Notes under the pieces: model-generated
What the model saw: only the letters and a program-made list of their open reading frames with translations
Databases searched by the model: none
What the model was told of the DNA's origin: nothing
In this document: piece after piece, positions 1 to 64,000 of the stretch
How the letters are laid out: each line of letters starts with the position of its first letter
How positions within the stretch are numbered: position 1 is the stretch's first letter
Made by a program: the position numbers and the translations under genes
Assembly: GCF_049472675.1 (NCBI RefSeq)
Contig: NZ_JAPNXM010000007.1
Span: 25,521-89,520 of the forward strand
Direction: 5' to 3'
Length of the DNA: 64,000 nucleotides
Source of the DNA: Deferribacter thermophilus
GTDB lineage: Bacteria > Chrysiogenota > Deferribacteres > Deferribacterales > Deferribacteraceae

Positions 1-455
1 TTCATTTTTATTTTTAGCGCTTTATTAGAAATAGCTTTATCCACATTGCATTCTGTTTTGAGATAACCTTTCAAAGTATATAAACTAAAATTTTCCAACA
101 AATAGCTTTTACCTTTTTCACAATCATTTTGAGATAAGATATAGACTTTATCCTGCTTAATCTTGCTGTAATCCAGCCTTTTATCTTCTACCTGCAATAA
201 GTCATCTATCAGTTTTGATGCTTGAGTATAATTTTTTTCTTTCATATATATCTGATACAGCAAATATTTAGAAAATATTATTTTTTTATCATCTTTTGCA
301 TTTTTTAAATAATCTTCTAAGCTAACTTTTGACAAATCAAAAAGATGATCTTTGAAAGCGGATACACCCAATAAATAATCTGTAATATCCTCATCAGCAT
401 GCACAAAAGAAAAAGAGCATATCAATATTACAACTACAATTAATCTTTTAAACAT
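1..455 (-). CDS. Hypothetical secreted protein, 5' part only; the ORF runs off the window start
   Basis: Reverse-strand ATG at 453-455 followed by a signal-peptide-like N-terminus (MFKRLIVVVILICSFSFVHA). Open for more than 150 codons to position 1. Overlaps the stop of the upstream oxidase gene by about 16 nt. Confidence 0.45.
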   Translation of the reverse strand, partial: MFKRLIVVVILICSFSFVHADEDITDYLLGVSAFKDHLFDLSKVSLEDYLKNAKDDKKIIFSKYLLYQIYMKEKNYTQASKLIDDLLQVEDKRLDYSKIKQDKVYILSQNDCEKGKSYLLENFSLYTLKGYLKTECNVDKAISNKALKIKM

Positions 456-3274
456 TCTGCAACAACCTCAACTGGATGTAATACCTTCTTATCAGAGATA
501 TGCTCAATCTGTATTCTACATGTTGGACAATCTGTCAATACACTTTCACAACCTGATTTAGAAATTTTTTGAGCCAAATCCCTACCTATATCCATACTCA
601 AATCATAGTTGTCAGCACTCATCCCCCAACTTCCTGCTATTCCACAACAATGTGAATTCAAATTAACCACATCCAAACCAATCTTACCTTTTAATAACTC
701 CAGTGAGCTATTAGCATATTTTTGCACTTTTAGATGGCAAGGCATGTGATAAGCAAACTTTTTATCAACATTTTCAAAATTTAATTTCTCAATATTATCA
801 TTTATCAATTTGGTTATATGCACCATTTTATTTTTTATTTCATGAATTTCATCATTATTTAGTAAATAACCCCACTCTTTCATCAGCGAAAGCCCACAAG
901 ATGAGCAAGACACAACAATATAATCCACATCTTTTATCAGATTACCCCATTTATTCAGATTCTTCTCAACACTTTTCCTAGCTTTATTTACCATCCCCTT
1001 AGTTAACATTGGCAAACCACAACAATGTTGATCAGGAACTAATACCTTAAAACCTAATTTTTCTAACACTTTAATCGTTGATAAACCGATATTTGTCTCA
1101 ATATACCCTGCATAACAACCAGAAAAGTAAAGCACAGAGCTTTCACCAGCTCCAACTTCTCTATTTACCTGCTCAAATAAAGATTTTGTATCAAACGCGA
1201 TAAACTCACGCTCTTCAGCCAGACCAGTAAACAGTTCATTCAGCTTTCTGCTAATACCTGGCTTCATAATTTTGGCCAATAAAGGGGATATTTTTCTTGT
1301 ATATCTTGCAGCTAATTCAACATTCACAAGCAATTTTTTTGTAATATCCGTTCCATATTTTTTTACATATTGACTTCTAGCTTCCAAAGCTATTTTAGGA
1401 ATATTTACATTTGAAGGACACTCCCTTTCACAGCTTCCACAATTTACACAATGATCTATCACATATTGGAAGGCACTCTCATATAATGATTTATCATCAA
1501 TAGCTCCACTAATCAAAGCCCTCAAAATGTTTGCCTTTGCCTTTGGAGCAGCTGCTTCATCCCTTGTAAATTTATAAATTGGGCACATTCTTGTTGCTGT
1601 GGTAACTGTTGTACATTTCGAACATCCATGACACTTTTCCACTTCATTAACAAACCCTTCTTCCCACACCAACAATTTATCTGTTAGATCTTTACTTCTA
1701 TAATCTTTACCAAACCTTAAAAACTTTTTCATTTGATAAGGGTCAGAGTTAGTTATTATTTCAGGATTTAAAATATTCCCTTCATCAAGAATTGATTTTA
1801 CAGTTTTAAACAGAGGATAAATTTTTGGATACTGTTTTGAAACATAATAACTTCTAATTCTTCCATCCCCATGCTCTCCTGATATTGCGCCACCCAAAGA
1901 ATTAACAAGCTCGAAAACTTCATCAGTTAATATTTTTAAATAATCAATATCATGTGGATCTTTCAAATTTAAAAGAGGTCTTGTGTGCAAAAGACCTTTA
2001 GCAATGTGTCCATAGATTACAAAATCAATTTTATGTTTTTCCAATAAACCATATAAACCTTGAAAATATTCCACCAATTTATCAGTAGGGACAGCCGCAT
2101 CCTCAATTAGTGCCAAAATCTTCTTTTCCCCTTTTAACTTATACAATATTGGCACTGCAGCTTTTCTTATAGCCCAAAACTTATCCTTTTCTTCCTGGCT
2201 GACGGCAAGAAAAGAGCTGTTTGTCAACCCCTCTCTATCTATCAAATCTTTGGCATTTTTAGCCAGCATCTCCACTTCATCTTTATCATAAGAATCAAAC
2301 TCAATTAACAAAACATTATCCACACCATCAGGAATTTTATCTTTCAACTGCTCATCGTTTTCCTTTGCAATTTTAAGCAAAGATTTATCCATAATTTCGA
2401 TGCCACTCGGTTTCATAGGAAGTATCATTTGCACAGCTTTTGCACTTGAAATAATATCATCAAAATACGCTACAACTAAACCATCAAAAGTAGGTTTTGG
2501 TATAATTCTAAACTTGAGTTTTGTTGCAATACCTAAAGTCCCTTCTGCACCGCAAAACAACTTATTCAAAAATAAACTATTATCCTTTACAAGCCCTCTT
2601 AAATTGTATCCAGTAACATTGTATTTGACCTTTGGGTATGCTGATTCAATATCATCACTATATTTTGTATAAAGATGATAAAGTTTTTTAAATTTATCAT
2701 CCAGCTCATCAAACGATTTTGAATATATTTCATTTAAGTTAATCTTTTCTCCACTACTCAAAATTATATCAGCATCAAGCACATAATCAGAAACATTTCC
2801 ATACTTTACAGAGTGAGCACCACTGGCATTTGTACCAAACATCCCACCAAACGATGCATATTCTCCACTAGATGGGTCAGGTGGGAAAAAATAACCTTTA
2901 TCTTTTAAAATTGCTTCAAGCTCACCAAATCTATAACCAGGCTCACATACAAAATACCCTTCATCCAAATTTAATTCTAATATCCTGTTCATATACTTTG
3001 TAAAATCTATAACAATACCTTTCCCAATGGCAGAGCCACAAAGCCCACTTCCAGCTCCTCTTGGATGAACAGTCAATCCATACTTTTGAGCAAATTTTAC
3101 AATATTAACTACATCTTCTTCATCTTTTGGATAAACTACGCATGATGGCTCAACTCTATAAATACTACCATCAGTAGAATGCATATACCTTCTAAGTTTA
3201 TCCGTATAAACATCCCCTTTTACAGACTCATGAAGTTCATCAAAAATATTATCTGTTAAGTATGGCATTGTCAT
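440..3274 (-). CDS. FAD-binding oxidase fused to 4Fe-4S and CCG cysteine-rich domains (GlcD/GlcF-type; putative D-lactate/glycolate dehydrogenase)
   Basis: 944 aa. N-terminal FAD-linked oxidase fold, two CxxCxxCxxxCP ferredoxin motifs, and C-terminal CCG-like Cys clusters. Confidence 0.8.
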   Translation of the reverse strand: MTMPYLTDNIFDELHESVKGDVYTDKLRRYMHSTDGSIYRVEPSCVVYPKDEEDVVNIVKFAQKYGLTVHPRGAGSGLCGSAIGKGIVIDFTKYMNRILELNLDEGYFVCEPGYRFGELEAILKDKGYFFPPDPSSGEYASFGGMFGTNASGAHSVKYGNVSDYVLDADIILSSGEKINLNEIYSKSFDELDDKFKKLYHLYTKYSDDIESAYPKVKYNVTGYNLRGLVKDNSLFLNKLFCGAEGTLGIATKLKFRIIPKPTFDGLVVAYFDDIISSAKAVQMILPMKPSGIEIMDKSLLKIAKENDEQLKDKIPDGVDNVLLIEFDSYDKDEVEMLAKNAKDLIDREGLTNSSFLAVSQEEKDKFWAIRKAAVPILYKLKGEKKILALIEDAAVPTDKLVEYFQGLYGLLEKHKIDFVIYGHIAKGLLHTRPLLNLKDPHDIDYLKILTDEVFELVNSLGGAISGEHGDGRIRSYYVSKQYPKIYPLFKTVKSILDEGNILNPEIITNSDPYQMKKFLRFGKDYRSKDLTDKLLVWEEGFVNEVEKCHGCSKCTTVTTATRMCPIYKFTRDEAAAPKAKANILRALISGAIDDKSLYESAFQYVIDHCVNCGSCERECPSNVNIPKIALEARSQYVKKYGTDITKKLLVNVELAARYTRKISPLLAKIMKPGISRKLNELFTGLAEEREFIAFDTKSLFEQVNREVGAGESSVLYFSGCYAGYIETNIGLSTIKVLEKLGFKVLVPDQHCCGLPMLTKGMVNKARKSVEKNLNKWGNLIKDVDYIVVSCSSCGLSLMKEWGYLLNNDEIHEIKNKMVHITKLINDNIEKLNFENVDKKFAYHMPCHLKVQKYANSSLELLKGKIGLDVVNLNSHCCGIAGSWGMSADNYDLSMDIGRDLAQKISKSGCESVLTDCPTCRIQIEHISDKKVLHPVEVVAECLKD

Positions 3275-3392
3275 CTCCTTACAATTTAGCTGTTGTGGTT
3301 AGCTAAAATATAACCATTAAACCACAAAAGTAAAGTTTAACATTAACCAAAATTAGATTGAATATTCATATTTTATCAGATAAATTAATTTT

Positions 3393-4301
3393 ATGTTAAA
3401 TAACATACTACCAATTTTTTTAACAATACTTTTTGGAAATTTTTTAAAAAAAGTAAAACTAATCGATGAAATTTTTATCTCAAAAGCAAATAAGCTAATT
3501 TTTTATATCCTTCTTCCACTTTTACTCTTTTACAAAATAGCAAAATCCGATTTTAATAAGACCTTTGACATAAAATATATTTTAATCATGTATTTTTCTT
3601 TTATTATTTTGATTATTTTAGCAATCCCGATTCTCAAGTTATTAAAAACTAATAAAAGTGATATTGGCACATTTTTGATGAACAGCTTTAGAGGAAATTA
3701 TGCTTATGTGGGCTTACCTGTGAGCTACTTTAGTTTTGGTGATAAGGGGCTGGTTATAGCAAGTATTTACATGGCATTTATAGTGCCTGTTGTAAATTTA
3801 CTTTCAGTTATTGTCCTTTCATTCTCATCCGAGAAATCATCATCAAAGAAAGAAGTATTTTATCAAATAGTCTTCAACCCTTTGGCAATAGGTTGTATAT
3901 TTGGCATCCTTTTTTCGTTATTAAAAATCGATATACCCATTGCTATTGACAGATTTTTATCAATAAACAGCTCTGCAACTCTCCCATTAGCCCTGCTTTC
4001 TATCGGTGCAACAATCAATCTACAAAAATTAGGCAACTCTTTTAAGTTATCACTAATAAACACATTATTTAAGCTAATTATTTTACCAGTACTAGGTTTT
4101 ATAATTTTATTTTTGACAAAAACACCTATAAGTTTGCATGCAAAAATTATGATAATTCTATTAGCAGCACCTGCTGCAACAGTAAATTTTGTATTAGCAA
4201 AAGAAATGGGAGGAAATGAAAACTTAAGCGCAAGTACGATTATTCTATCAACAATACTTTCCTTTTTCAGCTATTTAGTTTACTTAACATTATTACAATA
4301 A
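3393..4301 (+). CDS. Auxin efflux carrier (AEC) family membrane transporter
   Basis: 302 aa polytopic membrane protein with a typical AEC N-terminus (MLNNILPIFL...). Confidence 0.75.
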   Translation: MLNNILPIFLTILFGNFLKKVKLIDEIFISKANKLIFYILLPLLLFYKIAKSDFNKTFDIKYILIMYFSFIILIILAIPILKLLKTNKSDIGTFLMNSFRGNYAYVGLPVSYFSFGDKGLVIASIYMAFIVPVVNLLSVIVLSFSSEKSSSKKEVFYQIVFNPLAIGCIFGILFSLLKIDIPIAIDRFLSINSSATLPLALLSIGATINLQKLGNSFKLSLINTLFKLIILPVLGFIILFLTKTPISLHAKIMIILLAAPAATVNFVLAKEMGGNENLSASTIILSTILSFFSYLVYLTLLQ

Positions 4302-4327
4302 AAAAAAGGGGTGCAAAAAGCACCCCC
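4301..4327 (-). terminator. Rho-independent terminator between convergent genes (hairpin GGGGTGC-aaaaa-GCACCCC)
   Basis: A 7-bp GC stem at 4308-4326 preceded by A8 on the + strand, which is a T-run after the hairpin on the - strand. Lies immediately 3' of the trpB2-like gene. Confidence 0.7.
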
Positions 4328-4339
4328 AAATATTAAAAA

Positions 4340-5686
4340 TTATACTTCAGGTAAATTCTTCAAAGATTCCTCTATCAAATCTTCAGGGTATTCGTAATCT
4401 TCTAGTTTACCATCAAAATAAGCATCGTAAGATGCCATATCAAAAAATCCATGTCCGCTGAGGCAAAACAGCAATGTTTTCTCTTCACCAGTCTCTTTAC
4501 ACTTTAAAGCTTCTTTTATAGTCGCTGCAATCGCATGAGCTGATTCTGGTGCAGGGACAATCCCTTCCAATTGTGCAAAAAGTGTCCCATATTGAAAAAC
4601 TTCAAGCTGTTTTACAGCAGTAGCAGAAATCAAACCATCTTTATAAAGCTTACTTACGATAGGTGAATCACCATGATATCTCAACCCACCAGCATGAATT
4701 GCAGGTGGTTCAAAATCATGACCCAAAGTAAACATAGGCATGATAGGTGTCAATTTTGCCACATCACCATAATCATAGGCATATTTACCTTTTGTCAATG
4801 TTGGACAGCTTGCTGGCTCTACAGCCACAGCATCCACATTTTTACCACTAAATTTATCTGCCAGAAATGGAAAAGCTATTCCACCAAAATTTGACCCACC
4901 ACCACAGGATGCAAATATCATATCAGGATAATCACCTACAATTTCAAACTGTTTTTTAGCTTCTAAACCAATTACAGTCTGATGCAACAAAACATGATTT
5001 AAAACACTACCCAAAGCATAATTTGTATCGTTTCTACCTGCAGCTTCCTCTACCGCCTCACTAATTGCAATACCCAAACTACCATTCGAGTCAGGATTTT
5101 TTTCCAAAATTGCTCTACCACTATTTGTAAATTCAGAAGGGCTTGGAATTACTTCAGCTCCAAACATTCTCATAAAAGATTTTCTATAAGGTTTTTGATA
5201 AAAGCTGACTTTCACCATATAAACTCTACATTCCATATTAAACATTTTGGTTGCAAAGGCTAAAGCGCTACCCCACTGCCCTGCTCCAGTTTCTGTAGTA
5301 AGCCTTTGAACACCCTCCTTTTTATTGTAATATGCTTGAGCCACAGCAGTGTTTGGTTTATGACTTCCTGCTGGTGATACCCCTTCGTATTTAAAATAAA
5401 TTTTTGCTGGTGTCCCCAAATACTCTTCTAACCTTTCTGCCCTTATCAATGGTGTAGGTCTCCATAACGATAAAATTTCTAAAACCTCTTCAGGGATATC
5501 TATCCACCTTTTATCGCTCATCTCCTGTTCAATCAAACTTTCAGGAAAAATAGCTTTCATCTCATCAAAAGTTACGGGTTTTTTTGTAAAAGGGCTTAAA
5601 GGTGGATCCATTGGTGTAGGCAAATCAGCCAATATATTATACCACTGTTTTGGCATCTCATCAGTTTTTAAATATACCCGTTTCAT
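4340..5686 (-). CDS. trpB: Tryptophan synthase beta chain, TrpB2 type
   Basis: 448 aa. PLP-lysine motif GSHKPNTA. Length and [10 protein letters not shown] region are typical of TrpB2. Confidence 0.85.
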
Positions 5687-5848
5687 AATACCTCCATCTT
5701 TTCTTAGTTAAATAATGTTTAACCTACAATATAAAAAAAATCAATACCAAAGACTTTTTGATATAGATTAGAAGAGCTTATATATTCTAAAAAGTTTATC
5801 TCGAGGTAATTACTAGAGGCTGTTTTATAACTGTAGCTCAAATTACCA

Positions 5849-6013
5849 GATCGCTTCGTCAGCTCTCGCTTCCTAGCGATGACAAACTGATTATCGTCAT
5901 TGCGAACGAAGTGAAGCAATCTCCTGCGTCAACGACATAAAAGAGATTGCTTCGTCGCTATACTCCTCGCAATGACTGAGAAATTAGTCTTTGCGAGCGT
6001 TAGCGAAGCAATC
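5849..6013. repeat. Cluster of four 26-35 bp palindromic repeat units in alternating orientation (consensus GTCATTGCGAGCG-N-AGCGAAGCAATC)
   Basis: Units at 5849-5883 (reverse, degenerate), 5896-5921 (forward), 5945-5976 (reverse) and 5987-6013 (forward). The same unit recurs at 6694-6720, 24827-24853, 38910-38936 and 38946-38978. Confidence 0.85.
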
Positions 6014-6099
6014 TAATGAGCTTATTTCTTACATTAATTTTATAAATGTTTTTTTACTAATATTGATTTTATTATAGTAATTTCTTATAAATAAAATAG

Positions 6100-6339
6100 A
6101 TGGAGAAGCAAGTGATAATAAAATTTACAAGGCATGCTAAAAGAAGAGCAAAACTTTATAAAATACCAAAAGAATTAATTGTCAATATTCTGAAAAATAT
6201 TGACACTTCTCAAGGTGAGCATGAAATAATAAAATATGTTGAAGGGTTTAAATATCCATTAAAGATTGTTTTTGTTGTAGAAAATAATATATTAACAGTA
6301 ATTACAAATTATCCATTAAAAAGGGGGTATAAAAAATGA
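6100..6339 (+). CDS. DUF4258-family small protein (putative toxin of a type II TA pair)
   Basis: 79 aa with an H-A-K-R-R motif near the N-terminus and a VVEnNILTVITnY C-terminus, as in DUF4258. Its stop overlaps the downstream start (ATGA). Confidence 0.6.
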   Translation: MEKQVIIKFTRHAKRRAKLYKIPKELIVNILKNIDTSQGEHEIIKYVEGFKYPLKIVFVVENNILTVITNYPLKRGYKK

Positions 6340-6548
6340 AAGTATATTATGATGATGCTGCAGATGCTATTTATATAGAGCTTAATAATGTAGAGCCAGA
6401 TGGGGTTATTGAATCTGATAATGGTATCAATCTTGATACTGACTCTGAAGGCAGAATTGTTGGAATTGAAATCCTAAATGCATCTAAAAAGATAGATTTG
6501 TCTTCTCTCCTTACTTACTCTTTTGAGGTTAAAAAAAAGGTGGTTTAA
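6336..6548 (+). CDS. DUF2283-family small protein (putative antitoxin partner of DUF4258)
   Basis: 70 aa. MKVYYDDAADAIYIEL...GRIVGIEILNASK matches the DUF2283 pattern. Translationally coupled to the upstream gene. Confidence 0.6.
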   Translation: MKVYYDDAADAIYIELNNVEPDGVIESDNGINLDTDSEGRIVGIEILNASKKIDLSSLLTYSFEVKKKVV

Positions 6549-6671
6549 CAAAATCCAAAAATCTCTTATAATTCCTTATTCATTATAAATTGAATGTATA
6601 TATAATCACAATTAAACTTTGTTAAACAATCTGCTCCTTATCACTCTTTTCTAACTTTGTTAACATAATTT

Positions 6672-6720
6672 GCAACATACAATGACTGCCTTTGTCTTTG
6701 CTAGCCTCAGCGATGCAATC
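6672..6720. repeat. Isolated, partly degenerate copy of the palindromic repeat unit
   Basis: GTCTTTGCTAGCCTCAGCGATGCAATC at 6694-6720, plus a half-unit (..ACAATGAC) at 6672-6687. Confidence 0.6.
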
Positions 6721-6742
6721 TCAAAAATAATAAATTTTTATT

Positions 6743-7123
6743 TTACTTATTATTATTTCTATTTTGCATATACCTTTTTACTTCTTCCCTTTCTTTAACA
6801 AGGTGGTCTAACAGCTCCTTTAATCTCCAATTTAAGTTATGCTCTGTCACCATACAAAAAAGTGGCTTTGGCAGATCAATCTTTTTATAACTTTCTATAA
6901 AATCTATTATCTCATTTTGCTCAGCACCTGCAAACATTATCAAAACTTCGCTATGAATATCCCCTTTTTCAAAATTGCCATCACCATTTAAAATTTCTTT
7001 AACCAGTAAATCATCCTGATCTCTATATGCAAAAATATAGTCAAACCCTTTTTGTGAACATAAATTTTTCAATAAATCTTTTTGCTCTCCATCAAGGCCG
7101 CATGCCAAAATTTTTTTATTCAT
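6743..7123 (-). CDS. Hypothetical protein (possibly DUF3783-like), last gene of the TAXI-TRAP operon
   Basis: 126 aa, overlaps the upstream CN-hydrolase gene by 8 nt. The domain call is from memory only. Confidence 0.5.
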   Translation of the reverse strand: MNKKILACGLDGEQKDLLKNLCSQKGFDYIFAYRDQDDLLVKEILNGDGNFEKGDIHSEVLIMFAGAEQNEIIDFIESYKKIDLPKPLFCMVTEHNLNWRLKELLDHLVKEREEVKRYMQNRNNNK

Positions 7124-7859
7124 TTTTTCTCCTCATCGGTAGTTTATTTCGCACCTCATCGACTAAATTAATATCAATTTCTGCAACAATAACTTTATCA
7201 ACAAAGTTTTTAGCATCAGCAACCACTTTACCCCAAGGGTCTATTATCATAGAGTTTCCACCAAATACATCGCTCCATGTATTGCCAATTGCATTACAGC
7301 AAACAAAATACAATTGATTTTCAATAGCCCTTGCAATGGATAATGCCCTAAAATGCTCTACCCTTTTTGCAGGCCACTCTGCAGGCAAAAAAACAATCTT
7401 TGCTCCACCATTTCTTAAGTGATAAAATACCTCACAATACCTCAAATCAAAACATATCGCACATCCTGCCGTTACCCCATTTATATCAAATGTATAATAA
7501 CCATCACCAGGAAAAAAATATTTATCCTCATCCATTAAAGGGAAAAGGTTTACCTTGTCATATACAAAGTAAACCTCTTTTTTATACTTTACAAAAAAAG
7601 AATTATATCTTTTGCCATCTTTAAAACACAAAATCGAACCCATATAAATATTTTTTTCACTTAAATCTTGCAGTACTTCAAAATGATTTTCTGCCTGCTT
7701 TTCTATATGCTCATAATTAAAACCTGTAGTAAACAATTCCGGTAAGAGAAAAATATGGTTTGAATAATCAGAAGTGAGTGTATTTACCTTTTCTATATTT
7801 CTTTGAACATCTTCTTCTATTTTTATCTGAACACAACCGATATTCATTTTATCTTGCAT
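7116..7859 (-). CDS. Carbon-nitrogen hydrolase (nitrilase superfamily amidohydrolase)
   Basis: 247 aa. Catalytic Glu in an LPELF context and Cys in an AICFD context, typical of the nitrilase/CN-hydrolase fold. Confidence 0.8.
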   Translation of the reverse strand: MQDKMNIGCVQIKIEEDVQRNIEKVNTLTSDYSNHIFLLPELFTTGFNYEHIEKQAENHFEVLQDLSEKNIYMGSILCFKDGKRYNSFFVKYKKEVYFVYDKVNLFPLMDEDKYFFPGDGYYTFDINGVTAGCAICFDLRYCEVFYHLRNGGAKIVFLPAEWPAKRVEHFRALSIARAIENQLYFVCCNAIGNTWSDVFGGNSMIIDPWGKVVADAKNFVDKVIVAEIDINLVDEVRNKLPMRRKNE

Positions 7860-9768
7860 TTTCAGCTCTTTTAATAGTAAATTTTTGTAAAAGTATCAAA
7901 GCGATAAATCCAGCAAAACCAATTATTGTCAAATATCTATGAGGAAACAATAGAAAATAAGCTACAACACCAAATAATATCCTTTCAATAATATTCAACT
8001 GGCGTAATTGATACCCCTCAAAAAATACCACAAAAGCATATAATCCCAATGTAGCACTAATCACCGTTTCGATTACATTGATAATAGGCCCTTCGAATAA
8101 GAGCGGAGTATATACAAAAAGCAATGGAATAATATAAAGCCCTTTAGCAAGCTTCCAGGCTTCAAAACCGGTTTCCAGAGGTTTGCTCCCCGCAATTCCA
8201 GCTGCAGAATATGCAGCAAGACAAACAGGAGGAGTAACATTTGCATCCTGAGAATACCAAAAAATTACCATGTGAGCAGCTATTAAACTAACTCCAAGCA
8301 TTGTTAGTGCAGGAGCAGCAAGAACAGCCAACACAATATATGAAGCTGTAACAGGAAGCCCCATCCCAAGAATTAATGAAGCAAGAGCGATAAAAATAAT
8401 AGTCAGTAAAACACTACCACCAGATAATGATTGAATTAACATAGAAAATTTAATCCCCATACCAACAAGCAACACAATACCAATAACAATACCAGAACAA
8501 AGAAGAATAATACCTGTTGTCACCATGTTTTTGGCTCCAAGAGCCAATCCATCCAAAATATCTTTTATCCCCATTCTTGTTTTTTTGTTAAACCAGCTTG
8601 ATACCACAATTGCAGCAATCCCAGCACAGGCAGAATATGTAGGAGTGTATCCATACATTAAAAATCCCATTAAAACTATAATAGGTATAAAAAATTGCCA
8701 ACCCTCTTTTAAAACTTCAGAAATCTTTGGAATTTCTTCTCTTGGCAGAGGTTTCAAACCGATTTTTTTAGCTCTTATATGGACAAAAAAAGCAACTGTT
8801 AAAAAATACATAATTGCAGGGATAAAGGAAACTGCAACAATTTTTAAATACGGAATCTGCGTCCACTGGCTCATAATAAATGCACCAGCACCCATAATTG
8901 GTGGCATCAACTGTCCACCAGTAGATGCAGCAGCCTCTACCGCAGCTGCAAATTTTGGAGAAAAACCTGTTTTTTTCATCATAGGGATTGTAATAGAACC
9001 TGTTCCAACTGTATTTGCAACAGCACTACCAGATACACTACCCATCAAACCACTTGCAAAAACAGCCATCTTCGCTGGTCCACCTATACTCCTACCCATT
9101 ATAGCCACTGCCAGCTTAATAATAAAATCACCAGCACCTGATTTAATCAAAAATGCACCAAAAAGAACAAAAAGAAAAACAAATGTTGATGATATTGTAG
9201 CAATGGTACCAAAGATACCATCAGGAGCAAAGTACATTCTATATAAAAGTCTTTGAACATTCACACCAGGGAAATTCCATAAGCCATTAAAATATTTACC
9301 AAAATAAAGAGCATAGCCGAGAAAAAATGCTGCTAAAATAGGTATTACCAAACCAGATGTTCTTCTTGTTACTTCAATTAATAAAACAATTGCAATAGCT
9401 GCTGCTATCAAGTCAGGTAAAATAGGCACTTCGTTTCTTGCGTGCAAAGCATTTTCAAATAAAACGAGATAAACCCCAACCAAAAAAGATAAAACCGCTA
9501 AGATAATATCTATTTTTAAAGTTTTTTCAGGATGTTTTTTTGACATAGGGTATAGCAAATACCCTAAAAATAATAAAAAGCTGTAATGCAAAGCGTTTCT
9601 TTGAATCTCAGGCATAATTCCAACAGTGTTTACCCACAAGTGAAAAAGAGATGTAATAATACCAACGAAATAAACAATTTTGTCTAAAGTATTAGATAAT
9701 TCTCTTTGGACGGTTATAACCTCACCGCTGAGATCCTCTTGTGTTTTTTTATTTTCCACTTGGCTCAT
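7849..9768 (-). CDS. TRAP transporter fused permease (TAXI type, DctQM fusion)
   Basis: 639 aa polytopic membrane protein, adjacent to a TAXI receptor gene. Confidence 0.8.
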   Translation of the reverse strand: MSQVENKKTQEDLSGEVITVQRELSNTLDKIVYFVGIITSLFHLWVNTVGIMPEIQRNALHYSFLLFLGYLLYPMSKKHPEKTLKIDIILAVLSFLVGVYLVLFENALHARNEVPILPDLIAAAIAIVLLIEVTRRTSGLVIPILAAFFLGYALYFGKYFNGLWNFPGVNVQRLLYRMYFAPDGIFGTIATISSTFVFLFVLFGAFLIKSGAGDFIIKLAVAIMGRSIGGPAKMAVFASGLMGSVSGSAVANTVGTGSITIPMMKKTGFSPKFAAAVEAAASTGGQLMPPIMGAGAFIMSQWTQIPYLKIVAVSFIPAIMYFLTVAFFVHIRAKKIGLKPLPREEIPKISEVLKEGWQFFIPIIVLMGFLMYGYTPTYSACAGIAAIVVSSWFNKKTRMGIKDILDGLALGAKNMVTTGIILLCSGIVIGIVLLVGMGIKFSMLIQSLSGGSVLLTIIFIALASLILGMGLPVTASYIVLAVLAAPALTMLGVSLIAAHMVIFWYSQDANVTPPVCLAAYSAAGIAGSKPLETGFEAWKLAKGLYIIPLLFVYTPLLFEGPIINVIETVISATLGLYAFVVFFEGYQLRQLNIIERILFGVVAYFLLFPHRYLTIIGFAGFIALILLQKFTIKRAENAR

Positions 9769-9793
9769 TTAATCCTCCAAAAAGTAAAGAAAA

Positions 9794-9816
9794 GGTGGCC
9801 AACTAGTTAGGCCACC
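9794..9816 (-). terminator. Intra-operon hairpin (GGTGGCC-N9-GGCCACC) followed by a U-rich tract between the receptor and permease genes
   Basis: Perfect 7-bp GC stem. On the - strand it is followed by TTTTCTTTACTTTTT. Its position suggests a partial terminator that lets the receptor be expressed more than the permease. Confidence 0.5.
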
Positions 9817-9831
9817 TGATATAAGATATTT

Positions 9832-10836
9832 TTATGGAAGCAAGTTTGCAGGTATTTTAATACCTTTTTCTTTATAGAATTTTGCAGCACCAGGATGCAA
9901 TGGTACTGGCAATCCATCAATAGCTTTATCAAGGCTCATAGCTTTTGTAGCTTTGTGAATATTATGTAAGAAAGGTAAGTTTTCATAAATTGTTTTAGTT
10001 ATAAGATATACTGTTTCTTCAGGTAAATCAGGTCTTACAGCCAAAAAGTTTGGCTGAGCGATTGTATGAATATCTTTATTCAAGCCTGGATATGTACCTT
10101 TTTTAATTATATACCTTATCCAAATAGGATATTCTTTTCTAATTTTTTCTAACTGCTCATCGGTAAACTCTAAAAGTACAACTTTTTTAGCACCAAGCTG
10201 AGCAAACAACTGTGTAACAGCTGATACAGGAGGGCCAGCTGGAGTATTCATACCTACGATTCTTCCATCCATCATAGCCTGAGCCGATGCATTATAACCT
10301 AAAAATTCTGGGATAATATCTTTTCCAATTTCGATACCTAAAGCTCCTAAAATAACTCTACCTGAACCTTCTGTACCACTACCTCTTTTACCTATGGAAA
10401 ACTTTTTACCCAACCCTTTCAAATCCATTATGTTTCCAGTTTTTGAATATTTTTTAAGTAATGAGAAATGCTCCACATTTAACCAAAGCATTGTAATTGA
10501 TCTAAAATCTTTAACGGGTTTTCCTTCATAAAGCCCTTTACCATTATAAGCCATAGCACCAAAAAGAGCCTGTAAAATAGCAAGATCAGCTTCTTTGTTT
10601 TTCAACATCTGAATGTTTTCACCAGAACCAGCAGAATTAATAGCAGTCGCAGTAATCTTATACTTTTTAGCCAATTTAATACTGATTAAAGTACCAATTG
10701 CAACGCCTACAGGATAGTAAGTACCACCTGTTGTTGCAGTAGCGATAATTAAGTTTTTGTCGCTTGCTTTTGACTCAGAAATACCAAATGATATCAAAAA
10801 CACAAAAACTAAAAGAACACTCAATAGCTTCTTCAT
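9832..10836 (-). CDS. TRAP transporter solute receptor, TAXI family
   Basis: 334 aa with a signal peptide and similarity to the TAXI/immunogenic-protein family. Confidence 0.8.
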   Translation of the reverse strand: MKKLLSVLLVFVFLISFGISESKASDKNLIIATATTGGTYYPVGVAIGTLISIKLAKKYKITATAINSAGSGENIQMLKNKEADLAILQALFGAMAYNGKGLYEGKPVKDFRSITMLWLNVEHFSLLKKYSKTGNIMDLKGLGKKFSIGKRGSGTEGSGRVILGALGIEIGKDIIPEFLGYNASAQAMMDGRIVGMNTPAGPPVSAVTQLFAQLGAKKVVLLEFTDEQLEKIRKEYPIWIRYIIKKGTYPGLNKDIHTIAQPNFLAVRPDLPEETVYLITKTIYENLPFLHNIHKATKAMSLDKAIDGLPVPLHPGAAKFYKEKGIKIPANLLP

Positions 10837-10941
10837 ACTTCACCCCCACATTTTAAATATATCATATTATTTTTAGACTTTATTTTCAATATTTAGATTT
10901 CAAAAAGTGATAATATCTTTTAATATACTGATTAAATATTA

Positions 10942-11940
10942 TTATTTAGTTTTAATTATCTTTCCATCGATATCACTGTATAGTTTTGAAAAAAATCTTT
11001 CTTTATCTCTTTCATATTTAGGAGCAAAATGTAAAAATTTTACAAACTTTGCACCACTTACTTCAAAAATCATTTTGGCTAACTCTACTGTTAAATGTTT
11101 TTTATAAATAGCATCCAAAACATCATCTTTTAAAAACATAGCTTCAATCAATAAAACAAATGTATTTTTAGCAAAATTGACAGCTTTTTTGAAATTTTCA
11201 TAAGTTGGAGCAATATCTGTAATAAAAGTGATATCCTGAGGTTCTTTGTAAATTACCAAATTTTGTTCGAGCTCTTTTAAAGATACCTTTTTTATCCCCT
11301 CAACAGTTTCAACATCAATCTCTTCCCTCAAATCAACGCAATTTCTCAGTTTAGACTTTAAAACTGTAAGCCAAGGGCCTGGAATATATCCAAATTTATC
11401 AAACACATCTTTCTTTATATTTACATGTTTTTCTTCTTTTATCCTATATCCAACAGAAGGGATACCATGATCAAAAAACTCATACTCTAAAATAAAACCA
11501 TCTTCTAACTCTATCCTGTCAGCAACCAAATCACAATATTCTGGGACAAAACCATTCGCAGCATCAAACAAAGCACAATTTATTTTTCCATCTAAACCAA
11601 GCTCGAAAACTTCAATTTTAAAAGTGTAGTTCTTTATCAAATTCCAGGTATAGGCATCAAGCTTACCTTTAACATTTTTAATAATCCCAGGTGGGCCAAA
11701 AACTCTCACTTTTTTATCTGAGCGCAACATCCCTCTTAATATTCTATCAAATCCATAAAAATGATCTATATGTGTGTGACTAACAAAGATATCAGAAATA
11801 CTTAATATTTCAGAATTTTCTATATTACCAAGCCTGCCACAATCAAGTAAAAAAGCCTGCCTTTTGTAAATATTTCGCACAAAAAAAGCTGTATCTTCAA
11901 AAGGTGAATTTACCTGCTTTATTGTAAAATTATGGCGCAT
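10942..11940 (-). CDS. MBL-fold metallo-hydrolase
   Basis: HTHIDH motif. 332 aa. The start overlaps the upstream kinase stop by 1 nt. Confidence 0.75.
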   Translation of the reverse strand: MRHNFTIKQVNSPFEDTAFFVRNIYKRQAFLLDCGRLGNIENSEILSISDIFVSHTHIDHFYGFDRILRGMLRSDKKVRVFGPPGIIKNVKGKLDAYTWNLIKNYTFKIEVFELGLDGKINCALFDAANGFVPEYCDLVADRIELEDGFILEYEFFDHGIPSVGYRIKEEKHVNIKKDVFDKFGYIPGPWLTVLKSKLRNCVDLREEIDVETVEGIKKVSLKELEQNLVIYKEPQDITFITDIAPTYENFKKAVNFAKNTFVLLIEAMFLKDDVLDAIYKKHLTVELAKMIFEVSGAKFVKFLHFAPKYERDKERFFSKLYSDIDGKIIKTK

Positions 11941-13478
11941 TAACTTTCTCTAATCAAAAAATCAGCTATTTTTGCTAAATTACTCTCAACTGTTTTAGTG
12001 GTTTCAATTGTCAAATCTGCCAGCTCTTTAGTTTCAAAAGAGCTCTTTTGAGCTTGAAGCAGCTCTAATCTACCATCACTAACAGTTTTTTTACTTTCTC
12101 GCTTTTTTAGTCTATCAACAATTATCTCATCAGGTGCAGTAAACAATATCTTTTTATAATTTATATTTTTTTCATCCAGTTTATCAAAATAATCTTTTTT
12201 AGAAAAACTACCATCAATGATAGCTGGCCTGCAAACACTATTTTTCAATATCACATTTTCAGCTAACCTTTCATATACCTTTAGGCTAAATTCCTTTGAA
12301 TAAATCCCTTTTCCAAAATCCTCTAATACTTTTGTCTCTGGATTTAATCCTGCTATTCTTTTTCTTTCAATATCCGTATTGAAATATGAATAAAAGTATT
12401 TATCACTAAAAGCCTTACCATTTTTTGACTTACCAGAACCCATTATCCCATAAAATACCAGATTTACATTATCATCCATATTTAAAGCATAACTAAAAGC
12501 TGCATCTACATGCCTATCCAGTGAGTTTTTAACATTTGCATAATTTTCCCAAGTTTCCCCTTTTTCCTCAAGCAAAAAGCAAGTCACTTTTGCTCTCACA
12601 TAGGCTCTATAACATTTGTAAAAATTAAGCAATTTCTTACTGTTTTCATCATCAAAAACTGAGAAAAAGCCTGCTATCAAAGAATCAGATAGGTCAATAT
12701 ATCCATTAATATCCATTTCCATAGCCAAAAAAGCTATTTCAGATACCACATCGTTATATCTAAACCTTTTGTTAAACTCTATACAATCGATAAGCCCTAT
12801 CTCGTCATTATCAAAATAGACATGCTCCAATCTCAAATCACCATGACCATCTTTGATAAATCCACCTTTCAGTCTATTTTCAAAAAGTGATTTATTCTCC
12901 TCAAGAAAATTGAGTGTTTTCTCTTTGATATAATTATAAATTTTTTCATCTAATAAACTGCCCACATACTTTTCTGTCTGCATGAAATTTTCTTCACAAT
13001 TATACTTTATCACATCAAAACTTCCAAATTCTAAAGCCTTTTCAACTGGAGTTTCGATTTTTTTAAACAACTCCGCAATATTTTTACCAACTTTATAAGC
13101 CAACTTTTCATCCACCAATCCATTTTGTACTCTATTACTAAAAAAATCCTCGTCTTTAATTCTTCTCATTTTGAGCACATAATCGATAGCAAACATAGTA
13201 TTTGTATGTGGAACTAACCTCATCTCTTTTCCAAATCTTGCTATTTTCAATACATCGAGATACACATCTTTAGAAAATCTTGAATTTAATTCTTTTTCTA
13301 AAATACAAAAATTTCTTCTACTTTTTGACAATCTATAATCGAGAAAACCAAAATCTACTGGTTTTTTAAGCTTGTATACATAATCATCAGTTATCATTGC
13401 ATAAGATATATGAGTTTCTTTAATTTCCTTAGGTTTAACCAACTCTTTTAAAATAATAGCTTCTGGTGATAAATCCAT
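11940..13478 (-). CDS. Two-domain kinase: N-terminal APH/ChoK-like phosphotransferase plus C-terminal P-loop (gluconate-kinase-like) NTPase
   Basis: Brenner motif HGDLRLEHV and DFG-like IDCIEF in the N-terminal part. Walker A GIMGSGKS in the C-terminal part. Confidence 0.7.
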   Translation of the reverse strand: MDLSPEAIILKELVKPKEIKETHISYAMITDDYVYKLKKPVDFGFLDYRLSKSRRNFCILEKELNSRFSKDVYLDVLKIARFGKEMRLVPHTNTMFAIDYVLKMRRIKDEDFFSNRVQNGLVDEKLAYKVGKNIAELFKKIETPVEKALEFGSFDVIKYNCEENFMQTEKYVGSLLDEKIYNYIKEKTLNFLEENKSLFENRLKGGFIKDGHGDLRLEHVYFDNDEIGLIDCIEFNKRFRYNDVVSEIAFLAMEMDINGYIDLSDSLIAGFFSVFDDENSKKLLNFYKCYRAYVRAKVTCFLLEEKGETWENYANVKNSLDRHVDAAFSYALNMDDNVNLVFYGIMGSGKSKNGKAFSDKYFYSYFNTDIERKRIAGLNPETKVLEDFGKGIYSKEFSLKVYERLAENVILKNSVCRPAIIDGSFSKKDYFDKLDEKNINYKKILFTAPDEIIVDRLKKRESKKTVSDGRLELLQAQKSSFETKELADLTIETTKTVESNLAKIADFLIRES

Positions 13479-13993
13479 TAAACTATCTCCGCATTGTGAA
13501 CTTTTTCCAACTGCATCAAGCCAAATTTATGACCATCTTCATCAAGGCCTATAATACAATCCTTTGGAACAATCACTTTATACCCTCTACTTACAGCATC
13601 AGCAACAGTGTACATTACACAGATATTTGTCACAAGCCCTGTAACGATTAGCTGTTCAACACCCAAATCTTTCAAGATTTCATCTAAATTTGTGTTAAAA
13701 AAGCCTGAATACCTTGTTTTTTCAACAACAATATCACCATCTGAAGGTTTTAACTCTTCAACAACTTCAGCACCCTTTGTCCCTTTTACGCAGTGATGTG
13801 GCCAGATTTTAAACTCATCATCATCTTCATCATGAGCATCACAAACATAAATAACTGGATACCCCTCTTTTCTTGCTTTATCTATTTCTCTTTTAATATT
13901 TGGGATTATACTCTTAGCATTTGGCACCTGCAATGGAGCACCTTCTAAAACAAAATCGTTTAACATATCGATAATTATTAATGCCTTTTTCAT
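13478..13993 (-). CDS. Isochorismatase-family cysteine hydrolase (nicotinamidase-like)
   Basis: MKKALIIIDMLNDF N-terminus and catalytic Cys in a VTGLVTNICV context. Confidence 0.8.
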   Translation of the reverse strand: MKKALIIIDMLNDFVLEGAPLQVPNAKSIIPNIKREIDKARKEGYPVIYVCDAHDEDDDEFKIWPHHCVKGTKGAEVVEELKPSDGDIVVEKTRYSGFFNTNLDEILKDLGVEQLIVTGLVTNICVMYTVADAVSRGYKVIVPKDCIIGLDEDGHKFGLMQLEKVHNAEIV

Positions 13994-14833
13994 TTTTGCC
14001 TCCTTAGAGACTTTAAAATATCAAGCTGGTTTTTATAACTTTTATCCTCATCAAAAGGGGTTTCCAAAATGCCCAAAACACCATCTAACCTTTCATCATT
14101 CACAAGTTTCTCAAAAAATTCTAAACCTAATAAACCTCTACCGATATAGGCGTGTCTATCTATTTTTGATCCACACTCTTTATTTGTATCATTTAGGTGA
14201 AAAACTTTTATTTTATCTTTAAAATTAGTAAAAAAAGTATCAATTACTTCATCATATCTGTTTTTTAAATCATACCCTGCCGCATACATGTGGGCAGAAT
14301 CAAGACACACACCAATCTTTTCAGGAAATTTAGAATTTTGAATTATATAATCTATGCTCCCATTTATAACCTAAATTTGAGCCTTGGCCTGCTGTCACTT
14401 CAAGCAATGTCATAACATTAAAATGATACTCAGAATAAACTCTGTCAATATTTAGAACTATTTTATTTAACCCTTCTTGCTCGCCAATTCCTAAATGAGA
14501 GCCAGGATGCATTACATAAAAAGGAACATTCAGTTGATCACATCTTGACAACTCATCAATAAAACATTTAACTGACTTTTCCTCTGTCTCTTTTTTCGGA
14601 GAACAAAGATTTATCAAATAGGCACTATGGGCACAAATTCTATCAAAGCCTAAATTTTCTGCAAAAACTTTAAATTTATTTACATCTTTATCTGAATATG
14701 GCTTAGCAACCCACCTATTTGCATTTTTTGTAAAAATTTGTAAACACTCACAACCATCACTTTCTGCAAGTTTTAGGCTGTTGAAAACACCACCAGAAAT
14801 TGATTCATGAGCTCCAAGAAGCATGAGGCCCAC
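13990..14833 (-). pseudogene. nfo: Endonuclease IV (nfo) interrupted by a single frameshift near 14350-14358
   Basis: The 5' ORF ends ...TAGQGSNLGYKWEH. The 3' ORF continues in another frame as ..IDYIIQNSKFPEKIGVCLDSAHMYAAGYDL, which aligns with the Nfo core ..EHLAAIIDG..VGVCIDTCHAFAAGYDL. The two pieces together make about 280 aa. Confidence 0.7.
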
Positions 14834-14835
14834 TT

Positions 14836-15831
14836 TTAGGCCTCACCCCTCATAAATTTTAAATAAGTCTCCACTTCCCATTTAGAGCCAATAATTAACG
14901 GTGTTTTTTGATGCAAACTCTCTGGTTGGATATCCAAAATCATCTGCTCTCCATCAGTTGCAAGCCCACCAGCTTGCTCAACAATGTAAGCAAGAGGATT
15001 GGCTTCATAAAGCAATCTCAATTTACCTTTTGGATTTTTGGAATCCCCAGGGTATAGAAAAACACCACCTTTGAGCAAATTTCTATGAAAATCTGCTACA
15101 AGTGAGCCAATATATCTTGAAGTGTACTGTCTCTCTTCTAAATTCTTAATATATTCAACATATTTTCTTATCTTTTCATCCCATCTATGATAATTTGCTT
15201 CATTGATAGAGTAAATTTTCCCTTTTTCTGGTATTTTGATATTTGGGTGAGACAATAAAAATTCTCCAACAGATGGATCTAAAGTAAAACCGTTAACTCC
15301 ATTTCCTGTTGAATAAACAAACATTGTGCTTGAGCCATAAATTACATACCCTGCACCAATTAAATTTCTACCTTTTTGTAAAAAATCTTTTTCACACCCA
15401 TTTTCACCTTCACTTACTCTCTTATATATACCAAAAATTGTTCCAATACTAATATTTACATCAATATTGCTTGATCCATCCAAAGGATCAAACACCACTA
15501 CATATTTTCCTTTAGGATATCTATCAGGAACATGTATTACATCATCCTCTTCCTCACTTGCCATGGCACATACTTTTCCAATATGGTCAAGAGCCTCGAT
15601 CATCTTTTGATTTGCATAAACATCAAGCTTTTGCTGCTCTTCACCATGAACATTTACAGAATCTGCTTTTCCCAAAATATTAATTAAACCTGCTTTATTC
15701 ACCTCGCGACTTATAATTTTTGCTGCAAAAGCTATCTGCTCTAAAATTAAAGTAAAATCGCCAGTAGCTTCTGGATATTTTCTCTGTTCTTCAATTAAAA
15801 ATCTGCCAAGACTTGTAACCCCTTTTTGCAT
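14836..15831 (-). CDS. fbp: Fructose-1,6-bisphosphatase class 1
   Basis: 331 aa with DPLDGSSNID and GEEQQKLDVYAN motifs. Confidence 0.85.
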   Translation of the reverse strand: MQKGVTSLGRFLIEEQRKYPEATGDFTLILEQIAFAAKIISREVNKAGLINILGKADSVNVHGEEQQKLDVYANQKMIEALDHIGKVCAMASEEEDDVIHVPDRYPKGKYVVVFDPLDGSSNIDVNISIGTIFGIYKRVSEGENGCEKDFLQKGRNLIGAGYVIYGSSTMFVYSTGNGVNGFTLDPSVGEFLLSHPNIKIPEKGKIYSINEANYHRWDEKIRKYVEYIKNLEERQYTSRYIGSLVADFHRNLLKGGVFLYPGDSKNPKGKLRLLYEANPLAYIVEQAGGLATDGEQMILDIQPESLHQKTPLIIGSKWEVETYLKFMRGEA

Positions 15832-15839
15832 TTAACCCC

Positions 15840-17423
15840 TCACCACATTTTTTTTATAACTGCACCTTCATAATAAAAATTTAATATTTCGTCAAACCTT
15901 TTTCCTGCCTCTCCCAATGCTTTTCCACCCCACTGGGAATAACCAACGCCATGACCAAAACCACCACCTTTAAAAACTATTGAATTACCAACTTGTTGAA
16001 TACTAAACAATATATCATACAACTTTGCAGCTCTTCTTACAGTTGTGTAAGTCCTAAGTACCTTTGTCCCGCCTGAGTGGTTAATTTTGACTTTTACAAC
16101 TCTACCAGCAGGTGTAGTTTTGTAGGGTGAAATTGAATATATTGTCCCAATATTTACACCTTTCCTTCTCAAATAATTCCCAATTTCGTTTAAAGTTATT
16201 TTTTTAGTCCATCTACCCATCTTCTCCTTAGCACTATAAGGGTCAGGCTTAGCACGCATGTATGGATAACCTGTGCCAAAGATATATTTTGGATCATCGA
16301 TATACCAACCGGTGCTCGCCGTAAAAAATGACAAAATAGGCCTATCGCGGTATGTCAACACCAAACCAGCAGTCTCCAAGACTGCCCTAACCCCCTTTTT
16401 TGTTTCGTTTTTTATACCGTTATAGGCTTGATCACCTTCATTATCTACAACATCATAGCTCCAGTCTTCTCTATGCAATTTTTGATAAAGTGCATAAGTC
16501 CTTGCAGCTACTGCTTGAGCCTTTAAAGTCTCTAAAGGCCAGCTGCTTGGAGACTCACTTGTAACAACACTTTTTAAATAGTCTTCAATATTTAATATAT
16601 TGATAACATATAATTTACTCTTGGAGACAAAAATTTTAAAATACCCACGATATCCTCTATATCCATCCTTTTTTAAAAGATATAAATATGAACTGTTAGG
16701 ATAAATATAAACCGGCGAATAAAGCTGTCTTCCGTTTAAAATTACCATTTTTCCACTTAGATAAACACTAACAACCCCATTGATATTTAAAATTAACCTT
16801 CCTGAACTGTCCTTAACTGATATATTACCTTTTATTTTAGCTGATTTGCCTTTGAATAATCTTACCCTAATATCTGGAGCACCTTTAATATTTACAGGTG
16901 GCAATTCAAACTTCTTCTTAGGGGATACTAATGGTTTCTTTGTATATCTCTCCACAAAAAATGAAGCTGTATAGCGAAAGCGTCCAAAGGGGTAATATTG
17001 CAAATATAGTTTAAAATATTCTAAAGCCTTTTTTTCATCTCCAAAATCATTGTAAAGTAGTGCTAACTTGTATAAAGCGGTTTCACCTTGTGGTAAATCA
17101 GGAAATTTTCTAAATATTTCTTCATATATTTTTGCAGCTTCTTCAGGCTTATCCATGTAATGAGCAAAAAGTGTTGCCTTTTGAAGTAAAGCATCAGCAA
17201 CAATATATCTATTGTCAGTTGCTTCAAGAGCAGTTTCAAAAAATTCTAATGCGTCAAGATATTTGCCCACCTCAACATAATATTTCCCCTCGGCAATGGA
17301 TTGCCTTGCAAAAAGGATATCAGATACATTTGCATTATTATTTTCTGCATAAACAAATGAAACAAATATAAAAAATAAGACTGCTAACTTACTGCAAAAT
17401 CTGAACATCAATCTCATACTCAC
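15840..17423 (-). CDS. Secreted TPR-repeat protein with a C-terminal SpoIID/LytB domain
   Basis: Signal peptide, N-terminal TPR-like repeats, then the SpoIID/LytB amidase-enhancer region (..TGWYIDDPKY..). Overlaps the upstream gene by 35 nt. Confidence 0.7.
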   Translation of the reverse strand: MSMRLMFRFCSKLAVLFFIFVSFVYAENNNANVSDILFARQSIAEGKYYVEVGKYLDALEFFETALEATDNRYIVADALLQKATLFAHYMDKPEEAAKIYEEIFRKFPDLPQGETALYKLALLYNDFGDEKKALEYFKLYLQYYPFGRFRYTASFFVERYTKKPLVSPKKKFELPPVNIKGAPDIRVRLFKGKSAKIKGNISVKDSSGRLILNINGVVSVYLSGKMVILNGRQLYSPVYIYPNSSYLYLLKKDGYRGYRGYFKIFVSKSKLYVINILNIEDYLKSVVTSESPSSWPLETLKAQAVAARTYALYQKLHREDWSYDVVDNEGDQAYNGIKNETKKGVRAVLETAGLVLTYRDRPILSFFTASTGWYIDDPKYIFGTGYPYMRAKPDPYSAKEKMGRWTKKITLNEIGNYLRRKGVNIGTIYSISPYKTTPAGRVVKVKINHSGGTKVLRTYTTVRRAAKLYDILFSIQQVGNSIVFKGGGFGHGVGYSQWGGKALGEAGKRFDEILNFYYEGAVIKKMW

Positions 17424-18498
17424 TAAATTTTACTACTTTATAATTTGGTCTGCTATTAATTGATGCAGCCAAGTATAAGGCCTTTTCAGGATACTCTACT
17501 ACTAATGTGTTCATCCCTTGTTCATTAACTGATAATACCCAACTTACATACTGAATAAAGTTTTTAAACTGCATCATCTGCTGCATATCATTAACATTTG
17601 TCAAAACAAGACGAATTTTTTTAGCAGAACCTTTAATTTTATTTACAATAGTACTAATCAACTCATTTGAAACTTTCCCACTCATATCTTCTATCATTTT
17701 ATATGTAGCATCTTCAACAGTAGGCCCCATACCTCTACCAGAAATATAGCCACTAGCTAAAATTACCCTTTGCCCATTCCTATTTGTAATCAATCTATAA
17801 ACTAATCTACCTGTTACAATATTGTAAGGCAAACTAACACCATAACCCACATTTTTACCTTCGCGAGCTGTCAAAGTTGTAGTAATTTTACCCACAAGCA
17901 TAACATTTGATAAATATTGATATGCCAAGTTTCTTATCATTAGAAAATTATTTGTTCTTAATGCTGTGTCCAGTTGACTAACAGAAAAAGTGCTACCTGA
18001 TGCAATATCTATCACTTCATAACCTTGAACCGATAATTCATTTATCAATTTTTCACTTAAAGGGTTAGATTCCTCAACTCTCCCATCAGGCATTACAAGT
18101 GGTAAAATTACTGAAATTGCTGTATTTCTTGAAATAGCTCCCAAAGCCTCTTTTGCTTTATTTGGCACTATAAAAGCCGAAATTTGAACCCAATAAACAC
18201 CTTGATTTTGCCCTTCTTTAAGAATTTGAAAACCTTTTATAACACCTTGAGTTTCAGACTTTATCGCTTCATCAACCAAAACGGCATTCTGAACAACACT
18301 TTGAGCTTTTACTTTGACTCCTGCTGCCTGTTCTAAGGCAAACCACTTTGCTCTTGCTATAGCCTGCAATCTTGCTGTTTGAATATCATTATTTACTATT
18401 TCTGCTTCTCCATAAGACTGTACAAAAATACCCTGCTCTCCCATCGCAAAGACAAAAACAGGAATTAATAAAAACAAAAAAACAATAATTTTCTTCAT
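17389..18498 (-). CDS. Secreted LPP20/FlgP-like domain protein
   Basis: Signal peptide. The N-terminal half (..TARLQAIARAKWFALEQAAGVKV..GVYWVQISAFIVP) resembles the LPP20/FlgP lipoprotein fold. Confidence 0.5.
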   Translation of the reverse strand: MKKIIVFLFLLIPVFVFAMGEQGIFVQSYGEAEIVNNDIQTARLQAIARAKWFALEQAAGVKVKAQSVVQNAVLVDEAIKSETQGVIKGFQILKEGQNQGVYWVQISAFIVPNKAKEALGAISRNTAISVILPLVMPDGRVEESNPLSEKLINELSVQGYEVIDIASGSTFSVSQLDTALRTNNFLMIRNLAYQYLSNVMLVGKITTTLTAREGKNVGYGVSLPYNIVTGRLVYRLITNRNGQRVILASGYISGRGMGPTVEDATYKMIEDMSGKVSNELISTIVNKIKGSAKKIRLVLTNVNDMQQMMQFKNFIQYVSWVLSVNEQGMNTLVVEYPEKALYLAASINSRPNYKVVKFSEYEIDVQILQ

Positions 18499-18550
18499 AA
18501 CTTACCCTCAACTAATAGCTTTAATTTAAACAGAAAGTAGGGCAAAAGCC

Positions 18551-19645
18551 CTACTTTAATACAAATACTACTTTAGCACCTTCTAAGAAATTTGTTTTCT
18601 GATTAGATGAAAAAATAGCAGTGGCATCATCACCAGATACCTTTACATCAGTAAACTTCACAACACCTACTGCCTTTACAACAAGAGGATTTTTAACCCC
18701 TCTTTCTGAAAGAATAGCTTTTGCCTTACCAATTTCGTTTGTGTAATCACCACACCCTCTTTGTGCTAAAATATCTTCAGCTATCTTAGTTGGATCATAA
18801 ATTATTTCACCTTTTTCATTCAAAATTCTATTTATTAATGCTGGTCTAAAGTTTGTGCCAGTAGTATCTACAATTAACCCATCATAAACCTGTGGTGCAG
18901 GAGGTACAACCTGAGGTTGAAATGCTGGAGCAGGTGGAACTGCATTAAATATAGCTTGTCTAGCATTTGGATCCTGAAACATTGTAGTAACAAAAGATTT
19001 TGTGCCCACCTCTAAACAAACATAACCAACACCCTGGCTCATATCATAATATCTACCACACTCTCTTGCTCCCTGTAAAAAGCCTTGAACAGTTGATCTT
19101 ATAACATCATTTACTAACAAACCATTTTGAACAGTCGTATCACCAGCAACTGTAACACCCTGAAGAACCTCTAATAAATCTCTCTGAGCTACAACCTTTG
19201 CAGCCCTTAATGCTGCATATCTTCTCTGTCCAGCCTCTGATTCACCTATAACTCTAATATATCCAGTTGCAAATGCAGCTTGAGGATTTGTTATTGGCTG
19301 TGGTAATGGTGGCATACCACCCATCATTTGAGGTTGAGGCTGCATCATTTGAGGATTATATTGACCACCTCCATAAGGTTGTTGCATAGGCTGTTGCATT
19401 GGTTGCTGCATCATCTGTCCACCATATTGACCCGGTTGTTGCATCATTTGTTGATTATTTGGTTGTTGATAGTTTGGTGCCTGTTGATTATATGGAGCAG
19501 GTTGCTGATAAGCAGGGTTATACGGTTGATTATAAGGTTGATTATATGTCTGTGCAAAAACAGACAAACTAAACAGCATAAATATAAATAGTAATATAGC
19601 ATACACAAATTTATTTACTCTCATCACCGCCTCCTTAATAAACAT
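18551..19645 (-). CDS. Secreted protein with a Q/P/Y-rich low-complexity N-terminus and a C-terminal LPP20/FlgP-like domain
   Basis: YNQPYNQPYNPAYQQP...MQQPMQQPMQQP repeats, then ..GYIRVIGESEAGQRRYAALRAAKVVAQRDLLE.. in LPP20 style. Confidence 0.55.
   Translation of the reverse strand: MFIKEAVMRVNKFVYAILLFIFMLFSLSVFAQTYNQPYNQPYNPAYQQPAPYNQQAPNYQQPNNQQMMQQPGQYGGQMMQQPMQQPMQQPYGGGQYNPQMMQPQPQMMGGMPPLPQPITNPQAAFATGYIRVIGESEAGQRRYAALRAAKVVAQRDLLEVLQGVTVAGDTTVQNGLLVNDVIRSTVQGFLQGARECGRYYDMSQGVGYVCLEVGTKSFVTTMFQDPNARQAIFNAVPPAPAFQPQVVPPAPQVYDGLIVDTTGTNFRPALINRILNEKGEIIYDPTKIAEDILAQRGCGDYTNEIGKAKAILSERGVKNPLVVKAVGVVKFTDVKVSGDDATAIFSSNQKTNFLEGAKVVFVLK
19330..19560. repeat. Imperfect tandem DNA repeats encoding the Q/P-rich region of the LPP20-like protein
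   Basis: Reiterated GGTTGTTGCAT / CATTTGTTG motifs. They also create a spurious + strand ORF at 19328-19591. Confidence 0.6.
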
Positions 19646-20849
19646 TCAAAGTCTGTCTCAACACTCTAATAGCCAATAGAGCTTCAGCACCATCAACATT
19701 ATCATCTGGCCTAAATTCACCAGATAACTCTGTTTCCATCAAACCTCTTGTAACAACATTCATTACAGCATTAAACCATGGTGCTGTAGGGCTAACATCT
19801 GGATAAGGAGAATTTTCCTGCCCAAAATACTTTCTTGGTAATGATTCATCACTAGTCAATTTAACCAATACATCTTCTAAAATTAGTGCAAACTCCTTAC
19901 GAGTTAATGGTTTATTTGGGAAAAACAGATAAGCCTTTGTCGTCTCATCATATATTGGAGAAAGACCTCTTATATTCCACTTAAGTATTGTTTCAATCTC
20001 TGGTCTAAATGGATGGTTTAAAATATCAGCAGGGATAAATTCTGGTTTCATTTTTGCAATTTGCGATTTTACAGGTATACGCCCTTCCATAATCTTTTCA
20101 ATTCTAAGTTCATCCACTAAAAGTGCGGCGAAATCCGCTCTTGAAACCTCATCTTTTACTGCAATCTTTTTACCTACATCACCTACTGTAATTCCAGCCA
20201 TAGCCCTTACGATCTTGTCAGTTTTCTTCCACATTGCATTTGCAGGAGCATGCCATTTACTTTGCCTTGACATATTCAAAACATTTGCAAAAGAATCCCT
20301 TGCTTTTTGAAACTCTTCACCTTTGAGATAAGCAACACCCATAAAATATTCTAGAGCCTCAGGCCCTTGATAATAAGGTAATTTGTTAAAATTAACATCT
20401 TTTTCTATACTTTTAGCATCATCATAAAAATCTTTTGCATCTTCTAACCAATCCTCTAAACGCAATTCAGTATAAGTTCTTATACCTGTAACATAATAAA
20501 TATATTTTTGATCTTTATTCTTTGCATATTTTTTAGCCTTCTTTAAACTTTCAAGACTTCTTTCTACCCAAACCTGTTTTTCACCCATATCAGCTTTACT
20601 ATTTGCTATCATTGCCAAAGTTAAAGATTTTCCTGCATAACCAGGAGAATATTTTGGATCACATTGAATTGAACGCTCAAATTTTATATTTGCATTGTTT
20701 ATGTCACCTTTTTCTATCAATTCCATCCCAGTAAAATAGTTATGCTCTGGATTATCAGTTGGCGAATTACAAACAGTTTTAGGTTTAGAGCAGCTAACAA
20801 ACATAAACGCAACTATCACACTTAAAACTAATAATAATTTTCTTCTCAT
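19635..20849 (-). CDS. Lipoprotein with TPR-like N-terminal region and C-terminal repeats resembling SLH-like motifs
   Basis: Lipobox FVSC. C-terminal segments such as FRPDDNVDGAEALLAIRVL loosely resemble S-layer-homology motifs. Overlaps the downstream gene by 11 nt. Confidence 0.45.
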   Translation of the reverse strand: MRRKLLLVLSVIVAFMFVSCSKPKTVCNSPTDNPEHNYFTGMELIEKGDINNANIKFERSIQCDPKYSPGYAGKSLTLAMIANSKADMGEKQVWVERSLESLKKAKKYAKNKDQKYIYYVTGIRTYTELRLEDWLEDAKDFYDDAKSIEKDVNFNKLPYYQGPEALEYFMGVAYLKGEEFQKARDSFANVLNMSRQSKWHAPANAMWKKTDKIVRAMAGITVGDVGKKIAVKDEVSRADFAALLVDELRIEKIMEGRIPVKSQIAKMKPEFIPADILNHPFRPEIETILKWNIRGLSPIYDETTKAYLFFPNKPLTRKEFALILEDVLVKLTSDESLPRKYFGQENSPYPDVSPTAPWFNAVMNVVTRGLMETELSGEFRPDDNVDGAEALLAIRVLRQTLNVY

Positions 20850-20860
20850 TTTATTACCCC

Positions 20861-22051
20861 CTAAAATAGTTTTTTCATCAATCCTTGACCTTCTAATTTA
20901 GCCCTTAGAACTAAAGTACCAATTTTAAGCCTTTTTCTATGTTGCTCATCCCCCTCTATTTTTACCCAACACTGATTTTCATCAACCTGATCAGTAACAA
21001 TTAATTCAACAGGGATTTTTGCTTTACTACAACTATGTGTTCCTTTGAAAGGATCTCTAATTTCCATAAAATCATAAGCTATTAACTTTTGCCCTGGTTT
21101 AATACCGTTTGCCCTACCAAGATTTACAAGAGCCACCTGCTTATTTCCTCTCAATTGAATTATATAACCTTTTATGGCAAACAGTTGTGATAATTCAGGT
21201 TTTATATCCAAAGCAGCTTCACCCATAGCTTTTTTAGCTGCAGTAATTATCAATTCTGGATTAAAATTTGGTTGTTTACCTGCAAGTTCTCTGCCTTTAA
21301 CTTTTTTAGATGCAATAATTCTACCTGTGGCAACATCTATAATTTTTACAGTCATTTCTACATTTACATTCCATCCCTCTGTAGTTGCTTCTAAAATAGA
21401 TAAAGCAAGATTTGCTAACGCATTATCTGATTTCTTCTTTTTAGAAGGTGGTACATACTCTGCTTTAATATTATCAACAGAACCAGTAATAATATAACTA
21501 ACACCAGCAATTTTACCTAATTGAACTAATGTATTGGGATCTGCAACATTCATCTGAAAACCCTGCTCTTGCATAACCTGTTGAATATTAGATCTTGTAA
21601 AAACCTCTACACCACCCATATTTACAACAATATCTTCAACAGCACTTTGTGCATACGCCCCTATATTAGGTGATATCTGTCTCATAAATGTATTTATATC
21701 TTTTGAATATTTAACTTTTGTTTTGCTAGCTCCAACATAACCAACCCCAACAGCACCAGGCGCAACAACAGCTCCAGCAACACCCCCTTCTACATGAGTC
21801 CTAGTACCTTGACCTCTAATAGAAGTATTTGAACCTGTCATTTTCCCAAAAGTAGTATTATTTTGAAAATCTACTACCGCTACTCTTAGCTGCCTTGTTT
21901 CATACTGAGCTCTACATACTTGAGGAACCTGCACCTGCTCAGTATCTGCAGGCACTATTGATAAAGCCATAGGATCAACTTTTGGTGTCCCACAAGAAAC
22001 AAGAAAAATAATAACTGTTACAATAAGTAAACAAAGACAAATTTTCCTCAT
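20861..22051 (-). CDS. CsgG-like outer-membrane lipoprotein
   Basis: Lipobox LVSC. RVAVVDFQNNT resembles the CsgG N-terminal signature and a central segment resembles the CsgG fold. There is an extra C-terminal region. Confidence 0.5.
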   Translation of the reverse strand: MRKICLCLLIVTVIIFLVSCGTPKVDPMALSIVPADTEQVQVPQVCRAQYETRQLRVAVVDFQNNTTFGKMTGSNTSIRGQGTRTHVEGGVAGAVVAPGAVGVGYVGASKTKVKYSKDINTFMRQISPNIGAYAQSAVEDIVVNMGGVEVFTRSNIQQVMQEQGFQMNVADPNTLVQLGKIAGVSYIITGSVDNIKAEYVPPSKKKKSDNALANLALSILEATTEGWNVNVEMTVKIIDVATGRIIASKKVKGRELAGKQPNFNPELIITAAKKAMGEAALDIKPELSQLFAIKGYIIQLRGNKQVALVNLGRANGIKPGQKLIAYDFMEIRDPFKGTHSCSKAKIPVELIVTDQVDENQCWVKIEGDEQHRKRLKIGTLVLRAKLEGQGLMKKLF

Positions 22052-22150
22052 AACCCACTCCCTCTTTATTTTTTATTCATTTTATAATATAAAGTATAAC
22101 ACATTATATCACAAAAATATATTTTTTTTAAAAATTTTTAGGAGTCAATT

Positions 22151-22540
22151 ATGAATGAAAAGTCACTTTGGGAATTTTTAGAAAAACACTTAAACGCCAT
22201 CTACACAGGTGATTTTAAAACCTATGAAGAAACAACACACAAAGACCTCACTTTATACGAATGGTTTGTAGCTCCTCATAGAATAGAAGGTTTAAATTTT
22301 CACAAATTTATGATGGAAAATAACTGGGCAAATACTCATGACGGTTTTAATATTCATCTCACAGATAAAAAAGCTCAAATATATAATGATACAGCTATAC
22401 TTACCTATACATTAATAATTTCCTACAAAAATGAAGGGAAGATAGAGCATAAAGTCGTAAATGAAACAAGAGTGGTAATAAAATTTGGCAACACACTAAA
22501 AGTAGTCCATGTACATAAAAGCCCAGGGAAAGAGCAATAA
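22151..22540 (+). CDS. Hypothetical SnoaL/NTF2-like small protein
   Basis: 129 aa. The fold call rests on the pattern alone. Confidence 0.45.
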   Translation: MNEKSLWEFLEKHLNAIYTGDFKTYEETTHKDLTLYEWFVAPHRIEGLNFHKFMMENNWANTHDGFNIHLTDKKAQIYNDTAILTYTLIISYKNEGKIEHKVVNETRVVIKFGNTLKVVHVHKSPGKEQ

Positions 22541-22564
22541 TGCTCTTCCCCTCTTCTCTTTTAA

Positions 22565-22912
22565 TTAATACTCCCCTTTTGATGGAACAATACAAATAAA
22601 TTCAAAATCCTCTTCCCCAGCATTTAAAAATTGATGTTCAATATTGTTTGGGACAAAAGCTATTGATCCTTTTTCCACATTATACTCTTTTCCATCCATA
22701 TATAAAATCCCTTGTCCACCAATTACATAATTAATGTGTGGCCAATCATGTGAATGCCTCGGTGTTTTTCCCCCTTTTTCAATTCTAAAAACTCTCATCA
22801 CATAATCATCCCAGCCTTCATTTTTTCCAATTGCTACTTTTTTAAATACCTTTTCAGCTTCTTTCATATTCATTGCTACTTCTTCCTTATCCTTTAAATG
22901 ACCAACAAACAT
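22565..22912 (-). CDS. Cupin domain protein
   Basis: 115 aa with an H-x-H...E...H cupin metal motif region (PRHSHDWPHINYVIGG). Confidence 0.7.
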   Translation of the reverse strand: MFVGHLKDKEEVAMNMKEAEKVFKKVAIGKNEGWDDYVMRVFRIEKGGKTPRHSHDWPHINYVIGGQGILYMDGKEYNVEKGSIAFVPNNIEHQFLNAGEEDFEFICIVPSKGEY

Positions 22913-22913
22913 T

Positions 22914-23348
22914 TTAACCCCCTTTTTTCATTAAAAATGTAGTATATTCTTCACCATAAAAACCTTTAACCAACTCAAATCCACCATTACAATATATTTT
23001 TCTGATTTCATAATTTTCCTCTATGGGTATACCAGATAAAATAAGAAATCCATTTTTATTTTTCATCCAATTAAAAATATACCCCTTTAAATTAACAATG
23101 ATATCAAAATAAATATTTGCAATTATAATATCATAATTACCTTTAATAGCTCTTTCATCAGAACATATAACAAAACAGTTTTTAACATCATTTATTGCCG
23201 TATTTTCTTTAAAATTCTTACATGCGTCAAAAGATATATCATAACCCACCACTTTTTTTGCACCTAAAATACTAGCATAAATACTCAAAATCCCTGTACC
23301 AGAGCCAATATCCAAAACAGATTTATTATTGAAATCAATATAATCCAT
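22914..23348 (-). pseudogene. 5'-truncated PrmA-like class I SAM methyltransferase remnant
   Basis: The ORF encodes only the AdoMet-binding half (VLDIGSGTGILSIYASILGAKKV). The PrmA FGSGEHETT motif is encoded in-frame just upstream of the only ATG and is cut off by a TGA. No room or frame exists for the roughly 130-aa N-terminal domain. Confidence 0.5.
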
Positions 23349-23589
23349 AAATTTTAAGCAACTTAAAGTGGTCTCATGCTCACCACTGCCAAATGAGGAT
23401 ACTTTTATCCTTATCTTTTTTTTTCAAATTTAATACTTTTATAGAATCCATATAAATCTATTATCAATAAAAATTCAAATTGCAACAAATTACTTTATAA
23501 CACCGTTTTTATATATAAAAAGTCTAAATTAACTTTGACTTAGATAAAAAATAATAATATTAAATAAGAAACTTAATTGGGGGGTTATT

Positions 23590-24609
23590 ATGGCCTTACA
23601 AAAAAAGGAAAAATATAATGTTGCTATTGTTGGTGCTACTGGAGCTGTTGGGCAGGTATTTTTACAAATCTTAGAAGAAAGAAATTTCCCAATTGATGAA
23701 TTAAGATTACTTGCATCAAGTAGATCAGCTGGCAAGAAGGTAAAATTTAAAGGGGAAGAGTATACAGTTCAGGAATTAACTCATGATAGTTTTGAAGGGA
23801 TAGATATTGCTCTTTTTTCCGCTGGAGGTGGCAGAAGTAAAGAGTTTGCTCCATCAGCAGTAAAAGCAGGTGCCGTGGTAATTGACAACAGTTCTGCTTT
23901 TAGAATGGACAAAGATGTTCCATTGGTTGTTCCTGAAGTCAACCCTGATGATGCTTTTAAACATAATGGGATAATTGCAAACCCAAACTGTACTACTATT
24001 ATTATGGTCGTAGCATTAAAACCTCTTCATGATTATGGTAAAATCAAAAGGGTGGTAGTTTCATCATATCAATCAGCTTCTGGCGCAGGTGCAAAAGCAA
24101 TGCAAGAGTTGATGGATCAAACAAGAGCTTGGGTAAATGGAGAACCTCTAAAAGTAGAAGCTTTTCAACATCAACTGCTTTTTAATGTAATACCACACAT
24201 AGATGTTTTTATGGAAAATGGATACACTAGAGAAGAGATGAAAATGTACAACGAAACTAAAAAAATCATGGGTGATGATTCTATTGAAGTAACAGCAACC
24301 TGTGTAAGGGTTCCAGTTTTGACAGCACATTCAGAAGCTGTAACTGTAGAAACTGAAAAGAAAATAACAGTAGAAAAAGCAAAAGAGCTTTTTAGTAATG
24401 CTCCAGGTATACAAGTATTAGACAACCCAGAAAAAAATGAGTATCCAATGCCACTTTTTGTATCAGGTAAAGACGATTGTTATGTAGGTAGAATCCGCGA
24501 AGATATTTCAAAAGAGAATTCTTTAAACTTCTGGGTAGTAGGTGATCAATTAAGAAAAGGTGCTGCCCTTAACGCGGTTCAAATAGCAGAATTACTTATT
24601 TCAAAATAA
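23590..24609 (+). CDS. asd: Aspartate-semialdehyde dehydrogenase
   Basis: 339 aa with VAIVGATGAVGQ NAD-binding motif and active-site Cys in NPNCTT. Confidence 0.9.
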   Translation: MALQKKEKYNVAIVGATGAVGQVFLQILEERNFPIDELRLLASSRSAGKKVKFKGEEYTVQELTHDSFEGIDIALFSAGGGRSKEFAPSAVKAGAVVIDNSSAFRMDKDVPLVVPEVNPDDAFKHNGIIANPNCTTIIMVVALKPLHDYGKIKRVVVSSYQSASGAGAKAMQELMDQTRAWVNGEPLKVEAFQHQLLFNVIPHIDVFMENGYTREEMKMYNETKKIMGDDSIEVTATCVRVPVLTAHSEAVTVETEKKITVEKAKELFSNAPGIQVLDNPEKNEYPMPLFVSGKDDCYVGRIREDISKENSLNFWVVGDQLRKGAALNAVQIAELLISK

Positions 24610-24614
24610 AAAAA

Positions 24615-24650
24615 TGGGAGCTTTACGCTCCCATTTCCTATATTTTTTAA
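24615..24650 (+). terminator. Rho-independent terminator of asd (TGGGAGC-ttta-GCTCCCA followed by a T-rich tract)
   Basis: 7-bp stem immediately after the asd stop, followed by ATTTCCTATATTTTTT. Confidence 0.7.
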
Positions 24651-24656
24651 AAATGA

Positions 24657-24888
24657 GGCTATTGCACAATAAACTATATTTTTGCTAACAAAGTAGTTTT
24701 GAGGTTGATTCTCCCGCCATTAACTTAACATCTTAATAATTATATATCAATAACATAATATACTCAAAAAATTATAAACTCAACTTCTGCCAATAAATGG
24801 CTGGGTCGCAATAACCCAAAAATGCCGTCATTGCGAGCGTCAGCGAAGCAATCTAAATTCTTAAAACTAATACTATTGTGCAACACCC
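24657..24888. mobile_element. MITE-like element (~232 bp) with 15-bp terminal inverted repeats GGCTATTGCACAATA / TATTGTGCAACACCC and one internal palindromic unit
   Basis: TIRs at 24657-24671 and 24874-24888 match 13/15 as reverse complements. Internal unit GTCATTGCGAGCGTCAGCGAAGCAATC at 24827-24853. No ORF. Confidence 0.55.
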
Positions 24889-24898
24889 TCAAAATATA

Positions 24899-25537
24899 TT
24901 AACCTAATCTTACAAAAGCATTCATTTTCTTTTCATAACCAATAGTTGATGATGGGCCATGCCCTGGATATACTGTGACATCATCATCTAATATATATAG
25001 TTTATTTTTTATACTGTTTTCTAAAGTATTAAAATCTGCATAAGGAAAATCTGTCCTACCAACCGAATCTTTAAAAAGAGTATCACCTGTAAAAACCGCT
25101 TTTGCATCATCAAGATATAAAGATACACCTCCAGGGGAATGCCCTGGTGTATGTAAAACCTTTAATTTAATATCTCCAAATGTTAATAATTGATTATCCT
25201 CTAAATAATTATCGATATTGCTTGATTTTATGCCAAAGATACCAAACATCGAAGCATGTTCTACAGCATTTTTTAATAAAAACTCATCACCTTCATGCAT
25301 GTACAGAGGGATATTGTATTCACTCTTTAAATCTTCAATAGCACCAACATGATCGAAATGTCCATGGGTATTAACAATTGCTAATGGTTTTAGTTCATTC
25401 GAATCTATAAAACTTTTTATTTTCTCAAAATCACTACCTGGATCAATAATAATTGCATCTTTGTTTTTTGAAATTATATAGCAATTTACATATAAATCAC
25501 CAACAATAATTATATCTATTTTCATATCACACCTCAT
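24899..25537 (-). CDS. MBL-fold hydrolase (hydroxyacylglutathione hydrolase-like)
   Basis: HGHFDHVGA motif. 212 aa. Confidence 0.75.
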   Translation of the reverse strand: MRCDMKIDIIIVGDLYVNCYIISKNKDAIIIDPGSDFEKIKSFIDSNELKPLAIVNTHGHFDHVGAIEDLKSEYNIPLYMHEGDEFLLKNAVEHASMFGIFGIKSSNIDNYLEDNQLLTFGDIKLKVLHTPGHSPGGVSLYLDDAKAVFTGDTLFKDSVGRTDFPYADFNTLENSIKNKLYILDDDVTVYPGHGPSSTIGYEKKMNAFVRLG

Positions 25538-25974
25538 TGTAATATTATTGTTACCGGACCATTATTTAAAATATCCAATTTCATACTTGCAGCAAACACA
25601 CCTGTTTTTATTTTATCATCACCTAAAATTTTCTTACATTCCTCAACAAATTTTTCATAAAACTCTTTTGCTAATTCAGGCTCCATCGCCCCAGTAAAAT
25701 CAGGCCTTCTACCCTTTTTTACAACCCCTGCCAATGTAAATTGACTGACAATCATCATCTCACCATCTATATCTTTTACGCCCAAACTCATTTTACCATT
25801 TTCATCACTAAAAATCCTCAAATTTGCACATTTATCAGCAAACCATTTTATTTTATCATGATCATCACCTTTTTCAGCACAAAAAAGTACCAAAACCCCC
25901 TTACCTATGTTAGAGTAAACTTCTCCATCTATAAAAACCTTACAACTATCCACCCTTTGAACAACACACTTCAT
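25534..25974 (-). CDS. dtd: D-aminoacyl-tRNA deacylase
   Basis: 146 aa. MKCVVQRV N-terminus and SQFTL motif typical of Dtd. Confidence 0.85.
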   Translation of the reverse strand: MKCVVQRVDSCKVFIDGEVYSNIGKGVLVLFCAEKGDDHDKIKWFADKCANLRIFSDENGKMSLGVKDIDGEMMIVSQFTLAGVVKKGRRPDFTGAMEPELAKEFYEKFVEECKKILGDDKIKTGVFAASMKLDILNNGPVTIILQ

Positions 25975-27452
25975 CTCAACACCTCTTTAAAATTTATTTT
26001 AAAAACTTGTAACACAACTAAATAAAATATAATAGTCAATAATATTATCAATAAAACATGCACTCTTTTATGATATAGATACAAAATAAAAATACTCATC
26101 AAAAAGTTGGATAAAATAATTTTTAATATATACCAATTATATTTCGAGAGAAAATCTTTAAAACTGTACAACTTCTTTTGAGAAATTAATTTAACATAAA
26201 TTATTGTTCCTATAAATGCAGACAATGACGAAGCCAGCGCAATCCCAGAATGCTTAAAAGGCTTTAGTAATAACAGTGAAAAAATAATATTTGAAACAAG
26301 CAAAATTGCTGAAATCTTCACAGGAGTTTTAGTATCTAAAATTGAATGAAAAATTTTTGTAAAAGTCATATTTAAAGAAAAAAATAGCAACCCCAAAGAA
26401 TACATTTTCAATGCATTTGCAGTATTAACTGTATCATTAAAGTTAAATTGATTTCTCTGAAATACAATTCTTATTATATCGTCCGAAAGTAAAATTAAGC
26501 CTAAAGATGCAGGTAAGATTATTAGGAATATAGATAATATAGATTTTGAAATAATCTCAAAACGTCTAATTGAATCGTTTTTACTCAACTCTGTCAATGA
26601 AACTGTGCCTATAGTAACAGAAAATAGCCCAAAGGGAAATTGAAAAAGCCTATTTGCATAATAAAGATAAGATATACTTCCAAAAGGTAAATAGGAAGCT
26701 AATACTCTACCAACCAAAAAATTTAATTGATTTATCCCAACACCAAAGATAGATGGTACAATTAATAAAAATGTCTTTTTCACATCAGAAATAGATTTCT
26801 TATCAAAACTAAATTTAAATCCAAATTTGTAAGAAAATAATAAAATATATCCAAGCTGTATTAAACCACCAAAAAAAACACCCCAAGCCAAAAAGTAAAT
26901 ATTTTTTGAATAAATATATGATAGATAAATTGAAGTAATCATAGCTAAATTAAGTAGTGCAGTAGAAGAATAAGGTATAAAATAACTACCTCTCAAATTT
27001 AAAAAAGATGAAAAAAGTGCCGAAACACTTACAAAGAGTAAATATGGCATAACAATAATCAAAATGTTTGATGCAACACTAATTACTTCTTTATCCCCTA
27101 TAAAACCAGGCATAAAAAGTAAAATAATCTTGTCTGAAAACAAAGAAAAAATAATTATAAAAATCGCTATAATAGAGGATAGATAAATGACCATGTTCGA
27201 AAGATAGCTATATCCTTCATACTCGCTCTTTTTTAATTTACTCCCCAAAATAGGGACAAAAGCTGAAGATAAAGCACCTTCCGCAAACAAAGCTCTAAAA
27301 AGATTAGGAATTGCAAAAGCTACAAAGAAAGCATCGGTGAGTGCCGACGCACCAAATACAGCAGCAATAAATATATCTCTTAAAAAACCCAATATCCTAC
27401 TTGTAAAAACACCAAAAGCAGAACGAATTACACTACCCAAAAAACCTCTCAC
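25971..27452 (-). CDS. murJ: Lipid II flippase MurJ (MviN)
   Basis: 493 aa polytopic protein. N-terminal RILGFLRDIFIAAVFGAS..TDAFFVAFAIPNLFR is the MurJ signature. Confidence 0.85.
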   Translation of the reverse strand: MRGFLGSVIRSAFGVFTSRILGFLRDIFIAAVFGASALTDAFFVAFAIPNLFRALFAEGALSSAFVPILGSKLKKSEYEGYSYLSNMVIYLSSIIAIFIIIFSLFSDKIILLFMPGFIGDKEVISVASNILIIVMPYLLFVSVSALFSSFLNLRGSYFIPYSSTALLNLAMITSIYLSYIYSKNIYFLAWGVFFGGLIQLGYILLFSYKFGFKFSFDKKSISDVKKTFLLIVPSIFGVGINQLNFLVGRVLASYLPFGSISYLYYANRLFQFPFGLFSVTIGTVSLTELSKNDSIRRFEIISKSILSIFLIILPASLGLILLSDDIIRIVFQRNQFNFNDTVNTANALKMYSLGLLFFSLNMTFTKIFHSILDTKTPVKISAILLVSNIIFSLLLLKPFKHSGIALASSLSAFIGTIIYVKLISQKKLYSFKDFLSKYNWYILKIILSNFLMSIFILYLYHKRVHVLLIILLTIIFYLVVLQVFKINFKEVLR

Positions 27453-27699
27453 TAATTACCATCCTATATTTAATTATTTTACTTTTATATATTTAACAAA
27501 AAAAATAACAACTATTTTCTACTTAAACAATATTTCTTTAAATATTACAATAACTTAAATCTTGTTCATTGTGGCTTAACATAACAATACTGTTAATTCA
27601 ATAACACAATAAATAAAATTTTGACTTTACTATACATTTTGATTAGGTTATAATGACAATAAGTTATAGGTAATTTTCTAAAACTATGGAGGTTATACC

Positions 27700-27993
27700 A
27701 TGACAAAGTCTCAATTGATCGAATTAATTTCAGAAAAATATTTAAAACTTACTAAAAAGCAGATAGAATTTATTGTAAATGGTGTTTTCAATACAATTAA
27801 AGAAGCACTAAAAAATGGTGAATCAGTCGAAATAAGAGGTTTCGGTAGCTTTAAGGTTAGACAAAAAGAAGCTAAAATCGGTCGCAATCCTAAAACTGGT
27901 GAAACTGTTCAAATCCCTGCAAAAAAAGTCCCATATTTTAAACCAGGTAAAGAAATTAAAGAACAATTAATCGAAAAACCAGCTAATAAATAA
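27700..27993 (+). CDS. HU/IHF-family DNA-binding protein
   Basis: 97 aa with an RGFGSF..R.GRNP.TGE arm motif. Confidence 0.85.
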   Translation: MTKSQLIELISEKYLKLTKKQIEFIVNGVFNTIKEALKNGESVEIRGFGSFKVRQKEAKIGRNPKTGETVQIPAKKVPYFKPGKEIKEQLIEKPANK

Positions 27994-28052
27994 TTTTTCT
28001 TTAGCTTTATAAAAATTTTTTAGATGTTGCCACTTGATGTGGCAGCATTTCT

Positions 28053-28685
28053 TTATAATAAACCCATCTCTTTCATTACTAATTGCAAATCTTCCCATGC
28101 TAATTTTTTCATCTTTGGATTTCTTAATAAATAAGCTGGATGAAAAGTTGGCATAACTTTTATCCCTTTGTAATCCCTAAAACTACCTCTTATTTTGCTA
28201 ATCGCAGTGGTTGTATTCAACAAAGCACTTGCTGCAATACTACCTAAACATATAATATATTTTGGCTTTATTATCTCAATCTGCCTATGTAAATAGGGGA
28301 TACAAGCTGATATTTCATCATTTAGTGGGGCTCTATTATTTGGAGGTCTACATTTAACAATATTTGCTATATAAACATCATCCCTTTTTAATTTCATCGC
28401 TTCAATCATTTTTGTCAAAAGTTGACCTGCTCTACCCACAAAAGGTCTTCCTTGCTTGTCTTCGTCAGCGCCAGGACCTTCACCTATAAACATTAATTCC
28501 GCATTTGGATTGCCTTCACCAAAAACAAGATTTGTCCTGTTTTTACTTAACCTACATTTATTACAATCTTTTACCTCTTTTAAATAAAAATCATACAATT
28601 CATTTTCACACTTAATATTAGAATTTATAAAAATCTCTTCAATTCCGAAAACTTCTTTTAAAAATTTTTCACTCATTTTTCTCAC
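28053..28685 (-). CDS. Uracil-DNA glycosylase, family 4
   Basis: [23 protein letters not shown] motif. 210 aa. Confidence 0.8.
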
Positions 28686-29877
28686 GCAAAATATTATAAG
28701 CTACATCCACAACATGTTTTGCTATAAGATATTTTGACTGTTTAGATAATCTTATATTCTCACCATTTTTTAAAAATATTGTAACTTCATTTTCATCTGC
28801 CCCAAAACCGATATCACTCCTTGAAACATCATTTACCACTATCATATCAAGCTTTTTTCTATTAAGTTTTTCCATAGCATTATTTATTAAATCATCAGTT
28901 TCAGCAGCAAAACCTACAACTACTTGTTTTTCATTTTTTACTTTAGAGACTTCATAAAGAATATCCTTGTTTTTTACCAGCTCCAAAAGCAGAGTTTCAT
29001 CATTTTTCTTAATTTTTTTATCAGAAATATTTTTAACCCTATAATCTGCCACAGCAGCAGTCATGATAAGTATATCATATTCAGAAAATCTTGAAATTAC
29101 TTCATTATACATCTCTTCAGCACTTCTAATCTTTACATAAGAAAAGGGTGAAAGATCTAAACAAACATCGCCTGCAACAACAAATACTTCTCCTCCATTA
29201 TCTTTTATATACTTAGCAATATTATAGCCCATTTTCCCACTAGAATAGTTTGAAATAAATCTGACAGGATCAATCCCTTCTTTTGTAGGTCCTAAAGTAA
29301 CAAGAAATTTTACACCTTTTAATTTTTCCTCTACTACAATATTAAATATTTCTTCAGGTTCTATAAGCCTACCTTTACCTTCTGTTTTACATGCCAGCTC
29401 ACCTTCATCAGGTTCAAATACAAAGTAGCCCAACTTTCTAAGCTTAGCTATATTTTCCTGAACAAAAGGGTTTTCATACATATTAGTATTCATAGAGGGG
29501 AAAATGTATACAGGCTTACTCTTTACAACCAACATTGATGAAGTAACTAAATTGTCCCCTATCCCATTTGCAATTTTAGATATAGTATTTGCGGTACAGG
29601 GAGCAACAATTATTTTATCAGCCCATTCAATAAGATCTATATGATCAATCGAATCAGGCTCAACATCTGTAAGAAAATCATCAATGTAAACCCTGTTTTT
29701 AGTTAAACTTTCAAATGTTAGTGGGGTTATAAATTTTGTAGCATTTTCAGTCATCCCCACCTTGACATTATGACCAGCCTTAATCAGTAATCTACATAAA
29801 TTTGGTATTTTATATGCAGCTATTCCGCCTGTAACAAAAATTAAAAAATTACTCATCCTTTTCTTGTTCCTCTTCAA
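28669..29877 (-). CDS. coaBC: Bifunctional phosphopantothenoylcysteine decarboxylase/synthetase
   Basis: 402 aa with an N-terminal flavoprotein domain and C-terminal DFP/CoaB domain. Confidence 0.9.
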   Translation of the reverse strand: MKRNKKRMSNFLIFVTGGIAAYKIPNLCRLLIKAGHNVKVGMTENATKFITPLTFESLTKNRVYIDDFLTDVEPDSIDHIDLIEWADKIIVAPCTANTISKIANGIGDNLVTSSMLVVKSKPVYIFPSMNTNMYENPFVQENIAKLRKLGYFVFEPDEGELACKTEGKGRLIEPEEIFNIVVEEKLKGVKFLVTLGPTKEGIDPVRFISNYSSGKMGYNIAKYIKDNGGEVFVVAGDVCLDLSPFSYVKIRSAEEMYNEVISRFSEYDILIMTAAVADYRVKNISDKKIKKNDETLLLELVKNKDILYEVSKVKNEKQVVVGFAAETDDLINNAMEKLNRKKLDMIVVNDVSRSDIGFGADENEVTIFLKNGENIRLSKQSKYLIAKHVVDVAYNILREKNE

Positions 29878-30070
29878 AAATGATCTTATTATCTATAATT
29901 TCTGCCAAAGCAATCGTAATATTTTTATGATAACCCTCCACCTGTGGTGGAACAGTATCCTCTTTTCTTTCATATAACTCCCTAGCTCTCTGACTAGCTA
30001 ATAAAGAAAGTTTAAATCTACTTTTCACATCATCTCTATTAACACCCTTTTCAATATTCAAAAACGCCAT
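29849..30070 (-). CDS. rpoZ: DNA-directed RNA polymerase subunit omega
   Basis: 73 aa with an LLASQRAREL motif. Sits between gmk and coaBC, which is conserved synteny. Confidence 0.7.
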   Translation of the reverse strand: MAFLNIEKGVNRDDVKSRFKLSLLASQRARELYERKEDTVPPQVEGYHKNITIALAEIIDNKIIFEEEQEKDE

Positions 30071-30071
30071 A

Positions 30072-30683
30072 TTAAACCTCCATATCTATTAATTCTTCTA
30101 TATTTTCTATATCTTTAGTCTTCAAATGTTCTGATAGATAAATTGCATTCAACTCCTCAAATGCAATATTTAAATACTTATTAACAATAAGATAATCATA
30201 CATTTTATAAAATTTAATTTCTTCTAAAGCGTTTTTCATCCGAATGTTTATATTCTCAATTGTTTCGGTTCTACGATTTACTAATCTGTTTTTCAACTCT
30301 TTCATACTTGGAGCTACTATGAATATGAATACAGCATCTGAATATTTTGCTTTTATCTGTCTTGCTCCTTGAGGATCAATATCTAATATTACATCATAAC
30401 CACTGCTTAAATATTCTTCAATTAATTTTTTAGATGTGCCATAGTAATTTCCATGTACCACAGCCCATTCCAAAAACTCTTCATTATTAATCATCTTTTT
30501 AAACTTTTTTTCATCAATAAAAAAGTAATCCTGACCATCTACTTCACCAATCCTTGGTTCTCTTGTAGTATAAGAAATAGAATACTTTAATCTATCTTTA
30601 TATTTGCTAATAAGTTTATTACACAAAGAGGTTTTACCTGCTCCACTTGGAGCACTAACGACAAATAATTTTGTTTTATACAA
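30072..30683 (-). CDS. gmk: Guanylate kinase
   Basis: P-loop SAPSGAGKTS. 203 aa. Confidence 0.9.
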   Translation of the reverse strand: MYKTKLFVVSAPSGAGKTSLCNKLISKYKDRLKYSISYTTREPRIGEVDGQDYFFIDEKKFKKMINNEEFLEWAVVHGNYYGTSKKLIEEYLSSGYDVILDIDPQGARQIKAKYSDAVFIFIVAPSMKELKNRLVNRRTETIENINIRMKNALEEIKFYKMYDYLIVNKYLNIAFEELNAIYLSEHLKTKDIENIEELIDMEV

Positions 30684-31545
30684 TGTTCTGCACCTGCTCT
30701 CTTATTTTATCAATTTCTACTTTTGCTTCAATAACCACACTCTTAATATCTGATAAAAGAGCTTTTGAAGCAATAGTATTAAACTCTCTATGTAGTTCTT
30801 GAGCTATAAAATCCAACTTTTTACCCATTTCACCTTCTGTATCTAAAACTGACCTAAATTGCAAAATATGAGATTCAACTCTAACTAATTCTTCATTTAT
30901 ATCAGATCGTTCCACAAGTAAAGCAACCTCTTGGGCTATTCTATCTTCATCAACTTTTATTTCTAGCTCTTTAAGTCTGTTTTTAAGCTTTTCTATACCA
31001 ATTTTATAATTCTCATCAGTCATTTTATCAATATTTAACTTAAATTTTTCTAACAAGTTTATTCTCTCTAATAAATCTTCCTTTAATTTTTCACCTTCAA
31101 CTCTTCTCATTTCATCAACTTTTTTCAATGTCTCATCAACAGCTTCAATTATTAGATCACCTATTTCAGAGTAAATCTCTTCATTATCTTCATAACTAAT
31201 CACATCAGGAAACTTTAGAATATGGTCAATCCTTATATCATCAATAATTTCACTTTCCATTTGAAGCTCTCTCAATATAGACATGTATGAAGCTAACAGA
31301 TTTCTATTCAAAATTGGATTATTAATTACTTTTTTTGGTGTAACATCTATAAAAACATCAACTTTGCCCCGTTTTATCTCCTTCTTAATTAAATTTTTTA
31401 ACCCAATTTCTAAAAATATAAAGTGTTTTGGAAGTCTCAAATTAATTTCACAATATTTACTATTCAAAGTACGCATCTCAACACTTATATCAGCTAAATC
31501 ATTACTTTTAACCACCTTACCGTAACCAGTCATACTTTTAACCAT
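30676..31545 (-). CDS. YicC-family stress-induced protein
   Basis: MTGYG N-terminal hallmark. 289 aa. Confidence 0.8.
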   Translation of the reverse strand: MVKSMTGYGKVVKSNDLADISVEMRTLNSKYCEINLRLPKHFIFLEIGLKNLIKKEIKRGKVDVFIDVTPKKVINNPILNRNLLASYMSILRELQMESEIIDDIRIDHILKFPDVISYEDNEEIYSEIGDLIIEAVDETLKKVDEMRRVEGEKLKEDLLERINLLEKFKLNIDKMTDENYKIGIEKLKNRLKELEIKVDEDRIAQEVALLVERSDINEELVRVESHILQFRSVLDTEGEMGKKLDFIAQELHREFNTIASKALLSDIKSVVIEAKVEIDKIREQVQNIV

Positions 31546-31621
31546 TATTTACTCCATCAACAAAATTCTTGCTAACAACTTTAAATCAGCATATATAATA
31601 GATTATTAAGAGGAGGTCAAT

Positions 31622-32380
31622 ATGTTTAACCTAATTACAGTGTTATTTGTTTTACTAATAGTATTAATAGCTAATTCAGTAAAAATTCTAAAGGAATATG
31701 AAAGGGGTGTAGTATTTAGACTTGGAAGATATGTAGGAGTCAGAGGCCCAGGATTAATTATACTCATTCCTATTTTAGAAAAAATGATAAAAGTAAATTT
31801 AAGAACTATAGTAATGGATGTTCCACCTCAAGATGTAATTACAAAAGATAATGTTTCTATAAAAGTAAATGCTGTGGTTTATTTTAGAGTACTACACCCA
31901 GATAAAGCAGTACTTGAAGTAGAAGATTACTACTATGCTACAAGTCAAATTTCACAAACAACATTGAGAAGTATTCTCGGCCAATTTGAATTAGATGACT
32001 TACTTTCTAATCGTGAAAAAATAAACATGGAACTGCAATCAGTTATAGATAAACACACAGATCCTTGGGGCATTAAAGTTAGTGCAGTTGAAATGAAACA
32101 CATTGATTTACCTCAAGAAATGCAAAGGGCAATGGCAAGACAAGCAGAAGCAGAAAGGGAAAGAAGAGCAAAAATTATACATGCAGAAGGTGAATTACAA
32201 TCTGCAGAAAAACTCTCCCAAGCTAGTGAGATCATGTCAAAAAGCCCTATAACTTTACAGTTAAGGTACTTACAAACATTAAATGAAATCGCTTCAGAAA
32301 AAAATTCTACAATAGTTTTTCCTATACCAATGGAAATAATTAAGCCTTTTTTGAACAAAAAAGATGATAAAGGTGAATAA
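31622..32380 (+). CDS. SPFH/band-7 (stomatin-like) membrane protein
   Basis: N-terminal TM segment plus the band-7 domain. Confidence 0.8.
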
Positions 32381-32974
32381 ATGAAACTACTTCTTCATCA
32401 GTGCTGTGCCCCTTGCTCAGTTTATCCAGTATCAATTTTAAAAGAAACACCTTACACAATCTATGGTTTCTTTTATAATCCAAATATCCATCCTGTGGTA
32501 GAGTTTTATAAAAGACTAGAAAATGTTTTGTATTTCAACAATATTAATAATATAAAAACAATCGTTGATGAAACATACGGTTTAAAAGAGTTTGTTCAAA
32601 ATGTGGTTTATCGAGAAAACAACAGATGCAAATATTGCTATTTCACTAGATTAGAAAAAACTGCTCAAATAGCAAAAAAAGGTAAATTTGATGCTTTTAC
32701 AACTACACTCTTATACAGTAAATATCAAAATCATTTGCTAATAAAAGATATCTGCGAAAATCTCTCTAAAAAATATAAAGTTGATTTCTATTATTACGAC
32801 TTTAGAGAAGGTTGGAAAGAGGGTATTGAAAAATCAAAAGAACTTAATTTATATAGACAACAATATTGTGGATGTATTTATAGTGAAGAAGAAAGATACA
32901 AAAAACAACTATCAAAACAATTCAACATCATGAAAAATTCTGTAACAGAGGTGGTGCATGAATCCACTGAATGA
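32381..32974 (+). CDS. queH: Epoxyqueuosine reductase QueH (DUF208)
   Basis: CCAPCS and CxxC motifs. 197 aa. Confidence 0.75.
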   Translation: MKLLLHQCCAPCSVYPVSILKETPYTIYGFFYNPNIHPVVEFYKRLENVLYFNNINNIKTIVDETYGLKEFVQNVVYRENNRCKYCYFTRLEKTAQIAKKGKFDAFTTTLLYSKYQNHLLIKDICENLSKKYKVDFYYYDFREGWKEGIEKSKELNLYRQQYCGCIYSEEERYKKQLSKQFNIMKNSVTEVVHESTE

Positions 32975-33185
32975 ATTAGGAAAAACTTTATTGATTTTTG
33001 GAATATTTTTTATTGTTATAGGAATAATACTTATATTCAGTGGAAAAATACCTAATTTTCTTGGAAAACTTCCAGGCGATATTTATTACAAAAAAGGGAA
33101 TTTCACTTTTTACTTTCCCCTTGCTACATCAATTATAATAAGCATCATATTAACAATTTTACTCAATATTTTCTTTAGAAAGTAA
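32958..33185 (+). CDS. Small membrane protein (DUF2905-like)
   Basis: 75 aa with two TM segments. Confidence 0.45.
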   Translation: MNPLNELGKTLLIFGIFFIVIGIILIFSGKIPNFLGKLPGDIYYKKGNFTFYFPLATSIIISIILTILLNIFFRK

Positions 33186-33195
33186 TTTTAGGCAC

Positions 33196-33230
33196 AAAAA
33201 AACCCCACCTAAAAAGGTGGGGTATTAATT
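33196..33230. terminator. Bidirectional rho-independent terminator (CCCCACC-taaaaa-GGTGGGG flanked by A7 and T-rich tracts)
   Basis: Lies between the convergent DUF2905 and cspA genes. Confidence 0.75.
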
Positions 33231-33248
33231 TCACCTACCCTATGTTGC

Positions 33249-33452
33249 TTATATTTTTACAACATTGGAGGCCTGTGGACCTTTAGGCCCTTCAACGATA
33301 TCAAACTGAACCTGATCGCCTTCTTTAAGGCTTTTGAAACCGTCCATTTTAATAGCAGTAAAATGAACGAATACATCATTACCGTCGGAGCTGGTAATAA
33401 AACCATACCCCTTTGAATCGTTAAACCACTTAACTGTTCCTGTCTTACTCAT
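33249..33452 (-). CDS. cspA: Cold-shock protein
   Basis: 67 aa. [18 protein letters not shown]-1 motif. Confidence 0.9.
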
Positions 33453-33677
33453 AAACTCACCTCAAAATTTTGTTACAGGGGTAAACCCCTTATTTAATCC
33501 TACCCTTATATTATACTTAAGTCAAATAAAATTTAATAAAAAATAAAAATTCTGTAAATATTCATTCTTATTGGTGTATGTATTTTTTAAGATAAAAGAC
33601 TTACAGAATTTAAATCTGGCAACAATAGAAAAACACTATAATTCAAATGAAAAGAAAGGAGGGTAGCCCCTCCTTTC

Positions 33678-34343
33678 TTATTTAGTAAAGTCTAATAATT
33701 GTTTAACAGTTTTTTCGATACCTTCAGCAACCTCAGAAATACGCTGACCAAGCATATAAGCAGGTGTAGTAATTATTTTATTTTCTTCATCCACAACTGC
33801 TTCTTTAACAGGACAATTGATATGAGTAGCTCCCAAATTCTCAACAGCAGATGCAACATTTTCATCCGTACCAATAGTTATTTTAGTTTTTATCCCCGCT
33901 CCTTCTAAAGCTTTTGCAACTAAAACTGGAGCTATACAAATAGCAGCTAAAGGTTTTTTAGCTTCAATAGTCTCTTTAACTATCCTTTTCACTTCCGGAT
34001 CTATTTGACAATCCACACCATCTACTGCAAAAGTTGTAAGATTTTTAGCGGCACCAAAACCACCAGGAAAAATTAAAGCATCAAAATCATCTACTTTAAC
34101 ATCTTTTAAATCCTTTATGTTGCCTCTTGCAATTCTTGCTGATTCTACTAATACATTTCTACTCTCCCCTTCAGCAACCTCACCAGTCAAATGATTAACA
34201 ACATGAAGCTGTTCTTTATTTGGTGCAGCTATCAAAAGTTCAGCTCCATACTTATCTAAAAAATACATAGTCAAAACTGCTTCATGAATTTCACTACCAT
34301 CATAAACCCCACATCCACTCAAAACAACACATACTTTTGCCAT
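33678..34343 (-). CDS. elbB: ElbB/ES1-family DJ-1/PfpI-like protein (glyoxalase ElbB homologue)
   Basis: Strong similarity to E. coli ElbB (VVLSGCGVYDGSEIHEAVLT..PGGFGAAKNL..TTPAYML). The likely true start is the internal MAKV with an RBS (GGAGGTG). The ORF track extends 13 codons further to 34382. Confidence 0.85.
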   Translation of the reverse strand: MAKVCVVLSGCGVYDGSEIHEAVLTMYFLDKYGAELLIAAPNKEQLHVVNHLTGEVAEGESRNVLVESARIARGNIKDLKDVKVDDFDALIFPGGFGAAKNLTTFAVDGVDCQIDPEVKRIVKETIEAKKPLAAICIAPVLVAKALEGAGIKTKITIGTDENVASAVENLGATHINCPVKEAVVDEENKIITTPAYMLGQRISEVAEGIEKTVKQLLDFTK

Positions 34344-34476
34344 AATTTCACCTCCAAAATTTGATACTAACTGGCTCAACAATATTAAATTTAATGCATT
34401 TATTGAAAAGTTTCAATTATAAAAATATATTTTATTTTGGCAAAAATTTATTTATTATGTAAGAAACTAACAAGGG

Positions 34477-35304
34477 GTGGATGAGATGGTAGAAAAATAT
34501 CAAAAATGTGCAGAATTAATCAAAGAAGCTGAAGTTTTGATTATTACTGCAGGAGCAGGAATTGGTGTTGATTCAGGCTTACCTGATTTTAGAGGAGATA
34601 AAGGGTTCTGGAAAGCTTACCCGATGTATGAAAGATTAGGATTAAATTTTGTTCAGTGTGCTAATCCCGTACACTTTGAGAGTGATCCATCTTTTGGTTG
34701 GGGTTTTTATGGGCACCGTTTAGAGATGTACAGAAATACAACCCCACATAAAGGTTTTTACATAATGCTGGAATGGATTGAAAAATTTGGATTAGATTAT
34801 TTTGTCGTAACATCAAATGTGGATGGACAATTTCAAAAGGCAGGTTACGAAGAAGATAAAATCTACGAAATCCATGGCTCAATTCATCACCTTCAGTGTG
34901 TAAAACCCTGCACAATGGCAATTTGGGAAAACACAGAACATATTGAAATAGATTATGATACAATGAGAGCTAAAAATATCCCCAGATGTAAATTTTGTGG
35001 TGATGTAGCAAGACCAAATATTTTAATGTTTGGAGATTATTCATGGATTGCTGACAGATCGCACAGACAATCAGTTTTATTTGATAATTTCTTAGAAGAA
35101 CACGAAAACAGTAAAATTGTAGTTATAGAGATTGGAGCAGGTACTGCAATCCCATCAATAAGATACACCAGCGAAAGGATAGGCAGATATCATAATGCAA
35201 CAGTCATAAGAATTAACCCAAGAGAGCCTCATATCAACAAACCACACATTTCTATCCCAGAAGGAGGCCTTAAAGCACTATCTGAAATCAACAAATATAT
35301 TTAA
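34477..35304 (+). CDS. Sir2-family NAD-dependent protein deacylase
   Basis: GAGIGVDSGLPDFRG motif and a CxxC..CxxC zinc ribbon. 275 aa. Confidence 0.8.
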   Translation: MDEMVEKYQKCAELIKEAEVLIITAGAGIGVDSGLPDFRGDKGFWKAYPMYERLGLNFVQCANPVHFESDPSFGWGFYGHRLEMYRNTTPHKGFYIMLEWIEKFGLDYFVVTSNVDGQFQKAGYEEDKIYEIHGSIHHLQCVKPCTMAIWENTEHIEIDYDTMRAKNIPRCKFCGDVARPNILMFGDYSWIADRSHRQSVLFDNFLEEHENSKIVVIEIGAGTAIPSIRYTSERIGRYHNATVIRINPREPHINKPHISIPEGGLKALSEINKYI

Positions 35305-35310
35305 AATATA

Positions 35311-35811
35311 TTATTTTTGTAAAACTTTTATAATTTCACCAATATACATACGATGATAATCTTTTTTGGGGTAGAATGTTTCTATTTCCTTATCAAGAAA
35401 ATTAGACGGATTTAAATCTGAAAAGTATAGCTTTTTGCAACAATAAACAGTATCTGCTTCTTCAAAATATATAAAATTATCATCATTTATTACGCTTAGT
35501 CCAGTTTCCTTAACTTTATCTACATCATACCCAGATTTAGTTCCGCAAAAGTTTAAAACATCTCTGTATTCTTCATCAAAAAAAGAAAGCGTAAAGTATT
35601 CTGTCTTTTCCATTAGCTCAAAAGTATATCGTGTAGGCCTAATAAAAGCATAAACCACATTTTTATGCCATAAAATACCAAAACCTCCCCAACTTGCAGT
35701 CATAGGGTTTACTTTCTCAGCAGTTGGAGTAATAAGCATCCATCTATCATTAATTTCAGTAAAAGGGTTAAAATTTAGTTCATTTATTTTTACCTTTTTA
35801 AACATTTTCAC
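35311..35811 (-). CDS. Flavin reductase-like / split-barrel FMN-binding protein
   Basis: 166 aa. The pattern is consistent with the flavin reductase-like domain. Weak. Confidence 0.5.
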   Translation of the reverse strand: MKMFKKVKINELNFNPFTEINDRWMLITPTAEKVNPMTASWGGFGILWHKNVVYAFIRPTRYTFELMEKTEYFTLSFFDEEYRDVLNFCGTKSGYDVDKVKETGLSVINDDNFIYFEEADTVYCCKKLYFSDLNPSNFLDKEIETFYPKKDYHRMYIGEIIKVLQK

Positions 35812-35877
35812 CTCCGATTAAAGAAATTAACTAATTCTGGATTGTAATTCAACACTTTTTTTGATAAAAAATGTTGG

Positions 35878-37194
35878 ATGAATAATAAACAACTAACATA
35901 TACCAAGATTTTTAAATTTTGGTTCCCTCTTGCCTCTACATGGTTGATGATGGCTCTTGAAGGCCCTATACTTGCAGCTATAATAGCAAGACTACCCAAT
36001 GAAAAGGTAAATTTAGCAGCCTATGGTATTGCTTTAGCCTTTGGGCTAATTCTGGAATCTCCAATAATAATGATAATGGCAGCTGCTACAGCACTTATAA
36101 AGGATAAAAATTCTTATCAAAAAATACGTAATTTTACCATGATGTTAAATTTTATTGTTACAATATGCATTTTGATATTACTTTTACCTCAAGTTTTTAA
36201 CTTTATTGCAGGAAAACTTATTGGTTTAAAGGAACCTGTTTATACACTAACATATAATGCCACAATGTTTTTATTGCCCTGGCCTGGAGCAATTGGTTAT
36301 AGAAGACTTTATCAAGGTGTTTTAATAGTCAATGACAAAACAAAGTTTATAGCATACAGTACAATTATTAGACTTGTTTCAAACATTTCAACTGCATTTT
36401 TATTATATAAATTTACTATAATTGATGGGGCTTACATTGGAACTATAGCTCTATCAACAGGAGTTATTTTTGAAGCGTTAGCTGTTAGAATTATGGCTCA
36501 CAAATCTGTAAAAGAGATAATTAATAGAAAACCAACAAAGGAACAACTTACTTACAAATTTATATCAAAATATTATTACCCTTTAGCTCTAACCCCTTTT
36601 ATTGCTTTATCATCTCAACCAATCGTAACATTCTTCTTAGGTAAAAGTTTAAAGGCTTTGGAGTCTTTAGCCGTAATGCCAGTAGTTTACTCGCTAACCT
36701 TTATTTTTAGAAGTATAGGGTTATCCTATCAAGAAGTAATAATAGCCTTAACAAATCAGTATCCAGATTTTAAACATAAAATTAGAAACTTTGCAATAAT
36801 CCTTGCCATCACAGTTACCTCTTTATTATATAGTATAACTGCTACACCACTTTCTGATATTTATTTTTTAAAACTTAGCGGATTATCTTATGAGTTGGCA
36901 GAATTTGCCAAAACCCCAGCTTTAATAATGTCAATAATGCCAGCACTTACACTATTATTAACCTATCAAAGAAGTATTTTTATTTTACAAAAAATTACCT
37001 TGCCTATCACTATTGGAACTATTATAGAAGTTTTAGGAATTATTATCGTCATATCATTTCTAATAAAAATGAAGATATTCGTAGGTGCAATATGTGCTGC
37101 CTTGGCATTTGTCTCAGGAAGACTATTAGCAAATATTTATTTCCACATTAGTATCTTTTTTGTAAAACGGAGAAAAAATGTTAAAAATGTATAA
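35878..37194 (+). CDS. Polytopic membrane protein of the MOP/MATE-like exporter superfamily
   Basis: 438 aa with about 12 predicted TM segments. Confidence 0.45.
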   Translation: MNNKQLTYTKIFKFWFPLASTWLMMALEGPILAAIIARLPNEKVNLAAYGIALAFGLILESPIIMIMAAATALIKDKNSYQKIRNFTMMLNFIVTICILILLLPQVFNFIAGKLIGLKEPVYTLTYNATMFLLPWPGAIGYRRLYQGVLIVNDKTKFIAYSTIIRLVSNISTAFLLYKFTIIDGAYIGTIALSTGVIFEALAVRIMAHKSVKEIINRKPTKEQLTYKFISKYYYPLALTPFIALSSQPIVTFFLGKSLKALESLAVMPVVYSLTFIFRSIGLSYQEVIIALTNQYPDFKHKIRNFAIILAITVTSLLYSITATPLSDIYFLKLSGLSYELAEFAKTPALIMSIMPALTLLLTYQRSIFILQKITLPITIGTIIEVLGIIIVISFLIKMKIFVGAICAALAFVSGRLLANIYFHISIFFVKRRKNVKNV

Positions 37195-37260
37195 TAATTT
37201 TCAAATAATAAATTTTTATTGTTGTTTGATTATGTGGTAAAGATTTGCTAAAATAATATT

Positions 37261-37908
37261 ATGAAAATATTGTTGATTGAAGACGATTTGTTACTAGGAG
37301 AAAGTTTAAAGGAATTTCTAGAATCAGAGAAAAATGATGTGGACTGGATAATTGACGATAGAGAATACGAATATAAGCTATTATCAAATGAGTATGATAT
37401 TATACTTCTTGATTTGATGTTAAAATTTAATAAAGGTGAAGAACTTTTAAAAAAAATTAAAAAGCTAAAAAACATTCCTATTATAATCATTACTGCAAAA
37501 TTTGACTTATCTGATAAAGAAACCTGTTTTTTGTTAGGAGCTGATGACTATATTACCAAACCCTTTGAACCAAAAGAATTGTTGCTTAGAATAAACGCTG
37601 TCACCAGAAGATATTTTGACAATAAAAATAGAATTTATATATCAGATGAAATTGTCATCGATATTACCCAACAATCGCTTTTCATAAATAATGAGCTTAT
37701 CCCTCTTACTAAAAAAGAGTGGGAGCTTTTATACATTTTAGCAAAAAATAGAGGTAAAATTGTATCAAACGAATGTATCCTAAATTATGTCTGGCAGGAA
37801 AACCCAGTAGGTACAGAATCAATCAGAACCTATATAAAAAAACTTAGAGAAATCTTAGGAAAGGATTTAATAGAAACCCACAAAGGTCGGGGGTATCGAT
37901 TAAAATAA
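37261..37908 (+). CDS. OmpR-family response regulator
   Basis: Receiver domain (DD..E.., LDLML, K) plus a C-terminal winged-helix trans_reg_C. Confidence 0.85.
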   Translation: MKILLIEDDLLLGESLKEFLESEKNDVDWIIDDREYEYKLLSNEYDIILLDLMLKFNKGEELLKKIKKLKNIPIIIITAKFDLSDKETCFLLGADDYITKPFEPKELLLRINAVTRRYFDNKNRIYISDEIVIDITQQSLFINNELIPLTKKEWELLYILAKNRGKIVSNECILNYVWQENPVGTESIRTYIKKLREILGKDLIETHKGRGYRLK

Positions 37909-37964
37909 AATTTGAAATAAAAATTTTTATCGCTTTAGAGCTAATCATTGCCATTGTCCTCAGT

Positions 37965-38858
37965 ATGATTAACTTAATTTTCATTTTTAGCTACAAAATA
38001 GAAATTGAAGAACAATTAAAAAAAGAAATTCCTCTTTACCTAACTCTAAAAGCCACCAATAAAAAATTTAAACTACCAGATTATTTGCTTATTGAAAATA
38101 AACTATCATTCAAAAAAGATTACACCCTTTTTAATGTAAACGGAGAAAAATACATCTATATCAAATCTTCATACATAAAAGACAAGCTCAAAGATAAGCT
38201 CTTTATAATTTTTTACTGGGATATGATAGCAATCTTTTCTGTGGCAATATTGTATTATCTTGTTTTATACAGGTTGATAATAAAAGAAAAAAATTATCTA
38301 AAAAACTTTGAGATTCTACTTCTAATTTTTTCTCACAAACTGAGAAACTTTTTAACCACCTCAAAACTCAATCTTCATTTAATCAAAACAGAAAACAGAG
38401 TCCCACTGGAAAGATTAATTCATGCTCATGAAAACCTTGCAAAAGATTTAGAAAATATTCAATATTTTATCAAAAGATTACCCACTCAAAATCAAAGTAA
38501 AAATAAAATAAATATACCTATTTTAGTTAAATCTTTAATCGAAGAGCTGGAGCTAAACAAACTTTTTTCTATAAAATTTAATTGTTCTGAAATTTATATT
38601 AATGCACCTTATCAAGATATTTACTTTGCCTTATACCTTTTGTTTGATAATATCTTAAAACATGCAGGTCAAAATGTCACAATAAAATGCGGCAAAATCA
38701 AAAAATTAAAATATCTCATTATAAAAAATGATATAACTGAAAATGAAACAAAAGGGCTTGGAGTAGGTTTATATGTTGCAGAAAAACTCCTTACCACCAA
38801 TGGCTTCAAAATCAAAAGAAAAATAACCTCAACCTTCACAATCGCCATCAAATTTTAA
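37965..38858 (+). CDS. Compact sensor histidine kinase
   Basis: H-box SHKLRNFL and G-box GLGVGLYVAEKLL. 297 aa. Confidence 0.65.
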   Translation: MINLIFIFSYKIEIEEQLKKEIPLYLTLKATNKKFKLPDYLLIENKLSFKKDYTLFNVNGEKYIYIKSSYIKDKLKDKLFIIFYWDMIAIFSVAILYYLVLYRLIIKEKNYLKNFEILLLIFSHKLRNFLTTSKLNLHLIKTENRVPLERLIHAHENLAKDLENIQYFIKRLPTQNQSKNKINIPILVKSLIEELELNKLFSIKFNCSEIYINAPYQDIYFALYLLFDNILKHAGQNVTIKCGKIKKLKYLIIKNDITENETKGLGVGLYVAEKLLTTNGFKIKRKITSTFTIAIKF

Positions 38859-38872
38859 CAACAAATTTAATA

Positions 38873-39022
38873 GGCTGTTGCACAATAAAGAAAATAATAT
38901 AATTTTTGAGATTGCTTCACTGACGTTAGCAATGACCAATTTCGCGTCATTGCGAGGAGCGAATGCGACGAAGCAATCTATCGATTATTAATTTTCCCAA
39001 CTTAAACTATTGTACAGCAGCC
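38873..39022. mobile_element. MITE-like element (~150 bp) with TIRs GGCTGTTGCACAATA / TATTGTACAGCAGCC and two internal palindromic units in opposite orientation
   Basis: TIRs at 38873-38887 and 39008-39022. Internal units at 38910-38936 and 38946-38978. Confidence 0.55.
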
Positions 39023-39136
39023 TTAGAAAGTTCATTTGCAATTTAAAACGAAATATTTTACAATAAATTAGTATTTTTCACGATTTTTTTACAAAAAAGA
39101 AATAATTTGATATTTTAAGTTAAGTGGAGGAATTGT

Positions 39137-39445
39137 ATGAAAAAAATATTTCTTGTATTAATCATATGTTTTTCATTATCTATAATGAGTTTTGCAAAAG
39201 AAGAATCTAATAATCTACCTAAAGAGCAAGTTGTTAATTTAAAAACAGGATATATAAAAAGCTTTAAAAATGAATTCATATCTTTGGAAGATGGTTTCTA
39301 TTTTTATGTTGATGAAAATACTGTAATTATTAACCCTGAAAATAGAAAAGTAGATAAAAAATTCTTAAAATCTGCATATAAAATTAAATATAAAAACAAC
39401 GGAAATTATGTATATTACATAAAAATATTATCATTAGTTAAATAG
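39137..39445 (+). CDS. Small secreted protein translationally coupled to pilY1
   Basis: 102 aa with a signal peptide. Its stop overlaps the pilY1 start. Confidence 0.45.
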   Translation: MKKIFLVLIICFSLSIMSFAKEESNNLPKEQVVNLKTGYIKSFKNEFISLEDGFYFYVDENTVIINPENRKVDKKFLKSAYKIKYKNNGNYVYYIKILSLVK

Positions 39446-42400
39446 TGAGGATTGCTATGGGCAAATGCATTACAATATCTTTAATAATAATTTTAATGTG
39501 TTTTTTTAATCCAGTATTATCTCAAGCTGCAAAACCATCAAACAACTCAGATGCTGGACAAATGGTTACTTACTGCTCTATACCACCATTTGTTTCCTCA
39601 GCTATTCAGCCAAATGTGCTAATAATACTGGATAATTCTGGAAGCATGTTTGAATTTGTATATAAAGAAGAAAAATCTACAAGATCATACTCTAACGATT
39701 GTTCAAATGATGCTACAGTTTATTCAGGATACAAAGATAATGAAACCTATTTTGGCCTTTTTGATCCTAATAAGAAATACTCATATAATACTACTAATGA
39801 TTATTTCTATGAAATAGAAAATGGTGAATGGAGTGGTAATTTTTTAAATTGGTTAACAACCAGGAGAATAGATGCAGTAAAAAAAGTATTAACTGGAGGA
39901 AAATATATCATCACCAATGATGGAAATATTTTGTTAACTGCAACAGATAATTTTGATAGAGATAGTCGAAAAATATTAGAAAATAATGTACAAAATCTCA
40001 CTGGACTTAATAATTATAACGATCAAGGTGCTTATTTTTACTTTTACAATAATAATAATAATAATAATAATAACTTTGTTTATTTTGATGTTAGACCTGC
40101 AACATGGAATAATAACTGTTGGGTAGTTGATAATAATCCTACAACATTTAGAGTTGCTTTGAAAGTCGAAACACAACCCTCTGGGATAATACAGAAAACA
40201 TGGGATAAAGTAAGATATGGACTTTTCACCTTTAATTATGACGATGGAGGTCATTTAGTTTCTGAAATAGGGAGTAAATATGATAATCCAACATTTATTG
40301 ATGACATAAATAAAATCACTCCGTCAACTTGGACTCCACTTGGAGAAACTCTATATGAAGCTACTTTATATTTTAAAGGAGATAAAACTTTTTATAACGG
40401 TGATTATACATATAATAGCCCTATCCAATATAGTTGTCAGCAAAATTATGTTCTTATTTTAACTGATGGTGAATCAACAAGGGATAAAAACTTTCCAAAC
40501 AAACTTGATAGTAATGACCCAAATAGCACAATTGATAATCTTCTTGACATTATTGAAGAAAATGAGGGGTTTAATGATAACAGATTACATAATGACTTAA
40601 ATGATTCCAATGGATCATATAGCTTAGCTGCAGTATCTTATTGGGCTCATACTACAGATTTAAGAGAAGACTTAACAGGTACTCAAAAATTAAATATTTT
40701 TACAATCTTTGCATTTGATGATTCGGAAAACGCAAAAGATTTACTTAAACTTTCAGCAAAATACGGTTCTTTTGCTGATAATAATTTTAATAATTTGCCA
40801 GACAATTCAAACGAATGGGATGCAAACAATGATAATATTTCTGACAACTATTTCGAGGTCAATAAAGCAACTGATTTAGAAACAAGTTTAAGTACAACAA
40901 TTGCTAAAATTTTGCAAGGGGCAGCAGCAGGTTCTGGTGTAGCCCTCATGACTGATAGGACAAGTAGCACAAGTATTGCTATCCAAGGTTTATTTGAAAA
41001 CAAAAAGGATATTGATAATTCAACATTGACATGGATTGGACGTTTATTTGGGTGGTGGGTTTATGCAATAGAAAAAGATAATGAAAGTATAAAAGTTAAC
41101 ATTAGAGAAGATACAATAAATAATAAAAAGTTTAAATTAACAGAAGATAGAATTTTAACATATGATTATGACGTATTAGATAATAAATTAGTGCTAAAAC
41201 TTATTACATGTGATGACAATGGCTCTGGTCTAATTGATAATTCTAGTTGTAAAACTTTCTATTCTTTTGACGACATTACACCAATATGGGATGCAAGTGA
41301 AGAATTATTAAATAGAGAAGCTGATAATAGAACAATTTACACATATAATGATAATGGAGATCTTATTCCAATTGATGATTACAATAACTCAGAATTGTTT
41401 GGTACAGATAATACCACATATATCACATCTTTAATAGATTACATAAAAGGTATTGATTCTGATAACTATAGAAATAGAACAATTAAAGTTGATAATGAAC
41501 AAAAAGTATGGAAGTTAGGTGACATTATCCACTCTAGACCTATGTTGGTAAAGTATGATGATTATACTGTTGCTTATGTTGGAGCAAATGACGGAATGCT
41601 TCATGCATTTAAGGTAGGTTATGCTAAAAAATTAAGAGATGATCCAGAGGGTTATTTAGCAGTCTTACAAAATTCTAAAAATGACAGTGGACAGAATGAA
41701 ATAGGTAAAGAGCTATGGGGATTTATACCACATTCTGTTATCCCATATTTAAAATTTCTGGCAGACCCAAATTATTGCCATTTATATTATGTGGATGCAC
41801 AACCATATATAATAGAAGAAGATGGAAAGAAAATCTTAATCGGCGGATTAAGATTAGGTGGGGGTTGCTATTGTAGTAAGCAGGAAGCTGCTGATGAATG
41901 TGTCAAAAGTCCTGATAACGAAAATGGACTATCGTCATACTTTGCACTAGACATTACAGATCCAGAAAATCCAAAATTTCTGTGGGAATTTAATCATAAA
42001 GACTTAGGTTTTTCATACTCTGGTCCTGCTTATATAAAACGCCCCGAAGGTAAATATATAATGTTTTCTTCAGGACCTACTACATATGATGGTCACTCCT
42101 CTAAGTCATTGAAATTTTTTATTTTAAAATTAGATGAAGATTTCAAATTAATAAATAATACTCCAGATGTTTTAGACGGTAAAACTCAAAACGCATTTGG
42201 TGGTAAACTATATACAACTGGTATTGATAAAAATGAAGATGGTTTTACTGATTTTATAGTAACAGGTATTGTAAAAAATGTAGGTAAAACAAATTCTCAA
42301 GGTGGTTTAGTCGTAATCCATACCAAAGGAGGAGATCCATCAGCTTGGACTGTTTATCAAAATTATTATAATTTTAGCCAAAACCCAACCGTTTCTAAAG

Positions 42401-43113
42401 TCGAAGCAGGCAAATGTTTTAACTTAGGTTATTATTTGTTTTTTGGTAGCGGTAGATATTTTTATCCTGGAGATGATGAAGGAACCTCAGGTGTTGGAAA
42501 CGAAGAGAATTATATTTACGGAATACCTTTTGACTGTGATGTTGAAGAAGGTTGCAAAGGGACTGTTAACAATATTAAATCTGTAGAGCTATTAGATGAC
42601 CCTTGTAATGACCTAACAAATTTTGAAATCACAAACAATGAGTCTAAGGAACTAGGGTGGAAAATAAAATTAGACCCTACTGATAATGTATATTTAAAGG
42701 AAAGAAATATTATAGACCCTGTTTTAGTAAAAAATAAAAACAATCCAGCTAATAGATATACTAATAATAGAGATTACTGGACATCGCAAATCATTACATT
42801 TATTACAAACAAATATGAAAAAGATCCATGTATTTTAAAAGGTAAAAGTAAAATATGGGCACTTAACTGTGCTACTGGTGGTCCTTTAAGACCAGACAAT
42901 ATTACTCACAAAATTTGTAGTAATTATCAAGTAACTGACGACTTTGCTATATTTACTACAGCTAGTACAGGTGAAATTTCTATTGTAACAGATGACGATG
43001 TAGGAACTGAAAGATTCATCGAAAAAGATAGTAATATTATAGCTTCTGATTTAGGTGAAGACTTAACTGGTAACAATAGAAAAGGTAGAATACTTTTATG
43101 GATAGAAAAATAA
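39445..43113 (+). CDS. pilY1: Type IV pilus tip-associated adhesin, PilY1/PilC-like, with an N-terminal vWA domain
   Basis: Signal peptide. vWA MIDAS motif LIILDNSGSM. C-terminal PilY1-type region with a Ca-binding-like loop DKNEDGFTD. 1222 aa, followed by four prepilin genes. Confidence 0.7.
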   Translation: MRIAMGKCITISLIIILMCFFNPVLSQAAKPSNNSDAGQMVTYCSIPPFVSSAIQPNVLIILDNSGSMFEFVYKEEKSTRSYSNDCSNDATVYSGYKDNETYFGLFDPNKKYSYNTTNDYFYEIENGEWSGNFLNWLTTRRIDAVKKVLTGGKYIITNDGNILLTATDNFDRDSRKILENNVQNLTGLNNYNDQGAYFYFYNNNNNNNNNFVYFDVRPATWNNNCWVVDNNPTTFRVALKVETQPSGIIQKTWDKVRYGLFTFNYDDGGHLVSEIGSKYDNPTFIDDINKITPSTWTPLGETLYEATLYFKGDKTFYNGDYTYNSPIQYSCQQNYVLILTDGESTRDKNFPNKLDSNDPNSTIDNLLDIIEENEGFNDNRLHNDLNDSNGSYSLAAVSYWAHTTDLREDLTGTQKLNIFTIFAFDDSENAKDLLKLSAKYGSFADNNFNNLPDNSNEWDANNDNISDNYFEVNKATDLETSLSTTIAKILQGAAAGSGVALMTDRTSSTSIAIQGLFENKKDIDNSTLTWIGRLFGWWVYAIEKDNESIKVNIREDTINNKKFKLTEDRILTYDYDVLDNKLVLKLITCDDNGSGLIDNSSCKTFYSFDDITPIWDASEELLNREADNRTIYTYNDNGDLIPIDDYNNSELFGTDNTTYITSLIDYIKGIDSDNYRNRTIKVDNEQKVWKLGDIIHSRPMLVKYDDYTVAYVGANDGMLHAFKVGYAKKLRDDPEGYLAVLQNSKNDSGQNEIGKELWGFIPHSVIPYLKFLADPNYCHLYYVDAQPYIIEEDGKKILIGGLRLGGGCYCSKQEAADECVKSPDNENGLSSYFALDITDPENPKFLWEFNHKDLGFSYSGPAYIKRPEGKYIMFSSGPTTYDGHSSKSLKFFILKLDEDFKLINNTPDVLDGKTQNAFGGKLYTTGIDKNEDGFTDFIVTGIVKNVGKTNSQGGLVVIHTKGGDPSAWTVYQNYYNFSQNPTVSKVEAGKCFNLGYYLFFGSGRYFYPGDDEGTSGVGNEENYIYGIPFDCDVEEGCKGTVNNIKSVELLDDPCNDLTNFEITNNESKELGWKIKLDPTDNVYLKERNIIDPVLVKNKNNPANRYTNNRDYWTSQIITFITNKYEKDPCILKGKSKIWALNCATGGPLRPDNITHKICSNYQVTDDFAIFTTASTGEISIVTDDDVGTERFIEKDSNIIASDLGEDLTGNNRKGRILLWIEK
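40048..40074 (+). repeat. (AAT)8-AAC trinucleotide tract encoding N9 inside pilY1
   Basis: Direct observation: FYFYNNNNNNNNNFVYF. Confidence 0.9.
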
Positions 43114-43559
43114 TGAATAAAAAAGGGATAACTCTAATAGAATTACTTGTAGTAATATCAATTCTTGGTATAATATTAGCTATAGCAATACCAAATTATA
43201 ATAAATGGAAGATAAAGCATGAAAGAGAGAAAGAGTTGAGACAACTATATTCCATAATACAACAATACAGGACAAAAGCTTTTACTGAAAAAACAAGCTT
43301 CACACTTGAATTTCCTTCACAAAATAAATTAGACATTAAAAATGACAATGGAACTATCGTTAGCTCAATAACATTTAAAATATCCTTTGATAATCCAAGC
43401 ACTATAACAATTGACGATAGAGGTACTCTATCGAATATTTCAATCAAATTAATTAGTGATTCAATAAATGATTCACTACCTTACAATTGTATTGTCAGCA
43501 ACGGTATAAGAGTTAGATTAGGGAAAATAGATGGTGGTGGTAGCTGTGTTGCAAAATAA
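43113..43559 (+). CDS. Type IV minor pilin / pseudopilin (FimT/GspH-like)
   Basis: Prepilin leader MNKKG|ITLIELLVV with Glu+5. Start overlaps the pilY1 stop. The ORF track gives an upstream start at 43098. Confidence 0.7.
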   Translation: MNKKGITLIELLVVISILGIILAIAIPNYNKWKIKHEREKELRQLYSIIQQYRTKAFTEKTSFTLEFPSQNKLDIKNDNGTIVSSITFKISFDNPSTITIDDRGTLSNISIKLISDSINDSLPYNCIVSNGIRVRLGKIDGGGSCVAK

Positions 43560-43965
43560 AAAAGGATTTACATTAATAGAAATGATGGTTAGTTTATTTA
43601 TTTTTTCTGTGGCATTACTTGGGCTTGTAGCTTCGATGATAACTGTCAAAAAAATGAATATGAGAAATAATGTCAGAAATATTGCAATTGAGCAGGTTAA
43701 TAATGAAATCGAGAAATTAAGAGCATACGGTTTTAACAAGATAGATAATTTAATTGGCTCCTGTGAAAATATAGAGTGCTCCCCTGCAAACGACAACTGC
43801 AGCATGAAAGCCCAATATAGAAATACATGGATAAGTATAGGGAAATCTTTTACTGTAAATACTTCTGGCACTACTAAAGAAATAGTTATTACCTCTTGTT
43901 GGGAACTTTTTGGTAAAAAATATACTTATACAACTCAAACCTATATCGCAAAGGATATACAATGA
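43531..43965 (+). CDS. Type IV minor pilin (PilV-like)
   Basis: ..KKG|FTLIEMMVSL prepilin motif. The true start is probably an internal TTG/GTG just upstream of QNKKG. Confidence 0.65.
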   Translation: MVVVAVLQNKKGFTLIEMMVSLFIFSVALLGLVASMITVKKMNMRNNVRNIAIEQVNNEIEKLRAYGFNKIDNLIGSCENIECSPANDNCSMKAQYRNTWISIGKSFTVNTSGTTKEIVITSCWELFGKKYTYTTQTYIAKDIQ

Positions 43966-44882
43966 ACAAAAAAGGTTTAACATTAATAGAACTCTTAATA
44001 GTGATTTTTTTATTGGCTATTATATTATCAGCTGTTTATATAACCTATACTACACTTTTAAAAGATTACAGAAAAGAAACTAAGAATATAGAAACAGAAA
44101 TAGAAAAAATGGTGGGACTTGATATTTTAAGACTTGATATCACCCATGCTGGATACGGTATATCAGATAATGAAACATCAAAAGTGATAGAATGTATTAA
44201 TTGTGAAGATCCTGATAATATTTCTTTTATAATTAGATCCACTTTTAATGTTACAAACAACGATACCCAACACTGGATCTTTGTAGATGCTGATGATAAT
44301 AAAACAATTGGAACGCCAGATAACAATATAAAATATGTATATATTGATATTAATAAAAAACTTTTAAAAGATAGTGCTTTGTGGACTAACAAGCCTAACA
44401 GTGGGAAATATATTGCTTACCCTGTACAAGACAATGCTACAGGTTGTTCTAATCAAACTTGTACAAAAATAACTTACAAACTAAGCACAACTAATTTACC
44501 TGAAACATGTAATCCTAATACCTTTAAATTACTCAGGGCAGTAAATAATGGTAATGGAGATCCAATTTTAGATTGTGTTGCAGATTTTAAATTAAGATTT
44601 GATTATGATAAAAATAACGATGGAGAAATAAACAGTAACGAAGAATTATTAAGTTTTGATAATATAAGTAGTGATAATTCAACTGCATTTAGAAATAAAC
44701 TAAAAAGAGTCAGAATATTTATACTTTTACAAGATGGCGGATATGATAGAGACTTTACTTTTCAGGGAGCTGACAGTAACAACAAAATAACTGTTGATGG
44801 TGTAAAATTACAACTTCCAAACAACTATACTCATTATAGATGGAAAACTGTTGTGTATACAATAAAACCTATGGATTTATGA
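43962..44882 (+). CDS. Type IV minor pilin (PilW-like)
   Basis: MNKKG|LTLIELLIV prepilin motif. 306 aa. Confidence 0.65.
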   Translation: MNKKGLTLIELLIVIFLLAIILSAVYITYTTLLKDYRKETKNIETEIEKMVGLDILRLDITHAGYGISDNETSKVIECINCEDPDNISFIIRSTFNVTNNDTQHWIFVDADDNKTIGTPDNNIKYVYIDINKKLLKDSALWTNKPNSGKYIAYPVQDNATGCSNQTCTKITYKLSTTNLPETCNPNTFKLLRAVNNGNGDPILDCVADFKLRFDYDKNNDGEINSNEELLSFDNISSDNSTAFRNKLKRVRIFILLQDGGYDRDFTFQGADSNNKITVDGVKLQLPNNYTHYRWKTVVYTIKPMDL

Positions 44883-44883
44883 T

Positions 44884-45315
44884 ATGAAAAAATTAGCAAA
44901 TTTACCTAAATTAAACAATAAGGGTATTGCTCTTTTAACAACTCTTATTTTATCGCTAGTTGCTTTAGGTTTTGTGGCAGCTATAATGTATATGCTAAAC
45001 TCATCTACAAACATTTCTGGAACACATAAAAGATACCAAAATGCACTGATGGCAGCAAGAGGTGCTAGTGAATATATAATGGACAAATTAGTATCTGGCG
45101 ATGAATCAGATTTATGCAATACTACAACATGCCCTGAAAATACACCAATTGATTTGAGCGATTTATTCAGCGATTATGAAGTAAAAGCTACTTTATTAAA
45201 CAGATATGAAGATACTGTAAGTGATATTATAATTTATTCCTTTCGTGTTACTGCAACCAATAAAAACAATCCAAAAGAAAAAAGTATTATAGAGTTTGTA
45301 TATAAAGTTGAATAA
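44884..45315 (+). CDS. PilX-like minor pilin lacking Glu+5
   Basis: ..NNKG|IALLTTLIL prepilin-like N-terminus without E5, as in PilX/GspK-type proteins. Confidence 0.55.
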   Translation: MKKLANLPKLNNKGIALLTTLILSLVALGFVAAIMYMLNSSTNISGTHKRYQNALMAARGASEYIMDKLVSGDESDLCNTTTCPENTPIDLSDLFSDYEVKATLLNRYEDTVSDIIIYSFRVTATNKNNPKEKSIIEFVYKVE

Positions 45316-45391
45316 TTTCTTTTTCAAATTTCTTGATTATAATCTTTTGTTTTGTTAATATCTTTGAAAATTTTATAGGGGGGTAAAAAAG

Positions 45392-47014
45392 GTGAAAAAA
45401 TTTAAAGTTTTAATTACTGATCATATTGCAGAGGAAGGGATTAAAATCTTACTTGATAGCAAAGATATAGAAGTAGAAGAAAAACCAGGCATTTCTCATG
45501 AAGAGCTAAAAAAGATTATTGGCAACTATGATGCAATAATCACCCGCAGTGGAACCACAATCACATCAGATCTTTTAGAAAATCCAGGAAAATTAAAAAT
45601 TATTGGCCGTGCCGGGGTAGGATTAGATAATGTTGACATAGAAACAGCAAGTAAAAAAGGTATAATAGTAATGAATGCCCCTACAGGTAACACACTTGCT
45701 GCAACAGAACTCACTATGGGAATGATGCTTGCTGCAGCTAGAAAAATCCCAGCTGCCCATATCTCATTAAAAAATGGTGAGTGGAACAGAAAGAAATTTA
45801 TGGGGATACAGCTTTTTAATAAGACTCTAGGAATAGTAGGACTTGGTAGAATTGGTAGCAATGTAGCTATCAGGGCAAAAAGTTTTGGTATGAAAATTGT
45901 AGCTTATGACCCATATATCAAAAAGAGTAAAGCAGAATCACTTGGGGTAACTTTGTTAGATAACCTTGAAGATTTACTTAAAATCTCTGATGTAATTACA
46001 TTTCATACACCTCTTACAAAAGAAACAAAAAATATGATTACTAAAAAAGAAATAGATATGATGAAAGATGGTGTAATCCTTGTCAACTGTGCAAGAGGTG
46101 GTATCATCAATGAAAATGATTTATATGATGCTCTCAAATCAGGAAAAGTCTTCTCAGCTGCAATAGATGTTTTTGAAAAAGAACCACCGAAAGACAACAA
46201 ACTTTTAGAATTAGACAATCTATTCGTAACTCCACACATCGGTGCAAACACTGAAGAAGGTCAAAAAGGGGTTGCTGTTATTATTGCAGAGCAGATAGTA
46301 AATGCCCTTCATGGCAAATCTTATATAAATGCAGTCAACATACCTTTTATGAAATCTCAACTTCCTGAAGATTTACAAATCTATTTTGAACTAATCGAAA
46401 AAATCTCAAAACTAGCAGCTCAAACTGTTAAAGGTAGACCAGACGAAATAAAAGTAACACTTGTAGGTAAAAGATTCGAAGATGACATCTGCGAAAGAAC
46501 CTTTGATACCCCTTTTAGCTACCAACCATTTACAATAGCAGCAATCAAAGGCTTTTTAGAAGTGAGATTACAGGAATCTGTATCATATATTAACGCACCA
46601 TATTTTGCAAAAGATAGAAAAATCAATATAATAGAATCAAAACAGGAAACTTATGATAAATATAACGACCTACTAGTTTTTGAAGTAAAAACTGACAAAG
46701 AACATAGAATTATTGCAGGAACAGTTTTTAACAATAATGAAGGAAGAATAATCCTATTTGATAACTTTAGATTAGACATTATACCTGAAGGTACATTCTT
46801 ATATTTTAGAAATATTGATAGACCAGGAGTAATAGGTAAAGTTGGAACAATCTTAGGTGAAAATAATATAAATATTGCAGGATTTGAATTAGCAAGACAA
46901 AAAGGTGGAGAAGCTATAGCTTTTGTATCTGTTGATAACGAAATCCCTGATTCAGTCTTAGACAAAATAAAGAAAATAGATGGAATGCTAGAAGTAAATT
47001 TAGTAGAACTATGA
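45392..47014 (+). CDS. serA: D-3-phosphoglycerate dehydrogenase
   Basis: 540 aa. NAD-binding GLGRIGS motif, catalytic His, and a C-terminal ACT domain. Confidence 0.9.
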   Translation: MKKFKVLITDHIAEEGIKILLDSKDIEVEEKPGISHEELKKIIGNYDAIITRSGTTITSDLLENPGKLKIIGRAGVGLDNVDIETASKKGIIVMNAPTGNTLAATELTMGMMLAAARKIPAAHISLKNGEWNRKKFMGIQLFNKTLGIVGLGRIGSNVAIRAKSFGMKIVAYDPYIKKSKAESLGVTLLDNLEDLLKISDVITFHTPLTKETKNMITKKEIDMMKDGVILVNCARGGIINENDLYDALKSGKVFSAAIDVFEKEPPKDNKLLELDNLFVTPHIGANTEEGQKGVAVIIAEQIVNALHGKSYINAVNIPFMKSQLPEDLQIYFELIEKISKLAAQTVKGRPDEIKVTLVGKRFEDDICERTFDTPFSYQPFTIAAIKGFLEVRLQESVSYINAPYFAKDRKINIIESKQETYDKYNDLLVFEVKTDKEHRIIAGTVFNNNEGRIILFDNFRLDIIPEGTFLYFRNIDRPGVIGKVGTILGENNINIAGFELARQKGGEAIAFVSVDNEIPDSVLDKIKKIDGMLEVNLVEL

Positions 47015-47409
47015 TAAAATTAAATATAACATCAACAAAAAGAGAACAACTTATTGACATTACTACTGAGATTACAAAAATCATAAATAATGAGGGGTGG
47101 GATGATGGAATACTTCTTATCTACACCCCTCATACAACAGCTGCTATCACAATAAACGAAAATGCCGACCCAACAGTCAAAGATGATATTATATCTTTTT
47201 TAAATAAAAAAATACCTTTAGACTACCCATTCAAACACTTAGAAGGTAATTCTGATGCACACATAAAGTCTTCACTAATTGGTTGCAGTGAGCAAGTTAT
47301 TATAGAAAATGGTAAAATAGTTCTTGGAACATGGCAAGGAGTGTTTTTTTGCGAATTTGATGGGCCTAGAAATAGAACTGTTAATCTAAAATTTATTAAA
47401 TCAAAATAA
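47011..47409 (+). CDS. YjbQ/UPF0047-family protein (secondary thiamine-phosphate synthase-like)
   Basis: 132 aa. HTTAAITINEN motif. Confidence 0.8.
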   Translation: MIKLNITSTKREQLIDITTEITKIINNEGWDDGILLIYTPHTTAAITINENADPTVKDDIISFLNKKIPLDYPFKHLEGNSDAHIKSSLIGCSEQVIIENGKIVLGTWQGVFFCEFDGPRNRTVNLKFIKSK

Positions 47410-48060
47410 ATGTACAATCATTTAATCAATTTACAAAAAAAATTAGCTAAAAGAGTAAGATTAACACCTTATAAAAAAGATTTTAAACTGATTGCAGGAA
47501 TTGATGTATCCTTTTCAATAAAACATTCACTTTCATTTTGCTCTATTGTTGTTTTGAACAAATATTTTGAATTAATAGAAGTTTCTTGTTCCTTCAAAAA
47601 AATAAATTTACCATATATTCCTGGGTTATTATCATTTAGAGAACTACCTGTAATTTTTCAAGCTTATAAAAAATTAAAAAATAAACCTGATATATTTATC
47701 CTTGATTCACAAGGTATAGCACACCCTAGAAAATTAGGTCTTGCAAGCCACTTTGGTGTAGTTTTTAATGTGCCTTCAATAGGTTGTGCTAAATCAAAAC
47801 TCGTTGGTACTTATAAAGTTCCACCTGCAAAAAAATTATCTTTTACTGAGCTAATTTATAAAAATGAAATTGTTGGTTATGTTTTACGAAGTAGAGAAAA
47901 TGTAAAACCAATATTTATATCCCCCGGAAATTTGGTTGATTTTGATTCTTCATTAAACATAATTAAACAAATGCTCAATAAATACAGACTCCCAGAACCA
48001 ACAAGATTAGCTCATATATATGCTGAAAAATTTAAAAAACATATTTTAAAAACACTTTAA
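47410..48060 (+). CDS. nfi: Endonuclease V
   Basis: AGIDVSF motif. 216 aa. Confidence 0.85.
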   Translation: MYNHLINLQKKLAKRVRLTPYKKDFKLIAGIDVSFSIKHSLSFCSIVVLNKYFELIEVSCSFKKINLPYIPGLLSFRELPVIFQAYKKLKNKPDIFILDSQGIAHPRKLGLASHFGVVFNVPSIGCAKSKLVGTYKVPPAKKLSFTELIYKNEIVGYVLRSRENVKPIFISPGNLVDFDSSLNIIKQMLNKYRLPEPTRLAHIYAEKFKKHILKTL

Positions 48061-48082
48061 AATTGTTGATTTTTATGAAATA

Positions 48083-50002
48083 TTGTTTTATTTATGTAAA
48101 CAAAAACAGGGTTATTGTATGATTTCACATTTGAATGAACTATGTGTTAATTATAAAAGAAAAAATTTTAATTACGATTATATAAAACAGCTTTATGAAT
48201 TATCAAATAACTTAAGAGCTTTTTATAAACAGTTAGCATTAGAGCTCTTAGATTGGGAAGATGAATTCTTAGTACCTTGCAATAATGAAGAAAATTTTGA
48301 AACTCAATGGTTCATAAAAGGGAAAATTAGTCCAATTAAAAATATATTAAAAAAACATATTCAAAATGGCAGAGGCAACAAAGCAGCTATCATTTGGAGA
48401 GGAAAAGATTACACAGAAAGGATTTTAACTTATAGATCTCTATATGCCGATGTTTCAAAATTTGCTTCTGCTTTGAAAAAATTAAATTTAAATAGAACAG
48501 ATAAAATTTTAATCTTTATGCCAAACATCCCTGAAATTATAATAGCAATGCTTGCTTGTGTTAAACTGGGACTAGTACACACTGTTTATCATCCAAGTTA
48601 TTCTGCTGAAAATTTAGCCAGTCGTTTTGAAGACTGTAAATATTCTATTATAATTACTGCAGATGGCTATTTTTCAAAAACTACCATCAACTTAAAAGAT
48701 AAAGTTGATCAAGCTTTAAATATAAGCCAGCACAAACCAAAATATTGTATCGTTGTTAAAAGGCTTGGTCAAAGAGTACATATGAAACCTCTGAGAGATT
48801 TATGGTATCACGATTTAATTAGTGATGAAGATTATTCAAGAGCCTTTGCAATTGAAGAAGCTGTATATGATGCCAATGATACAATTTTTACTCTTGTTAC
48901 ATCTACACATCTTACTACACAAAAAGCATTAAAGTATAGAGCTGCTGGTTTTTTACTTTGGGCGAAATTTTCGCACTTGTTACTTTTTGATCCAAGTGAT
49001 GAAGATATTTTCTGGAATACTGCAGACATTTCTTGGATTACTGGTCACACATATAAAGTATATGGGCCTTTACTAAATGGTCAAACTATCTTTCTTTTTG
49101 AAGATACTATAGAGGTAGATAATGCAATGGATTTTTATGAGTTTTTAGATAAATATAATATAAACAAATTTTACACAACACCTACTATTTTAAATAGATT
49201 AATGAATGCCGATGAAAAAAAAGGTATTTTTAGAAGACAAAAGTATTTAGAGTTAATTGCAACTGGCGGTGAAAGAAGAAACGAAGAATCTACCAAATGG
49301 GCATTTAAAAAACTTTTAAATAATGAACATCCAATGATAAATATCTATACCATTACAGAAGCAGGTGGTGCAGTTTCTGCCCAAATACTAGGTTTTAGCG
49401 AGATAAAAAACATATTCTCTGTAGGAAAACCGCTTCCAGGTATACCATTGAAAATCATCGACAGTAAAACTGGCTTAGATATTGAGCAACCTTTTATTAA
49501 AGGTGAAATTACTTTTTCCTCCCCATTCCCTTCCCTAACATCTGGCTTTTGTGGAAATACCAAATTGTCAAATAAAATATATATAAAATCGATTGGAATA
49601 AACAAATTTTTTAGAACAGGAGATGGTGGAGAATATCTTGAAGATAAAGATATTCTACTTACAGGTAGGATGGATGATGTTTTACATGTTGGAGGAAAAA
49701 GGATAAATTTCTTAATGATTGAGGATGCAATAAAAAGTCATAAAAACATAAAAGATGCAGCTGTAGTAAATATTATTGATGAAAAAAGAGGGGAAACATT
49801 GATAGCTTTTTGTGTTTTAAATAAAAATATCGATGAAAGCTTTTATAATGATCTTTTTATAGAAATAAATGAATTAATAATTGATAAAGTGGGTGAAGTA
49901 ATTTTACCTGATATTTATAAAATTACTTCAATAATACCTAAACTACCAAACGGAGAAGTTAATAGAGAAATATTAAAAGAAGTTGCTTTACAAATAATAT
50001 AA
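48083..50002 (+). CDS. Acetyl-CoA synthetase-like adenylate-forming-family protein with degenerate catalytic motifs
   Basis: Aligned by eye to the ACS architecture (..AAIIWRG..YRSLY.., WITGHTY, TGD..GRMDDVLHVGGKRI). The phosphate-binding loop is STHLTTQKA instead of SGSTGKPKG. The A10 catalytic Lys position reads PKLPNGE. Confidence 0.65.
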   Translation: MFYLCKQKQGYCMISHLNELCVNYKRKNFNYDYIKQLYELSNNLRAFYKQLALELLDWEDEFLVPCNNEENFETQWFIKGKISPIKNILKKHIQNGRGNKAAIIWRGKDYTERILTYRSLYADVSKFASALKKLNLNRTDKILIFMPNIPEIIIAMLACVKLGLVHTVYHPSYSAENLASRFEDCKYSIIITADGYFSKTTINLKDKVDQALNISQHKPKYCIVVKRLGQRVHMKPLRDLWYHDLISDEDYSRAFAIEEAVYDANDTIFTLVTSTHLTTQKALKYRAAGFLLWAKFSHLLLFDPSDEDIFWNTADISWITGHTYKVYGPLLNGQTIFLFEDTIEVDNAMDFYEFLDKYNINKFYTTPTILNRLMNADEKKGIFRRQKYLELIATGGERRNEESTKWAFKKLLNNEHPMINIYTITEAGGAVSAQILGFSEIKNIFSVGKPLPGIPLKIIDSKTGLDIEQPFIKGEITFSSPFPSLTSGFCGNTKLSNKIYIKSIGINKFFRTGDGGEYLEDKDILLTGRMDDVLHVGGKRINFLMIEDAIKSHKNIKDAAVVNIIDEKRGETLIAFCVLNKNIDESFYNDLFIEINELIIDKVGEVILPDIYKITSIIPKLPNGEVNREILKEVALQII

Positions 50003-50019
50003 TAAATAACGGAGGGTTT

Positions 50020-50451
50020 TTGATTATGATAGTGAAAGATTTTATGACAAAAAATGTCATAGTTGCTTATGAAAACGAAAATATCAGAGATGTAGTTTTA
50101 AGACTTAGAGAAAAAAATATTTCAGGGGTGCCAGTTTTAGATGAAAATAATAATGTTGTAGGAGTATTCAGTGAATCAGACCTTTTAGCCCAATTACCAG
50201 ACATATTACACGAAGCAGAACAGATCCCATTGATAGATGTAAAAGAATTAACCGATGCGCCAGTAAAAACTATAATGGGCAAGCCACCAATAACTATCCA
50301 TGAAAACGACTCACTCAAAAAAGCTGCCGAACTATTTCTAACAAAATATATTCATAGACTTCCTGTTTTAAACGATGAGGGTAAACTAGTAGGGATAATT
50401 TCACTTGGTGATGTGCTAAAAGCGTTTATAGAAAACGAATCCTGTCAATAA
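50020..50451 (+). CDS. CBS-domain pair protein
   Basis: 143 aa with two CBS motifs. Confidence 0.8.
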   Translation: MIMIVKDFMTKNVIVAYENENIRDVVLRLREKNISGVPVLDENNNVVGVFSESDLLAQLPDILHEAEQIPLIDVKELTDAPVKTIMGKPPITIHENDSLKKAAELFLTKYIHRLPVLNDEGKLVGIISLGDVLKAFIENESCQ

Positions 50452-50470
50452 AATAGAAAAAGGGGGAGTT

Positions 50471-51229
50471 ATGTTTGAAAATTTTTTAAGCACCTTGGAC
50501 AAGACAGTCAAGTTGCAAACTATTCCAGTTGCAACAAAATTCATCAAAGAAAGCAGCCAAATTGAAGGGATCAAAATACGATTAAAAAACAAAAAAATCA
50601 ATATTTGTCAGCAAATTGCATATTCAAGGTATTACGGATGGTCAACTTATGTTGAGGGCAACTACAGCTATTGCGTATTAGGTGCAAGCAACTGTGGATT
50701 AATTTCCACACCTGAAAGAGTAATTGAAGGGAAAGTAAATTGTTCAATATATCAAAAAGATATTAATGCTGCCAAAAAGATGCAAGAATGCATGCCAAGA
50801 GTAAAAGAAAGATTTACAGGCTTTTTAACTTACCCATTAACAAAACCTATTGAAAATATCATAACTGATGTAATAGTGATTTATGCTAATACTGCTCAAA
50901 CCATGCGTTTTCTTCAGGCATTTTTATATCATGAGGGTGGTGAATTTGTAATGAAAAGCAGTGGTGATGCTGGTGTTTGTTCAAGATGTGTTGTAGAAGC
51001 CTATCTAACAAATGAACCAAAAATTGAAATTCCCTGCCTTGGAGATAGAAGATTTGCAATGGCTCAAGATTTTGAATTAGCGATAGGTATCCCATACAAA
51101 AAATTGGATAAAGTAATTGAAGGATTACTGGAAACACATAAAGCTGGTATAAGATATCCTATCCCTTTTGATATGAAAGAGCATTGTGAATTACCAAAAG
51201 AATATACCACATTAGAAAATGATGCATGA
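50471..51229 (+). CDS. DUF169-family protein
   Basis: 252 aa. The pattern resembles DUF169/COG2043. Called from memory. Confidence 0.5.
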   Translation: MFENFLSTLDKTVKLQTIPVATKFIKESSQIEGIKIRLKNKKINICQQIAYSRYYGWSTYVEGNYSYCVLGASNCGLISTPERVIEGKVNCSIYQKDINAAKKMQECMPRVKERFTGFLTYPLTKPIENIITDVIVIYANTAQTMRFLQAFLYHEGGEFVMKSSGDAGVCSRCVVEAYLTNEPKIEIPCLGDRRFAMAQDFELAIGIPYKKLDKVIEGLLETHKAGIRYPIPFDMKEHCELPKEYTTLENDA

Positions 51230-51237
51230 GGTGAAAC

Positions 51238-51903
51238 TTGAAGCGGGATGAAGTAAAAAAGTTTGATGGAAAAAACGGCAATAGAGCATATATAATTTAC
51301 AAAGATAAAGTTTATGATGTAACTGATAGTAAATTTTGGAAAAATGGCATTCACATGTCAAGGCATAAAGCTGGTGAAGATTTAACTGATTTCATCTCAA
51401 TGGCACCCCATGGTGATGATGTTTTAGAAAGGGATAATATTAAGTTTGTTGATGTATTAGAACCTGAATCAATCAATGATAAAGAAGATAAAAAAGAGCT
51501 CTTAAGAAAGCTTTATAGTAAATTACACCCCCACCCTATTTTTGTGCATTTTCCAATGGGTATATTTTACTTTGGAGCATTAATGCAACTGTTATATCTT
51601 TTAACTAAAAACAGTACCTTTGAAAAAAGCGGATTTTATGCATTAATAGTTGCTACAATATCTATATTTCCTACAGTAACTTCGGGCATTTTAAGCTGGT
51701 GGATAAATTACGATTTAACATTAACAAAAATCTTTAAAAACAAAATAGTTTATTCTGTTATACTTACCGTTTTATCCATTTTATTAATTTTTATTAAATT
51801 GCAATCATCATCTATTATAATTTATACAGTCGGTTATTTTTTACTTATACCCATACTTACTTTTATTGCATACAATGGTGGTAAAATTACCTGGCCTAAT
51901 TAG
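51238..51903 (+). CDS. Cytochrome b5-like heme/steroid-binding domain fused to a 4-TM membrane domain
   Basis: N-terminal ..FDGKNGNRAYIIYKDKVYDVTDSKFWKNGIHM..HKAGEDLT resembles COG4892. The C-terminal half is hydrophobic. Confidence 0.55.
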   Translation: MKRDEVKKFDGKNGNRAYIIYKDKVYDVTDSKFWKNGIHMSRHKAGEDLTDFISMAPHGDDVLERDNIKFVDVLEPESINDKEDKKELLRKLYSKLHPHPIFVHFPMGIFYFGALMQLLYLLTKNSTFEKSGFYALIVATISIFPTVTSGILSWWINYDLTLTKIFKNKIVYSVILTVLSILLIFIKLQSSSIIIYTVGYFLLIPILTFIAYNGGKITWPN

Positions 51904-51925
51904 TTTTTAATTTTGGAGGAATGAA

Positions 51926-52168
51926 ATGGATAAAAAGTCTAAAATAAAGGCCTTAGAGCAAATGATAGAAGTAGTGCTAATTAGAATACCAAAAGAGATT
52001 GAGGCCATGAGATTTTATAAATCAGCAGCAGAAAAAGCTGTAGATGAAAATGCAAAAAAACTTTTTGAATCTTTAGCAGAGCAAGAAAAAGGGCATGAAG
52101 CAGAACTGAGAAGAATACTAGAAAATTTAAAAGCTCAATTATCCGAATTAAAAAATTCCAGCTCTTGA
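51926..52168 (+). CDS. Small ferritin/rubrerythrin-like helical protein
   Basis: 80 aa. E..H pattern (EQEKGHEAELR) as in ferritin-like half-domains. Weak. Confidence 0.4.
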   Translation: MDKKSKIKALEQMIEVVLIRIPKEIEAMRFYKSAAEKAVDENAKKLFESLAEQEKGHEAELRRILENLKAQLSELKNSSS

Positions 52169-52205
52169 TGTTGTAAATAATTTAAAAATCTGTTATCATA
52201 ATTAT

Positions 52206-52886
52206 ATGAATAACTTAATAAGTTCATTTAAATTACAAGAAAAACATATCGAAATTTTTAAAAAATATGGAAATGAACTTAATATAAAAACAGGAGAATT
52301 CCTTTTTTATGAAAATGATGAAGCAAAATCTGCATATCTCTTACTTGAAGGTGAACTTGATGTTTTAATCAAAGATAGCGTTGATTCTCTACGTTTAATA
52401 AATAAGCTTCATCCAATCACTCTTTTTGGAGAAATGGGCTTATTTACTACAGGTAAAAGAACAGCGACAATCAGGGCAACCAAAAATTCTAAAATAATAG
52501 AAATTGAATATAAAACCTTTCTTAGCATTGCATCTAAAATTCCAGCAGTAAATCTTAATATGATTAAAGAATTAAGTAAAAGACTAAAAGAATGTAACGA
52601 AAAATTAATAGAAAATATTGACTATCAAGCCAAAACTAAAACCATAACATATATTTATAAAGTTTTTAAAGAAAGATCAAAAATTGAGTTTGAAGAGAAC
52701 TTAGAAAATATCTTACCTATTATAAATATAGAAAAGAGTGAGCTATTAAAAACGCTTTTCTTTTTAGAAAAATTGAAAGTTATTTATCAATTAGATTTAA
52801 TTGACAACAACAAATTAAAATTTAATATTAATAAGAACTTAATTGAAAAATATTTTTTCAAATTTCTTTTAGGTGAAATAAAATAA
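52206..52886 (+). CDS. Cyclic-nucleotide-binding domain protein
   Basis: FGEMGLF..KRTATIRA cNMP-binding signature. No canonical C-terminal HTH. Confidence 0.6.
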   Translation: MNNLISSFKLQEKHIEIFKKYGNELNIKTGEFLFYENDEAKSAYLLLEGELDVLIKDSVDSLRLINKLHPITLFGEMGLFTTGKRTATIRATKNSKIIEIEYKTFLSIASKIPAVNLNMIKELSKRLKECNEKLIENIDYQAKTKTITYIYKVFKERSKIEFEENLENILPIINIEKSELLKTLFFLEKLKVIYQLDLIDNNKLKFNINKNLIEKYFFKFLLGEIK

Positions 52887-54479
52887 ATGGGATACACAGT
52901 CACTGCAAAATCATTGGAAGAAGCTTTTGAAAAAGCTCAAAAGTATTTTCAAAGAAACCTTTCTGAATTAGATTATAAAATTGTATCTATTAATCCAAAT
53001 GATGAAAATAAATATACTTTAGAATTTAATATTAAAGAGACAGTTATAGGTAAATCTGGAAAATTATACGAAGAGATTTTCACTGACGAGTTTGAAGTTA
53101 TTATTTCAGATGACGAGATGAAAGCTTATCTATTTATCCCTGAAAAACCAAAAAAAAATATAGACAAAGATTACTTGGTTAATTTATTAAATGAAAACAG
53201 TGTAAAAAGTGGTATTCTTACAGATGTTTTAGAGAAAATTGTACTTTTTCTAAAAAATGACAAACCTTTAGATTCATCAATATTAGTTGCAAAAGGAAAA
53301 CCTCCAAAAAATGGAAATAATGGAGAGCTTATTTTAAAAAGCAAATCAGACGATATCTTAGACTCATTTTTAACAGCAGATGAAATAGATGACAAAATAG
53401 ATTATAAAGAAGTTTTTAAAAAAAGGCTTTTTATTGTTGAAGAAAATGAAGAAGTAGCAATGATAATCCCCCCTTCCAAAGGGGAAGATGGCTTTACAGT
53501 AACAGGGAAAGTATTACCTGCAAAAGATGGAAAGCCTGTAGAAGTTAAATTAACAGATAATTTAATACTCAAAGACAACAAAATTATTTCTAAAATCAAA
53601 GGGTTGCTTTTAGTAAAACAAACAGATAATCTTAACTATGAAATAGATGTTTCAGAAGTATTTATAGTTAATGAAGATGTTGATTATTCTACTGGGAATA
53701 TAGATTTTCCTGGCTCAGTCATTATCAAAGGGGAAGTAAAAACTGATTTTACTGTAAAAGCTGGAAAAGATGTAATAGTCCAATCTGTCTCTGGAAACAT
53801 TTTAGCTGAAGGGAAAATTATAGTTAAAGAAGGTGTCACGGGAAAAAGTTTTGCAAATAGAAATATAATTAAGGCTGATGAGTTAGAAGCAAGTTATATA
53901 CAATTTTCAAATATCACTGTAAACAAAGATATAAAAGTAAAAAAATATATTAGAGATTCAATAATTTATAGTGAAGGGAAAGTAGAAGTAACAGGTACAC
54001 CCGGAATGGTTTATGGAGGGAAAATAAATGCTTTAGAAGGGATTACAGTAAAAATATTAGGCTCACCTTCATTTACCAAAACTGTAGTTTCCACTGGTAT
54101 ATCAACTAAAATTTTAAACGATATTTCCACTTTATTAGCAGAAAAAAGTGCAATAAATGAACAACTAACAAAAATCAGACTCTATCTTGGTAATGCAGAT
54201 CGTCCATTAGTAAGGGATAAATTAAAAGAAAAAATAGAAAAATTGAAAGCAACAAAATTTGAACTCAACAAAAAATTAATGAGTATAGAAGTAAAACTTA
54301 AGGAGTTGTATGAAGAAGTGCAAAAATTCAAAAACTCAAAAATTGAAGTTTTAAAAGAGGCTTATCCTAATGTAAAAATTATTATTGGGGAAGCTACCTT
54401 ATTATTAGAAAAGAAGTTAAGAAATGGATATTTCTTTTATAATAAAGATAAAAATGCAATTGATTATATGTTGAAATAA
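52887..54479 (+). CDS. FapA/DUF342-family protein
   Basis: 530 aa. Central beta-solenoid-like repeats and a C-terminal coiled coil. Confidence 0.55.
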   Translation: MGYTVTAKSLEEAFEKAQKYFQRNLSELDYKIVSINPNDENKYTLEFNIKETVIGKSGKLYEEIFTDEFEVIISDDEMKAYLFIPEKPKKNIDKDYLVNLLNENSVKSGILTDVLEKIVLFLKNDKPLDSSILVAKGKPPKNGNNGELILKSKSDDILDSFLTADEIDDKIDYKEVFKKRLFIVEENEEVAMIIPPSKGEDGFTVTGKVLPAKDGKPVEVKLTDNLILKDNKIISKIKGLLLVKQTDNLNYEIDVSEVFIVNEDVDYSTGNIDFPGSVIIKGEVKTDFTVKAGKDVIVQSVSGNILAEGKIIVKEGVTGKSFANRNIIKADELEASYIQFSNITVNKDIKVKKYIRDSIIYSEGKVEVTGTPGMVYGGKINALEGITVKILGSPSFTKTVVSTGISTKILNDISTLLAEKSAINEQLTKIRLYLGNADRPLVRDKLKEKIEKLKATKFELNKKLMSIEVKLKELYEEVQKFKNSKIEVLKEAYPNVKIIIGEATLLLEKKLRNGYFFYNKDKNAIDYMLK

Positions 54480-54480
54480 A

Positions 54481-54520
54481 TAAAAAAAAGGGCTACAAAA
54501 TGCAGCCCTTAACCCTTTAT
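54481..54520. terminator. Bidirectional terminator hairpin (AGGGCTACA-aaa-TGCAGCCCT) between convergent genes
   Basis: 9-bp stem with one mismatch, flanked by A8 upstream and a T-rich tract downstream. Confidence 0.65.
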
Positions 54521-56229
54521 ATTTTAAATCTTTTTATTTGAGTTTGTAATTCTTCAGCAAGTTTTGATAACATCTCAACAGCAGTAGCCATTTCTGAAGC
54601 AGCTATTGAATTTTCATTAATTACTTTCGAAATACTTTCTATTGATCTTGCCATCATTTCTGTTGCTTTTGCTTGTTCATCGGTTGCTCTAGCTATATTT
54701 TCAACTTCCATCGAAACAGTTTCTACATTTTCTTTAATTATATCAAGAGCTTCTTTTGCTTCATCAGCTTTTACTTTTCCTATTTCAACCTGCTCCACCC
54801 CTTCACTCATACTTGCCACAGCCCCACCTGTATCCGCTTGAATATTTTGTATCATTTCGGTAATATCTTTTGTAGCTCTCATTGTTTTTTCAGCTAGCTT
54901 TCTTACTTCATCAGCAACCACAGCAAAACCTCTACCATGCTCACCAGCTCTTGCTGCTTCAATTGCAGCGTTTAACGCTAAAAGATTCGTTTGATCAGCA
55001 ATATCATTAATAACCTGAATTATCTCACCAATTTGCTCACTTGATTCTCCAAGAGTCCTTACAGTCTCTGCAGCTTGAGAAACTGTTATTGCAATTTGAT
55101 CCATCATCTGTTTTGTCTCTTCTACCAAGGCATGACCTTTAACAACAGATTCTTTTGCTTCTGCTGCACTTTTTGCCACATTTGCAGCATTTTGAGCTAC
55201 TTCCATAACAGTTGCATTTACCTCTTCTACTGCGCTTGCTGTTGCAGCTGCCTCTTCACTTTGTTCTCTTGCACCAGCTGCAATAGCCTCAGAATTTGAA
55301 GCTAGTTGTGCCGAAGTAGAAGCTAGTGATACCACCGATTCAGAAACTGAGCTTAAAACATTTCTTATATCATCCACCATTTTATTTACAGCTTTTGCAA
55401 CAGCACCAACCTCATCATCATACTTTACATCCACTTTTGCGGTAAAATCACCATTTGCAATTCTTGCCAAGGCTGCATTAATATTATCAAATCTTGAGAA
55501 TATCAATTTTGAATTTAAAATATAAAGCATTGCAATAATTATAATTAAAACAATTATTAAAACAGAAAAATCTCTTGTGATATTTTTATTTATCATAGCA
55601 TTAATTGGAGCTAGAGGAATAAAAATTTCAAATGCACCATGTACTTCACCTGCTTTCCAACCCTCCATTTTAACTCCTGTTGGATCCAACCCTTTGTCAT
55701 TCCCCCAATATTTCTCACTCTCAGCTGGATCTCCATGACACCATTCACACTCTTTAGAAAGTCTTATGGCTTTAAAATATCTTATATAACCAGAATCTTT
55801 ATCTATTAAAACCTTCTCAGGGGTATTTCCAGTGCCTGTATCTTTACTTTTTAACTCAGATAATACTTCTTCCTCTAAAGAATCAGGTTGATTATCAGGG
55901 TTTCTTGGTGAAACTTTAGGAACTTTAAATTTTATACCTAACTCTTTTGCCTTACTTTTAATTATTTTCATTGAACTAACAACAGGAACTGTCAATAAAA
56001 ACTTATTTACATCCTTTTTAATTTCATCAAAATTGTATAAATTAGCGTCCCATTTTTTAGCCATAAACTCTCTTGTCCCTTCAGCAACTACAATAATATT
56101 TCTTGCCCTTTCAACTTGAGATTCAATAGCAGTTTTTTTTGCAATTTTTGCGCTAAACAGAAATAAGATACTAAATGAAATCAACAAAATTACAGATATT
56201 ATTAGAGCTAACTTTAATTTTAAACTCAT
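54517..56229 (-). CDS. Methyl-accepting chemotaxis protein with a periplasmic sensor domain containing a CxxCH heme-c motif
   Basis: TM1 - about 190-aa periplasmic domain containing CEWCH - TM2 - HAMP - MCP signalling domain. Confidence 0.85.
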
Positions 56230-56284
56230 TATTTACCCCCAAAATCACAGATTTATTATATAATCGTCAATATAAAGAAAATAT

Positions 56285-56697
56285 TTAATTTTTTTCAATA
56301 TTCTTTAAAAAGGAAACAAGAACAATATCTGTTTTTAAAATATGATTTTCATACCATTCTCTTAACGATTTTAATACTAATAAAGTATCAGCTTTATTCA
56401 TACCACTTAAAATTTTTAATCTTTTTTTAGCAAAATCTTTTCTAAACTTTCATGTTCCAACTTATGTACTTCATAATCTGGATAGTTATATTTTTGCATA
56501 AACTCTTCTTCAGTTTTGAAATGAGTTTTTACATAGTTTTCTAAAAATGTTAAGGAATCTGAAATAGCTTTTTCACCCTCCCCTACTTTAAAGTATTTTT
56601 CAATTTTTGCCAATAAATAAAACATAGCTCCATGCTGCTCATCAATCCTATCTATCCCAGTTATTAAATTCTCTGGTAAATATTCTTTCATTAACAC
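56285..56697 (-). pseudogene. Hemerythrin-like protein interrupted by a -1/+2 frameshift at or near an A7 (T7 on +) homopolymer
   Basis: The 5' ORF (93 aa) ends ..HKLEHESLEKILLKKD*. The hemerythrin C-terminus (KDFAKKRLKILSGMNKADTLLVLKSLREWYENHILKTDIVLVSFLK) continues in another frame, starting inside the overlap. The T7 run is at about 56425-56431. The joined length is about 135 aa, typical for hemerythrin. Confidence 0.6.
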
Positions 56698-56707
56698 CTC
56701 AAAAAAT

Positions 56708-56759
56708 CCCGGCTGAATGCTTCAGAGGGGAGGAGGGTAGAAGCATAGGATCAGCCGGG
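56708..56759 (-). terminator. Long GC-rich hairpin (CCCGGCTGA-ATGCTTC...GAAGCAT-TCAGCCGGG) followed by T6 on the - strand
   Basis: 16 perfectly paired bp in two stem segments with a 17-nt loop. On the - strand the loop is C/U-rich (CUACCCUCCUCCCCUCU). The U-tract is followed immediately by the GAGGTG RBS of the hemerythrin gene. Confidence 0.55.
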
Positions 56760-56828
56760 CAAAAAGAAGCATTGTTATTAATTATATTTTATACAAACTT
56801 TAAAACTTTTTCAACTTTTATTTAAATT

Positions 56829-57212
56829 TTAAACTAAAGTTGTTTCCTCTTTTCTAATTATTCTATTTTTTTCATCAACCTGGATTACAACAGGTTTTAA
56901 ATCTTTTAACTCTTCTTCATCATACAAACCATAAGATACAATAATAACCATATCCCCAGGCTGTACAAGCCTTGCAGCTGCACCGTTTAAACAAATTTCA
57001 CCACTTCCTGGTCTACCTTCAATTGTGTAAGTGGAAAATCTTGCACCGTTCGTAATATTGTAAATATCAACCTTTTCATAAGGTAAAATCCCTGCAGCAT
57101 CCATAAGCTCTTTGTCAATGGTAATACTACCTTCATAATGAAGATCAGCATCTGTCACTGTAGCTCTGTGAATTTTGGATTTAAACATTATCCTTTTCAT
57201 ATTACACCTCAA
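56829..57212 (-). CDS. panD: Aspartate 1-decarboxylase
   Basis: 127 aa with GSITID pyruvoyl-processing motif. Confidence 0.9.
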
Positions 57213-58047
57213 ATATATTATTATCTATAAGTCTTGCCTTACCCACAAATACAGCTAAAGCAAGTAAAAATTTATCTTTTATATCCTCAACTTTTTCTAA
57301 AGATTCAGGATCTACAATTTCTACATAATCAATTTTTGTATAAGGATGTGAAGAGATAAAATCAATAACCCTCTTTTTTATCTCACCTGCGCTTCTCACC
57401 CCTTCAGCCAAAGCATCTTCAACAATTTTAAAAGATCTATTTAGTGATAAAGCTGACTTTCTTTCCTCCTCATTAAGATAAACATTTCTCGAACTCATCG
57501 CTAAACCATCAGATTCTCTCACAATTGGCATACCAACAATATTTACATCCATATCAAGATCTTTAACAAATCTTTCAATAACTTTTAATTGCTGATAATC
57601 TTTTTTCCCAAAATAGGCATTGTCAGGCTTTACAATATTAAAAAGTTTTGTAACAACTGTGCATACACCATCAAAATGACCTGGTCTGCTAGCTCCACAT
57701 AAAACCTCGGTAATTTTTCCCACAGAAACTTTAGTCAAAAAGTCTTTTGGATACATCTCTTCTACAGATGGGTAAAACAATACATCAACACCCTCTTTTT
57801 CCAGTATGGCTTTATCTCTTTCTAAATCTCTTGGATATTTATCAAGATCTTCATTAGGCCCAAATTGTAATGGGTTTACGAAAATACTTACTACTACTTT
57901 GTCATTTTCCTTCTTTGCTTGTCTAACAAGTGAAAGATGCCCCTCATGCAAATATCCCATAGTGGGCACAAATCCTATTTTATATCCATTATTTTTAAAA
58001 TCTTGACTTATTTTTTTCATTTCTGCTTTACTATTAACAATCTGCAT
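57202..58047 (-). CDS. panC: Pantoate--beta-alanine ligase
   Basis: [10 protein letters not shown] motif. 281 aa. Confidence 0.9.
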
Positions 58048-58049
58048 AA

Positions 58050-58868
58050 CTAACCTCTAAAAAAAGTGTGTTCTTTTGACGGGAAAACATCATTTTTTAC
58101 TTCTTCTATATATTTTTTACCACCATCCAAAATAACTGACTTGACATCAGCATATCTTTTAACAAACTTTGGGACAAAATCATCAAACATACCAAAAACA
58201 TCATGGAATACTAGTATTTGGCCATCGCAATCTTTACCAGCACCAATACCTATTGTTGGCACTTTGACTGTTTCAGTAATCTTTTTACTTACTTCAGCAA
58301 CAACCCCCTCTAAAACGATAGCAAAAACTCCAGCATCTTCCAAAGCCAGAGCATCCTCTATCAATTTTTCATCCCCTTCTCTACCCTGGATTTTATAGCC
58401 ACCCATAGAATGAACATATTGAGGCATAAGACCTATATGCCCCATTACATTAATACCTCTATCAACAAGTTTTTTTATTAATGATGCAACATTTTTCCCA
58501 CCTTCAAGCTTAACAGCCTCTGCACCACTTTCTTTAATAACCCTTACACAATTTTTTATGGCATCCTCTTCACTAACATGATAAGTTCCAAATGGCATAT
58601 CAGCCACTAAAAAAGCTCTTTTTAAACCTCTCTTAACAGCCTTAGTATGATAAATTATTTCATCAAGTGTTACATAAAGGGTATTTTCATATCCATTAAT
58701 AACCATTCCTAATGAATCACCCACCAATACCAAATCGACACCTGCTGCATCCACTAATTTTGCTGATGTGTAATCATAAGCTGTAAGACATGCAATTTTT
58801 TCACCATCATTTTTCATTCTTTTTAAATGATTAATTGTAATTTTCTTTATCTCACTATATTTACTCAT
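58050..58868 (-). CDS. panB: 3-methyl-2-oxobutanoate hydroxymethyltransferase
   Basis: 272 aa. Typical KPTB family sequence (..[14 protein letters not shown]..). Confidence 0.9.
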
Positions 58869-58882
58869 TTATCACCTCAAAC

Positions 58883-58913
58883 AAAAAAAGCCTTCCGGCG
58901 GAAACCGGAAGGC
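58883..58913 (-). terminator. Hairpin (GCCTTCCGG-cggaaa-CCGGAAGGC) plus a U7 tract on the - strand, 14 nt upstream of the panB start
   Basis: Perfect 9-bp stem. On the - strand a T7 run follows, then the TTGAGGTGAT RBS and the panB ATG. Terminator-like element in a leader position. Confidence 0.5.
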
Positions 58914-59044
58914 TATTTATCGCACAAATATACTTTTCATAAATATAGCCGTCTCGGTCCCGCCAGGGATCCAAGCGTTTCGAGCTGTAAAATATATAAT
59001 TTTTCACATTTGTCAAATAATTTTTTAAAAAAATAACTAAAAGC

Positions 59045-59074
59045 TTGACAGTTTAAATTTTAATTGCCAATATA
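59045..59074 (+). promoter_or_regulatory. Candidate sigma70-type promoter for the pyrR operon (TTGACA-N17/18-CAATAT/AATATA)
   Basis: Perfect -35 hexamer at 59045-59050. The -10 is weak. About 100 nt upstream of the attenuator hairpin. Confidence 0.3.
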
Positions 59075-59135
59075 TTAGGGGTGGTCAAATGAATATAATT
59101 TTAAATAAACCTATCAGCAAAAAGTTTGATAATTC

Positions 59136-59167
59136 GCCTTCTGGGAAACCGGAAGGCTTTTTTTTTA
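59136..59167 (+). terminator. Leader terminator/attenuator hairpin (GCCTTCTGG-gaaa-CCGGAAGGC) plus T9, 14 nt upstream of the pyrR start
   Basis: A terminator directly in front of the pyrR RBS fits PyrR-mediated attenuation. I could not identify the PyrR-binding loop with confidence. Confidence 0.55.
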
Positions 59168-59181
59168 TCCGGAGGTAAATT

Positions 59182-59727
59182 ATGCAACAATTTGAAAAAG
59201 AAATTTTAAATACTCACGAACTTGATAACATGCTTACAAGACTTACATTCCAAATTTTAGAAAAATTCTCCGATTTTGAAAACACCAAAATAATTGGAAT
59301 AAAACGAAGAGGAGCAATCTTAGCAGATAGAATACATGAGAAAATAAAGCAATTTAAAAATTTTAATATTGATATAGGTTATTTAGATATCACTCTTTAT
59401 AGAGATGATTTAACTGAAATATCGGAATTTCCTATTTTACGAGGCACAGAAATCAATTTTGATGTTAAAAACAAAAATATTATCTTAATAGATGATGTAA
59501 TTTTTACAGGTAGAACCGTAAGGGCTGCTTTAGATGCCATAATAGATTATGGAAGACCTAAAAAAATAATTTTAGCAGTTCTTATTGATAGAGGGCATAG
59601 AGAACTGCCTATTCAACCTGACTTTAAGGGTAAATATGTTCCCACCAGCCTCGATGAAAGAATTAATGTAAAACTAAAAGAAATAGACGGAATTGATAGT
59701 GTTAGCATAAGTAAAATGATAAAGTGA
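59182..59727 (+). CDS. pyrR: Pyrimidine operon attenuation protein / uracil phosphoribosyltransferase
   Basis: 181 aa with PRTase motif [13 protein letters not shown]. Confidence 0.9.
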
Positions 59728-59734
59728 GGGCGCT

Positions 59735-60664
59735 ATGAGTTTTACAAAAACTGACCTTATTGGTTTAAAAGATTTAACAAAAAAAGAAATACTTTTTATT
59801 TTAGAAACTGCAGAAAAATTTAAAGAAATTAATCAAAGAGATGTAAAAAAAGTCCCTACACTAAAAGGGAAAACTATTGTTAACCTTTTTTTTGAACCTT
59901 CAACAAGGACAAGAACTTCATTTGAAATCGCTGGAAAAAGATTATCTGCAGATACAATAAATTTTTCTGCATCATCAAGTAGCACATCAAAAGGTGAAAC
60001 ACTCATAGATACAGTCAAAAATATAGAATCTATGAATGCTGATATGTTTGTAGTAAGACACGCTTTTTCTGGTTCTGTAAAATTTATAGCAGAAAACACG
60101 AAAGCAAATGTAGTAAACGCTGGTGACGGAACAAATGAGCATCCCACTCAAGCTTTACTTGATCTACTCACAATAAAAGAGCATAAAAAAACCTTTGAAG
60201 GGCTTAATGTGGCAATAATTGGTGATATTGATCACAGTAGGGTTGCAAGATCCAATTTGTGGGGGATGAGTAAATTAGGAATAAATGTAAGATTATATGG
60301 ACCCAAAACAATGCTATCAGAATATTTCAAAACTTTTGATTGTAAAGTATGTTCAAATATTGAGGAAGCTGTGGATAATGCAGATGTAATTATGATGTTA
60401 AGGATTCAGCGTGAAAGGCAATCAAATCTATTATTACCTTCACTAAGGGAATATTCCAAGTTTTTTGGATTAAATAAAAAATTATTATCTCTTGCTAAAA
60501 AAGATGCAATTATTATGCACCCTGGTCCTATCAATAGAGGTGTTGAGCTGCCATCAATTCTTGCAGATTCTAAACAATCTGTAATTTTAGAACAAGTGGA
60601 AAATGGTGTTGCAGTAAGAATGGCAGTATTGTATCTACTATCACTAAATAAAAAGGGGGAATAA
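59735..60664 (+). CDS. pyrB: Aspartate carbamoyltransferase catalytic subunit
   Basis: STRTR and HPxQ motifs. 309 aa. Confidence 0.9.
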
Positions 60665-60665
60665 G

Positions 60666-61937
60666 ATGCTAGTTTTAAAAAATTGCAAAATTATTAACTT
60701 TGACAATATATTAGAAAATTTTAACATTATTATAGAAAATAATATAATTAAAGATATAACAAAAGAAACTCCAGAAAATTGTGAAATTATTGACTGTTCT
60801 GGATTGATCGCCGTTCCAGGTCTTATCGATATGCATGTTCATTTCAGAGATCCTGGGCTGGAATATAAAGAAGATATAAAATCTGGTAGTGAAGCAGCGG
60901 TAGCTGGAGGAGTTACCACTTGTCTTCCAATGGCTAATACAAAGCCTGTTAATGATAATAGTTCTATTACCAAATATATGGTTGAAAAAGCAAAGGGAAT
61001 TGGACTGATTGATCTTTATCCAGTTGCTGCAATCACAAAAGGGATGAAAGGTGAAGAATTAACAGAAATGGGTGACACTTTAGAAGCAGGAGCAATTGCT
61101 TTTTCTGATGATGGACTTCCTGTAATGAATTCAGAAGTTATGAGAAGAGCTTTAGAATACGCTTCTCAGTTTGGTTCTTTTATAATTAGTCATGCGGAAG
61201 ATAAACATTTAGCAGGAAAAGGTGTTATAAATGAAGGTAAAATTTCCACAATTACTGGTTTAGCAGGTATACCTGCAGAAGCAGAAGAGATTATGATAGC
61301 AAGGGATATCTTGTTAGCAAAACTTACTAAATCACATGTACATATAGCTCATGTAAGTACAAAAGGGAGTATTGAATTAATAAGATGGGCTAAAAAAATG
61401 GGAATAAATGTTACAGCTGAAGCTGCTCCTCATCACTTTACACTAACGGATGATTATCTCACCAATTATGATACAAATTATAAAATGAATCCACCACTTA
61501 GAACAAAAGAGGATAAAGAAGCAATTATTGAAGCATTAAAAGATGGGACTATAGATGTAATAGCAACAGACCATGCTCCACATCATAAAGATGAAAAATT
61601 TGTAGAGTTTGACAATGCTGCTTTTGGGATTACTGGATTACAAACTTTAATCCCTTTAACTTTAAAATTAGTTGAAGAAGGAAAGATTGATTTGAAAAAA
61701 TTTGTTGAACTTACATCTTATAAACCTGCACAAATTCTTAAATTAAACGACAGAGGCTATATTATTAAAGGTAAAAAAGCTGACATAACTTTAATTGATA
61801 TAAATAAAGAATACATTTTTGACGACAAAATAAACAAATCAAAATCTACAAATTCGCCATTTTTTGGGAAAAAGTTAAAAGGGGCTGCAATTTACACAAT
61901 TAAAAACGGAAAAATAGTTTATACATTTAAATGTTAA
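60666..61937 (+). CDS. pyrC: Dihydroorotase (multimeric type)
   Basis: DMHVHFRDPG metal-binding motif. 423 aa. Confidence 0.85.
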   Translation: MLVLKNCKIINFDNILENFNIIIENNIIKDITKETPENCEIIDCSGLIAVPGLIDMHVHFRDPGLEYKEDIKSGSEAAVAGGVTTCLPMANTKPVNDNSSITKYMVEKAKGIGLIDLYPVAAITKGMKGEELTEMGDTLEAGAIAFSDDGLPVMNSEVMRRALEYASQFGSFIISHAEDKHLAGKGVINEGKISTITGLAGIPAEAEEIMIARDILLAKLTKSHVHIAHVSTKGSIELIRWAKKMGINVTAEAAPHHFTLTDDYLTNYDTNYKMNPPLRTKEDKEAIIEALKDGTIDVIATDHAPHHKDEKFVEFDNAAFGITGLQTLIPLTLKLVEEGKIDLKKFVELTSYKPAQILKLNDRGYIIKGKKADITLIDINKEYIFDDKINKSKSTNSPFFGKKLKGAAIYTIKNGKIVYTFKC

Positions 61938-61938
61938 A

Positions 61939-62862
61939 ATGAAGAAAACACCTCTATTATTAAGTAAAGATATATCAAAGAGTTTTAAAGTTACCAATAG
62001 TTTTTTTTCAAAAAGCAATTTATCTGTAAATGCACTTAAAAATGTGACACTCAAAATTTACCCAAAAGAAATTGTAGGATTGGTGGGAGAGTCTGGAAGT
62101 GGTAAATCAACTTTAGCAAAAATTTTAGCTGATATCTACAAACCAGATAACGGCAAAGTTTTATATAAAGGGAAAAGCCTAACTGATTGCTACAATGAGT
62201 ACCGCAAAAATGTTCAAATGGTTTTTCAAGATCCCTATTCCAGTCTTAACCCAAAACTAAAAATAATAAATACATTAAAAGATGGGGTATCCAATTATAT
62301 TACAAGCAATAAAGATGAATTAAAAAATATCTGCAGCAAATTAATTAGATCTGTAGGTCTTGAAGAAGATCATCTTTACCGCTACCCACATCAATTCTCT
62401 GGTGGGCAACGACAAAGAATCTCTATAGCTAGAGCACTTTCTACTGACCCAGAATTAATACTTGCTGATGAACCTGTTAGTGCATTAGATGTATCTGTAC
62501 AGGCAGAAATACTGAATCTTTTTAAAAAGTTAAATGTTGAAAAAGGTAAAAGTATACTGCTCATCTCACACGATTTAGCAGTTGTATATTTTCTATGCAG
62601 TTATATCTATGTAATTTATAAAGGGGTTATTGTTGAACATGGAAAAACTGAAAAAATAATAAAATCACCCAAACACCCTTATACAAAACAGCTCATACTA
62701 TCTAAAGATTTAAAAGATTACAGCGTAAAAAAAGAGATAATTAAAGACAGTTTCTGTCCATTTGCAGACAAATGTCCCAACTACAGCTCAAATTGTGAAA
62801 AAACGCTTAAAGAAGTAAAAATATCAAATGGACACTTCATTAAATGTCACAACATAAAATGA
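61939..62862 (+). CDS. ABC transporter ATP-binding protein (Opp/Dpp F-type) without adjacent permease or substrate-binding protein genes
   Basis: Walker A GESGSGKST, LSGGQRQR signature, and a C-terminal Cys-rich tail. Confidence 0.8.
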   Translation: MKKTPLLLSKDISKSFKVTNSFFSKSNLSVNALKNVTLKIYPKEIVGLVGESGSGKSTLAKILADIYKPDNGKVLYKGKSLTDCYNEYRKNVQMVFQDPYSSLNPKLKIINTLKDGVSNYITSNKDELKNICSKLIRSVGLEEDHLYRYPHQFSGGQRQRISIARALSTDPELILADEPVSALDVSVQAEILNLFKKLNVEKGKSILLISHDLAVVYFLCSYIYVIYKGVIVEHGKTEKIIKSPKHPYTKQLILSKDLKDYSVKKEIIKDSFCPFADKCPNYSSNCEKTLKEVKISNGHFIKCHNIK

Positions 62863-62925
62863 TTGATTAAACAAAAAACTTTTATATACTAAAAAGATAA
62901 ATTCTATTATCTAAAGGGGTTAAAA

Positions 62926-64000
62926 ATGTTGAAAGTATTTAATACCTTAACTGGGAAAAAAGAAGAGTTTGTTCCATTAGTTGAAAATAAAGTTAGAATG
63001 TATGTCTGTGGTGTAACAGTTTATGACTACTGTCATATAGGGCATGCAAGAAGCTCTGTAGTTTTTGATATAATCAGAAGATACCTTATTTATAAAGGGT
63101 ATGATGTAACTTTTGTCAAAAACTTTACTGATATTGATGATAAAATAATTAAAAGAAGTAATGAAGAAAATATCCACTGGAAAGAGCTAACAGAAAAATT
63201 TATTAAAGAACACGATTATGACATGGAAAAATTAAACATATTGCCACCTGATCTCACCCCCAAAGCTACAGAATTCATAGATGAAATGATTAAACTGTGC
63301 GAAAAATTGATTGAAAAAGGGTATGCATATGTTGTCGACGGGGATGTTTATTATCGTGTTGAAAAATTTAAAGAATATGGAAAACTATCTAAAAGAAATT
63401 TAGATGAGTTGATGGCTGGTGCAAGAGTAGAAGTTGATGAAAGAAAAGAGAACCCTCTTGATTTTGCCCTATGGAAGAAAAGTAAAGAGAATGAACCATA
63501 CTGGGTAAGCCCTTGGGGGAAAGGGAGACCAGGCTGGCATATAGAATGTAGCGTAATGAGTGCAAAATTATTAGGAATCCCTTTTGATATTCATGGTGGA
63601 GGAAAGGACCTAATATTTCCTCATCATGAAAATGAAATCGCTCAAAGTGAAGCAGCAGAAGAAAAGATGTTTGCAAAATATTGGATTCATAACGGTTTTG
63701 TAAATATTAACAAAGAAAAAATGTCAAAATCTCTTGGCAACTTTTTTACAATAAGAGACATAATTAAAGAATTTGACCCTGAAGTTTTAAGATTTTTTCT
63801 TTTGACTACTCACTATCGTAGCCCAATAGACTTTTCATTTGACCATTTGATAGAATCTGAACAATCTTTAAATAGAATCTATACCTTTTTAGATGATCTT
63901 GAACACTATGTTTTATCTAAAAAAGGTAAAAATTATTTAGAAGAAGCAAATAAAATCTTTGAAAATTTCAAAAATGAATTTGAAACAAGTATGGATGACG
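62926..64000 (+). CDS. cysS: Cysteine--tRNA ligase, 5' part; continues beyond the window end
   Basis: HIGH motif (CHIGHAR) near the N-terminus and KMSKS (KMSKSLGN) at about 63720. Open to the window end. Confidence 0.85.

Follow-up and report, generated by a model that had tools for sequence, protein, structure and literature searches.

Among the closest described relatives of the repeats analysed here are the CGTC-tagged REPs, a superfamily with families CGTC-1 to CGTC-4 that includes Rickettsia RPE-4 and RPE-6 and Neisseria dRS3 (Di Nocera et al., BMC Genomics 2013, PMC3733652). When they were classified in 2013, the CGTC-tagged repeats had no known protein partner, and no RAYT was flanked by them (PMC3733652). 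The Neisseria representative, the NTS/dRS3 hairpin, was linked in 2025 to Ssn, a nuclease that cuts ssDNA at a specific site (Chenal et al., Nat Commun, PMC11893778). SsnA acts on ssDNA only and leaves the reverse strand uncut, and its nick lies a few nucleotides to the 5' side of the GTC tag in the cognate hairpin (PMC11893778). Cleavage is governed by the trinucleotide that precedes the palindrome on its 5' side, and binding depends most on the C just 3' of the palindrome; replacement of the loop is tolerated, and RNA is not bound (PMC11893778).

The window in which we find the present repeats is a stretch of 64,000 nts (64 kb) of Deferribacter thermophilus DNA. A first-pass annotation had claimed at least eight copies of a palindromic unit at four loci, and all eight that it listed (8/8) are in place. 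The left half of the unit, GTCATTGCGAGCG, has 6 matches in the 64-kb window at up to 2 mismatches where 0.11 are expected, and none of 100 shuffles reaches 6. The window units fall into two length classes, short (26-27 nts) and long (32-35 nts). As had also been claimed, they alternate in orientation within clusters (- + - + at 5849-6013; - + at 38910-38978) and they are intergenic, every copy lying between real genes. The main cluster, at 5849-6013, sits between divergent gene starts. The sole ORF overlapping copies, 5719-5919 (-), with 66 aa and a TTG start, is largely repeat sequence and has no Pfam match; an exact-protein look-up for three ORFs of the window gives no match on record. There is in addition a ninth, degenerate copy in which the distal arm is hugely expanded. 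The units are:

5849-5883 (-): c1, long unit, 35 nts, GTCATCGCTAGGAAGCGAGAGCTGACGAAGCGATC
5896-5921 (+): c2, short unit, 26 nts, GTCATTGCGAACGAAGTGAAGCAATC
5945-5976 (-): c3, long unit, 32 nts, GTCATTGCGAGGAGTATAGCGACGAAGCAATC
5987-6013 (+): c4, short unit, 27 nts, GTCTTTGCGAGCGTTAGCGAAGCAATC
6694-6720 (+): c5, short unit, 27 nts, degenerate, GTCTTTGCTAGCCTCAGCGATGCAATC, between convergent genes
24703-24815 (-): ninth copy, degenerate, expanded distal arm, GGTTGATTC + TCCCGCCATT, AT-rich loop of about 75 nts, AATGGCTGGG + TCGCAATAAC
24827-24853 (+): c6, short unit, 27 nts, GTCATTGCGAGCGTCAGCGAAGCAATC
38910-38936 (-): c7, short unit, 27 nts, GTCATTGCTAACGTCAGTGAAGCAATC
38946-38978 (+): c8, long unit, 33 nts, GTCATTGCGAGGAGCGAATGCGACGAAGCAATC

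Each unit is an oriented hairpin with the layout Y-GTC / ATTGC / GA / G-(variable stem-loop)-C / GA-A / GCAAT / C-Y. That is, a GTC tag is followed by a 5-bp stem ATTGC/GCAAT, tandem G·A mismatches with one extra A, a distal stem-loop that varies in sequence and length (from 7 to more than 100 nts), and a 3' C. The GTC tag and the 3' C are in all eight window units (8/8). At the flanking positions, which are not biased by the search pattern, there is a Y at -1 in 91% of the units and at +1 in 96%. The description of the unit as a 26-35 bp palindrome holds for the outer 5 bp (ATTGC/GCAAT) and fails for the interior, which forms a small hairpin of its own between non-Watson-Crick G.A positions.

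The fold is supported by compensatory changes. For the 36-nt class of units, 85% of cells are paired compared to 72% in shuffles, and the covariation score is 0.327 vs 0.10, a value that 0 of 500 shuffles reach. Double changes are seen in 6 of the 7 distal pairs of this class, and pairing collapses when the partners are slid. Within the window, c1 has the basal stem ATCGC/GCGAT, which departs from ATTGC/GCAAT by a compensatory double change, and c7 has an A-T distal pair where c6 has G-C, also a compensatory change. Between the two D. desulfuricans copies of the expanded unit, the inner stem again shows a compensatory difference, CCCCGCCATT/AATGGCGGGG vs CCCAGCCATT/AATGGCTGGG. The mismatches show a strand asymmetry, with 44 G.T pairs vs 17 A.C pairs (p = 7e-4) and 223 G.A/A.G pairs vs 16 C.T/T.C pairs. 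The potential of the interior to form a hairpin is far above that of shuffles, and GNA triloops are dominant. GNA triloops closed by C-G are unusually stable in DNA minihairpins. By nearest-neighbour energies single units are weak hairpins, no more stable than shuffles.

Several other kinds of element can be set aside. No Rfam family matches the window at gathering thresholds, and a search of positions 5780-6780 at E<=10 gives chance-level matches only; no tRNA or tmRNA is found. By inspection, the 3-nt bulge that a K-turn has 5' of a G.A pair is missing, the alternating orientation and irregular spacing do not fit a CRISPR array, and the GTTRRRY/RYYYAAC core sites of integron attC are absent. 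The GC-skew switch near 38 kb is rejected as a replication origin, since no DnaA or origin-linked gene is nearby and the skew follows the gene strand. Literature matches to the motif and to peptide strings are primer coincidences only.

Confinement of the motif to the window was what the first-pass annotation had named as evidence against it, and the motif is instead spread far beyond. More than 120 genome stretches, drawn from about 20 phyla, have the core, as do more than 120 phage contigs. Unrelated bacteria share two of the window copies without a single difference: c2 matches units adjoining ssn homologues in metagenomic loci L278, L288 and L306 (26/26), and c3 a unit in a Micavibrio MAG (L213, 32/32). 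Two more window copies differ by 1 nt from counterparts elsewhere, c8 from a Bradyrhizobium unit (L168) and c6 from a unit in L250 that begins 4 nts past the stop codon of an ssn homologue.

CGTC REPs and the present units both have an unpaired (C/T)GTC tag, first stem pairs A-T and T-A, and a short 3' tail, the present units reading YGTC + ATTGC..GCAAT + C-Y(C/A). The CGTC-3 peptide VIAGLDPAIH (PMC3733652), which corresponds to GTCATTGCCGGG..CCCGGCAATCCA, has the ends GTCATTGC..GCAATC found in the present units. Both kinds of repeat are intergenic, occur in several phyla and have no RAYT association. Inverted dimers with the conserved 3' ends facing prevail in both, and heterodimers are frequent: of the 200 close pairs across our loci, 135 have 3' ends facing, 32 have 5' ends facing and 33 are direct, and by length 108 doublets are long+short, 58 long+long and 1 short+short. 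The window has both inverted kinds, since c3 forms a 3'-ends-facing pair with c2 (gap 23 nts) and a 5'-ends-facing pair with c4 (gap 10 nts). There are also differences. CGTC REPs have a continuous stem of 8-9 bp and a loop of 4-5 nts, whereas in the present units a basal stem of 5 bp is followed by a G.A/G.A-A internal loop and then by a distal arm whose length runs from 7 to more than 100 nts. CGTC REPs mostly form 3'-facing dimers, whereas 5'-facing doublets, with the tags facing, predominate in Deferribacter itself. Deferribacterota are not among the phyla reported for CGTC REPs (PMC3733652).

Outside Deferribacter the units have a gene partner. A tblastn search of 240 motif-bearing loci finds two GIY-YIG genes only, and both are tightly bracketed by units: a long unit (+) ends 10-13 nts before the ATG and a short unit (-) begins 6-8 nts past the stop. 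The two proteins match the Pfam GIY-YIG domain (PF01541) with E-values of 3e-15 and 6e-18. We then have 80 metagenomic homologues (64-74% identity), which derive from these two seed proteins, themselves found via the motif, so that their independence rests on 26-36% sequence divergence and diverse neighbourhoods; a unit lies within 120 nts on at least one side in 78 of the 80 and on both sides in 53. The gene encodes a single-domain GIY-YIG protein of about 95 aa. It usually has a long unit ahead of its ATG and, past its stop, a short one in inverted orientation. The doublets described above show a long/short asymmetry like that of these cassette flanks. Over 91% of its length, the protein shares 44% identity with the product of the Neisseria gonorrhoeae ssnA locus, which is flanked by canonical NTS hairpins CGTCATTCCCGC..GCGGGAATC. 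At E<=1e-10, the GIY-YIG clade comprises about 5,000 clusters at 50% identity. Other ORFs that recur next to the ssn cassettes are antisense or repeat-derived artefacts. In phages, the gene families recurrent beside units are portal, terminase and adaptor only, which reflect related phages and identify no partner gene; no ssn homologues are found in the viral contigs.

Ssn/NTS and the present system share the hairpin-gene-hairpin arrangement around a single-domain GIY-YIG gene of about 95 aa. In both, the repeats are oriented hairpins that have a (C)GTCAT tag at the 5' end, A-T and T-A as the first stem pairs and ATC-Y as the 3' tail, and they occur in dispersed intergenic copies and in clusters. 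The GTC and the C after the palindrome, which are most critical for SsnA, are conserved in the present units. The stems differ: the present units combine ATTGC with G.A pairs and a variable distal arm, while NTS has a perfect ATTCCCGC stem with a 3-nt loop. The published SRM pattern HGTCWYN(0-2)YYVSBRHN(0-5)WNVSBRGN(0-2)RNCYNB, which is its authors' search device and no biochemical definition, fits 0 of 749 present units and correctly finds 4 NTS copies in Neisseria locus L323; the present class is therefore not covered by that pattern search. Other differences from Ssn/NTS are the two length classes pairing long+short, the way in which the flanking units point with respect to the gene, mostly opposite to that in the N. 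gonorrhoeae ssnA locus examined, and the units in many phage contigs without the gene. Unlike Neisseria with its ssnA, the Deferribacter DNA examined has no partner gene that we can see. Neither ssn nor any other GIY-YIG gene is in the 64-kb window, in about 31 kb of D. desulfuricans chromosome (counted as non-overlapping, since loci L121 and L324 overlap) or in short contigs of relatives, and a plasmid database search gives no Deferribacter match, so the cognate enzyme may be absent from the genus.

The first-pass annotation had read the repeats as REP/BIME-like and had looked to a RAYT or IS200-type TnpA as the partner. The likeness to REP/BIME stands as far as dispersed intergenic hairpins in alternating clusters are concerned and does not extend to the tag, which is (Y)GTC and not the GTAG of RAYT-associated REPs. 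A classical REP/BIME family, mobilised and maintained by a RAYT (a Y1 HUH enzyme), would have short intergenic hairpins, alternating clusters and inverted doublets, with a strand-specific hairpin of the kind used by HUH enzymes, all of which we see. The parallel with REPIN/RAYT and BIME systems (Nunvar 2010; Bertels and Rainey 2011; Ton-Hoang 2012) extends to a single-copy nuclease gene between hairpins accompanied by gene-less singlets and inverted doublets, and probably to the recognition of a strand-specific ssDNA hairpin with a short 5' tag. But all copies have the 5' tag YGTC, and tblastn with E. coli RAYT and IS200 TnpA, with queries of limited sensitivity, finds no match at E<1e-3 in the window or in 328 related loci. 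What the units systematically bracket elsewhere is an Ssn-type GIY-YIG nuclease gene, in place of the HUH Y1 enzyme of REPIN/RAYT, and PMC3733652 reports no RAYT next to CGTC-tagged repeats. REPINs are also lineage-specific and vertically inherited, in contrast to a core that is nearly identical across about 20 phyla and phages. We give almost no credence to a RAYT-driven origin. Since the units elsewhere flank an Ssn-related GIY-YIG gene, they are a new sequence class of a partly known system and not classical REP/RAYT.

The repeats could also have their primary role at the RNA level, as 3' stem-loops that stabilise mRNA, as processing sites, or as terminators or attenuators, the DNA associations being secondary. 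In the genomes, 50 units lie between convergent genes and 13 between divergent ones; in phage contigs, doublets are located 8-10 nts past stop codons, whereas single units closely precede ribosome-binding sites. The folding check suggested for clustered copies also has a positive outcome, as the fold of the four-unit cluster far surpasses that of shuffles (z = -4.3). Against such a role, single units have no orientation bias relative to flanking genes (33 vs 40 and 15 vs 12) and, as noted, no more stability than shuffles. No T tract follows any window unit, 0 units score as terminator-like, and asd carries its own bidirectional terminator upstream of the element found there. The location of the main window cluster between divergent gene starts, the GNA triloops of DNA-minihairpin type that dominate the units, and the failure of SsnA to bind RNA argue in the same direction. 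For these reasons the mRNA stabiliser that had been proposed finds little support and a primary RNA role seems very unlikely to us, while incidental effects of the units on transcripts are possible.

In Deferribacter the doublets sit inside longer inserts, some of them bounded by genus-specific inverted repeats (IRs), and the segments gained or lost exceed the doublets in size. Two composite elements and two empty orthologous sites are in the window:

24657-24888: composite 232-bp element downstream of asd, with outer IR GGCTATTGCACAATA (24657-24671), the expanded (-) unit, an 11-nt gap, a short (+) unit, and outer IR GGGTGTTGCACAATA (24874-24888, minus strand)
27994-28052: empty site of 59 nts in the HU-UDG spacer, where D. 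desulfuricans has a composite of about 255 nts (L121 14369-14700)
34383-34476: empty site of 94 nts in the DJ-1/SIR2 spacer, where D. desulfuricans (L324 7050-7321) and a close metagenomic relative (L325) have an insert of about 150 nts with a doublet
38873-39022: composite 150-bp element, with outer IRs GGCTGTTGCACAATA (38873-38887, +) and GGCTGCTGTACAATA (39008-39022, -) around a 5'-ends-facing doublet

The asd site is filled in D. desulfuricans (L121 11068-11298) and empty in D. autotrophicus (L122) and D. abyssi (L328), where about 40-48 nts separate asd from the MBL gene. In all, filled/empty differences occur at three sites among very close relatives, and at a fourth in comparison with D. 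autotrophicus and D. abyssi. The terminal repeat GGCTGTTGCACAATA occurs at 24657/24888, at 38873/39022, and in L121 and L324, and together with the presence/absence polymorphism it has the look of the terminal repeats of a MITE. The Deferribacter units might then be passive cargo of a genus-specific miniature inverted-repeat element bounded by GGCTGTTGCACAATA and moved by an unrelated transposase (DDE, for example), with the hairpins as inert relics there. This inverted repeat bounds two of the four loci in the window as well as several copies in D. desulfuricans, among the 328 loci it is found in Deferribacter only, the polymorphic HU-UDG insert is the whole composite of about 255 nts, and the Deferribacter DNA examined has no ssn gene. 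However, the cluster at 5849-6013, the copy at 6694 and the DJ-1/SIR2 doublet are without these inverted repeats, and no transposase is seen in the Deferribacter DNA examined. The two filled/empty comparisons (HU-UDG and DJ-1/SIR2) reveal no clear target-site duplication, because the flanks have diverged. A continuing constraint on the hairpin is suggested by the near-invariant core and by the compensatory changes that Deferribacter copies show in c1, in c7 and in the inner stem of the expanded unit. We regard passive cargo as unlikely; it concerns local spread only, and is compatible with an ssDNA-hairpin explanation that involves Ssn.

Taken together, the repeats are probably ssDNA hairpin modules of the (C/T)GTC-tagged class, akin to CGTC REPs and Ssn-related motifs, that serve as recognition sites for an Ssn-type GIY-YIG nuclease. 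The hairpin would form, and present the recognition site, whenever replication, transformation, conjugation or phage DNA metabolism leaves the GTCAT strand single-stranded. Specificity would reside in the conserved hairpin base (GTC, ATTGC/GCAAT, the G.A pairs and the 3' C), leaving the distal arm free to vary or expand. The dispersed singlets and the inverted long+short doublets would be gene-less relatives of the unit-ssn-unit cassette. The neighbouring GIY-YIG protein presumably cleaves the present hairpin class; such cleavage may take place in Deferribacter too, and the nuclease may have a part in copying the repeats.

A further-reaching reading, which we offer tentatively and consider doubtful, is that the unit-ssn-unit cassette is a mobile element of a kind not recognised before, with a GIY-YIG ssDNA nuclease as its driver, that the long+short doublets are its gene-less miniatures, and that the Deferribacter copies are orphan or trans-acting ones captured by the local element with terminal inverted repeats. 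If true, spread of the cassette across phyla and into phages would explain why a core of about 20 nts is near invariant from Deferribacterota to Alphaproteobacteria, and a fixed base with an insertion-tolerant distal arm may define a distinct, possibly programmable Ssn specificity. That doublets are derivatives of the cassette by internal deletion is retained as speculation only; their spacer of 18-32 nts is about the length of leader plus trailer, but there is no direct sequence support.

The analysis brings to light a hairpin class that a published search pattern misses yet that is linked to a large GIY-YIG clade. In D. thermophilus itself, the units are intergenic repeats of an ordinary kind and serve as markers of places where DNA was recently inserted or deleted. 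If the pairing of unit and nuclease is functional, it would extend the catalogue of Ssn specificities, which would be useful for ssDNA tools, it would account for frequent spurious small ORFs in many genomes (with peptide strings such as CHCERSEAIS and LAMT), and it would raise the question of how a DNA core of about 20 nts stays identical across phyla and phages.

All eight repeat copies that the first-pass annotation described in the window (c1 to c8) are present there, and they alternate in orientation within clusters as described (- + - + at 5849-6013, - + at 38910-38978). The copies are also intergenic, as claimed. The sole ORF that overlaps them, 5719-5919(-), matches nothing in Pfam and is mostly repeat sequence; with 66 aa, a TTG start and a body built mainly from repeat units, it is almost certainly spurious. 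In this DNA of about 31% G+C, there are 6 matches to the left half-motif with 2 mismatches or fewer, versus 0.11 expected. The description of the unit as a palindrome holds only in part. The window and related loci together gave 749 copies, 498 of them distinct; all share GTC-ATTGC-GA-[G...C]-GA-A-GCAAT-C, and true palindromy is restricted to the outer 5 bp. The interior has two 5'-GA-3' dinucleotides positioned for tandem G.A pairs, plus one extra A, and beyond them a distal stem-loop that varies freely in sequence and length (interiors of 7-25 nt in the common classes). The short 26-nt form has GCGAAGC at its centre, and the long 32-33-nt form nests a second G.A module, GAG-GAGCGnAGCGAC-GAAG. 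Loops are mainly GNA triloops with a C-G closing pair, a combination of unusual stability in DNA minihairpins.

The distal arm covaries. In the 36-nt class, 85% of cells pair versus 72% in shuffles, and the covariation score is 0.327 versus 0.10 in shuffles, a value reached by none of 500. Two-sided changes affect 6 of the 7 distal pairs, and shifting the partners abolishes pairing. Compensatory changes also occur in the window, where c1 replaces ATTGC/GCAAT with ATCGC/GCGAT, and c7 has A-T for the G-C of c6. The mismatch spectrum is strand-asymmetric (G.T 44 vs A.C 17, p = 7e-4; G.A/A.G 223 vs C.T/T.C 16), and therefore the hairpin is meaningful on the GTCAT strand only. The hairpin is oriented and strand-specific; its base is conserved and its distal arm is free. 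Outside the search pattern, the flanks carry Y at -1 (91%) and at +1 (96%), and the 5' side is pyrimidine-rich. By standard nearest-neighbour DNA energies single units do not rise above shuffles (z from -3.0 to +0.7); the four-unit cluster folds at z = -4.3 through pairing between adjacent inverted units. Among close pairs at all loci, 135 are inverted with conserved 3' ends facing, 32 have 5' ends facing and 33 are direct. By length, 108 are long+short, 58 long+long and just 1 short+short, a pattern that mirrors the gene flanks described below, long upstream and short downstream.

A role at the RNA level, such as the mRNA stabilisation first suggested, is weakened by several observations. The orientation of units is unbiased with respect to flanking genes (single units in phage contigs, 33 vs 40; genomes, 15 vs 12), a T tract is absent after every unit, asd has a separate terminator, and the main cluster is situated between the starts of divergent genes. 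Units in genomes do favour convergent over divergent locations (50 vs 13), an excess explained equally well by insertion tolerance downstream of genes. Just after asd, at 24609-24639, a strong hairpin, AAATGGGAGC..GCTCCCATTT, resembles a bidirectional intrinsic terminator, with a T tract on each strand; it is kept in D. desulfuricans and is distinct from the repeat element.

The motif is not confined to the window. The pattern GTCATTGCGAG-N8-24-GAAGCAATC matches at least 120 stretches in species-representative genomes and at least 120 IMG/VR viral contigs, those listed ranging from 31 to 72% G+C. Named among the matches listed are Alpha-, Gamma- and Deltaproteobacteria, Chloroflexota, Bacteroidota, Cyanobacteria, Patescibacteria, Planctomycetota, Omnitrophota, Ignavibacteriota, Verrucomicrobiota, Spirochaetota, Campylobacterota, Bacillota, Armatimonadota, Gemmatimonadota, Zixibacteria, Latescibacterota, Atribacterota and others. 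Conservation of the core between phyla is striking. Unit c2 is identical (26/26) to units adjoining GIY-YIG genes at three metagenomic loci, c3 is identical (32/32) to a Micavibrio MAG unit, and c6 and c8 each differ by a single substitution from units of other phyla. Phage units are situated among portal, terminase and adaptor genes. Some IMG/VR phage contigs (L010, L073, L021 and L068) hold 4-7 units, on a single strand throughout in L010 and L073, and many such units lie directly upstream of ribosome-binding sites or 8-10 nt past the stops of packaging or structural genes.

The repeats resemble REPs in form; the partner proposed with that reading, a RAYT, did not appear, since E. coli RAYT and IS200 TnpA had no tblastn match in the window or any of the 328 collected loci, and a GIY-YIG gene was found flanked by units instead. 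Two GIY-YIG sequences, used as tblastn queries on 240 motif-selected loci, found only 2 genes, in a Bacillota MAG (L232) and a Planctomycetota MAG (L161). Both encode proteins of about 95 aa with a Pfam GIY-YIG match and are bracketed alike: the ATG lies 10-13 nt past the end of a long unit(+), and a short unit(-) begins 6-8 nt past the stop. A metagenome scan with the alignment of these two proteins gave 80 homologues (64-74% identity), with units within 120 nt on both sides in 53 and on at least one side in 78. In their most frequent arrangement, 15-20 nt separate a 32-36-nt unit(+) from the ATG, and the stop is followed after 4-10 nt by a 26-nt unit(-); their real neighbour genes are diverse. 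The association of hairpin and gene in other genomes is tight and repeated. The family is large, with at least 8,000 word-sharing matches titled 'GIY-YIG nuclease family protein' in many phyla, and 14,237 representatives at 50% identity with E<=1e-3 (5,159 with E<=1e-10); no homologue was found in viral contigs. In other genomes, units yield recurrent pseudo-peptides (CHCERSEAIS, SLRAKRSNL, ..LAMT, ..RNDR) and artificially lengthen GIY-YIG proteins at the N terminus; many representatives in the database have 135-170 aa, with the match beginning at residue ~45. In one representative of 2350 aa (P0274), 14 separate stretches match the 95-aa query, which may reflect an assembly artefact or tandem copies read as a single ORF.

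Two known systems are close. CGTC-tagged REPs have an unpaired CGTC/TGTC tag, stems beginning A-T, T-A and a short 3' tail, and occur mainly as inverted dimers in five phyla, with no associated transposase (Di Nocera et al., PMC3733652). In Neisseria, SsnA (94 aa, with GIY-YIG as its single domain) binds the NTS hairpin CGTCATTCCCGCGMAVGCGGGAATCYRG as ssDNA only, the reverse strand, dsDNA and RNA not being substrates, and cuts a few nucleotides upstream of it; cleavage is governed by the three nucleotides preceding the palindrome, binding depends most on the C after it, the loop tolerates replacement or extension, and motifs of this kind commonly flank ssnA homologues (Chenal et al., PMC11893778). 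The protein found here is 44% identical to that of a Neisseria gonorrhoeae locus, itself flanked by NTS copies, and the positions important for SsnA are conserved in our units. Units and NTS share the GTCAT tag, the A-T/T-A stem start and the ATC-Y tail. None of the 749 copies fits the published degenerate pattern of the Ssn-related motif, which does recover the NTS copies of the Neisseria locus. The units therefore belong to the same kind of system but constitute a sequence class of their own.

In Deferribacter, some doublets belong to larger elements, and repeat sites are gained or lost on short timescales. The aspartate-semialdehyde dehydrogenase of the window matches the NCBI protein of D. 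thermophilus at 100% identity and the D. desulfuricans SSM1 protein at 99%.

Composite elements and variable spacers in Deferribacter
24657-24888, composite element, 5'-ends-facing doublet bounded by inverted repeat GGCTGTTGCACAATA
38873-39022, composite element, 5'-ends-facing doublet bounded by inverted repeat GGCTGTTGCACAATA
asd-MBL spacer, filled in D. thermophilus and D. desulfuricans, empty in D. autotrophicus and D. abyssi
HU-UDG spacer, filled in D. desulfuricans, empty in the window (27994-28052)
DJ-1/SIR2 spacer, filled in D. desulfuricans and a metagenomic relative, empty in the window (34383-34476)
Flavin reductase-SIR2 junction, filled in one metagenomic relative, empty in the window

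The indels span ~150-255 nt, exceeding doublet size, and show no recognisable target duplication. The bounding repeat occurs in Deferribacter loci only, among the 328. Passive spread of some copies within such a terminal-inverted-repeat element is plausible and compatible with a hairpin-nuclease system; it does not cover the largest cluster. The asd-proximal (-) unit has an expanded distal arm, a 10-bp inner stem with an AT-rich loop of ~75 nt, whose two D. desulfuricans copies differ by one compensatory change. In the Deferribacter DNA searched (the window, ~31 kb of D. desulfuricans chromosome and short contigs of relatives), no GIY-YIG gene was seen. The HU-downstream spacer holds a composite repeat element in D. 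desulfuricans, an empty 59 nt in D. thermophilus and, by eye, a tRNA-like sequence in D. autotrophicus (L122, ~14150-14260).

Synteny between window 33452-38860 and D. desulfuricans (L324, 1-10000) breaks repeatedly, and several breakpoints coincide with doublets. Only D. desulfuricans has LysR and Cons_hypoth698 genes and a 631-aa DsbH-like thioredoxin gene; only the window has a response regulator (37261-37908) and a 297-aa ORF (37965-38858). We rejected a replication origin at the GC-skew sign change at ~36000-39000: gene strand switches there too, and DnaA or another origin-linked gene is absent nearby. The ORF directly downstream of the 38.9-kb doublet (39445-43113(+), 1222 aa) lacks any Pfam domain. 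The ORFs after it carry prepilin-type N-terminal methylation motifs (N_methyl, 43098-44882), which suggests a cluster of the type IV pilus or pseudopilin-like sort, one component of which is large and uncharacterised. Between c4 and c5, two units in direct orientation, lies a small ORF pair (6100-6548) that looks like a toxin-antitoxin-type cassette:
6100-6339, 79-aa ORF, no Pfam match, DUF4258-like by eye
6336-6548, 70-aa DUF2283 ORF, 4-nt overlap with the 79-aa ORF

Within the D. thermophilus genome the repeats are ordinary; as a sequence class they are new among CGTC-tagged, Ssn-related hairpins. By likeness to SsnA, a neighbouring GIY-YIG nuclease would recognise the hairpin on ssDNA and nick 5' of GTC; a contribution of the nuclease to repeat spread would be putative and speculative. 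As proposed for Neisseria, such recognition and nicking may modulate how incoming or replicating ssDNA recombines.

Follow-up and report, generated by a model that had tools for sequence, protein, structure and literature searches.

A five-gene operon in Deferribacter thermophilus

The window, a 64-kb stretch of Deferribacter thermophilus DNA, contains five open reading frames on the minus strand between positions 15840 and 22051, which we call p1 through p5. The main features are as follows.

22525-22552, minus strand: terminator-like hairpin closing the upstream gene
22103..22132, minus strand: candidate sigma-70-type promoter, TTTAAA-18-TATAAT with an upstream TG (10/12 match; consensus match only)
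20861..22051, minus strand: p1, 396 aa; PelC/CsgG/LpoB/FlgT_M-type alpha/beta core at about aa 55-290, then a FlgT_C-like beta-barrel at about aa 294-385
21677..21856, minus strand: insert of p1 (aa 66-125), with a conserved NNTTF...G.AGV.V.PGA.G...R....KLGE and an uncharged Gly/Ala/Val stretch
19635..20849, minus strand: p2, 404 aa; TPR-like N-terminal region (about aa 30-200) and SLH C-terminal region (about aa 232-400)
18551..19645, minus strand: p3, 364 aa; secreted; low-complexity Q/P/M/Y region, FlgP-type SHS2 domain with a hairpin insert (D1), Pro-rich linker, and Tp0624-D2-like domain (D2)
19289..19552, minus strand: low-complexity region of p3 (aa 32-119), 88 aa with 31% Q, 20% P, 12% M, 10% Y, and no charged residue
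18554..18907, minus strand: D2 domain of p3 (aa 247-364)
17389..18498, minus strand: p4, 369 aa; secreted; FlgT_N/FlgP-type SHS2 domain with a hairpin insert at aa 26-110 (18169-18423), then two further regions
15840..17423, minus strand: p5, 527 aa; secreted; TPR (aa 44-146) and a SpoIID/LytB-type lytic transglycosylase domain (aa 265-526)

There is an 11-nt gap between p1 and p2, an 11-nt overlap between p2 and p3, a 52-nt gap between p3 and p4, and a 35-nt overlap between p4 and p5. A preliminary description of this DNA had reported five same-strand genes with overlapping or near-abutting junctions, from 22051 down to 15840, and the listing of open reading frames with translations gave exactly these coordinates. 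p1 through p5 are real genes, all with strong homologues. A Deferribacter thermophilus protein matches p1 with 100% identity, and homologues were also found for p3 and p4. D. abyssi (locus L009) has the identical five-gene order.

The candidate promoter lies in the 99-nt gap ahead of p1; promoter-like sites are no more numerous in this region than in shuffled sequences. On the downstream side, fbp starts 8 nt past the end of p5. No curli or flagellar structural gene adjoins the operon, as the preliminary description had said. The nearest flagellum-related gene that we found, FapA, is about 31 kb away, and the window also encodes an MCP. The operon has no AsmA-like, Mla, or other transporter gene, we found none in the rest of the 64-kb window, and there are no spoIIP or spoIIM partners near p5.

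Domain content of the five proteins

The translation of p1 has a lipobox (LVSC, aa 17-20, with Cys20). p1 matches the CsgG family of Pfam (PF03783) with E = 3.1e-8 (33.6 bits, above the cut-off of 20.8), as do all 50 of 50 members of the p1 family (best E = 2.9e-15). This agrees with its earlier description as a lipobox lipoprotein with a CsgG-like part and an extra C-terminal domain. p1 also resembles the middle and C-terminal domains of FlgT: in fold comparisons, PelC, LpoB, and TolB-N all lie at the same distance from it, and FlgT is nearest when two domains are compared together. The insert is kept across the family but was modeled with a pLDDT of about 30, and when scanned alone, it had no match in Pfam. 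We also considered whether p1 might be a CsgG-type pore. This is unsupported: the profile of the p1 family did not find a CsgG chain among solved structures even at E <= 10, and the fold is as near to PelC, LpoB, and TolB-N, or over two domains nearest to FlgT. In the monomer model, a short helix and a tight turn occupy the positions where, going by the CsgG topology that we assume, the two transmembrane hairpins would be; the low-confidence insert follows strand 1 and is unrelated to those hairpins.

p2 had been described as a lipobox lipoprotein with TPR-like repeats and an SLH-like C terminus, which is what we found. It has the lipobox FVSC (Cys20 in the translation), two stretches that match SLH (PF00395, E = 1.9e-15), corresponding to two full repeats and one partial one, and weak similarity to TPR_2 and to BamD/YbgF-like TPR. 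The lipobox cysteine and the SLH motifs are kept in the family (74 sequences).

p3 has an ordinary signal peptide rather than a lipobox and has no match in Pfam. The profile of its family does match the solved FlgP chains (E = 4e-12 to 8e-8), without gaps through the hairpin. The FlgP-like domain of the preliminary description stands, as does the Q/P/Y-rich stretch, although the latter measures 88 aa instead of about 100. This low-complexity region occurs in some lineages only; most homologues lack it and span just about 68% of the query. D1 (SHS2-like) and D2, a domain described elsewhere only for Treponema Tp0624, form a tandem like that of Tp0624. D2 extends to the last residue of p3, aa 364, and no OmpA-like C-terminal domain follows. 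With the D2 profile, 1585 representative clusters were hit at E <= 1e-3; in most of them, D2 is the C terminus of a protein of 270-340 aa, and it is also fused to CsgG-like, Sel1, caspase, and trypsin-like domains. Among solved structures, D2 has no flagellar counterpart.

The N-terminal domains of p3 and p4 are homologous (95.7%), and both have kept the segment of the hairpin insert. p4, which also has an ordinary signal peptide, matches Pfam's FlgT_N (E = 4.5e-9), as do 40 of 43 family members; FlgO was matched weakly, and by just 9 of the 43. Its profile hits FlgP of C. jejuni (9hmf_C, E = 1.1e-6), and it resembles NCBIfam's LipL46 (4e-7), far under the cut-off of that model. The earlier label was that of a secreted LPP20/FlgP-like protein; p4 is FlgT_N-like and not LPP20 proper, for which E was 0.2 at best.

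p5 is the secreted TPR-SpoIID/LytB protein that had been proposed. Its signal peptide is ordinary, it matches TIGR02669 (E = 3.3e-63, 214.2 bits versus a cut-off of 83.3), and in Pfam it matches SpoIID (7.6e-27) and TPR families. Against the solved SpoIID 4rwr (4e-28), the motif ...SE...LKAQAVAARTY is aligned, and its glutamate and LKAQAVAARTY are also kept relative to 5i1t; from work on C. difficile and B. subtilis, we take this glutamate to be the catalytic residue. p5 shares the catalytic domain and the motif of the catalytic glutamate with the SpoIID/LytB proteins of Bacillus and Clostridioides. Unlike those proteins, it belongs to a nonsporulating diderm and is fused to an N-terminal TPR; moreover, with the sporulation equivalog TIGR02870 it reaches 149.8 bits, short of the 234.75 required, and it has no spoIIP or spoIIM partners close by.

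Conservation across related genomes

We surveyed gene order in 80 species-level genome loci and scanned conserved neighbors from 88 related loci with profiles. The operon-type gene set recurs in several phyla. p2 is directly upstream of p3 in 73 of 80 loci, and p4-like, p1/CsgG-like, and p5-like genes are usually in the same cluster: p4 or p1 is present in 48 of the 56 loci that have at least 6 kb upstream, and p5 is present in 41 of 80. By gene order, p2-p3 is conserved more tightly than any other part of the cluster, the CsgG-like gene included. A natural protein of 667 aa (P0360) fuses FlgT_N-like, CsgG-like, and p3-like D1-D2 parts in the manner of a Rosetta stone.

Downstream, an AsmA-like gene follows in 27 of 61 loci and MlaEFD genes follow in another 20, making 47 in all; no locus has both. 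The presence of these genes in related loci points to an envelope and lipid architecture. The Mla-linked loci have extended shared synteny and probably represent one clade and about one evolutionary event.

Directly upstream of p2-p3, in the slot of p1, 23-24 related loci have two genes, one GNA1162-like (DUF799) and one CsgG-like. The latter can be aligned with the whole of p1 (probability of 70% in hhalign), and the GNA1162-like family aligns with the core of p1 (90%); DUF4810 was not seen. The CsgG/DUF799 modules invoked in the preliminary description thus do occur, in 23 related loci. Some related loci encode a protein of about 780-920 aa with a right-handed beta-helix and TPR, and Persephonella has an SLT-type lytic transglycosylase where SpoIID sits elsewhere.

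None of the conserved neighbors that were scanned in the 88 loci is flagellar, and csgA, csgB, csgE, and csgF were found neither near the operon in the window nor in the conserved neighbor clusters. Strain NaphS2, which was reported to be without a flagellum system (PMC6129605), has the full module (locus L077). The preliminary description read the operon as an uncharacterized outer-membrane or periplasmic assembly, joined to a peptidoglycan-remodeling enzyme and outside any flagellar locus. Two outcomes support this: the matches to CsgG and to FlgP/FlgT_N (sister families of LPP20) are significant, and none of the scanned conserved neighbors in the 88 loci is flagellar.

Similarity to flagellar disks and alternative explanations

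To our knowledge, FlgP, FlgT, and FlgO are known solely as add-ons of high-torque flagellar motors. The module resembles the Vibrio H-ring (FlgT, FlgP, and FlgO) and the Campylobacter basal disk (FlgP/FlgQ and PflA/PflB) in having FlgT_N in p4, FlgP-type SHS2 domains with the hairpin in p3 and p4, and FlgT_M/FlgT_C-like domains in p1; in being lipid-anchored under the outer membrane, if p1 and p2 are sorted as predicted; and in its TPR partner proteins. So p1 through p5 might be parts of the outer disk of the Deferribacter polar motor whose genes lie apart from the rest of the flagellar set, as flgP and flgQ do in Campylobacter, with SpoIID making a hole in the wall and the TPR/SLH proteins acting as PflA/PflB-like scaffolds. 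Most of the carrier lineages are described as motile. D. thermophilus itself has FapA and an MCP in the window, so a flagellar association may exist in this species. High-torque motors typically include TPR scaffolds and disks made of lipoproteins (PMC12222027). However, we consider this explanation improbable, given the lack of flagellar genes among the conserved neighbors that were scanned, the full module in NaphS2, and the absence of a flagellar counterpart for D2 among solved structures; the conserved partners are AsmA-like, beta-helix/TPR, MlaEFD, GNA1162-like, and CsgG-like proteins, with no known motor part among them. Also, unlike the H-ring or the basal disk, the module splits the parts of FlgT over two genes; adds a Tp0624-type D2, SLH, the Gly-rich insert of p1, and a dedicated SpoIID-type enzyme; and is not linked to flgH, flgI, motX, or motY.

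Two other explanations seem less probable still. p1 could be a CsgG-type oligomeric channel through which a substrate crosses the outer membrane, with the other proteins as periplasmic accessories. One candidate substrate is p3, rich in Q/N/P/Y, which would then form an amyloid-like or adhesive fiber comparable to curli or to the holdfast anchor HfaA/B/D. The CsgG matches throughout the p1 family, the uncharged 88-aa region of p3, and a hydrophobic, Gly-rich, conserved insert that could enter the membrane would fit, but we think it very unlikely. Not only does the p1 profile miss the solved CsgG chains, but the non-pores PelC, LpoB, TolB-N, LptE, and GNA1162 score equally well or better; the model has a short helix and a tight turn in place of the presumed hairpins; most p3 homologues lack the low-complexity region; and there is no curlin-like gene. 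We give similarly little credence to export or modification of an exopolysaccharide, in which p1 would be a PelC-like funnel, the TPR proteins would be PelB/AlgK-like, and the beta-helix protein of related loci, which speaks for this explanation, would be AlgG/PelA-like. The beta-helix gene is absent from the Deferribacter operon; the conserved neighbor clusters do not include a glycosyltransferase, a synthase, a Wza/PelB-type porin, or a flippase; and the FlgP/FlgT_N and SLH domains would be left unaccounted for.

A proposed role in the cell envelope

Because the gene set recurs in several phyla, including in a bacterium reported to lack flagella, its product is probably an uncharacterized envelope structure and not part of a flagellum. 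More specifically, we see about an even chance that the operon encodes a nonflagellar periplasmic scaffold that is anchored in the outer membrane and tethered to the cell wall, that is built of the protein folds of flagellar H-rings and basal disks, and that likely belongs to an envelope or lipid-bridge architecture. The lipoproteins p1 and p2, whose lipoboxes are evident, would be sorted to the outer membrane; the fold of p1 is that of lipoproteins that ring under this membrane (PelC, CsgG, PqiC, and FlgT-M/C). p3 and p4 would be soluble in the periplasm. Both have the beta-hairpin insert, which in SHS2 domains such as those of FlgP and FlgT has been linked to ring formation (PMC12222027), and they may oligomerize likewise; rings in this module are an extrapolation from homologous domains. 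In Treponema, D1-D2 shares its chain with an OmpA-like domain that binds the wall; in the operon, the SLH region of p2 could take on this binding in trans, and this predicted tether is encoded immediately upstream of p3 in nearly every genome. By its predicted activity, p5 would cut glycan strands locally so that the assembly, or something that passes through it, fits into the sacculus.

In most other lineages, the cluster also encodes an AsmA-like bridge protein or an MCE system (MlaEFD), so the module's cellular role is likely to be coupling of the outer membrane to the wall and docking of trans-envelope lipid-transport bridges. PqiC-PqiB and YnbE-YdbH (PMC10897342 and PMC11126948) are precedents: in them, an MCE or AsmA-like lipid bridge is topped by an outer-membrane lipoprotein that acts as a cap. 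In contrast to those caps, the Deferribacter operon and window lack MCE, AsmA-like, or other transporter genes, which occur only in related loci; and the system, known here from its genes, is far larger, with five proteins that include a wall tether and a wall hydrolase. The link to lipid bridges comes from the other lineages.

A bolder version, which we think rather unlikely, is that this is a widespread and undescribed envelope machine: a FlgT/FlgP-like ring or lattice that hangs from the outer membrane, is pinned by SLH, has its own lytic transglycosylase, serves as the outer-membrane terminus of AsmA-like or MCE bridges, and perhaps represents the nonflagellar stock from which the H-ring and basal disk arose. 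If the proposed envelope role holds, it would bear on outer membrane-wall coupling in bacteria without Lpp-type tethers, on how lipid bridges pass through the sacculus and dock beyond it, and on the origin of flagellar outer disks.

Our literature search found no paper that describes the module. The Campylobacter motor paper placed FlgP in a broad family whose other members were unstudied; the module gives this family a concrete and conserved genomic identity outside flagella. Its partners are defined as well: a wall tether with SLH domains, a lipoprotein of the PelC/CsgG fold, an enzyme of the SpoIID type, and, for most lineages, a system that is AsmA-like or MCE. It also provides a context for the D1-D2 tandem of Treponema pallidum Tp0624 (PDB 5JIR) and for CsgG/DUF799 lipoprotein clusters. 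Tp0624 shares this tandem with p3 but includes an OmpA-like domain in the same protein; p3 stops after D2, and its partner is an SLH lipoprotein encoded by another gene. The Deferribacter operon differs from the CsgG-like/GNA1162-like (DUF799) clusters in lacking a GNA1162-like gene and in the FlgT_C-like barrel and Gly-rich insert that p1 adds.

Gene content of the envelope operon

ORF calls on the minus strand agree exactly with the coordinates that the preliminary description gave for the five genes of the envelope operon:

20861-22051, minus strand: p1, a PelC/CsgG/LpoB-type lipoprotein (396 aa)
19635-20849, minus strand: p2, a TPR-SLH lipoprotein (404 aa)
18551-19645, minus strand: p3, a FlgP-type domain (D1) followed by a Tp0624-like domain (D2) (364 aa)
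19289-19552, minus strand: low-complexity region of p3 (aa 32-119; 88 aa, uncharged, rich in Q/P/M/Y/N/G)
17389-18498, minus strand: p4, a secreted protein with a FlgT_N domain (369 aa)
15840-17423, minus strand: p5, a TPR-SpoIID/LytB lytic transglycosylase (527 aa)

The junctions from p1 to p5 are, in order, +11, -11, +52, and -35 nt. Upstream of p1 is a gap with a promoter-like site, and the gene before it ends in a terminator-like hairpin. Because fbp starts just 8 nt downstream of p5, the transcript may continue past p5. The same five genes are found in the same order in D. abyssi.

Families and folds of the five proteins

Although p3 had no matches in Pfam, its family profile matched solved structures of flagellar FlgP, at 4.3e-12 for the C. 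jejuni protein (9hmf_C), 2.1e-11 for 8z5n_2 (a chain named FlgP), and three further chains. p3 is also homologous to the N-terminal domain of p4 (hhalign, 95.7%). For p4, the match is to FlgT_N (4.5e-9), which is shared by 40 of the 43 members of its family. Both proteins are FlgP-like, as proposed from the sequence. According to Drobnic et al. (PMC12222027), FlgP-family proteins that form rings tend to have a hairpin inserted between the SHS2 helix and strand 2; FlgP and FlgT are examples. Both p3 and p4 retain this segment, which aligns without gaps to the FlgP hairpin. Tp0624 combines a D1-D2 tandem of previously uncharacterized domains with an OmpA-like wall-binding domain (PMC5104382). 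The middle domain of p4 might have a TolB-N/CsgG fold, for which the sole support is weak matches to FlgO in 9 of the 43 family members; when p4 and p1 were compared with hhalign, they were related only in their signal peptides.

The low-complexity region lies at the mature N-terminus of p3 and contains short imperfect 12-nt repeats. It had been described as Q/P/Y-rich and disordered, with a length of roughly 100 aa; the composition is right, and the length is 88 aa. A few unrelated homologues of p3 have similar stretches (P0218, P0265, and P0277), and most have none.

p1 is 100% identical to a known D. thermophilus protein. It has the lipobox LVSC and matches CsgG from Pfam above the cut-off (3.1e-8), with weak matches to FlgT_C, LpoB, and FlgT_M. 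All 50 members of its family match CsgG, and 49 match LpoB, 33 match FlgT_C, and 23 match FlgT_M. When we searched the solved structures with the p1 family profile, nothing was significant and no CsgG chain was found, and we saw no evidence in p1 for transmembrane hairpins of the CsgG type. The CsgG-like domain that was noted earlier stands, with no support for a pore of the CsgG type. After strand 1, p1 has an insert of 60 residues, with an uncharged Gly/Ala/Val stretch, that is conserved across the family and was modelled with a pLDDT of about 30. Scanned by itself, this glycine-rich insert had no matches in Pfam, including to any glycine-zipper family.

The other two proteins are also as first described. 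In p2, the lipobox is FVSC, the N-terminal half is TPR-like, and there are SLH repeats (1.9e-15). Across 74 homologues, both the SLH motifs and the cysteine of the lipobox are conserved, and the sequence of p2 did not match any solved structure. p5 combines TPR with SpoIID/LytB (TIGR02669, 3.3e-63), and its score for the sporulation equivalog is under the cut-off. The motif of p5 that includes the catalytic glutamate aligns with solved SpoIID. The folds assigned here are those of the monomers.

Conservation of the module

Homologues of p1 and p4 are found in Deferribacterales, Persephonella (Aquificota), and Syntrophales, where the p4-p1 pair occurs by itself. The C-terminal part of p3 (250 aa) is a member of a far bigger family (591 matches), and D2 alone is found in 1585 representative clusters.

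Using the p3 profile, we scanned a single genome from each species, which gave 80 loci, and we annotated these with profiles of all five proteins. The loci are from Thermodesulfobacteriota (Desulfobacterales, Desulfovibrionales, Thermodesulfobacteria, and Syntrophobacter), Aquificales, Magnetococcales, and Deferribacter. p2 and p3 are tightly linked: the gene immediately before p3 is p2 in 73 of the 80 loci. p4 or p1 recurs in 48 of the 56 loci with at least 6 kb of upstream sequence, and p5 recurs in 41 of the 80. Clustering all of the neighboring proteins, and then identifying the clusters, gave three recurrent layouts (A-C), listed here with the arrangement in Aquificales and Thermosulfurimonas:

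Layout A: p4, two unassigned lipoproteins, p2, p3, AsmA/YhdP-like, beta-helix+TPR, TPR-SpoIID
Layout B: p4, GNA1162-like, CsgG-like, p2, p3, small beta-barrel protein, MlaE, MlaF, MlaD, TPR protein
Layout C (that of the window): p1, p2, p3, p4, sometimes p5
Aquificales and Thermosulfurimonas: AsmA-like, p5, beta-helix/TPR, p4, p1, p2, p3

In layout B, the CsgG-like protein can be aligned with p1 along its entire length, and the GNA1162-like protein with the p1 core. For the two unassigned lipoprotein families of the Desulfobacterales-type loci (322 and 447 aa), hhalign, Pfam, and NCBIfam gave no link to p1 or to the CsgG-like or GNA1162-like proteins.

Among the 61 loci with at least 3 kb of downstream sequence, 27 have an AsmA-like gene, 20 have Mla genes, 14 have neither, and none have both. 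Mla-type loci have extended synteny in common and are probably a single clade; the association with AsmA-like genes spans several orders and two phyla.

In L067, from a Magnetococcales MAG, one array (1202-17706) has p2, p5, a beta-helix/TPR gene, and two each of the p4-like and p3-like genes, a pattern that points to internal duplication of the module. A variant cluster in a Persephonella sp. (L001, 9239-15859) has a divergent LPP20 gene together with genes for a p1-like protein, a 622-aa p4-like protein, a second LPP20 protein, a 131-aa ORF, a MltC_N/SLT lytic transglycosylase, and a convergent SLT gene. There, the position and role of SpoIID are taken by another glycan-cleaving family, the SLT-type lytic transglycosylases.

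Among atypical proteins that contain D2, we identified a 667-aa fusion (P0360; L089, 5806-7809) whose single chain comprises a FlgT_N-like SHS2 domain (2.5e-5 with the p4 profile), CsgG (2.4e-9 with Pfam), and a complete p3-like D1-D2 (2.9e-65). This sequence supports the view that p4-, p1-, and p3-type proteins form a physical complex. Its gene adjoins genes for LpoB-like and other lipoproteins, in a cluster that also has DUF1425 (YcfL-like) and DUF6844 genes, and this metagenomic cluster looks like a further variant of the module. Elsewhere, D1-D2 is fused to Sel1 repeats, and D2 is fused to caspase-PEGA or trypsin-like domains.

Possible roles

Given the similarity to FlgP and FlgT, we considered whether the module is part of the flagellum. 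As the preliminary description had suggested checking, we looked for flagellar genes among the conserved neighbor clusters that were scanned with profiles, and there were none. D. thermophilus does have flagellum-related genes, since FapA (flagellar assembly protein A, with both domains) adjoins a methyl-accepting chemotaxis protein with a Tll0287-like sensor domain at 52887-56229. These are the only such genes found in the window, and they are about 31 kb from the operon. Furthermore, a complete layout A is present in strain NaphS2 (L077), which does not encode a flagellum system, according to comparative genomics (PMC6129605). Therefore, an obligate flagellar role is unlikely, but the module may be linked to the flagellum in some motile carriers. 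We also considered a role with a secretin, T2SS, or pilus, since 8 loci have a pilin-like gene upstream and the C-terminus of the AsmA-like protein is GspN-like, and we rejected it for lack of any conserved secretin or ATPase in the vicinity.

Instead of a flagellar part, we propose an envelope assembly. By analogy to their flagellar and PelC/PqiC-type relatives, p1, p3, and p4 would oligomerize beneath the outer membrane. The SLH repeats of p2 would tie the assembly to the wall, as an in-trans substitute for the OmpA-like domain of Tp0624, and p5 would open the sacculus locally. The assembly might then couple the outer membrane to the wall and dock trans-envelope lipid bridges, for which PqiC-PqiB and YnbE-YdbH are analogues (PMC10897342, PMC11126948). 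The lipid-bridge step is the weakest for Deferribacter, as there is no AsmA-like or Mla gene in the operon or in the 64-kb window.

Literature searches for SpoIID with SLH and LPP20, for DUF799 with DUF4810 and CsgG, and for non-flagellar FlgP paralogues found nothing relevant. Because every part belongs to a known fold family, the module is not categorically new: it would fall among the H-ring-like and lipoprotein-ring assemblies of the envelope. Its function is inferred, but the set of genes is clearly defined and widespread. It is relevant to two questions under active study, where the flagellar outer disk came from and how lipid bridges dock at the outer membrane.

Other features of the window

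Two plus-strand ORFs, one of 438 aa (35878-37194) and one of 1222 aa (39445-43113) at the head of a long plus-strand gene array, had no match in Pfam (E <= 1e-5) or NCBIfam (E <= 0.01). Gene orientation and GC skew both reverse at about 35000-39500, and the stretch at 39.0-39.5 kb has a very high AT content (GC 0.21). We considered a replication origin at the skew flip near 36-40 kb and dropped it, as there is no cluster of DnaA boxes. At 13990-14833 on the minus strand, an endonuclease IV-like gene (as judged by eye from the translations) seems to be split into ORFs in different frames, 14330-14833 (167 aa) and 13990-14310 (106 aa), which could be due to a frameshift, a pseudogene, or a sequencing error.

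Follow-up and report, generated by a model that had tools for sequence, protein, structure and literature searches.

Two short segments in a 64-kb stretch of Deferribacter thermophilus DNA (31% G+C; the window, meaning the whole stretch that was analysed) consist of palindromic units held between inverted ends. They raise the question of what kind of element they are and whether they reached their present sites by transposition. An earlier note on this DNA had called them miniature inverted-repeat transposable elements (MITEs) mobilised in trans. We conclude that they probably belong to a small family of MITEs, which are non-autonomous transposons, in the D. thermophilus/desulfuricans lineage of the vent bacterium Deferribacter; the transposase and any present-day activity are the parts of this reading that we infer.

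The product of asd in the window is 100% identical to that of D. thermophilus, 99% to that of D. desulfuricans SSM1 and 91-92% to those of D. abyssi and D. autotrophicus. The nucleotide sequence of the window shares 91-93% identity with SSM1 and about 95% with the Logan assembly of run ERR15087768. These identities give us three close lineages and two more distant species to compare.

Ends, layout and setting of the two elements

When up to two mismatches are allowed, the 15-mer GGCTRTTGCACAATA matches the 64-kb window four times, against an expectation of 0.38, and none of 100 dinucleotide shuffles reached four matches. These matches, the only ones in the window, are the four claimed ends, and they form two inverted pairs. 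In element 1, the left end is at 24657-24671 on the forward strand (GGCTATTGCACAATA) and the right end at 24874-24888 on the reverse strand (GGGTGTTGCACAATA); in element 2, they are at 38873-38887 (forward, GGCTGTTGCACAATA) and 39008-39022 (reverse, GGCTGCTGTACAATA). On exact alignment, 13 of the 15 positions are complementary within each element, which bears out the description of the termini as near-perfect inverted copies, and in element 1 the inverted repeat reaches 18 nt. In all copies the repeat runs 2-3 nt beyond GGCT, with GA or TA on the left and TC, TA or TT on the right. Thus, the terminal inverted repeat (TIR) is about 17 nt long, GAGGCTRTTGCACAATA, and the end type of the elements reads GAGGCT..TTGCACAA. 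The longer TIRs occupy 24655..24671 (forward, GAGGCTATTGCACAATA) and 24874..24890 (reverse; TATTGTGCAACACCCTC on the forward strand) in element 1, and 38871..38887 (forward, TAGGCTGTTGCACAATA) and 39008..39024 (reverse; TATTGTACAGCAGCCTT on the forward strand) in element 2. Element 1 measures 232 bp and element 2 150 bp, or 236 and 154 bp with 17-nt ends.

The palindromic units, GTCATTGCGAG...GAAGCAATCT, do sit inside both elements, as the earlier note had said. Element 2 consists of an end, a 21-nt AT-rich linker, a reverse unit (38909..38937, reverse strand), a spacer of 7-9 nt, a forward unit (38945..38979, forward strand), a 28-nt linker and the other end; the forward unit is CGTC-tagged and stands head-to-head with the left one. 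Element 1 is laid out in the same way, with a CGTC-tagged right unit at 24826..24854 (forward strand, CGTCATTGCGAGCGTCAGCGAAGCAATCT), except that its reverse unit (24701..24815, reverse strand) is degenerate. An alignment of the window, SSM1 asd, SSM1 HU and Logan copies, together with the DNA fold, indicates that the inner stem of this unit, CCCGCCATT/AATGGCTGGG, is split by an AT-rich loop of about 75 nt. This expansion in the left unit makes up the difference between 150 and 232 bp and marks a 'long' subtype. The family comprises two subtypes, one of 150 bp and one of about 232 bp with an AT-rich expansion inside one palindrome.

Neither element has a credible open reading frame (ORF): the longest has 42 aa and a TTG start (element 1), and stops occur in all six frames. 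Thus, the description of two ORF-less elements with conserved ends is upheld. Both are non-coding and lie well within the size range of MITEs (about 50-500 bp), and their TIRs are common to all copies, that is, to the four ends in the window and to the SSM1, Logan and D. abyssi copies described below. For both, folding predicts a long hairpin with the TIRs at its base (z = -4.4 and -3.4), which could possibly influence the transcripts of adjacent genes as a by-product. In SSM1, an annotated 91-aa hypothetical protein, DEFDS_1419 (L001:11073-11348), sits wholly on the element downstream of asd. A search of a collection of 5.8 billion proteins found only DEFDS_1419 itself; as it has no homologue there, it is almost certainly a spurious ORF.

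Element 1 occupies the spacer of two convergent genes, asd and a metallo-beta-lactamase-fold gene, directly past the asd terminator. On one side of element 2 is a rare histidine-kinase-like gene, and on the other an operon that encodes prepilin-type N-methyl proteins. The kinase-like gene (37965-38858) has no Pfam match; four homologues are detectable in a large protein collection, none of them from SSM1, D. autotrophicus or D. abyssi. Thus, the two spacers named in the earlier note are correct, and its term 'accessory-looking' suits the kinase/pilin locus but not asd. Its label 'PilY1' is putative, as the 1222-aa protein (39445-43113) has no Pfam match. The pilus assignment of this operon comes solely from the three prepilin-type N-methyl proteins encoded downstream (43098-44882).

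Two other differences between the compared genomes were seen in the window. The gene for a xylose-isomerase-like TIM-barrel protein (AP_endonuc_2; 13990-14833) is present as two ORFs of 106 and 167 aa, and its Logan orthologue is a single gene of 281 aa; the split is likely to be a frameshift/nonsense pseudogene in this strain or a sequencing error. Additionally, an ammonium transporter gene stands between the CaMKII_AD-like and cupin/PrmA genes in SSM1 (L001:7466-8722), D. autotrophicus and D. abyssi, and is missing in the window (22540-22565) and in the Logan assembly.

Further copies, flanking repeats and age

SSM1 (L001:11068-11298) and the Logan assembly (L118) have the copy downstream of asd at the corresponding site. 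The Logan contig ends inside the element, at 11166, a stop that a repeat-induced assembly break would explain. The asd spacer of D. autotrophicus and D. abyssi measures 40-48 bp and contains another terminator hairpin and no element. Element 2 has an orthologue at the same kinase/pilin site in the Logan assembly (L117); no element was found beside more distant kinase homologues (a Logan contig at 48% identity; Calditerrivibrio). The former contig (L159, SRR20140227) ends at 5706, 82 bp past the gene, and has no TIR or unit there.

SSM1 has an additional copy of the long subtype, 232 bp in length, in the spacer between the HU and uracil-DNA-glycosylase (UDG) genes (L001:14407-14638). The corresponding spacer in the window (27994..28030) is empty; the borders of the filled site cannot be placed exactly against it because the spacer is AT-rich and diverged. 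Thus, presence/absence polymorphism is seen at the HU-UDG site, where SSM1 has the element and the window does not, and at the asd spacer, which holds it in three lineages and is short in two species. The HU and asd copies of SSM1 are 83% identical across the entire 232 bp, internal expansion included, so that whole elements were copied and not their ends alone. A diverged copy lies in a convergent spacer of D. abyssi (L028:4512-4690; ends CAAGAATAAGCAC.../...GTGCAATACTCTTG). These results answer two of the checks that the earlier note had proposed, for further TIR-bounded copies and for empty sites in relatives.

In total, we saw two copies each in the window (64 kb) and in 21 kb of SSM1, and a single one in 8 kb of D. 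abyssi; the 308-kb plasmid pDF308 had none. A search with nhmmer, using the copies as queries, found no more copies in the Deferribacter DNA compared; it did find bare units at 5848-6014 and about 6663-6729. A genome collection was scanned with a composite unit and TIR pattern, and among the matches listed there was one Deferribacter locus, that of D. abyssi. Most of the listed matches were set aside as a conserved Bacteroidota coding motif (58-nt spans, in a RelA/SpoT-type gene as judged by eye) or as chance matches. A tighter pattern gave 33 matches in a metagenome scan, none of Deferribacter type.

Short direct repeats flank several of the copies, immediately outside the 17-nt TIRs and 2 nt beyond GGCT. 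The asd copy has AAAAT on both sides, in the window (24650..24654 and 24891..24895, identical) as in its SSM1 orthologue; the SSM1 HU copy has ATAAT on both sides; and the Logan orthologue of element 2 has GGAAA on the left and AGAAA on the right. The matches are therefore 5/5, 5/5 and 4/5. We tried 35 combinations of offset and length, and the 5-bp register alone stands out; when flanks were shuffled over the three independent insertions, 10 of 200,000 trials were as good (p ~5e-5). In the window, element 2 keeps AGAAA on its right (39025..39029; 4/5 to the GGAAA left of the Logan orthologue), and its outer left 5 nt (TTTAA, 38866-38870) do not match. It lacks the repeat because 7 nt at the left junction, AAATGGA, which are kept in the Logan orthologue, have been lost. 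No flanking repeat was seen at the D. abyssi copy. As the repeats are the same within a copy and differ between copies, they behave as target-site duplications. Read as 9 bp in the same register, the flanks match at 6/9, 6/9 and 5/9, and they may be a decayed 9-bp duplication instead of a 5-bp one. Thus, the proposed check for target-site duplications gave candidate repeats at three independent insertions, of a length that may be 5 or 9 bp, but not at element 2 of the window or at the D. abyssi copy.

These repeats bear on whether transposition is needed at all. The copies could stem from a spacer segment that was duplicated, in tandem or ectopically, within one chromosomal neighbourhood. In keeping with this, the two long copies of SSM1 are 3.1 kb apart in the same orientation, and their flanks are alike, with (A/T)AATGA on the left and TNA(A/T)AATAT on the right. 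However, their 5-bp repeats agree within each copy and differ between the two (AAAAT vs ATAAT), the surroundings of element 2 and of the D. abyssi copy are unrelated, and the similarity between paralogues ends within a few bases of the TIRs. We consider local duplication highly improbable.

The age of the copies can be judged from their divergence. Orthologous copies (24655-24890 and 38871-39024 in the window, compared with L001 and L117) are 80-83% identical, whereas the flanking spacers and gene ends are 93-98% identical. The elements thus diverge several times faster than their surroundings. This divergence agrees with neutral decay, with decay accelerated by the hairpins or with conversion among copies. 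Paralogues are 75-83% identical, and their TIRs are mismatched at 2 of 15 positions; the orthologous copies predate the split of the three lineages. Because of the mismatched ends, the low identity of paralogues and the fast divergence of orthologues, the copies are probably old and inactive. They are probably fossils.

The same comparison weighs on a possible role for the host. The elements could be cis-acting sequences that selection keeps in certain spacers, such as a terminator, an insulator, an mRNA-stabilising hairpin or a small RNA gene, with the inverted ends serving as protein-binding or stem sequences. At three of the four sites the neighbouring genes converge, a promoter-like -35 hexamer of the pilin-type operon follows element 2 at a distance of 11 nt, strong hairpins are predicted, and orthologous copies have been kept in three lineages. 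Divergence above that of the flanks is the opposite of purifying selection and argues against a conserved host function, and close relatives do without the elements in the asd spacer (D. autotrophicus and D. abyssi) and in the HU-UDG spacer (the window). Additionally, asd has its own canonical terminator upstream of element 1, no terminator-like or above-chance promoter signal was found inside the elements, and a search of Rfam matched nothing in them. Selection for such a role is therefore very unlikely to explain the elements.

A third copy had been proposed near 5818, where GGCTGTT was read as a degenerate left end preceding a repeat cluster. We found no support for this claim. GGCTGTT occurs eight times in the window, the 15-mer at 5818 matches the TIR at 10 of 15 positions, and the best right partner matches at 7 of 15, under the mean of 8.1 for a random best of 61. 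The cluster itself (5848..6014) has four REP-like units in two head-to-head pairs, is without TIRs and falls outside the TIR-bounded family. Next to it is a two-gene cassette, consisting of a 79-aa ORF (6100-6339) and a gene for a DUF2283 protein (6336-6548), which is flanked by the cluster on one side and by a degenerate unit pair (about 6663-6729) on the other. Just outside are weak TIR-like 15-mers, GAGGCTGTTTTATAACT at 5816 and TATTTTGCATATACC at 6760, each matching at 10 of 15 positions. The region 5816-6776 may represent a larger element that has decayed and that carries the cassette, or the arrangement could be due to chance.

Candidate transposases and the inner units

No transposase gene, and no insertion sequence (IS) with matching ends, was found among the window genes by Pfam. 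The SSM1 megaplasmid pDF308 (NC_013940, 308 kb, searched whole as L152-L158; 24.5% G+C) has no TIR and no REP-like unit. It carries 17 IS200/IS605 copies (tnpA-tnpB pairs), one IS256 and an IS5 fragment. Its IS256 was rejected as a parent as its ends differ (TAGTGYA...TTTTGTGTAAG), and its IS200/IS605 copies are without such ends. As far as SSM1 was sampled, TIRs and REP-like units are confined to the chromosome. Among viral contigs, 118 single TIR matches were found, approximately the chance rate by our estimate, with no credible inverted partner. For the SSM1 chromosome, ISsaga annotations list IS5, ISL3 and IS256 elements; the list for D. autotrophicus includes further families (PMC6896113, Table 1).

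A search of full texts with the end sequence pointed to the MITEAba12 paper, which tabulates the ends of ISAba12, IS17, ISAba10 and their relatives. Resemblances to the ends of IS6/IS26 and ISL3 were dropped for this documented match. We take ISAba12, IS17 and ISAba10 to belong to the IS903 group of the IS5 family. They and their relatives have ends reading GGCTTTGTTGCACAAA(TA) and mostly make 9-bp duplications (PMC6382973, Table 2). When gaps of 2 nt and 1 nt are given, all 15 aligned bases of the Deferribacter ends agree with this sequence.

Based on these results, we propose that a DDE transposase supplied in trans would bind both ends of an element, which would then insert into AT-rich spacers with a target duplication of about 5 bp. 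Judging from the ends, the enzyme would be of the IS5-family type described above. As neither the window nor pDF308 gave a transposase, and the viral contigs gave no paired ends, the case for mobilisation by an IS5-type enzyme is drawn from the ends alone. Thus, the earlier reading of MITEs mobilised in trans is borne out in its first part by the aligned TIRs, the other copies, the filled and empty site, the 5-bp repeats and the IS-like ends. Its second part found no such backing: a cognate IS, which the earlier note had proposed to look for, was absent from the window and pDF308, and no autonomous IS with the same ends appeared in the viral contigs.

The inner units are widespread. Their consensus is (C/T)GTCATTGCGAG, then a variable segment of 2 to about 60 nt that often forms its own hairpin, then CGAAGCAATCT; the two flanks are nearly invariant. 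We compared the units of the window (24826-24854, 38909-38979 and 5848-6014) with those at L027, L029, L035, L043, L048, L052, L063, L067, L094, L111, L113, L119, L140, L142 and L148. Units occur in Deferribacter, Bacteroidota, Planctomycetota, Nostoc, Legionella, Endomicrobia and plasmids of Methylocystaceae, and sites on Methylosinus and Methylocystis plasmids match the right unit of element 2 at 94-97% identity. Over all loci compared, the units carry the prefix CGTC in 29 cases, TGTC in 10 and GGTC in 6; in the window, CGTC tags are carried by the units at 24826, 38945 and 5894. Paired units are head-to-head in both elements as well as in the 5848-6014 cluster. A literature search with the unit sequence returned primers only. 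We also considered a hammerhead-like reading of the GAG...CGAA in the unit, which was rejected by eye as the CUGA box and A15.1 are missing.

These properties recall the CGTC-tagged REP superfamily. The inner units have a CGTC or TGTC head, a stem that starts with AT, and head-to-head dimers. However, only the 5-bp outer stem ATTGC/GCAAT pairs, followed by an internal GA-rich loop, a variable inner hairpin and a CTN tail, whereas Di Nocera et al. (2013, PMC3733652) give stems of 8-9 bp, loops of 4-5 nt and a CCA tail. As far as the text descriptions in that source allow, the inner units are akin to the four published CGTC-REP families in layout and lie outside them. They also differ from REPINs, which are doublets of GTAG-tagged REPs that accompany a flanked RAYT gene: the units have no GTAG head, and the window has no Y1/RAYT gene.

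The main rival to the MITE reading starts from these units. It holds that the mobile or amplified entity is the pair of head-to-head CGTC palindromes, that the outer repeat is the base of a composite palindrome, and that movement follows an HUH (RAYT-like) single-strand route or another one. To our knowledge, HUH/Y1 transposition does not make flanking direct repeats, and such repeats do flank the elements. The linkers between TIR and unit are not complementary, and the outer repeat resembles a known type of DDE-IS end. In addition to the lack of a RAYT/Y1 gene in the window, pDF308 has no REP-like unit alongside its 17 IS200/IS605 copies. Conversely, the core of the elements is REPIN-like, the same units are found without TIRs at 5848-6014, at 6663-6729 and in many phyla, and the entire element folds as one hairpin. 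According to Di Nocera et al. (2013, PMC3733652), REP dimers are regularly embedded in longer outer palindromes, and a dedicated transposase for CGTC REPs is said not to have been found. On balance, we regard a mobile REP dimer as an unlikely explanation, and we retain the MITE reading.

The two kinds of repeat may also be combined. CGTC-type REP palindromes might travel as cargo in a shell of IS5-type inverted ends, moved by a DDE transposase. We put this forward as a speculation that is quite unlikely to be correct. If it were true, it would provide one concrete route by which 'orphan' REPs spread, and it could explain the REP dimers that lie in longer outer palindromes in other bacteria.

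Comparison with known systems

Apart from their architecture, the elements are ordinary mobile-DNA debris, of a kind that is already well known. They account for inflated spacers and for spurious small ORF calls in the lineage, such as DEFDS_1419, and possibly for the short-read contig break in L118. Among the classical bacterial MITEs are Correia/NEMIS (Neisseria), RUP (pneumococcus) and ERIC. Like the Deferribacter elements, these are about 100-250 bp long and intergenic, have TIRs and long hairpins, and often are without an identified transposase. Correia and RUP duplicate TA, classical MITEs reach tens to hundreds of copies, and their sequences are unrelated to those described here. Two Deferribacter genome papers report IS elements and do not mention MITEs (PMC2885270, PMC6896113).

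In their ends, the elements resemble MITEAba12 and its ISAba12-IS17-ISAba10 relatives: the terminal repeats are of one type (GGCTTTGTTGCACAAA(TA) there, GGCTGTTGCACAATA here), and both are short, non-coding and targeted to AT-rich intergenic DNA. However, MITEAba12 is 113 bp long and makes a 9-bp duplication, whereas the Deferribacter elements are 150-232 bp long with repeats of about 5 bp (at most 6/9 in a 9-bp register). Additionally, the Deferribacter ends are extended by GA, their core is a REP-like dimer, their host belongs to another phylum, and no co-resident parent IS was found for them in the window or on pDF308. As judged from sequence, the elements resemble the MITEAba12 family and are not members of it, for the ends are alike only with gaps and the lengths and duplications differ.

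In architecture, they are comparable to QMITE2 of Coxiella burnetii, in which 150-190 bp with TIRs and flanking direct repeats surround a REP palindrome (PMC5896051). There too, the bare REP occurs elsewhere in the genome and in distant taxa, the elements lie in 3' UTRs or intergenic DNA, and they are kept between strains. QMITE2 differs in having a GTAG-type REP that is a target of IS1111, and direct repeats of 7-11 bp (PMC5896051). The comparison concerns architecture, and no sequence similarity is expected.

The inner units, finally, share with the CGTC-REP superfamily, as Di Nocera et al. (2013, PMC3733652) describe it, the CGTC/TGTC head, the AT start of the stem, the head-to-head arrangement, a short unpaired tail, an occurrence across phyla and the lack of a linked transposase. 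Dimers inside longer outer palindromes are reported there and are seen here. A difference from the superfamily is that the outer repeat in Deferribacter looks like an IS end and is accompanied by flanking duplications. More generally, IS-type ends around a CGTC-REP pair offer a connection, open to testing, between two classes of small repeats, one of them with no known mobilising enzyme, that are usually handled apart.

Follow-up and report, generated by a model that had tools for sequence, protein, structure and literature searches.

An acetyl-CoA synthetase homologue of Deferribacter thermophilus lacking the phosphate-loop glycines and the catalytic lysine: a candidate regulatory pseudo-enzyme

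The window analysed here, a 64,000-nucleotide stretch of Deferribacter thermophilus DNA, carries a gene for a protein that resembles AMP-forming acetyl-CoA synthetase (ACS) over its whole length, in which the two most universal catalytic elements of the ANL superfamily seemed to have been lost. The locus raises the question of whether such a protein can still activate acetate and, if it cannot, what it does in its place.

Catalytic motifs and binding sites of the variant

The features of the locus are collected in Table 1. The mechanical open reading frame encodes 639 aa from a TTG and is free of internal stops; since orthologues measure 627 aa, the internal ATG is the probable true start. The product is a full-length ACS homologue with both the N-terminal AMP-binding domain and the C-terminal subdomain of the ANL superfamily (PF00501, E 4.6e-53, 180.8 bits against a gathering threshold of 29.9; PF13193, E 7e-9, 36.9 bits against 24.5). 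It equals AMP-forming Acs (S. enterica 1PG4/2P2F; TIGR02188, NF001208) in length and shares with it the two-domain fold and about 30-34% identity. The closest PDB sequence matches are ACS structures (E ~1e-90), and the AF2 model, confident overall (pLDDT 87.5) with low confidence at the degenerate A3 loop, is placed by Foldseek on S. enterica Acs with a TM of 0.83. The top NCBIfam models are acetate--CoA ligases, yet their curated cut-offs are not reached (457 vs 657 for NF001208, 452 vs 724.95 for TIGR02188).

Table 1. Positions in the window of the variant gene, its motifs and the genes that follow it
Feature	Position	Strand	Remarks
Variant ACS-like gene	48119..50002	+	627 aa from the probable ATG start; mechanical ORF (48083..50002) from TTG at 48083
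Degenerate A3 / phosphate-binding loop TSTHLTTQKA (canonical TSGSTGKPKG)	48899..48928	+	HMMER and L-INS-i
A4 motif WITGHTY (W309, G312, H313), kept	49034..49054	+	W309 and H313 invariant in the clade
GGER (canonical VGEP), residues 395-398 of the 639-aa ORF	49265..49276	+	alignment
A5 YTITEAGG (canonical WWQTETGG), T416 and E417 kept	49346..49369	+	alignment
A8/hinge GRMDDVLHVGGKRI; R515, D517, G524, R526 kept	49664..49705	+	alignment
A10 region PKLPNGEVNRE (canonical PKTRSGKIMRR)	49937..49969	+	aligned to P603-KTRSGKIMR-R613
CBS-pair (Bateman) protein	50020..50451	+	the one partner that adjoins the variant in every Deferribacterota locus
DUF169 protein	50471..51229	+	partner in Deferribacter, UBA1873 and Es71-type MAGs
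Cyt-b5+DUF2231, rubrerythrin-like (80 aa), cNMP-binding and FapA proteins	51238..54479	+	genus-specific, not conserved partners

Motifs were aligned by HMMER to S. enterica Acs and within a 122-sequence L-INS-i (MAFFT) alignment carrying exact S. enterica numbering. Both place the A3 segment of the variant on T264-SGSTGKPK-G273. G266, a Gly in all 73 canonical ACS, is Thr in all 47 proteins of the clade; the positions of T268, G269 and K270 are variable or acidic, K270 being usually Glu, and every glycine of the P-loop is lost. In the A10 region the catalytic K609 is replaced by Glu in the window protein (nt 49955-49957), accompanied by R606P, S607N/D and R613E/D. Lysine occupies position 609 in 73 of 73 canonical ACS and in none of the 47 clade proteins or of 18 Desulfuromonadales proteins. 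The residue found there in the clade is V, E, S, A, I or others, giving a site entropy of 2.75 bits, the third highest among 160 sites invariant in canonical ACS, which puts it with the three under least constraint; the alignment indicates a position that is unused rather than re-purposed.

The alignment of both loops is unambiguous, because they have the canonical length and are anchored on either side (YTS...PK for A3; PK...G.I.R for A10). The earlier note on this DNA had proposed by eye that TSTHLTTQKA replaces the ANL phosphate loop and that Glu takes the place of the A10 lysine in ..PKLPNGE..; HMMER, MAFFT and Foldseek agree on the placement of both loops, and both proposals hold. The profile-HMM and structure-based check that it called for upheld the motif losses, and a regex scan of the whole protein turned up neither another A3-like loop rich in Gly nor a GK context like that of A10, so that the intact elements elsewhere which would have overturned the note's reading are absent.

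The remainder of the ACS layout described in the same note, with WITGHTY, YTITEAGG, TGD and the hinge segment, is present. W309, H313, E388, T416, E417, D500, R515, D517, G524 and R526 do not vary among the 47 clade proteins, and seven of these residues (T416, E417, D500, R515, D517, G524, R526) constitute the AMP/ribose site and hinge of Acs. The subfamily thus keeps A4, the Thr-Glu of A5, the Asp of A7, the Arg/Asp of the A8 hinge and the pocket for adenine, ribose and alpha-phosphate; clade-specific changes in the A8/hinge segment are N521H and H525K. The sites for the other two substrates are altered. Four residues invariant in canonical ACS are changed at the CoA site, by F163H, G165S and A357T and by deletion of R191; F163, G165 and R191 form the clamp on the CoA nucleotide, and A357T alters the pantetheine tunnel. 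In the acyl pocket V386 is Gly in 47 of 47 clade proteins, a change that opens the pocket, and the acetate-pocket Trp414 gives way to Ser or Thr in the clade and to Gly in Desulfuromonadales. The variant thus has neither the acetate-sized pocket (V386, W414) nor the CoA site of Acs. Canonical ACS depends on the phosphate-loop glycines, the A10 lysine, the CoA-nucleotide clamp and the Trp414/Val386 wall to make acetyl-CoA, AMP and PPi from acetate, ATP and CoA, and all four are lost here. P389 is replaced by Lys or Arg in 43 of the 47, and together with H525K and I554K it provides new basic residues conserved in the clade, K525 and K554 being missing from the Desulfuromonadales proteins. The remodelling of the CoA-nucleotide site and of the acetate pocket had gone unmentioned in the earlier note.

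Spread and evolution of the family

Some 40 species share these losses. They belong to Deferribacterota, Desulfuromonadales and a third lineage, and across the three the catalytic residues are absent from about 65 proteins. The Desulfuromonadales sister clade has a TS[ST]KSKxPRG loop and PKTP[DE]N[RQT] at A10, and the lineage of locus L050 has TSTNVQSPQG and PKGPDGE, respectively. A further candidate with a high profile-search score (P0121) was set aside as a tandem double ACS that keeps the lysine.

The gene is under purifying selection, with dN/dS values of 0.084 against D. desulfuricans and 0.103 against D. abyssi that resemble those of neighbouring genes and are approximate because dS is near saturation. 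Catalytic residues lost throughout the orthologues, together with retained purifying selection, make up the sequence signature of a pseudoenzyme. The variant lineages are 35-44% identical to each other, falling to 43% inside one phylum, whereas canonical ACS proteins are at least 51% identical in the same comparison and 69-77% identical across phyla; the variant family thus evolves much faster than canonical ACS. Judged from these alignments, the variants represent a small, old and well-conserved subfamily of ACS paralogues.

Genomic context and the CBS-pair partner

According to the earlier note, the variant heads a same-strand run of sensor-like genes. Pfam supports the identities given, and of these genes the CBS pair, and sometimes the DUF169 gene, stand as conserved partners; the Cyt-b5+DUF2231, rubrerythrin-like, cNMP-binding and FapA genes do not, recurring only in the synteny with D. 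desulfuricans. The sole convincing terminator hairpin lies at 54488-54510, after the FapA gene. As a promoter scan performed at chance level in the AT-rich DNA of the window, the case for an operon is limited to the tight gene spacing and this terminator.

Elsewhere the conserved context is an acetate-permease module in which DUF4212-SSF is accompanied by a cNMP/CBS/DUF294 protein, a CBS-pair protein and an RNase_T exonuclease; in about 40 loci the variant has genes of the DUF294, RNase_T and CBS kinds as neighbours. The window holds no DUF294, RNase_T or SSF genes, and there, as in other Deferribacter species, only the CBS pair and DUF169 remain. In Denitrovibrio, Limisalsivibrio and many MAGs the variant occupies the acs position downstream of DUF4212-SSF, and in most Deferribacterota loci canonical ACS is absent within 10 kb on either side. 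At L050 an ACS that has every motif intact and shares 61% identity with S. enterica Acs lies in an operon with DUF4212-SSF, and the variant is the last gene of a divergent cNMP / CBS-DUF294 / RNase_T operon of signalling-type genes, apart from the permease. A large search with this canonical ACS returned Dadabacteria, Deferrisomatales and other lineages and no Deferribacterota; the contig bearing the nearest canonical-motif ACS (P0049) had no informative genes in common with the Deferribacterota DNA against which it was compared. The gene downstream of the Desulfuromonadales variant encodes about 480 aa that match nothing in Pfam or the PDB; a cryptic CBS pair was considered for this protein and rejected (hhalign probability 0.3%).

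Because an Apl/ActP-type permease, the DUF294 protein and the RNase_T exonuclease make this an acetate-metabolic setting, the variant is tied to acetate use. AMP-forming Acs itself has a neighbourhood of similar kind, with acetate permease, DUF294 protein and exonuclease. The acetate regulator MxtR/ErdR of Pseudomonas has a DUF294-type CBS protein and an RNase_T exonuclease among its targets (PMC9927547). The two families concerned, those of pp_0354/pp_0353 (PA3233/PA3232-type; MxtR/ErdR, CrbS/R regulon), both flank the variant in Desulfuromonadales and at L050, while most Deferribacterota have DUF294 only; DUF4212-SSF is nearby. The Pseudomonas operon differs in containing no variant ACS, and the window in containing none of the three genes. 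Matches to "DUF294" in Price et al. concern DUF2946 and are irrelevant here.

The CBS-pair protein adjoining the variant is 98% identical to its D. desulfuricans orthologue and resembles the Bateman domains of MJ1225, AMPK gamma and AcuB. AcuB, which has a Bateman domain, sets a precedent in that it controls ACS by sensing AMP or Ap4A (PMC13121692, PMC13039410); the acsA-acuABC arrangement of Bacillus and Geobacillus, with AcuB as a Bateman+ACT energy sensor, likewise places a CBS/Bateman gene beside a gene of the ACS family. The similarity to AcuB (E ~1e-11) covers only its Bateman part: Pfam finds a CBS pair alone in 141-143 aa and no ACT domain, and acuA- or acuC-like genes were not seen in the annotated flanks. 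The partner is accordingly not of the AcuB type, which combines Bateman and C-terminal ACT domains and is accompanied by acuA and acuC; moreover, the variant lacks the lysine on which AcuA and AcuC act.

Candidate functions of the variant

A close known counterpart of the variant is Acs whose K609 is acetylated, a natural "off" state, or replaced by alanine (1PG3, 2P2J), and in which the A10 lysine is likewise unavailable. This lysine stabilises the adenylation half-reaction (PMC11253843), and blocking it in real ACS abolishes adenylation while thioester formation is kept (PMC11255334). By analogy, the variant is expected to have lost adenylation and to have kept folding and the binding of AMP-type ligands; its lysine loss differs in being genetic and permanent and in being accompanied by a remodelled P-loop, CoA site and acyl pocket. 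Silent NRPS adenylation domains and FAAL-like DIP2 domains are ANL modules with degenerate core motifs and non-catalytic or altered roles. They resemble the variant by description and at superfamily level, and they are embedded in large multidomain proteins, whereas the variant is free-standing in an acetate locus. The literature searched contained no comparable free-standing ANL pseudoenzyme or ligand sensor; an ACS homologue of this kind would be a clean natural example of one.

We consider that the variant has about an even chance of being a non-adenylating, ligand-binding ACS paralogue that helps to regulate acetate uptake or activation. The effects of mutating or acetylating K609 in real ACS (PMC11255334) suggest that it would most likely be without ATP-dependent adenylation. 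Its old active site may bind an adenine nucleotide (or an acyl-adenylate), a short carboxylate, or both, and ligand-driven closure of the ANL domains would probably relay this information. It may work with the adjacent CBS-pair protein as a sensor of adenine nucleotides and, in other lineages, also with the cNMP/CBS/DUF294 nucleotidyltransferase-like protein and the RNase_T exonuclease of the acetate permease loci, so that acetate uptake or activation would be tuned to energy or acyl status. All four steps, from the lost adenylation through the bound ligand and the CBS partner to a regulatory effect, are inferred. The family-wide losses, the unconstrained K609 position, the purifying selection and the coexistence with an intact ACS at L050 fit a regulatory pseudo-enzyme. 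The earlier suggestion of a regulatory role rather than metabolism therefore keeps its first half, to which L050 lends support, and loses its second, as the acetate-permease context does not allow the protein to be divorced from metabolism.

Some observations sit less easily with a sensor. The hinge Asp, G524, R526 and the Mg/phosphate ligands T416 and E417 exceed the apparent needs of a simple binder; the variant stands exactly at the place of acs in most Deferribacterota and is the sole Acs listed for D. desulfuricans (PMC2885270); its new basic residues (P389K/R, H525K, I554K) could in principle compensate for what is lost; and its opened acyl pocket is like that of genuine medium-chain ligases. 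The same features, with the invariance of D500, R515 and D517, the V386G and W414S/T/G changes, which give the pocket an opening like that in medium-chain ANL enzymes, and the acetate-oxidising anaerobic life of the carriers, are those that favour the main alternative, a still-active acyl-CoA (or acyl-AMP) ligase of non-canonical catalysis and wider pocket. Such an enzyme would act on what the neighbouring SSF permease brings in, acetate or a larger monocarboxylate, with a relocated basic residue in place of K609 and the altered loop holding the phosphates. We regard this as unlikely: no replacement for the unconstrained K609 is common to the three variant lineages, K525 and K554 do not extend to Desulfuromonadales, the P-loop has neither glycines nor, usually, a lysine at 270, the CoA clamp is dismantled and the pantetheine-tunnel A357 is Thr, an intact ACS coexists with the variant at L050, and the family has evolved much faster than real ACS.

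A further reading, quite unlikely, is that the variant is a receptor or generator of an adenylate-containing signal, or an ANL enzyme that adenylates without the A10 lysine and the Gly-rich loop. The signal could be an acyl-adenylate, an Ap4A-type dinucleotide or another nucleotide, which the DUF294 nucleotidyltransferase-like protein and the DEDDh exonuclease would make or remove and CBS/Bateman proteins would co-read. Anaerobic acetate oxidisers would then possess a hitherto unrecognised nucleotide-signalling circuit through which their acetate uptake is coupled to energy charge; adenylation without the lysine and the Gly-rich loop would give the ANL superfamily a new mode of catalysis.

A partial-reaction or repurposed enzyme that uses only the AMP site and the thioester-type conformation is about as unlikely. 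It could, for instance, transfer the acyl group of an acyl-adenylate supplied ready-made, cleave thioesters in an AMP-dependent way, or make or turn over a small adenylated molecule connected with the DUF294 and exonuclease genes. The residues of the thioester conformation (D517 at the hinge, G524, R526) and the AMP site are indeed kept where the A3 glycines and A10 lysine are lost, K609-blocked ACS still performs the second half-reaction (PMC11255334), and nucleotidyltransferase-like and DEDDh exonuclease genes adjoin the variant gene; the CoA-nucleotide site and the pantetheine tunnel are altered too, however, no source of free acyl-adenylate is known, and the proposal is wholly inferential. 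Finally, we give almost no credence to a decaying pseudogene or an alignment artefact, to which the NCBIfam scores below cut-off and the bare RefSeq name could be taken to point, as the frame is intact, dN/dS is 0.08-0.10, the same motif states recur across at least three lineages and about 40 species, three alignment methods agree on equal-length loops anchored on both sides, and the protein contains no alternative motif elsewhere.

The regulatory pseudo-enzyme reading bears on published reconstructions. The variant DEFDS_0854 is the only Acs listed in the genome paper of D. desulfuricans, which has AckA-Pta as an alternative route of acetate activation (PMC2885270), and the variant FHQ18_07465 is named acetyl-CoA synthetase in a Deferribacter metabolic reconstruction (PMC6896113). 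What the genome papers count as the enzyme that activates acetate would more likely sense a ligand and assist the machinery of acetate uptake. If the variant cannot adenylate, acetate would have to be activated in these organisms via AckA-Pta or a CoA-transferase. The family also opens a new approach to the DUF294, RNase_T and CBS genes found alongside acetate permease and acs in many bacteria (PMC9927547). Automatic assignments of EC 6.2.1.1 would, on the same condition, be wrong for the whole family; UniProt names the variants acetate--CoA ligase, and RefSeq only "AMP-binding protein".

Motifs and active-site residues of the variant ACS

The ACS-like protein of the window (hereafter variant ACS, as are its relatives lacking the same motifs) contains the AMP-binding and AMP-binding_C Pfam domains, and its top PDB sequence matches are ACS structures (E about 1e-90, about 30% identity). 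Its best curated-family matches are acetate--CoA ligase models, both cut-offs being missed by about 200-270 bits, and no NCBIfam model claims the family. Since all orthologues are 627 aa long and begin at the equivalent position, the ATG at 48119 is the probable start.

The A3 and A10 loops, which are of canonical length with conserved anchors on either side, are placed alike by a HMMER alignment to S. enterica Acs and by an L-INS-i alignment in exact S. enterica Acs numbering that comprises 73 canonical ACS, 47 clade proteins and 2 intermediates. The degenerate P-loop and missing A10 lysine described by eye in the earlier note are borne out by both alignments, and that reading stands because a scan of the whole protein revealed neither another Gly-rich loop nor an A10-like GK context.

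Of 127 sites with a conservation of 95% or more in canonical ACS, 69 are kept in the clade, 9 are switched to another conserved residue (F163H, G165S, R191 deleted, G266T, G332D, V386G, Y496F, N521H, H525K) and the remaining 49 have been lost or vary. Residues lost or changed belong to the ATP β/γ-phosphate loop (G266, T268, G269, K270, replaced by E, and G273), the A10 face (R606P, S607D, variable K609, R613D), the CoA nucleotide and pantetheine site (F163, G164/165, R191, A357) and the acetate pocket (V386G, T412I, W413Y, W414S/T, Q415L/I). Those kept include the adenine/ribose/α-phosphate site (W309, G312, H313, G387, E388, T416, E417, G419, D500, R515), D517 of the hinge, and G524 and R526 of A8. 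The K609 column is third in variability among 160 canonical-invariant columns, and this position has been abandoned, not re-purposed.

A confident AF2 model (pLDDT 87.5, pTM 0.83) was obtained from the clade alignment. Its confidence is lower around the remodelled P-loop and A8 hairpin, and superposition on S. enterica Acs gives a TM of 0.83. The variant ACS gene is a functional one: its reading frame contains no internal stops, and its dN/dS (0.084 vs D. desulfuricans and 0.103 vs D. abyssi, approximate values with dS near saturation) falls inside the range of neighbouring genes (0.04-0.23).

Coordinates of the features discussed (L numbers, loci carrying family members; L001, the D. desulfuricans locus)
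Feature	Location	Strand	Remarks
Variant ACS ORF	window:48083..50002	+	639 aa from TTG start
A3 loop TSTHLTTQKA	window:48899-48928	+	aligns with T264-G273 (TSGSTGKPKG)
A10 region PKLPNGEVNRE	window:49937-49969	+	aligns with P603-R613 (PKTRSGKIMRR); Glu at K609
Type IV pilus/pseudopilin cluster	window:43962-45315; L001:1348-7200		PilY1-like, N_methyl prepilin-type
MCP	window:54517-56697	-	Tll0287-like (haem-type) sensor domain and HAMP
Hemerythrin ORF, D. desulfuricans	L001:18553-18960		135 aa
Canonical acs-DUF4212-SSF operon and divergent operon ending in variant ACS	L050:885-9890
Small ORF	L002:7793-8020; L004:5814-6044; L050:5187-5426		75-79 aa; no Pfam match
Protein of ~477-483 aa	L024:~11900-13300		equivalent position in L022, L025-L040

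Distribution of the family

The window belongs to a Deferribacter species: its ACS-like protein is 81% identical to BAI80330.1 of D. desulfuricans SSM1, with whose genome the region is syntenic from the type IV pilus genes through panBCD. Homology searching yielded 46 clusters at 44-81% identity, followed by a sharp drop to canonical ACS at about 34%; all named clusters are from Deferribacterota (Deferribacter, Denitrovibrio, Limisalsivibrio, Seleniivibrio, Calditerrivibrio). Scanning one genome per species revealed, in about 17 MAGs of Desulfuromonadaceae/Geobacteraceae, a sister clade with 35-39% identity. When 1.84 billion representatives were searched exhaustively with a profile, only 3 or 4 50%-identity clusters of variant type emerged, including a third lineage (P0122). 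Deferribacterota and Desulfuromonadales variants cluster together, separate from canonical ACS, in an NJ tree from which P0122 was left out.

The canonical A3 and A10 motifs (TSG[ST]TGKPKG; PKTRSGKIMRR) read TST[NH]xxxPK[AG] and PK[SG]PDGx in Deferribacterota variants, TS[ST]KSKxPRG and PKTP[DE]N[RQT] in those of Desulfuromonadales, and TSTNVQSPQG and PKGPDGE in the P0122 lineage. G266, G269 and K609 are missing in every family member, so the loss is ancestral to the variant family. The family also evolves faster than true ACS: its identities fall to 43% inside Deferribacterota alone and are 35-44% between the Deferribacterota and Desulfuromonadales clades; canonical ACS identities are at least 51% throughout a 14-sequence sample.

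The most informative locus is L050, from the third lineage. Its canonical ACS, with all motifs intact and 61% identical to S. enterica Acs, has Dadabacteria and Deferrisomatales as closest named relatives, so that a third lineage carries the variant family; this canonical ACS shares 69-77% identity with ACS named from Spirochaetota, Nitrospirota, Desulfobacterales and Xanthomonadaceae. Since this intact ACS lies in an operon with DUF4212-SSF and the variant in a divergent one (small ORF, cNMP-binding protein, CBS/DUF294, RNase_T, variant ACS), the metabolic ACS of this genome is not the variant, which is grouped with signalling-type genes.

A MAG labelled Chloroflexota (L026, JADFVC010000352.1) has a 4.1-kb contig with RNase_T, variant ACS and the ~480-aa protein described below, 76-80% identical to those of Desulfuromonadaceae loci; this is probably a binning error and not a genuine Chloroflexota occurrence. 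P0121, a 1273-aa protein from the representative search, is an ACS oddity of a different kind, namely a tandem double ACS-type protein with canonical motifs in the N-terminal copy, and a partly degenerate P-loop (TAEASGNPKG) and retained A10 lysine (RTRTGKIV) in the C-terminal one.

Gene neighbourhoods

In the window, as in D. desulfuricans, variant ACS is preceded by serA, yjbQ and nfi, and followed at gaps of 0-37 bp by a run of a CBS pair, DUF169, Cyt-b5+DUF2231, a rubrerythrin-like 80-aa protein, a cNMP-binding protein and FapA, after which lies the sole convincing terminator. The sensor-like same-strand run of the earlier note thus exists as listed, but it is mostly genus-specific: the CBS pair alone is constant, adjoining variant ACS in every Deferribacterota locus. 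The syntenic pilus cluster lies just 5' of serA. The MCP adjoins a hemerythrin ORF of 93 aa in the window, which could be a shorter gene or one whose start codon was missed by the mechanical ORF call.

The common Deferribacterota order is DUF4212, SSF permease, small ORF, cNMP/CBS/DUF294, variant ACS and CBS pair (DUF169 in some genomes); no SSF, DUF4212, DUF294 or RNase_T gene lies within the 64-kb window. The small ORF, located in L002 and L004 between the SSF permease and DUF294 genes with a few-base overlap with the DUF294 start, and in L050 directly 5' of the cNMP-binding/DUF294 genes, matches at 62% between L004 and L002; the L050 ORF does not match that of L002. In Desulfuromonadales the order is (DUF485-SSF, DUF4212-SSF) ... 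RNase_T exonuclease, variant ACS, a ~480-aa protein and a convergent DUF294 gene. This conserved ~477-483-aa protein (N-terminus MPFFFPEHAQ..., motifs GAELEFSN and HSLHLNVE) has no Pfam or PDB sequence matches and is unrelated to the Deferribacterota CBS pair found at the same position. In Pseudomonas, a DUF294-type CBS protein and an RNase_T exonuclease are targets of the acetate-utilisation regulator MxtR/ErdR, and in P. aeruginosa their genes adjoin actP/yjcH (PMC9927547).

Possible functions

The role of the A3 loop in the ANL superfamily is to hold the leaving pyrophosphate. The adenylation half-reaction is stabilised by the A10 lysine (PMC11253843), and Acs acetylated on this lysine retains the thioester step and loses adenylation (PMC11255334). 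With the A3 loop and A10 lysine gone and the CoA and acetate sites altered, variant ACS is probably not a competent acetate:CoA ligase. Its most conserved part is nevertheless the old active site, a pattern typical of a ligand-binding pseudoenzyme. Its CBS-pair partner is similar to the adenine-nucleotide-binding Bateman modules of MJ1225, AMPK gamma and AcuB, the last of which senses AMP or Ap4A in Firmicutes, tuning ACS activity (PMC13121692, PMC13039410), and ligand-driven ANL domain closure is reported to be robust enough for engineered biosensors (PMC10590383). Based on these observations we favour, at about even odds, the reading that variant ACS is a sensor or regulatory subunit that does not adenylate, within an acetate uptake and activation module: a ligand would be held in the old active site without adenylation, and the output would be sensing or regulation of this module.

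The main rival, a ligase that is still active with its catalytic residues relocated and that accepts a wider range of substrates, is rather unlikely; in its favour are the placement of the gene behind the permease, as for acs, in most Deferribacterota, its being the sole Acs annotated in D. desulfuricans (PMC2885270), and the retained hinge, A8 and Mg-ligand residues. A partial-reaction or repurposed enzyme is less likely still, and a pseudogene or alignment artefact is excluded.

Literature searches returned no description of an ACS-type protein without A3/A10 motifs and no DUF294-ACS link. The interest of the family is moderate at present and would be higher if the signalling-receptor reading, or lysine-independent adenylation, were true. 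Public names conflict (submitters, 'acetyl-CoA synthetase'; UniProt, 'acetate--CoA ligase'; RefSeq, 'AMP-binding protein') for window:48119-50002, D. desulfuricans BAI80330.1 and D. autotrophicus FHQ18_07465, and two genome papers place these proteins as the Acs step of metabolic reconstructions.
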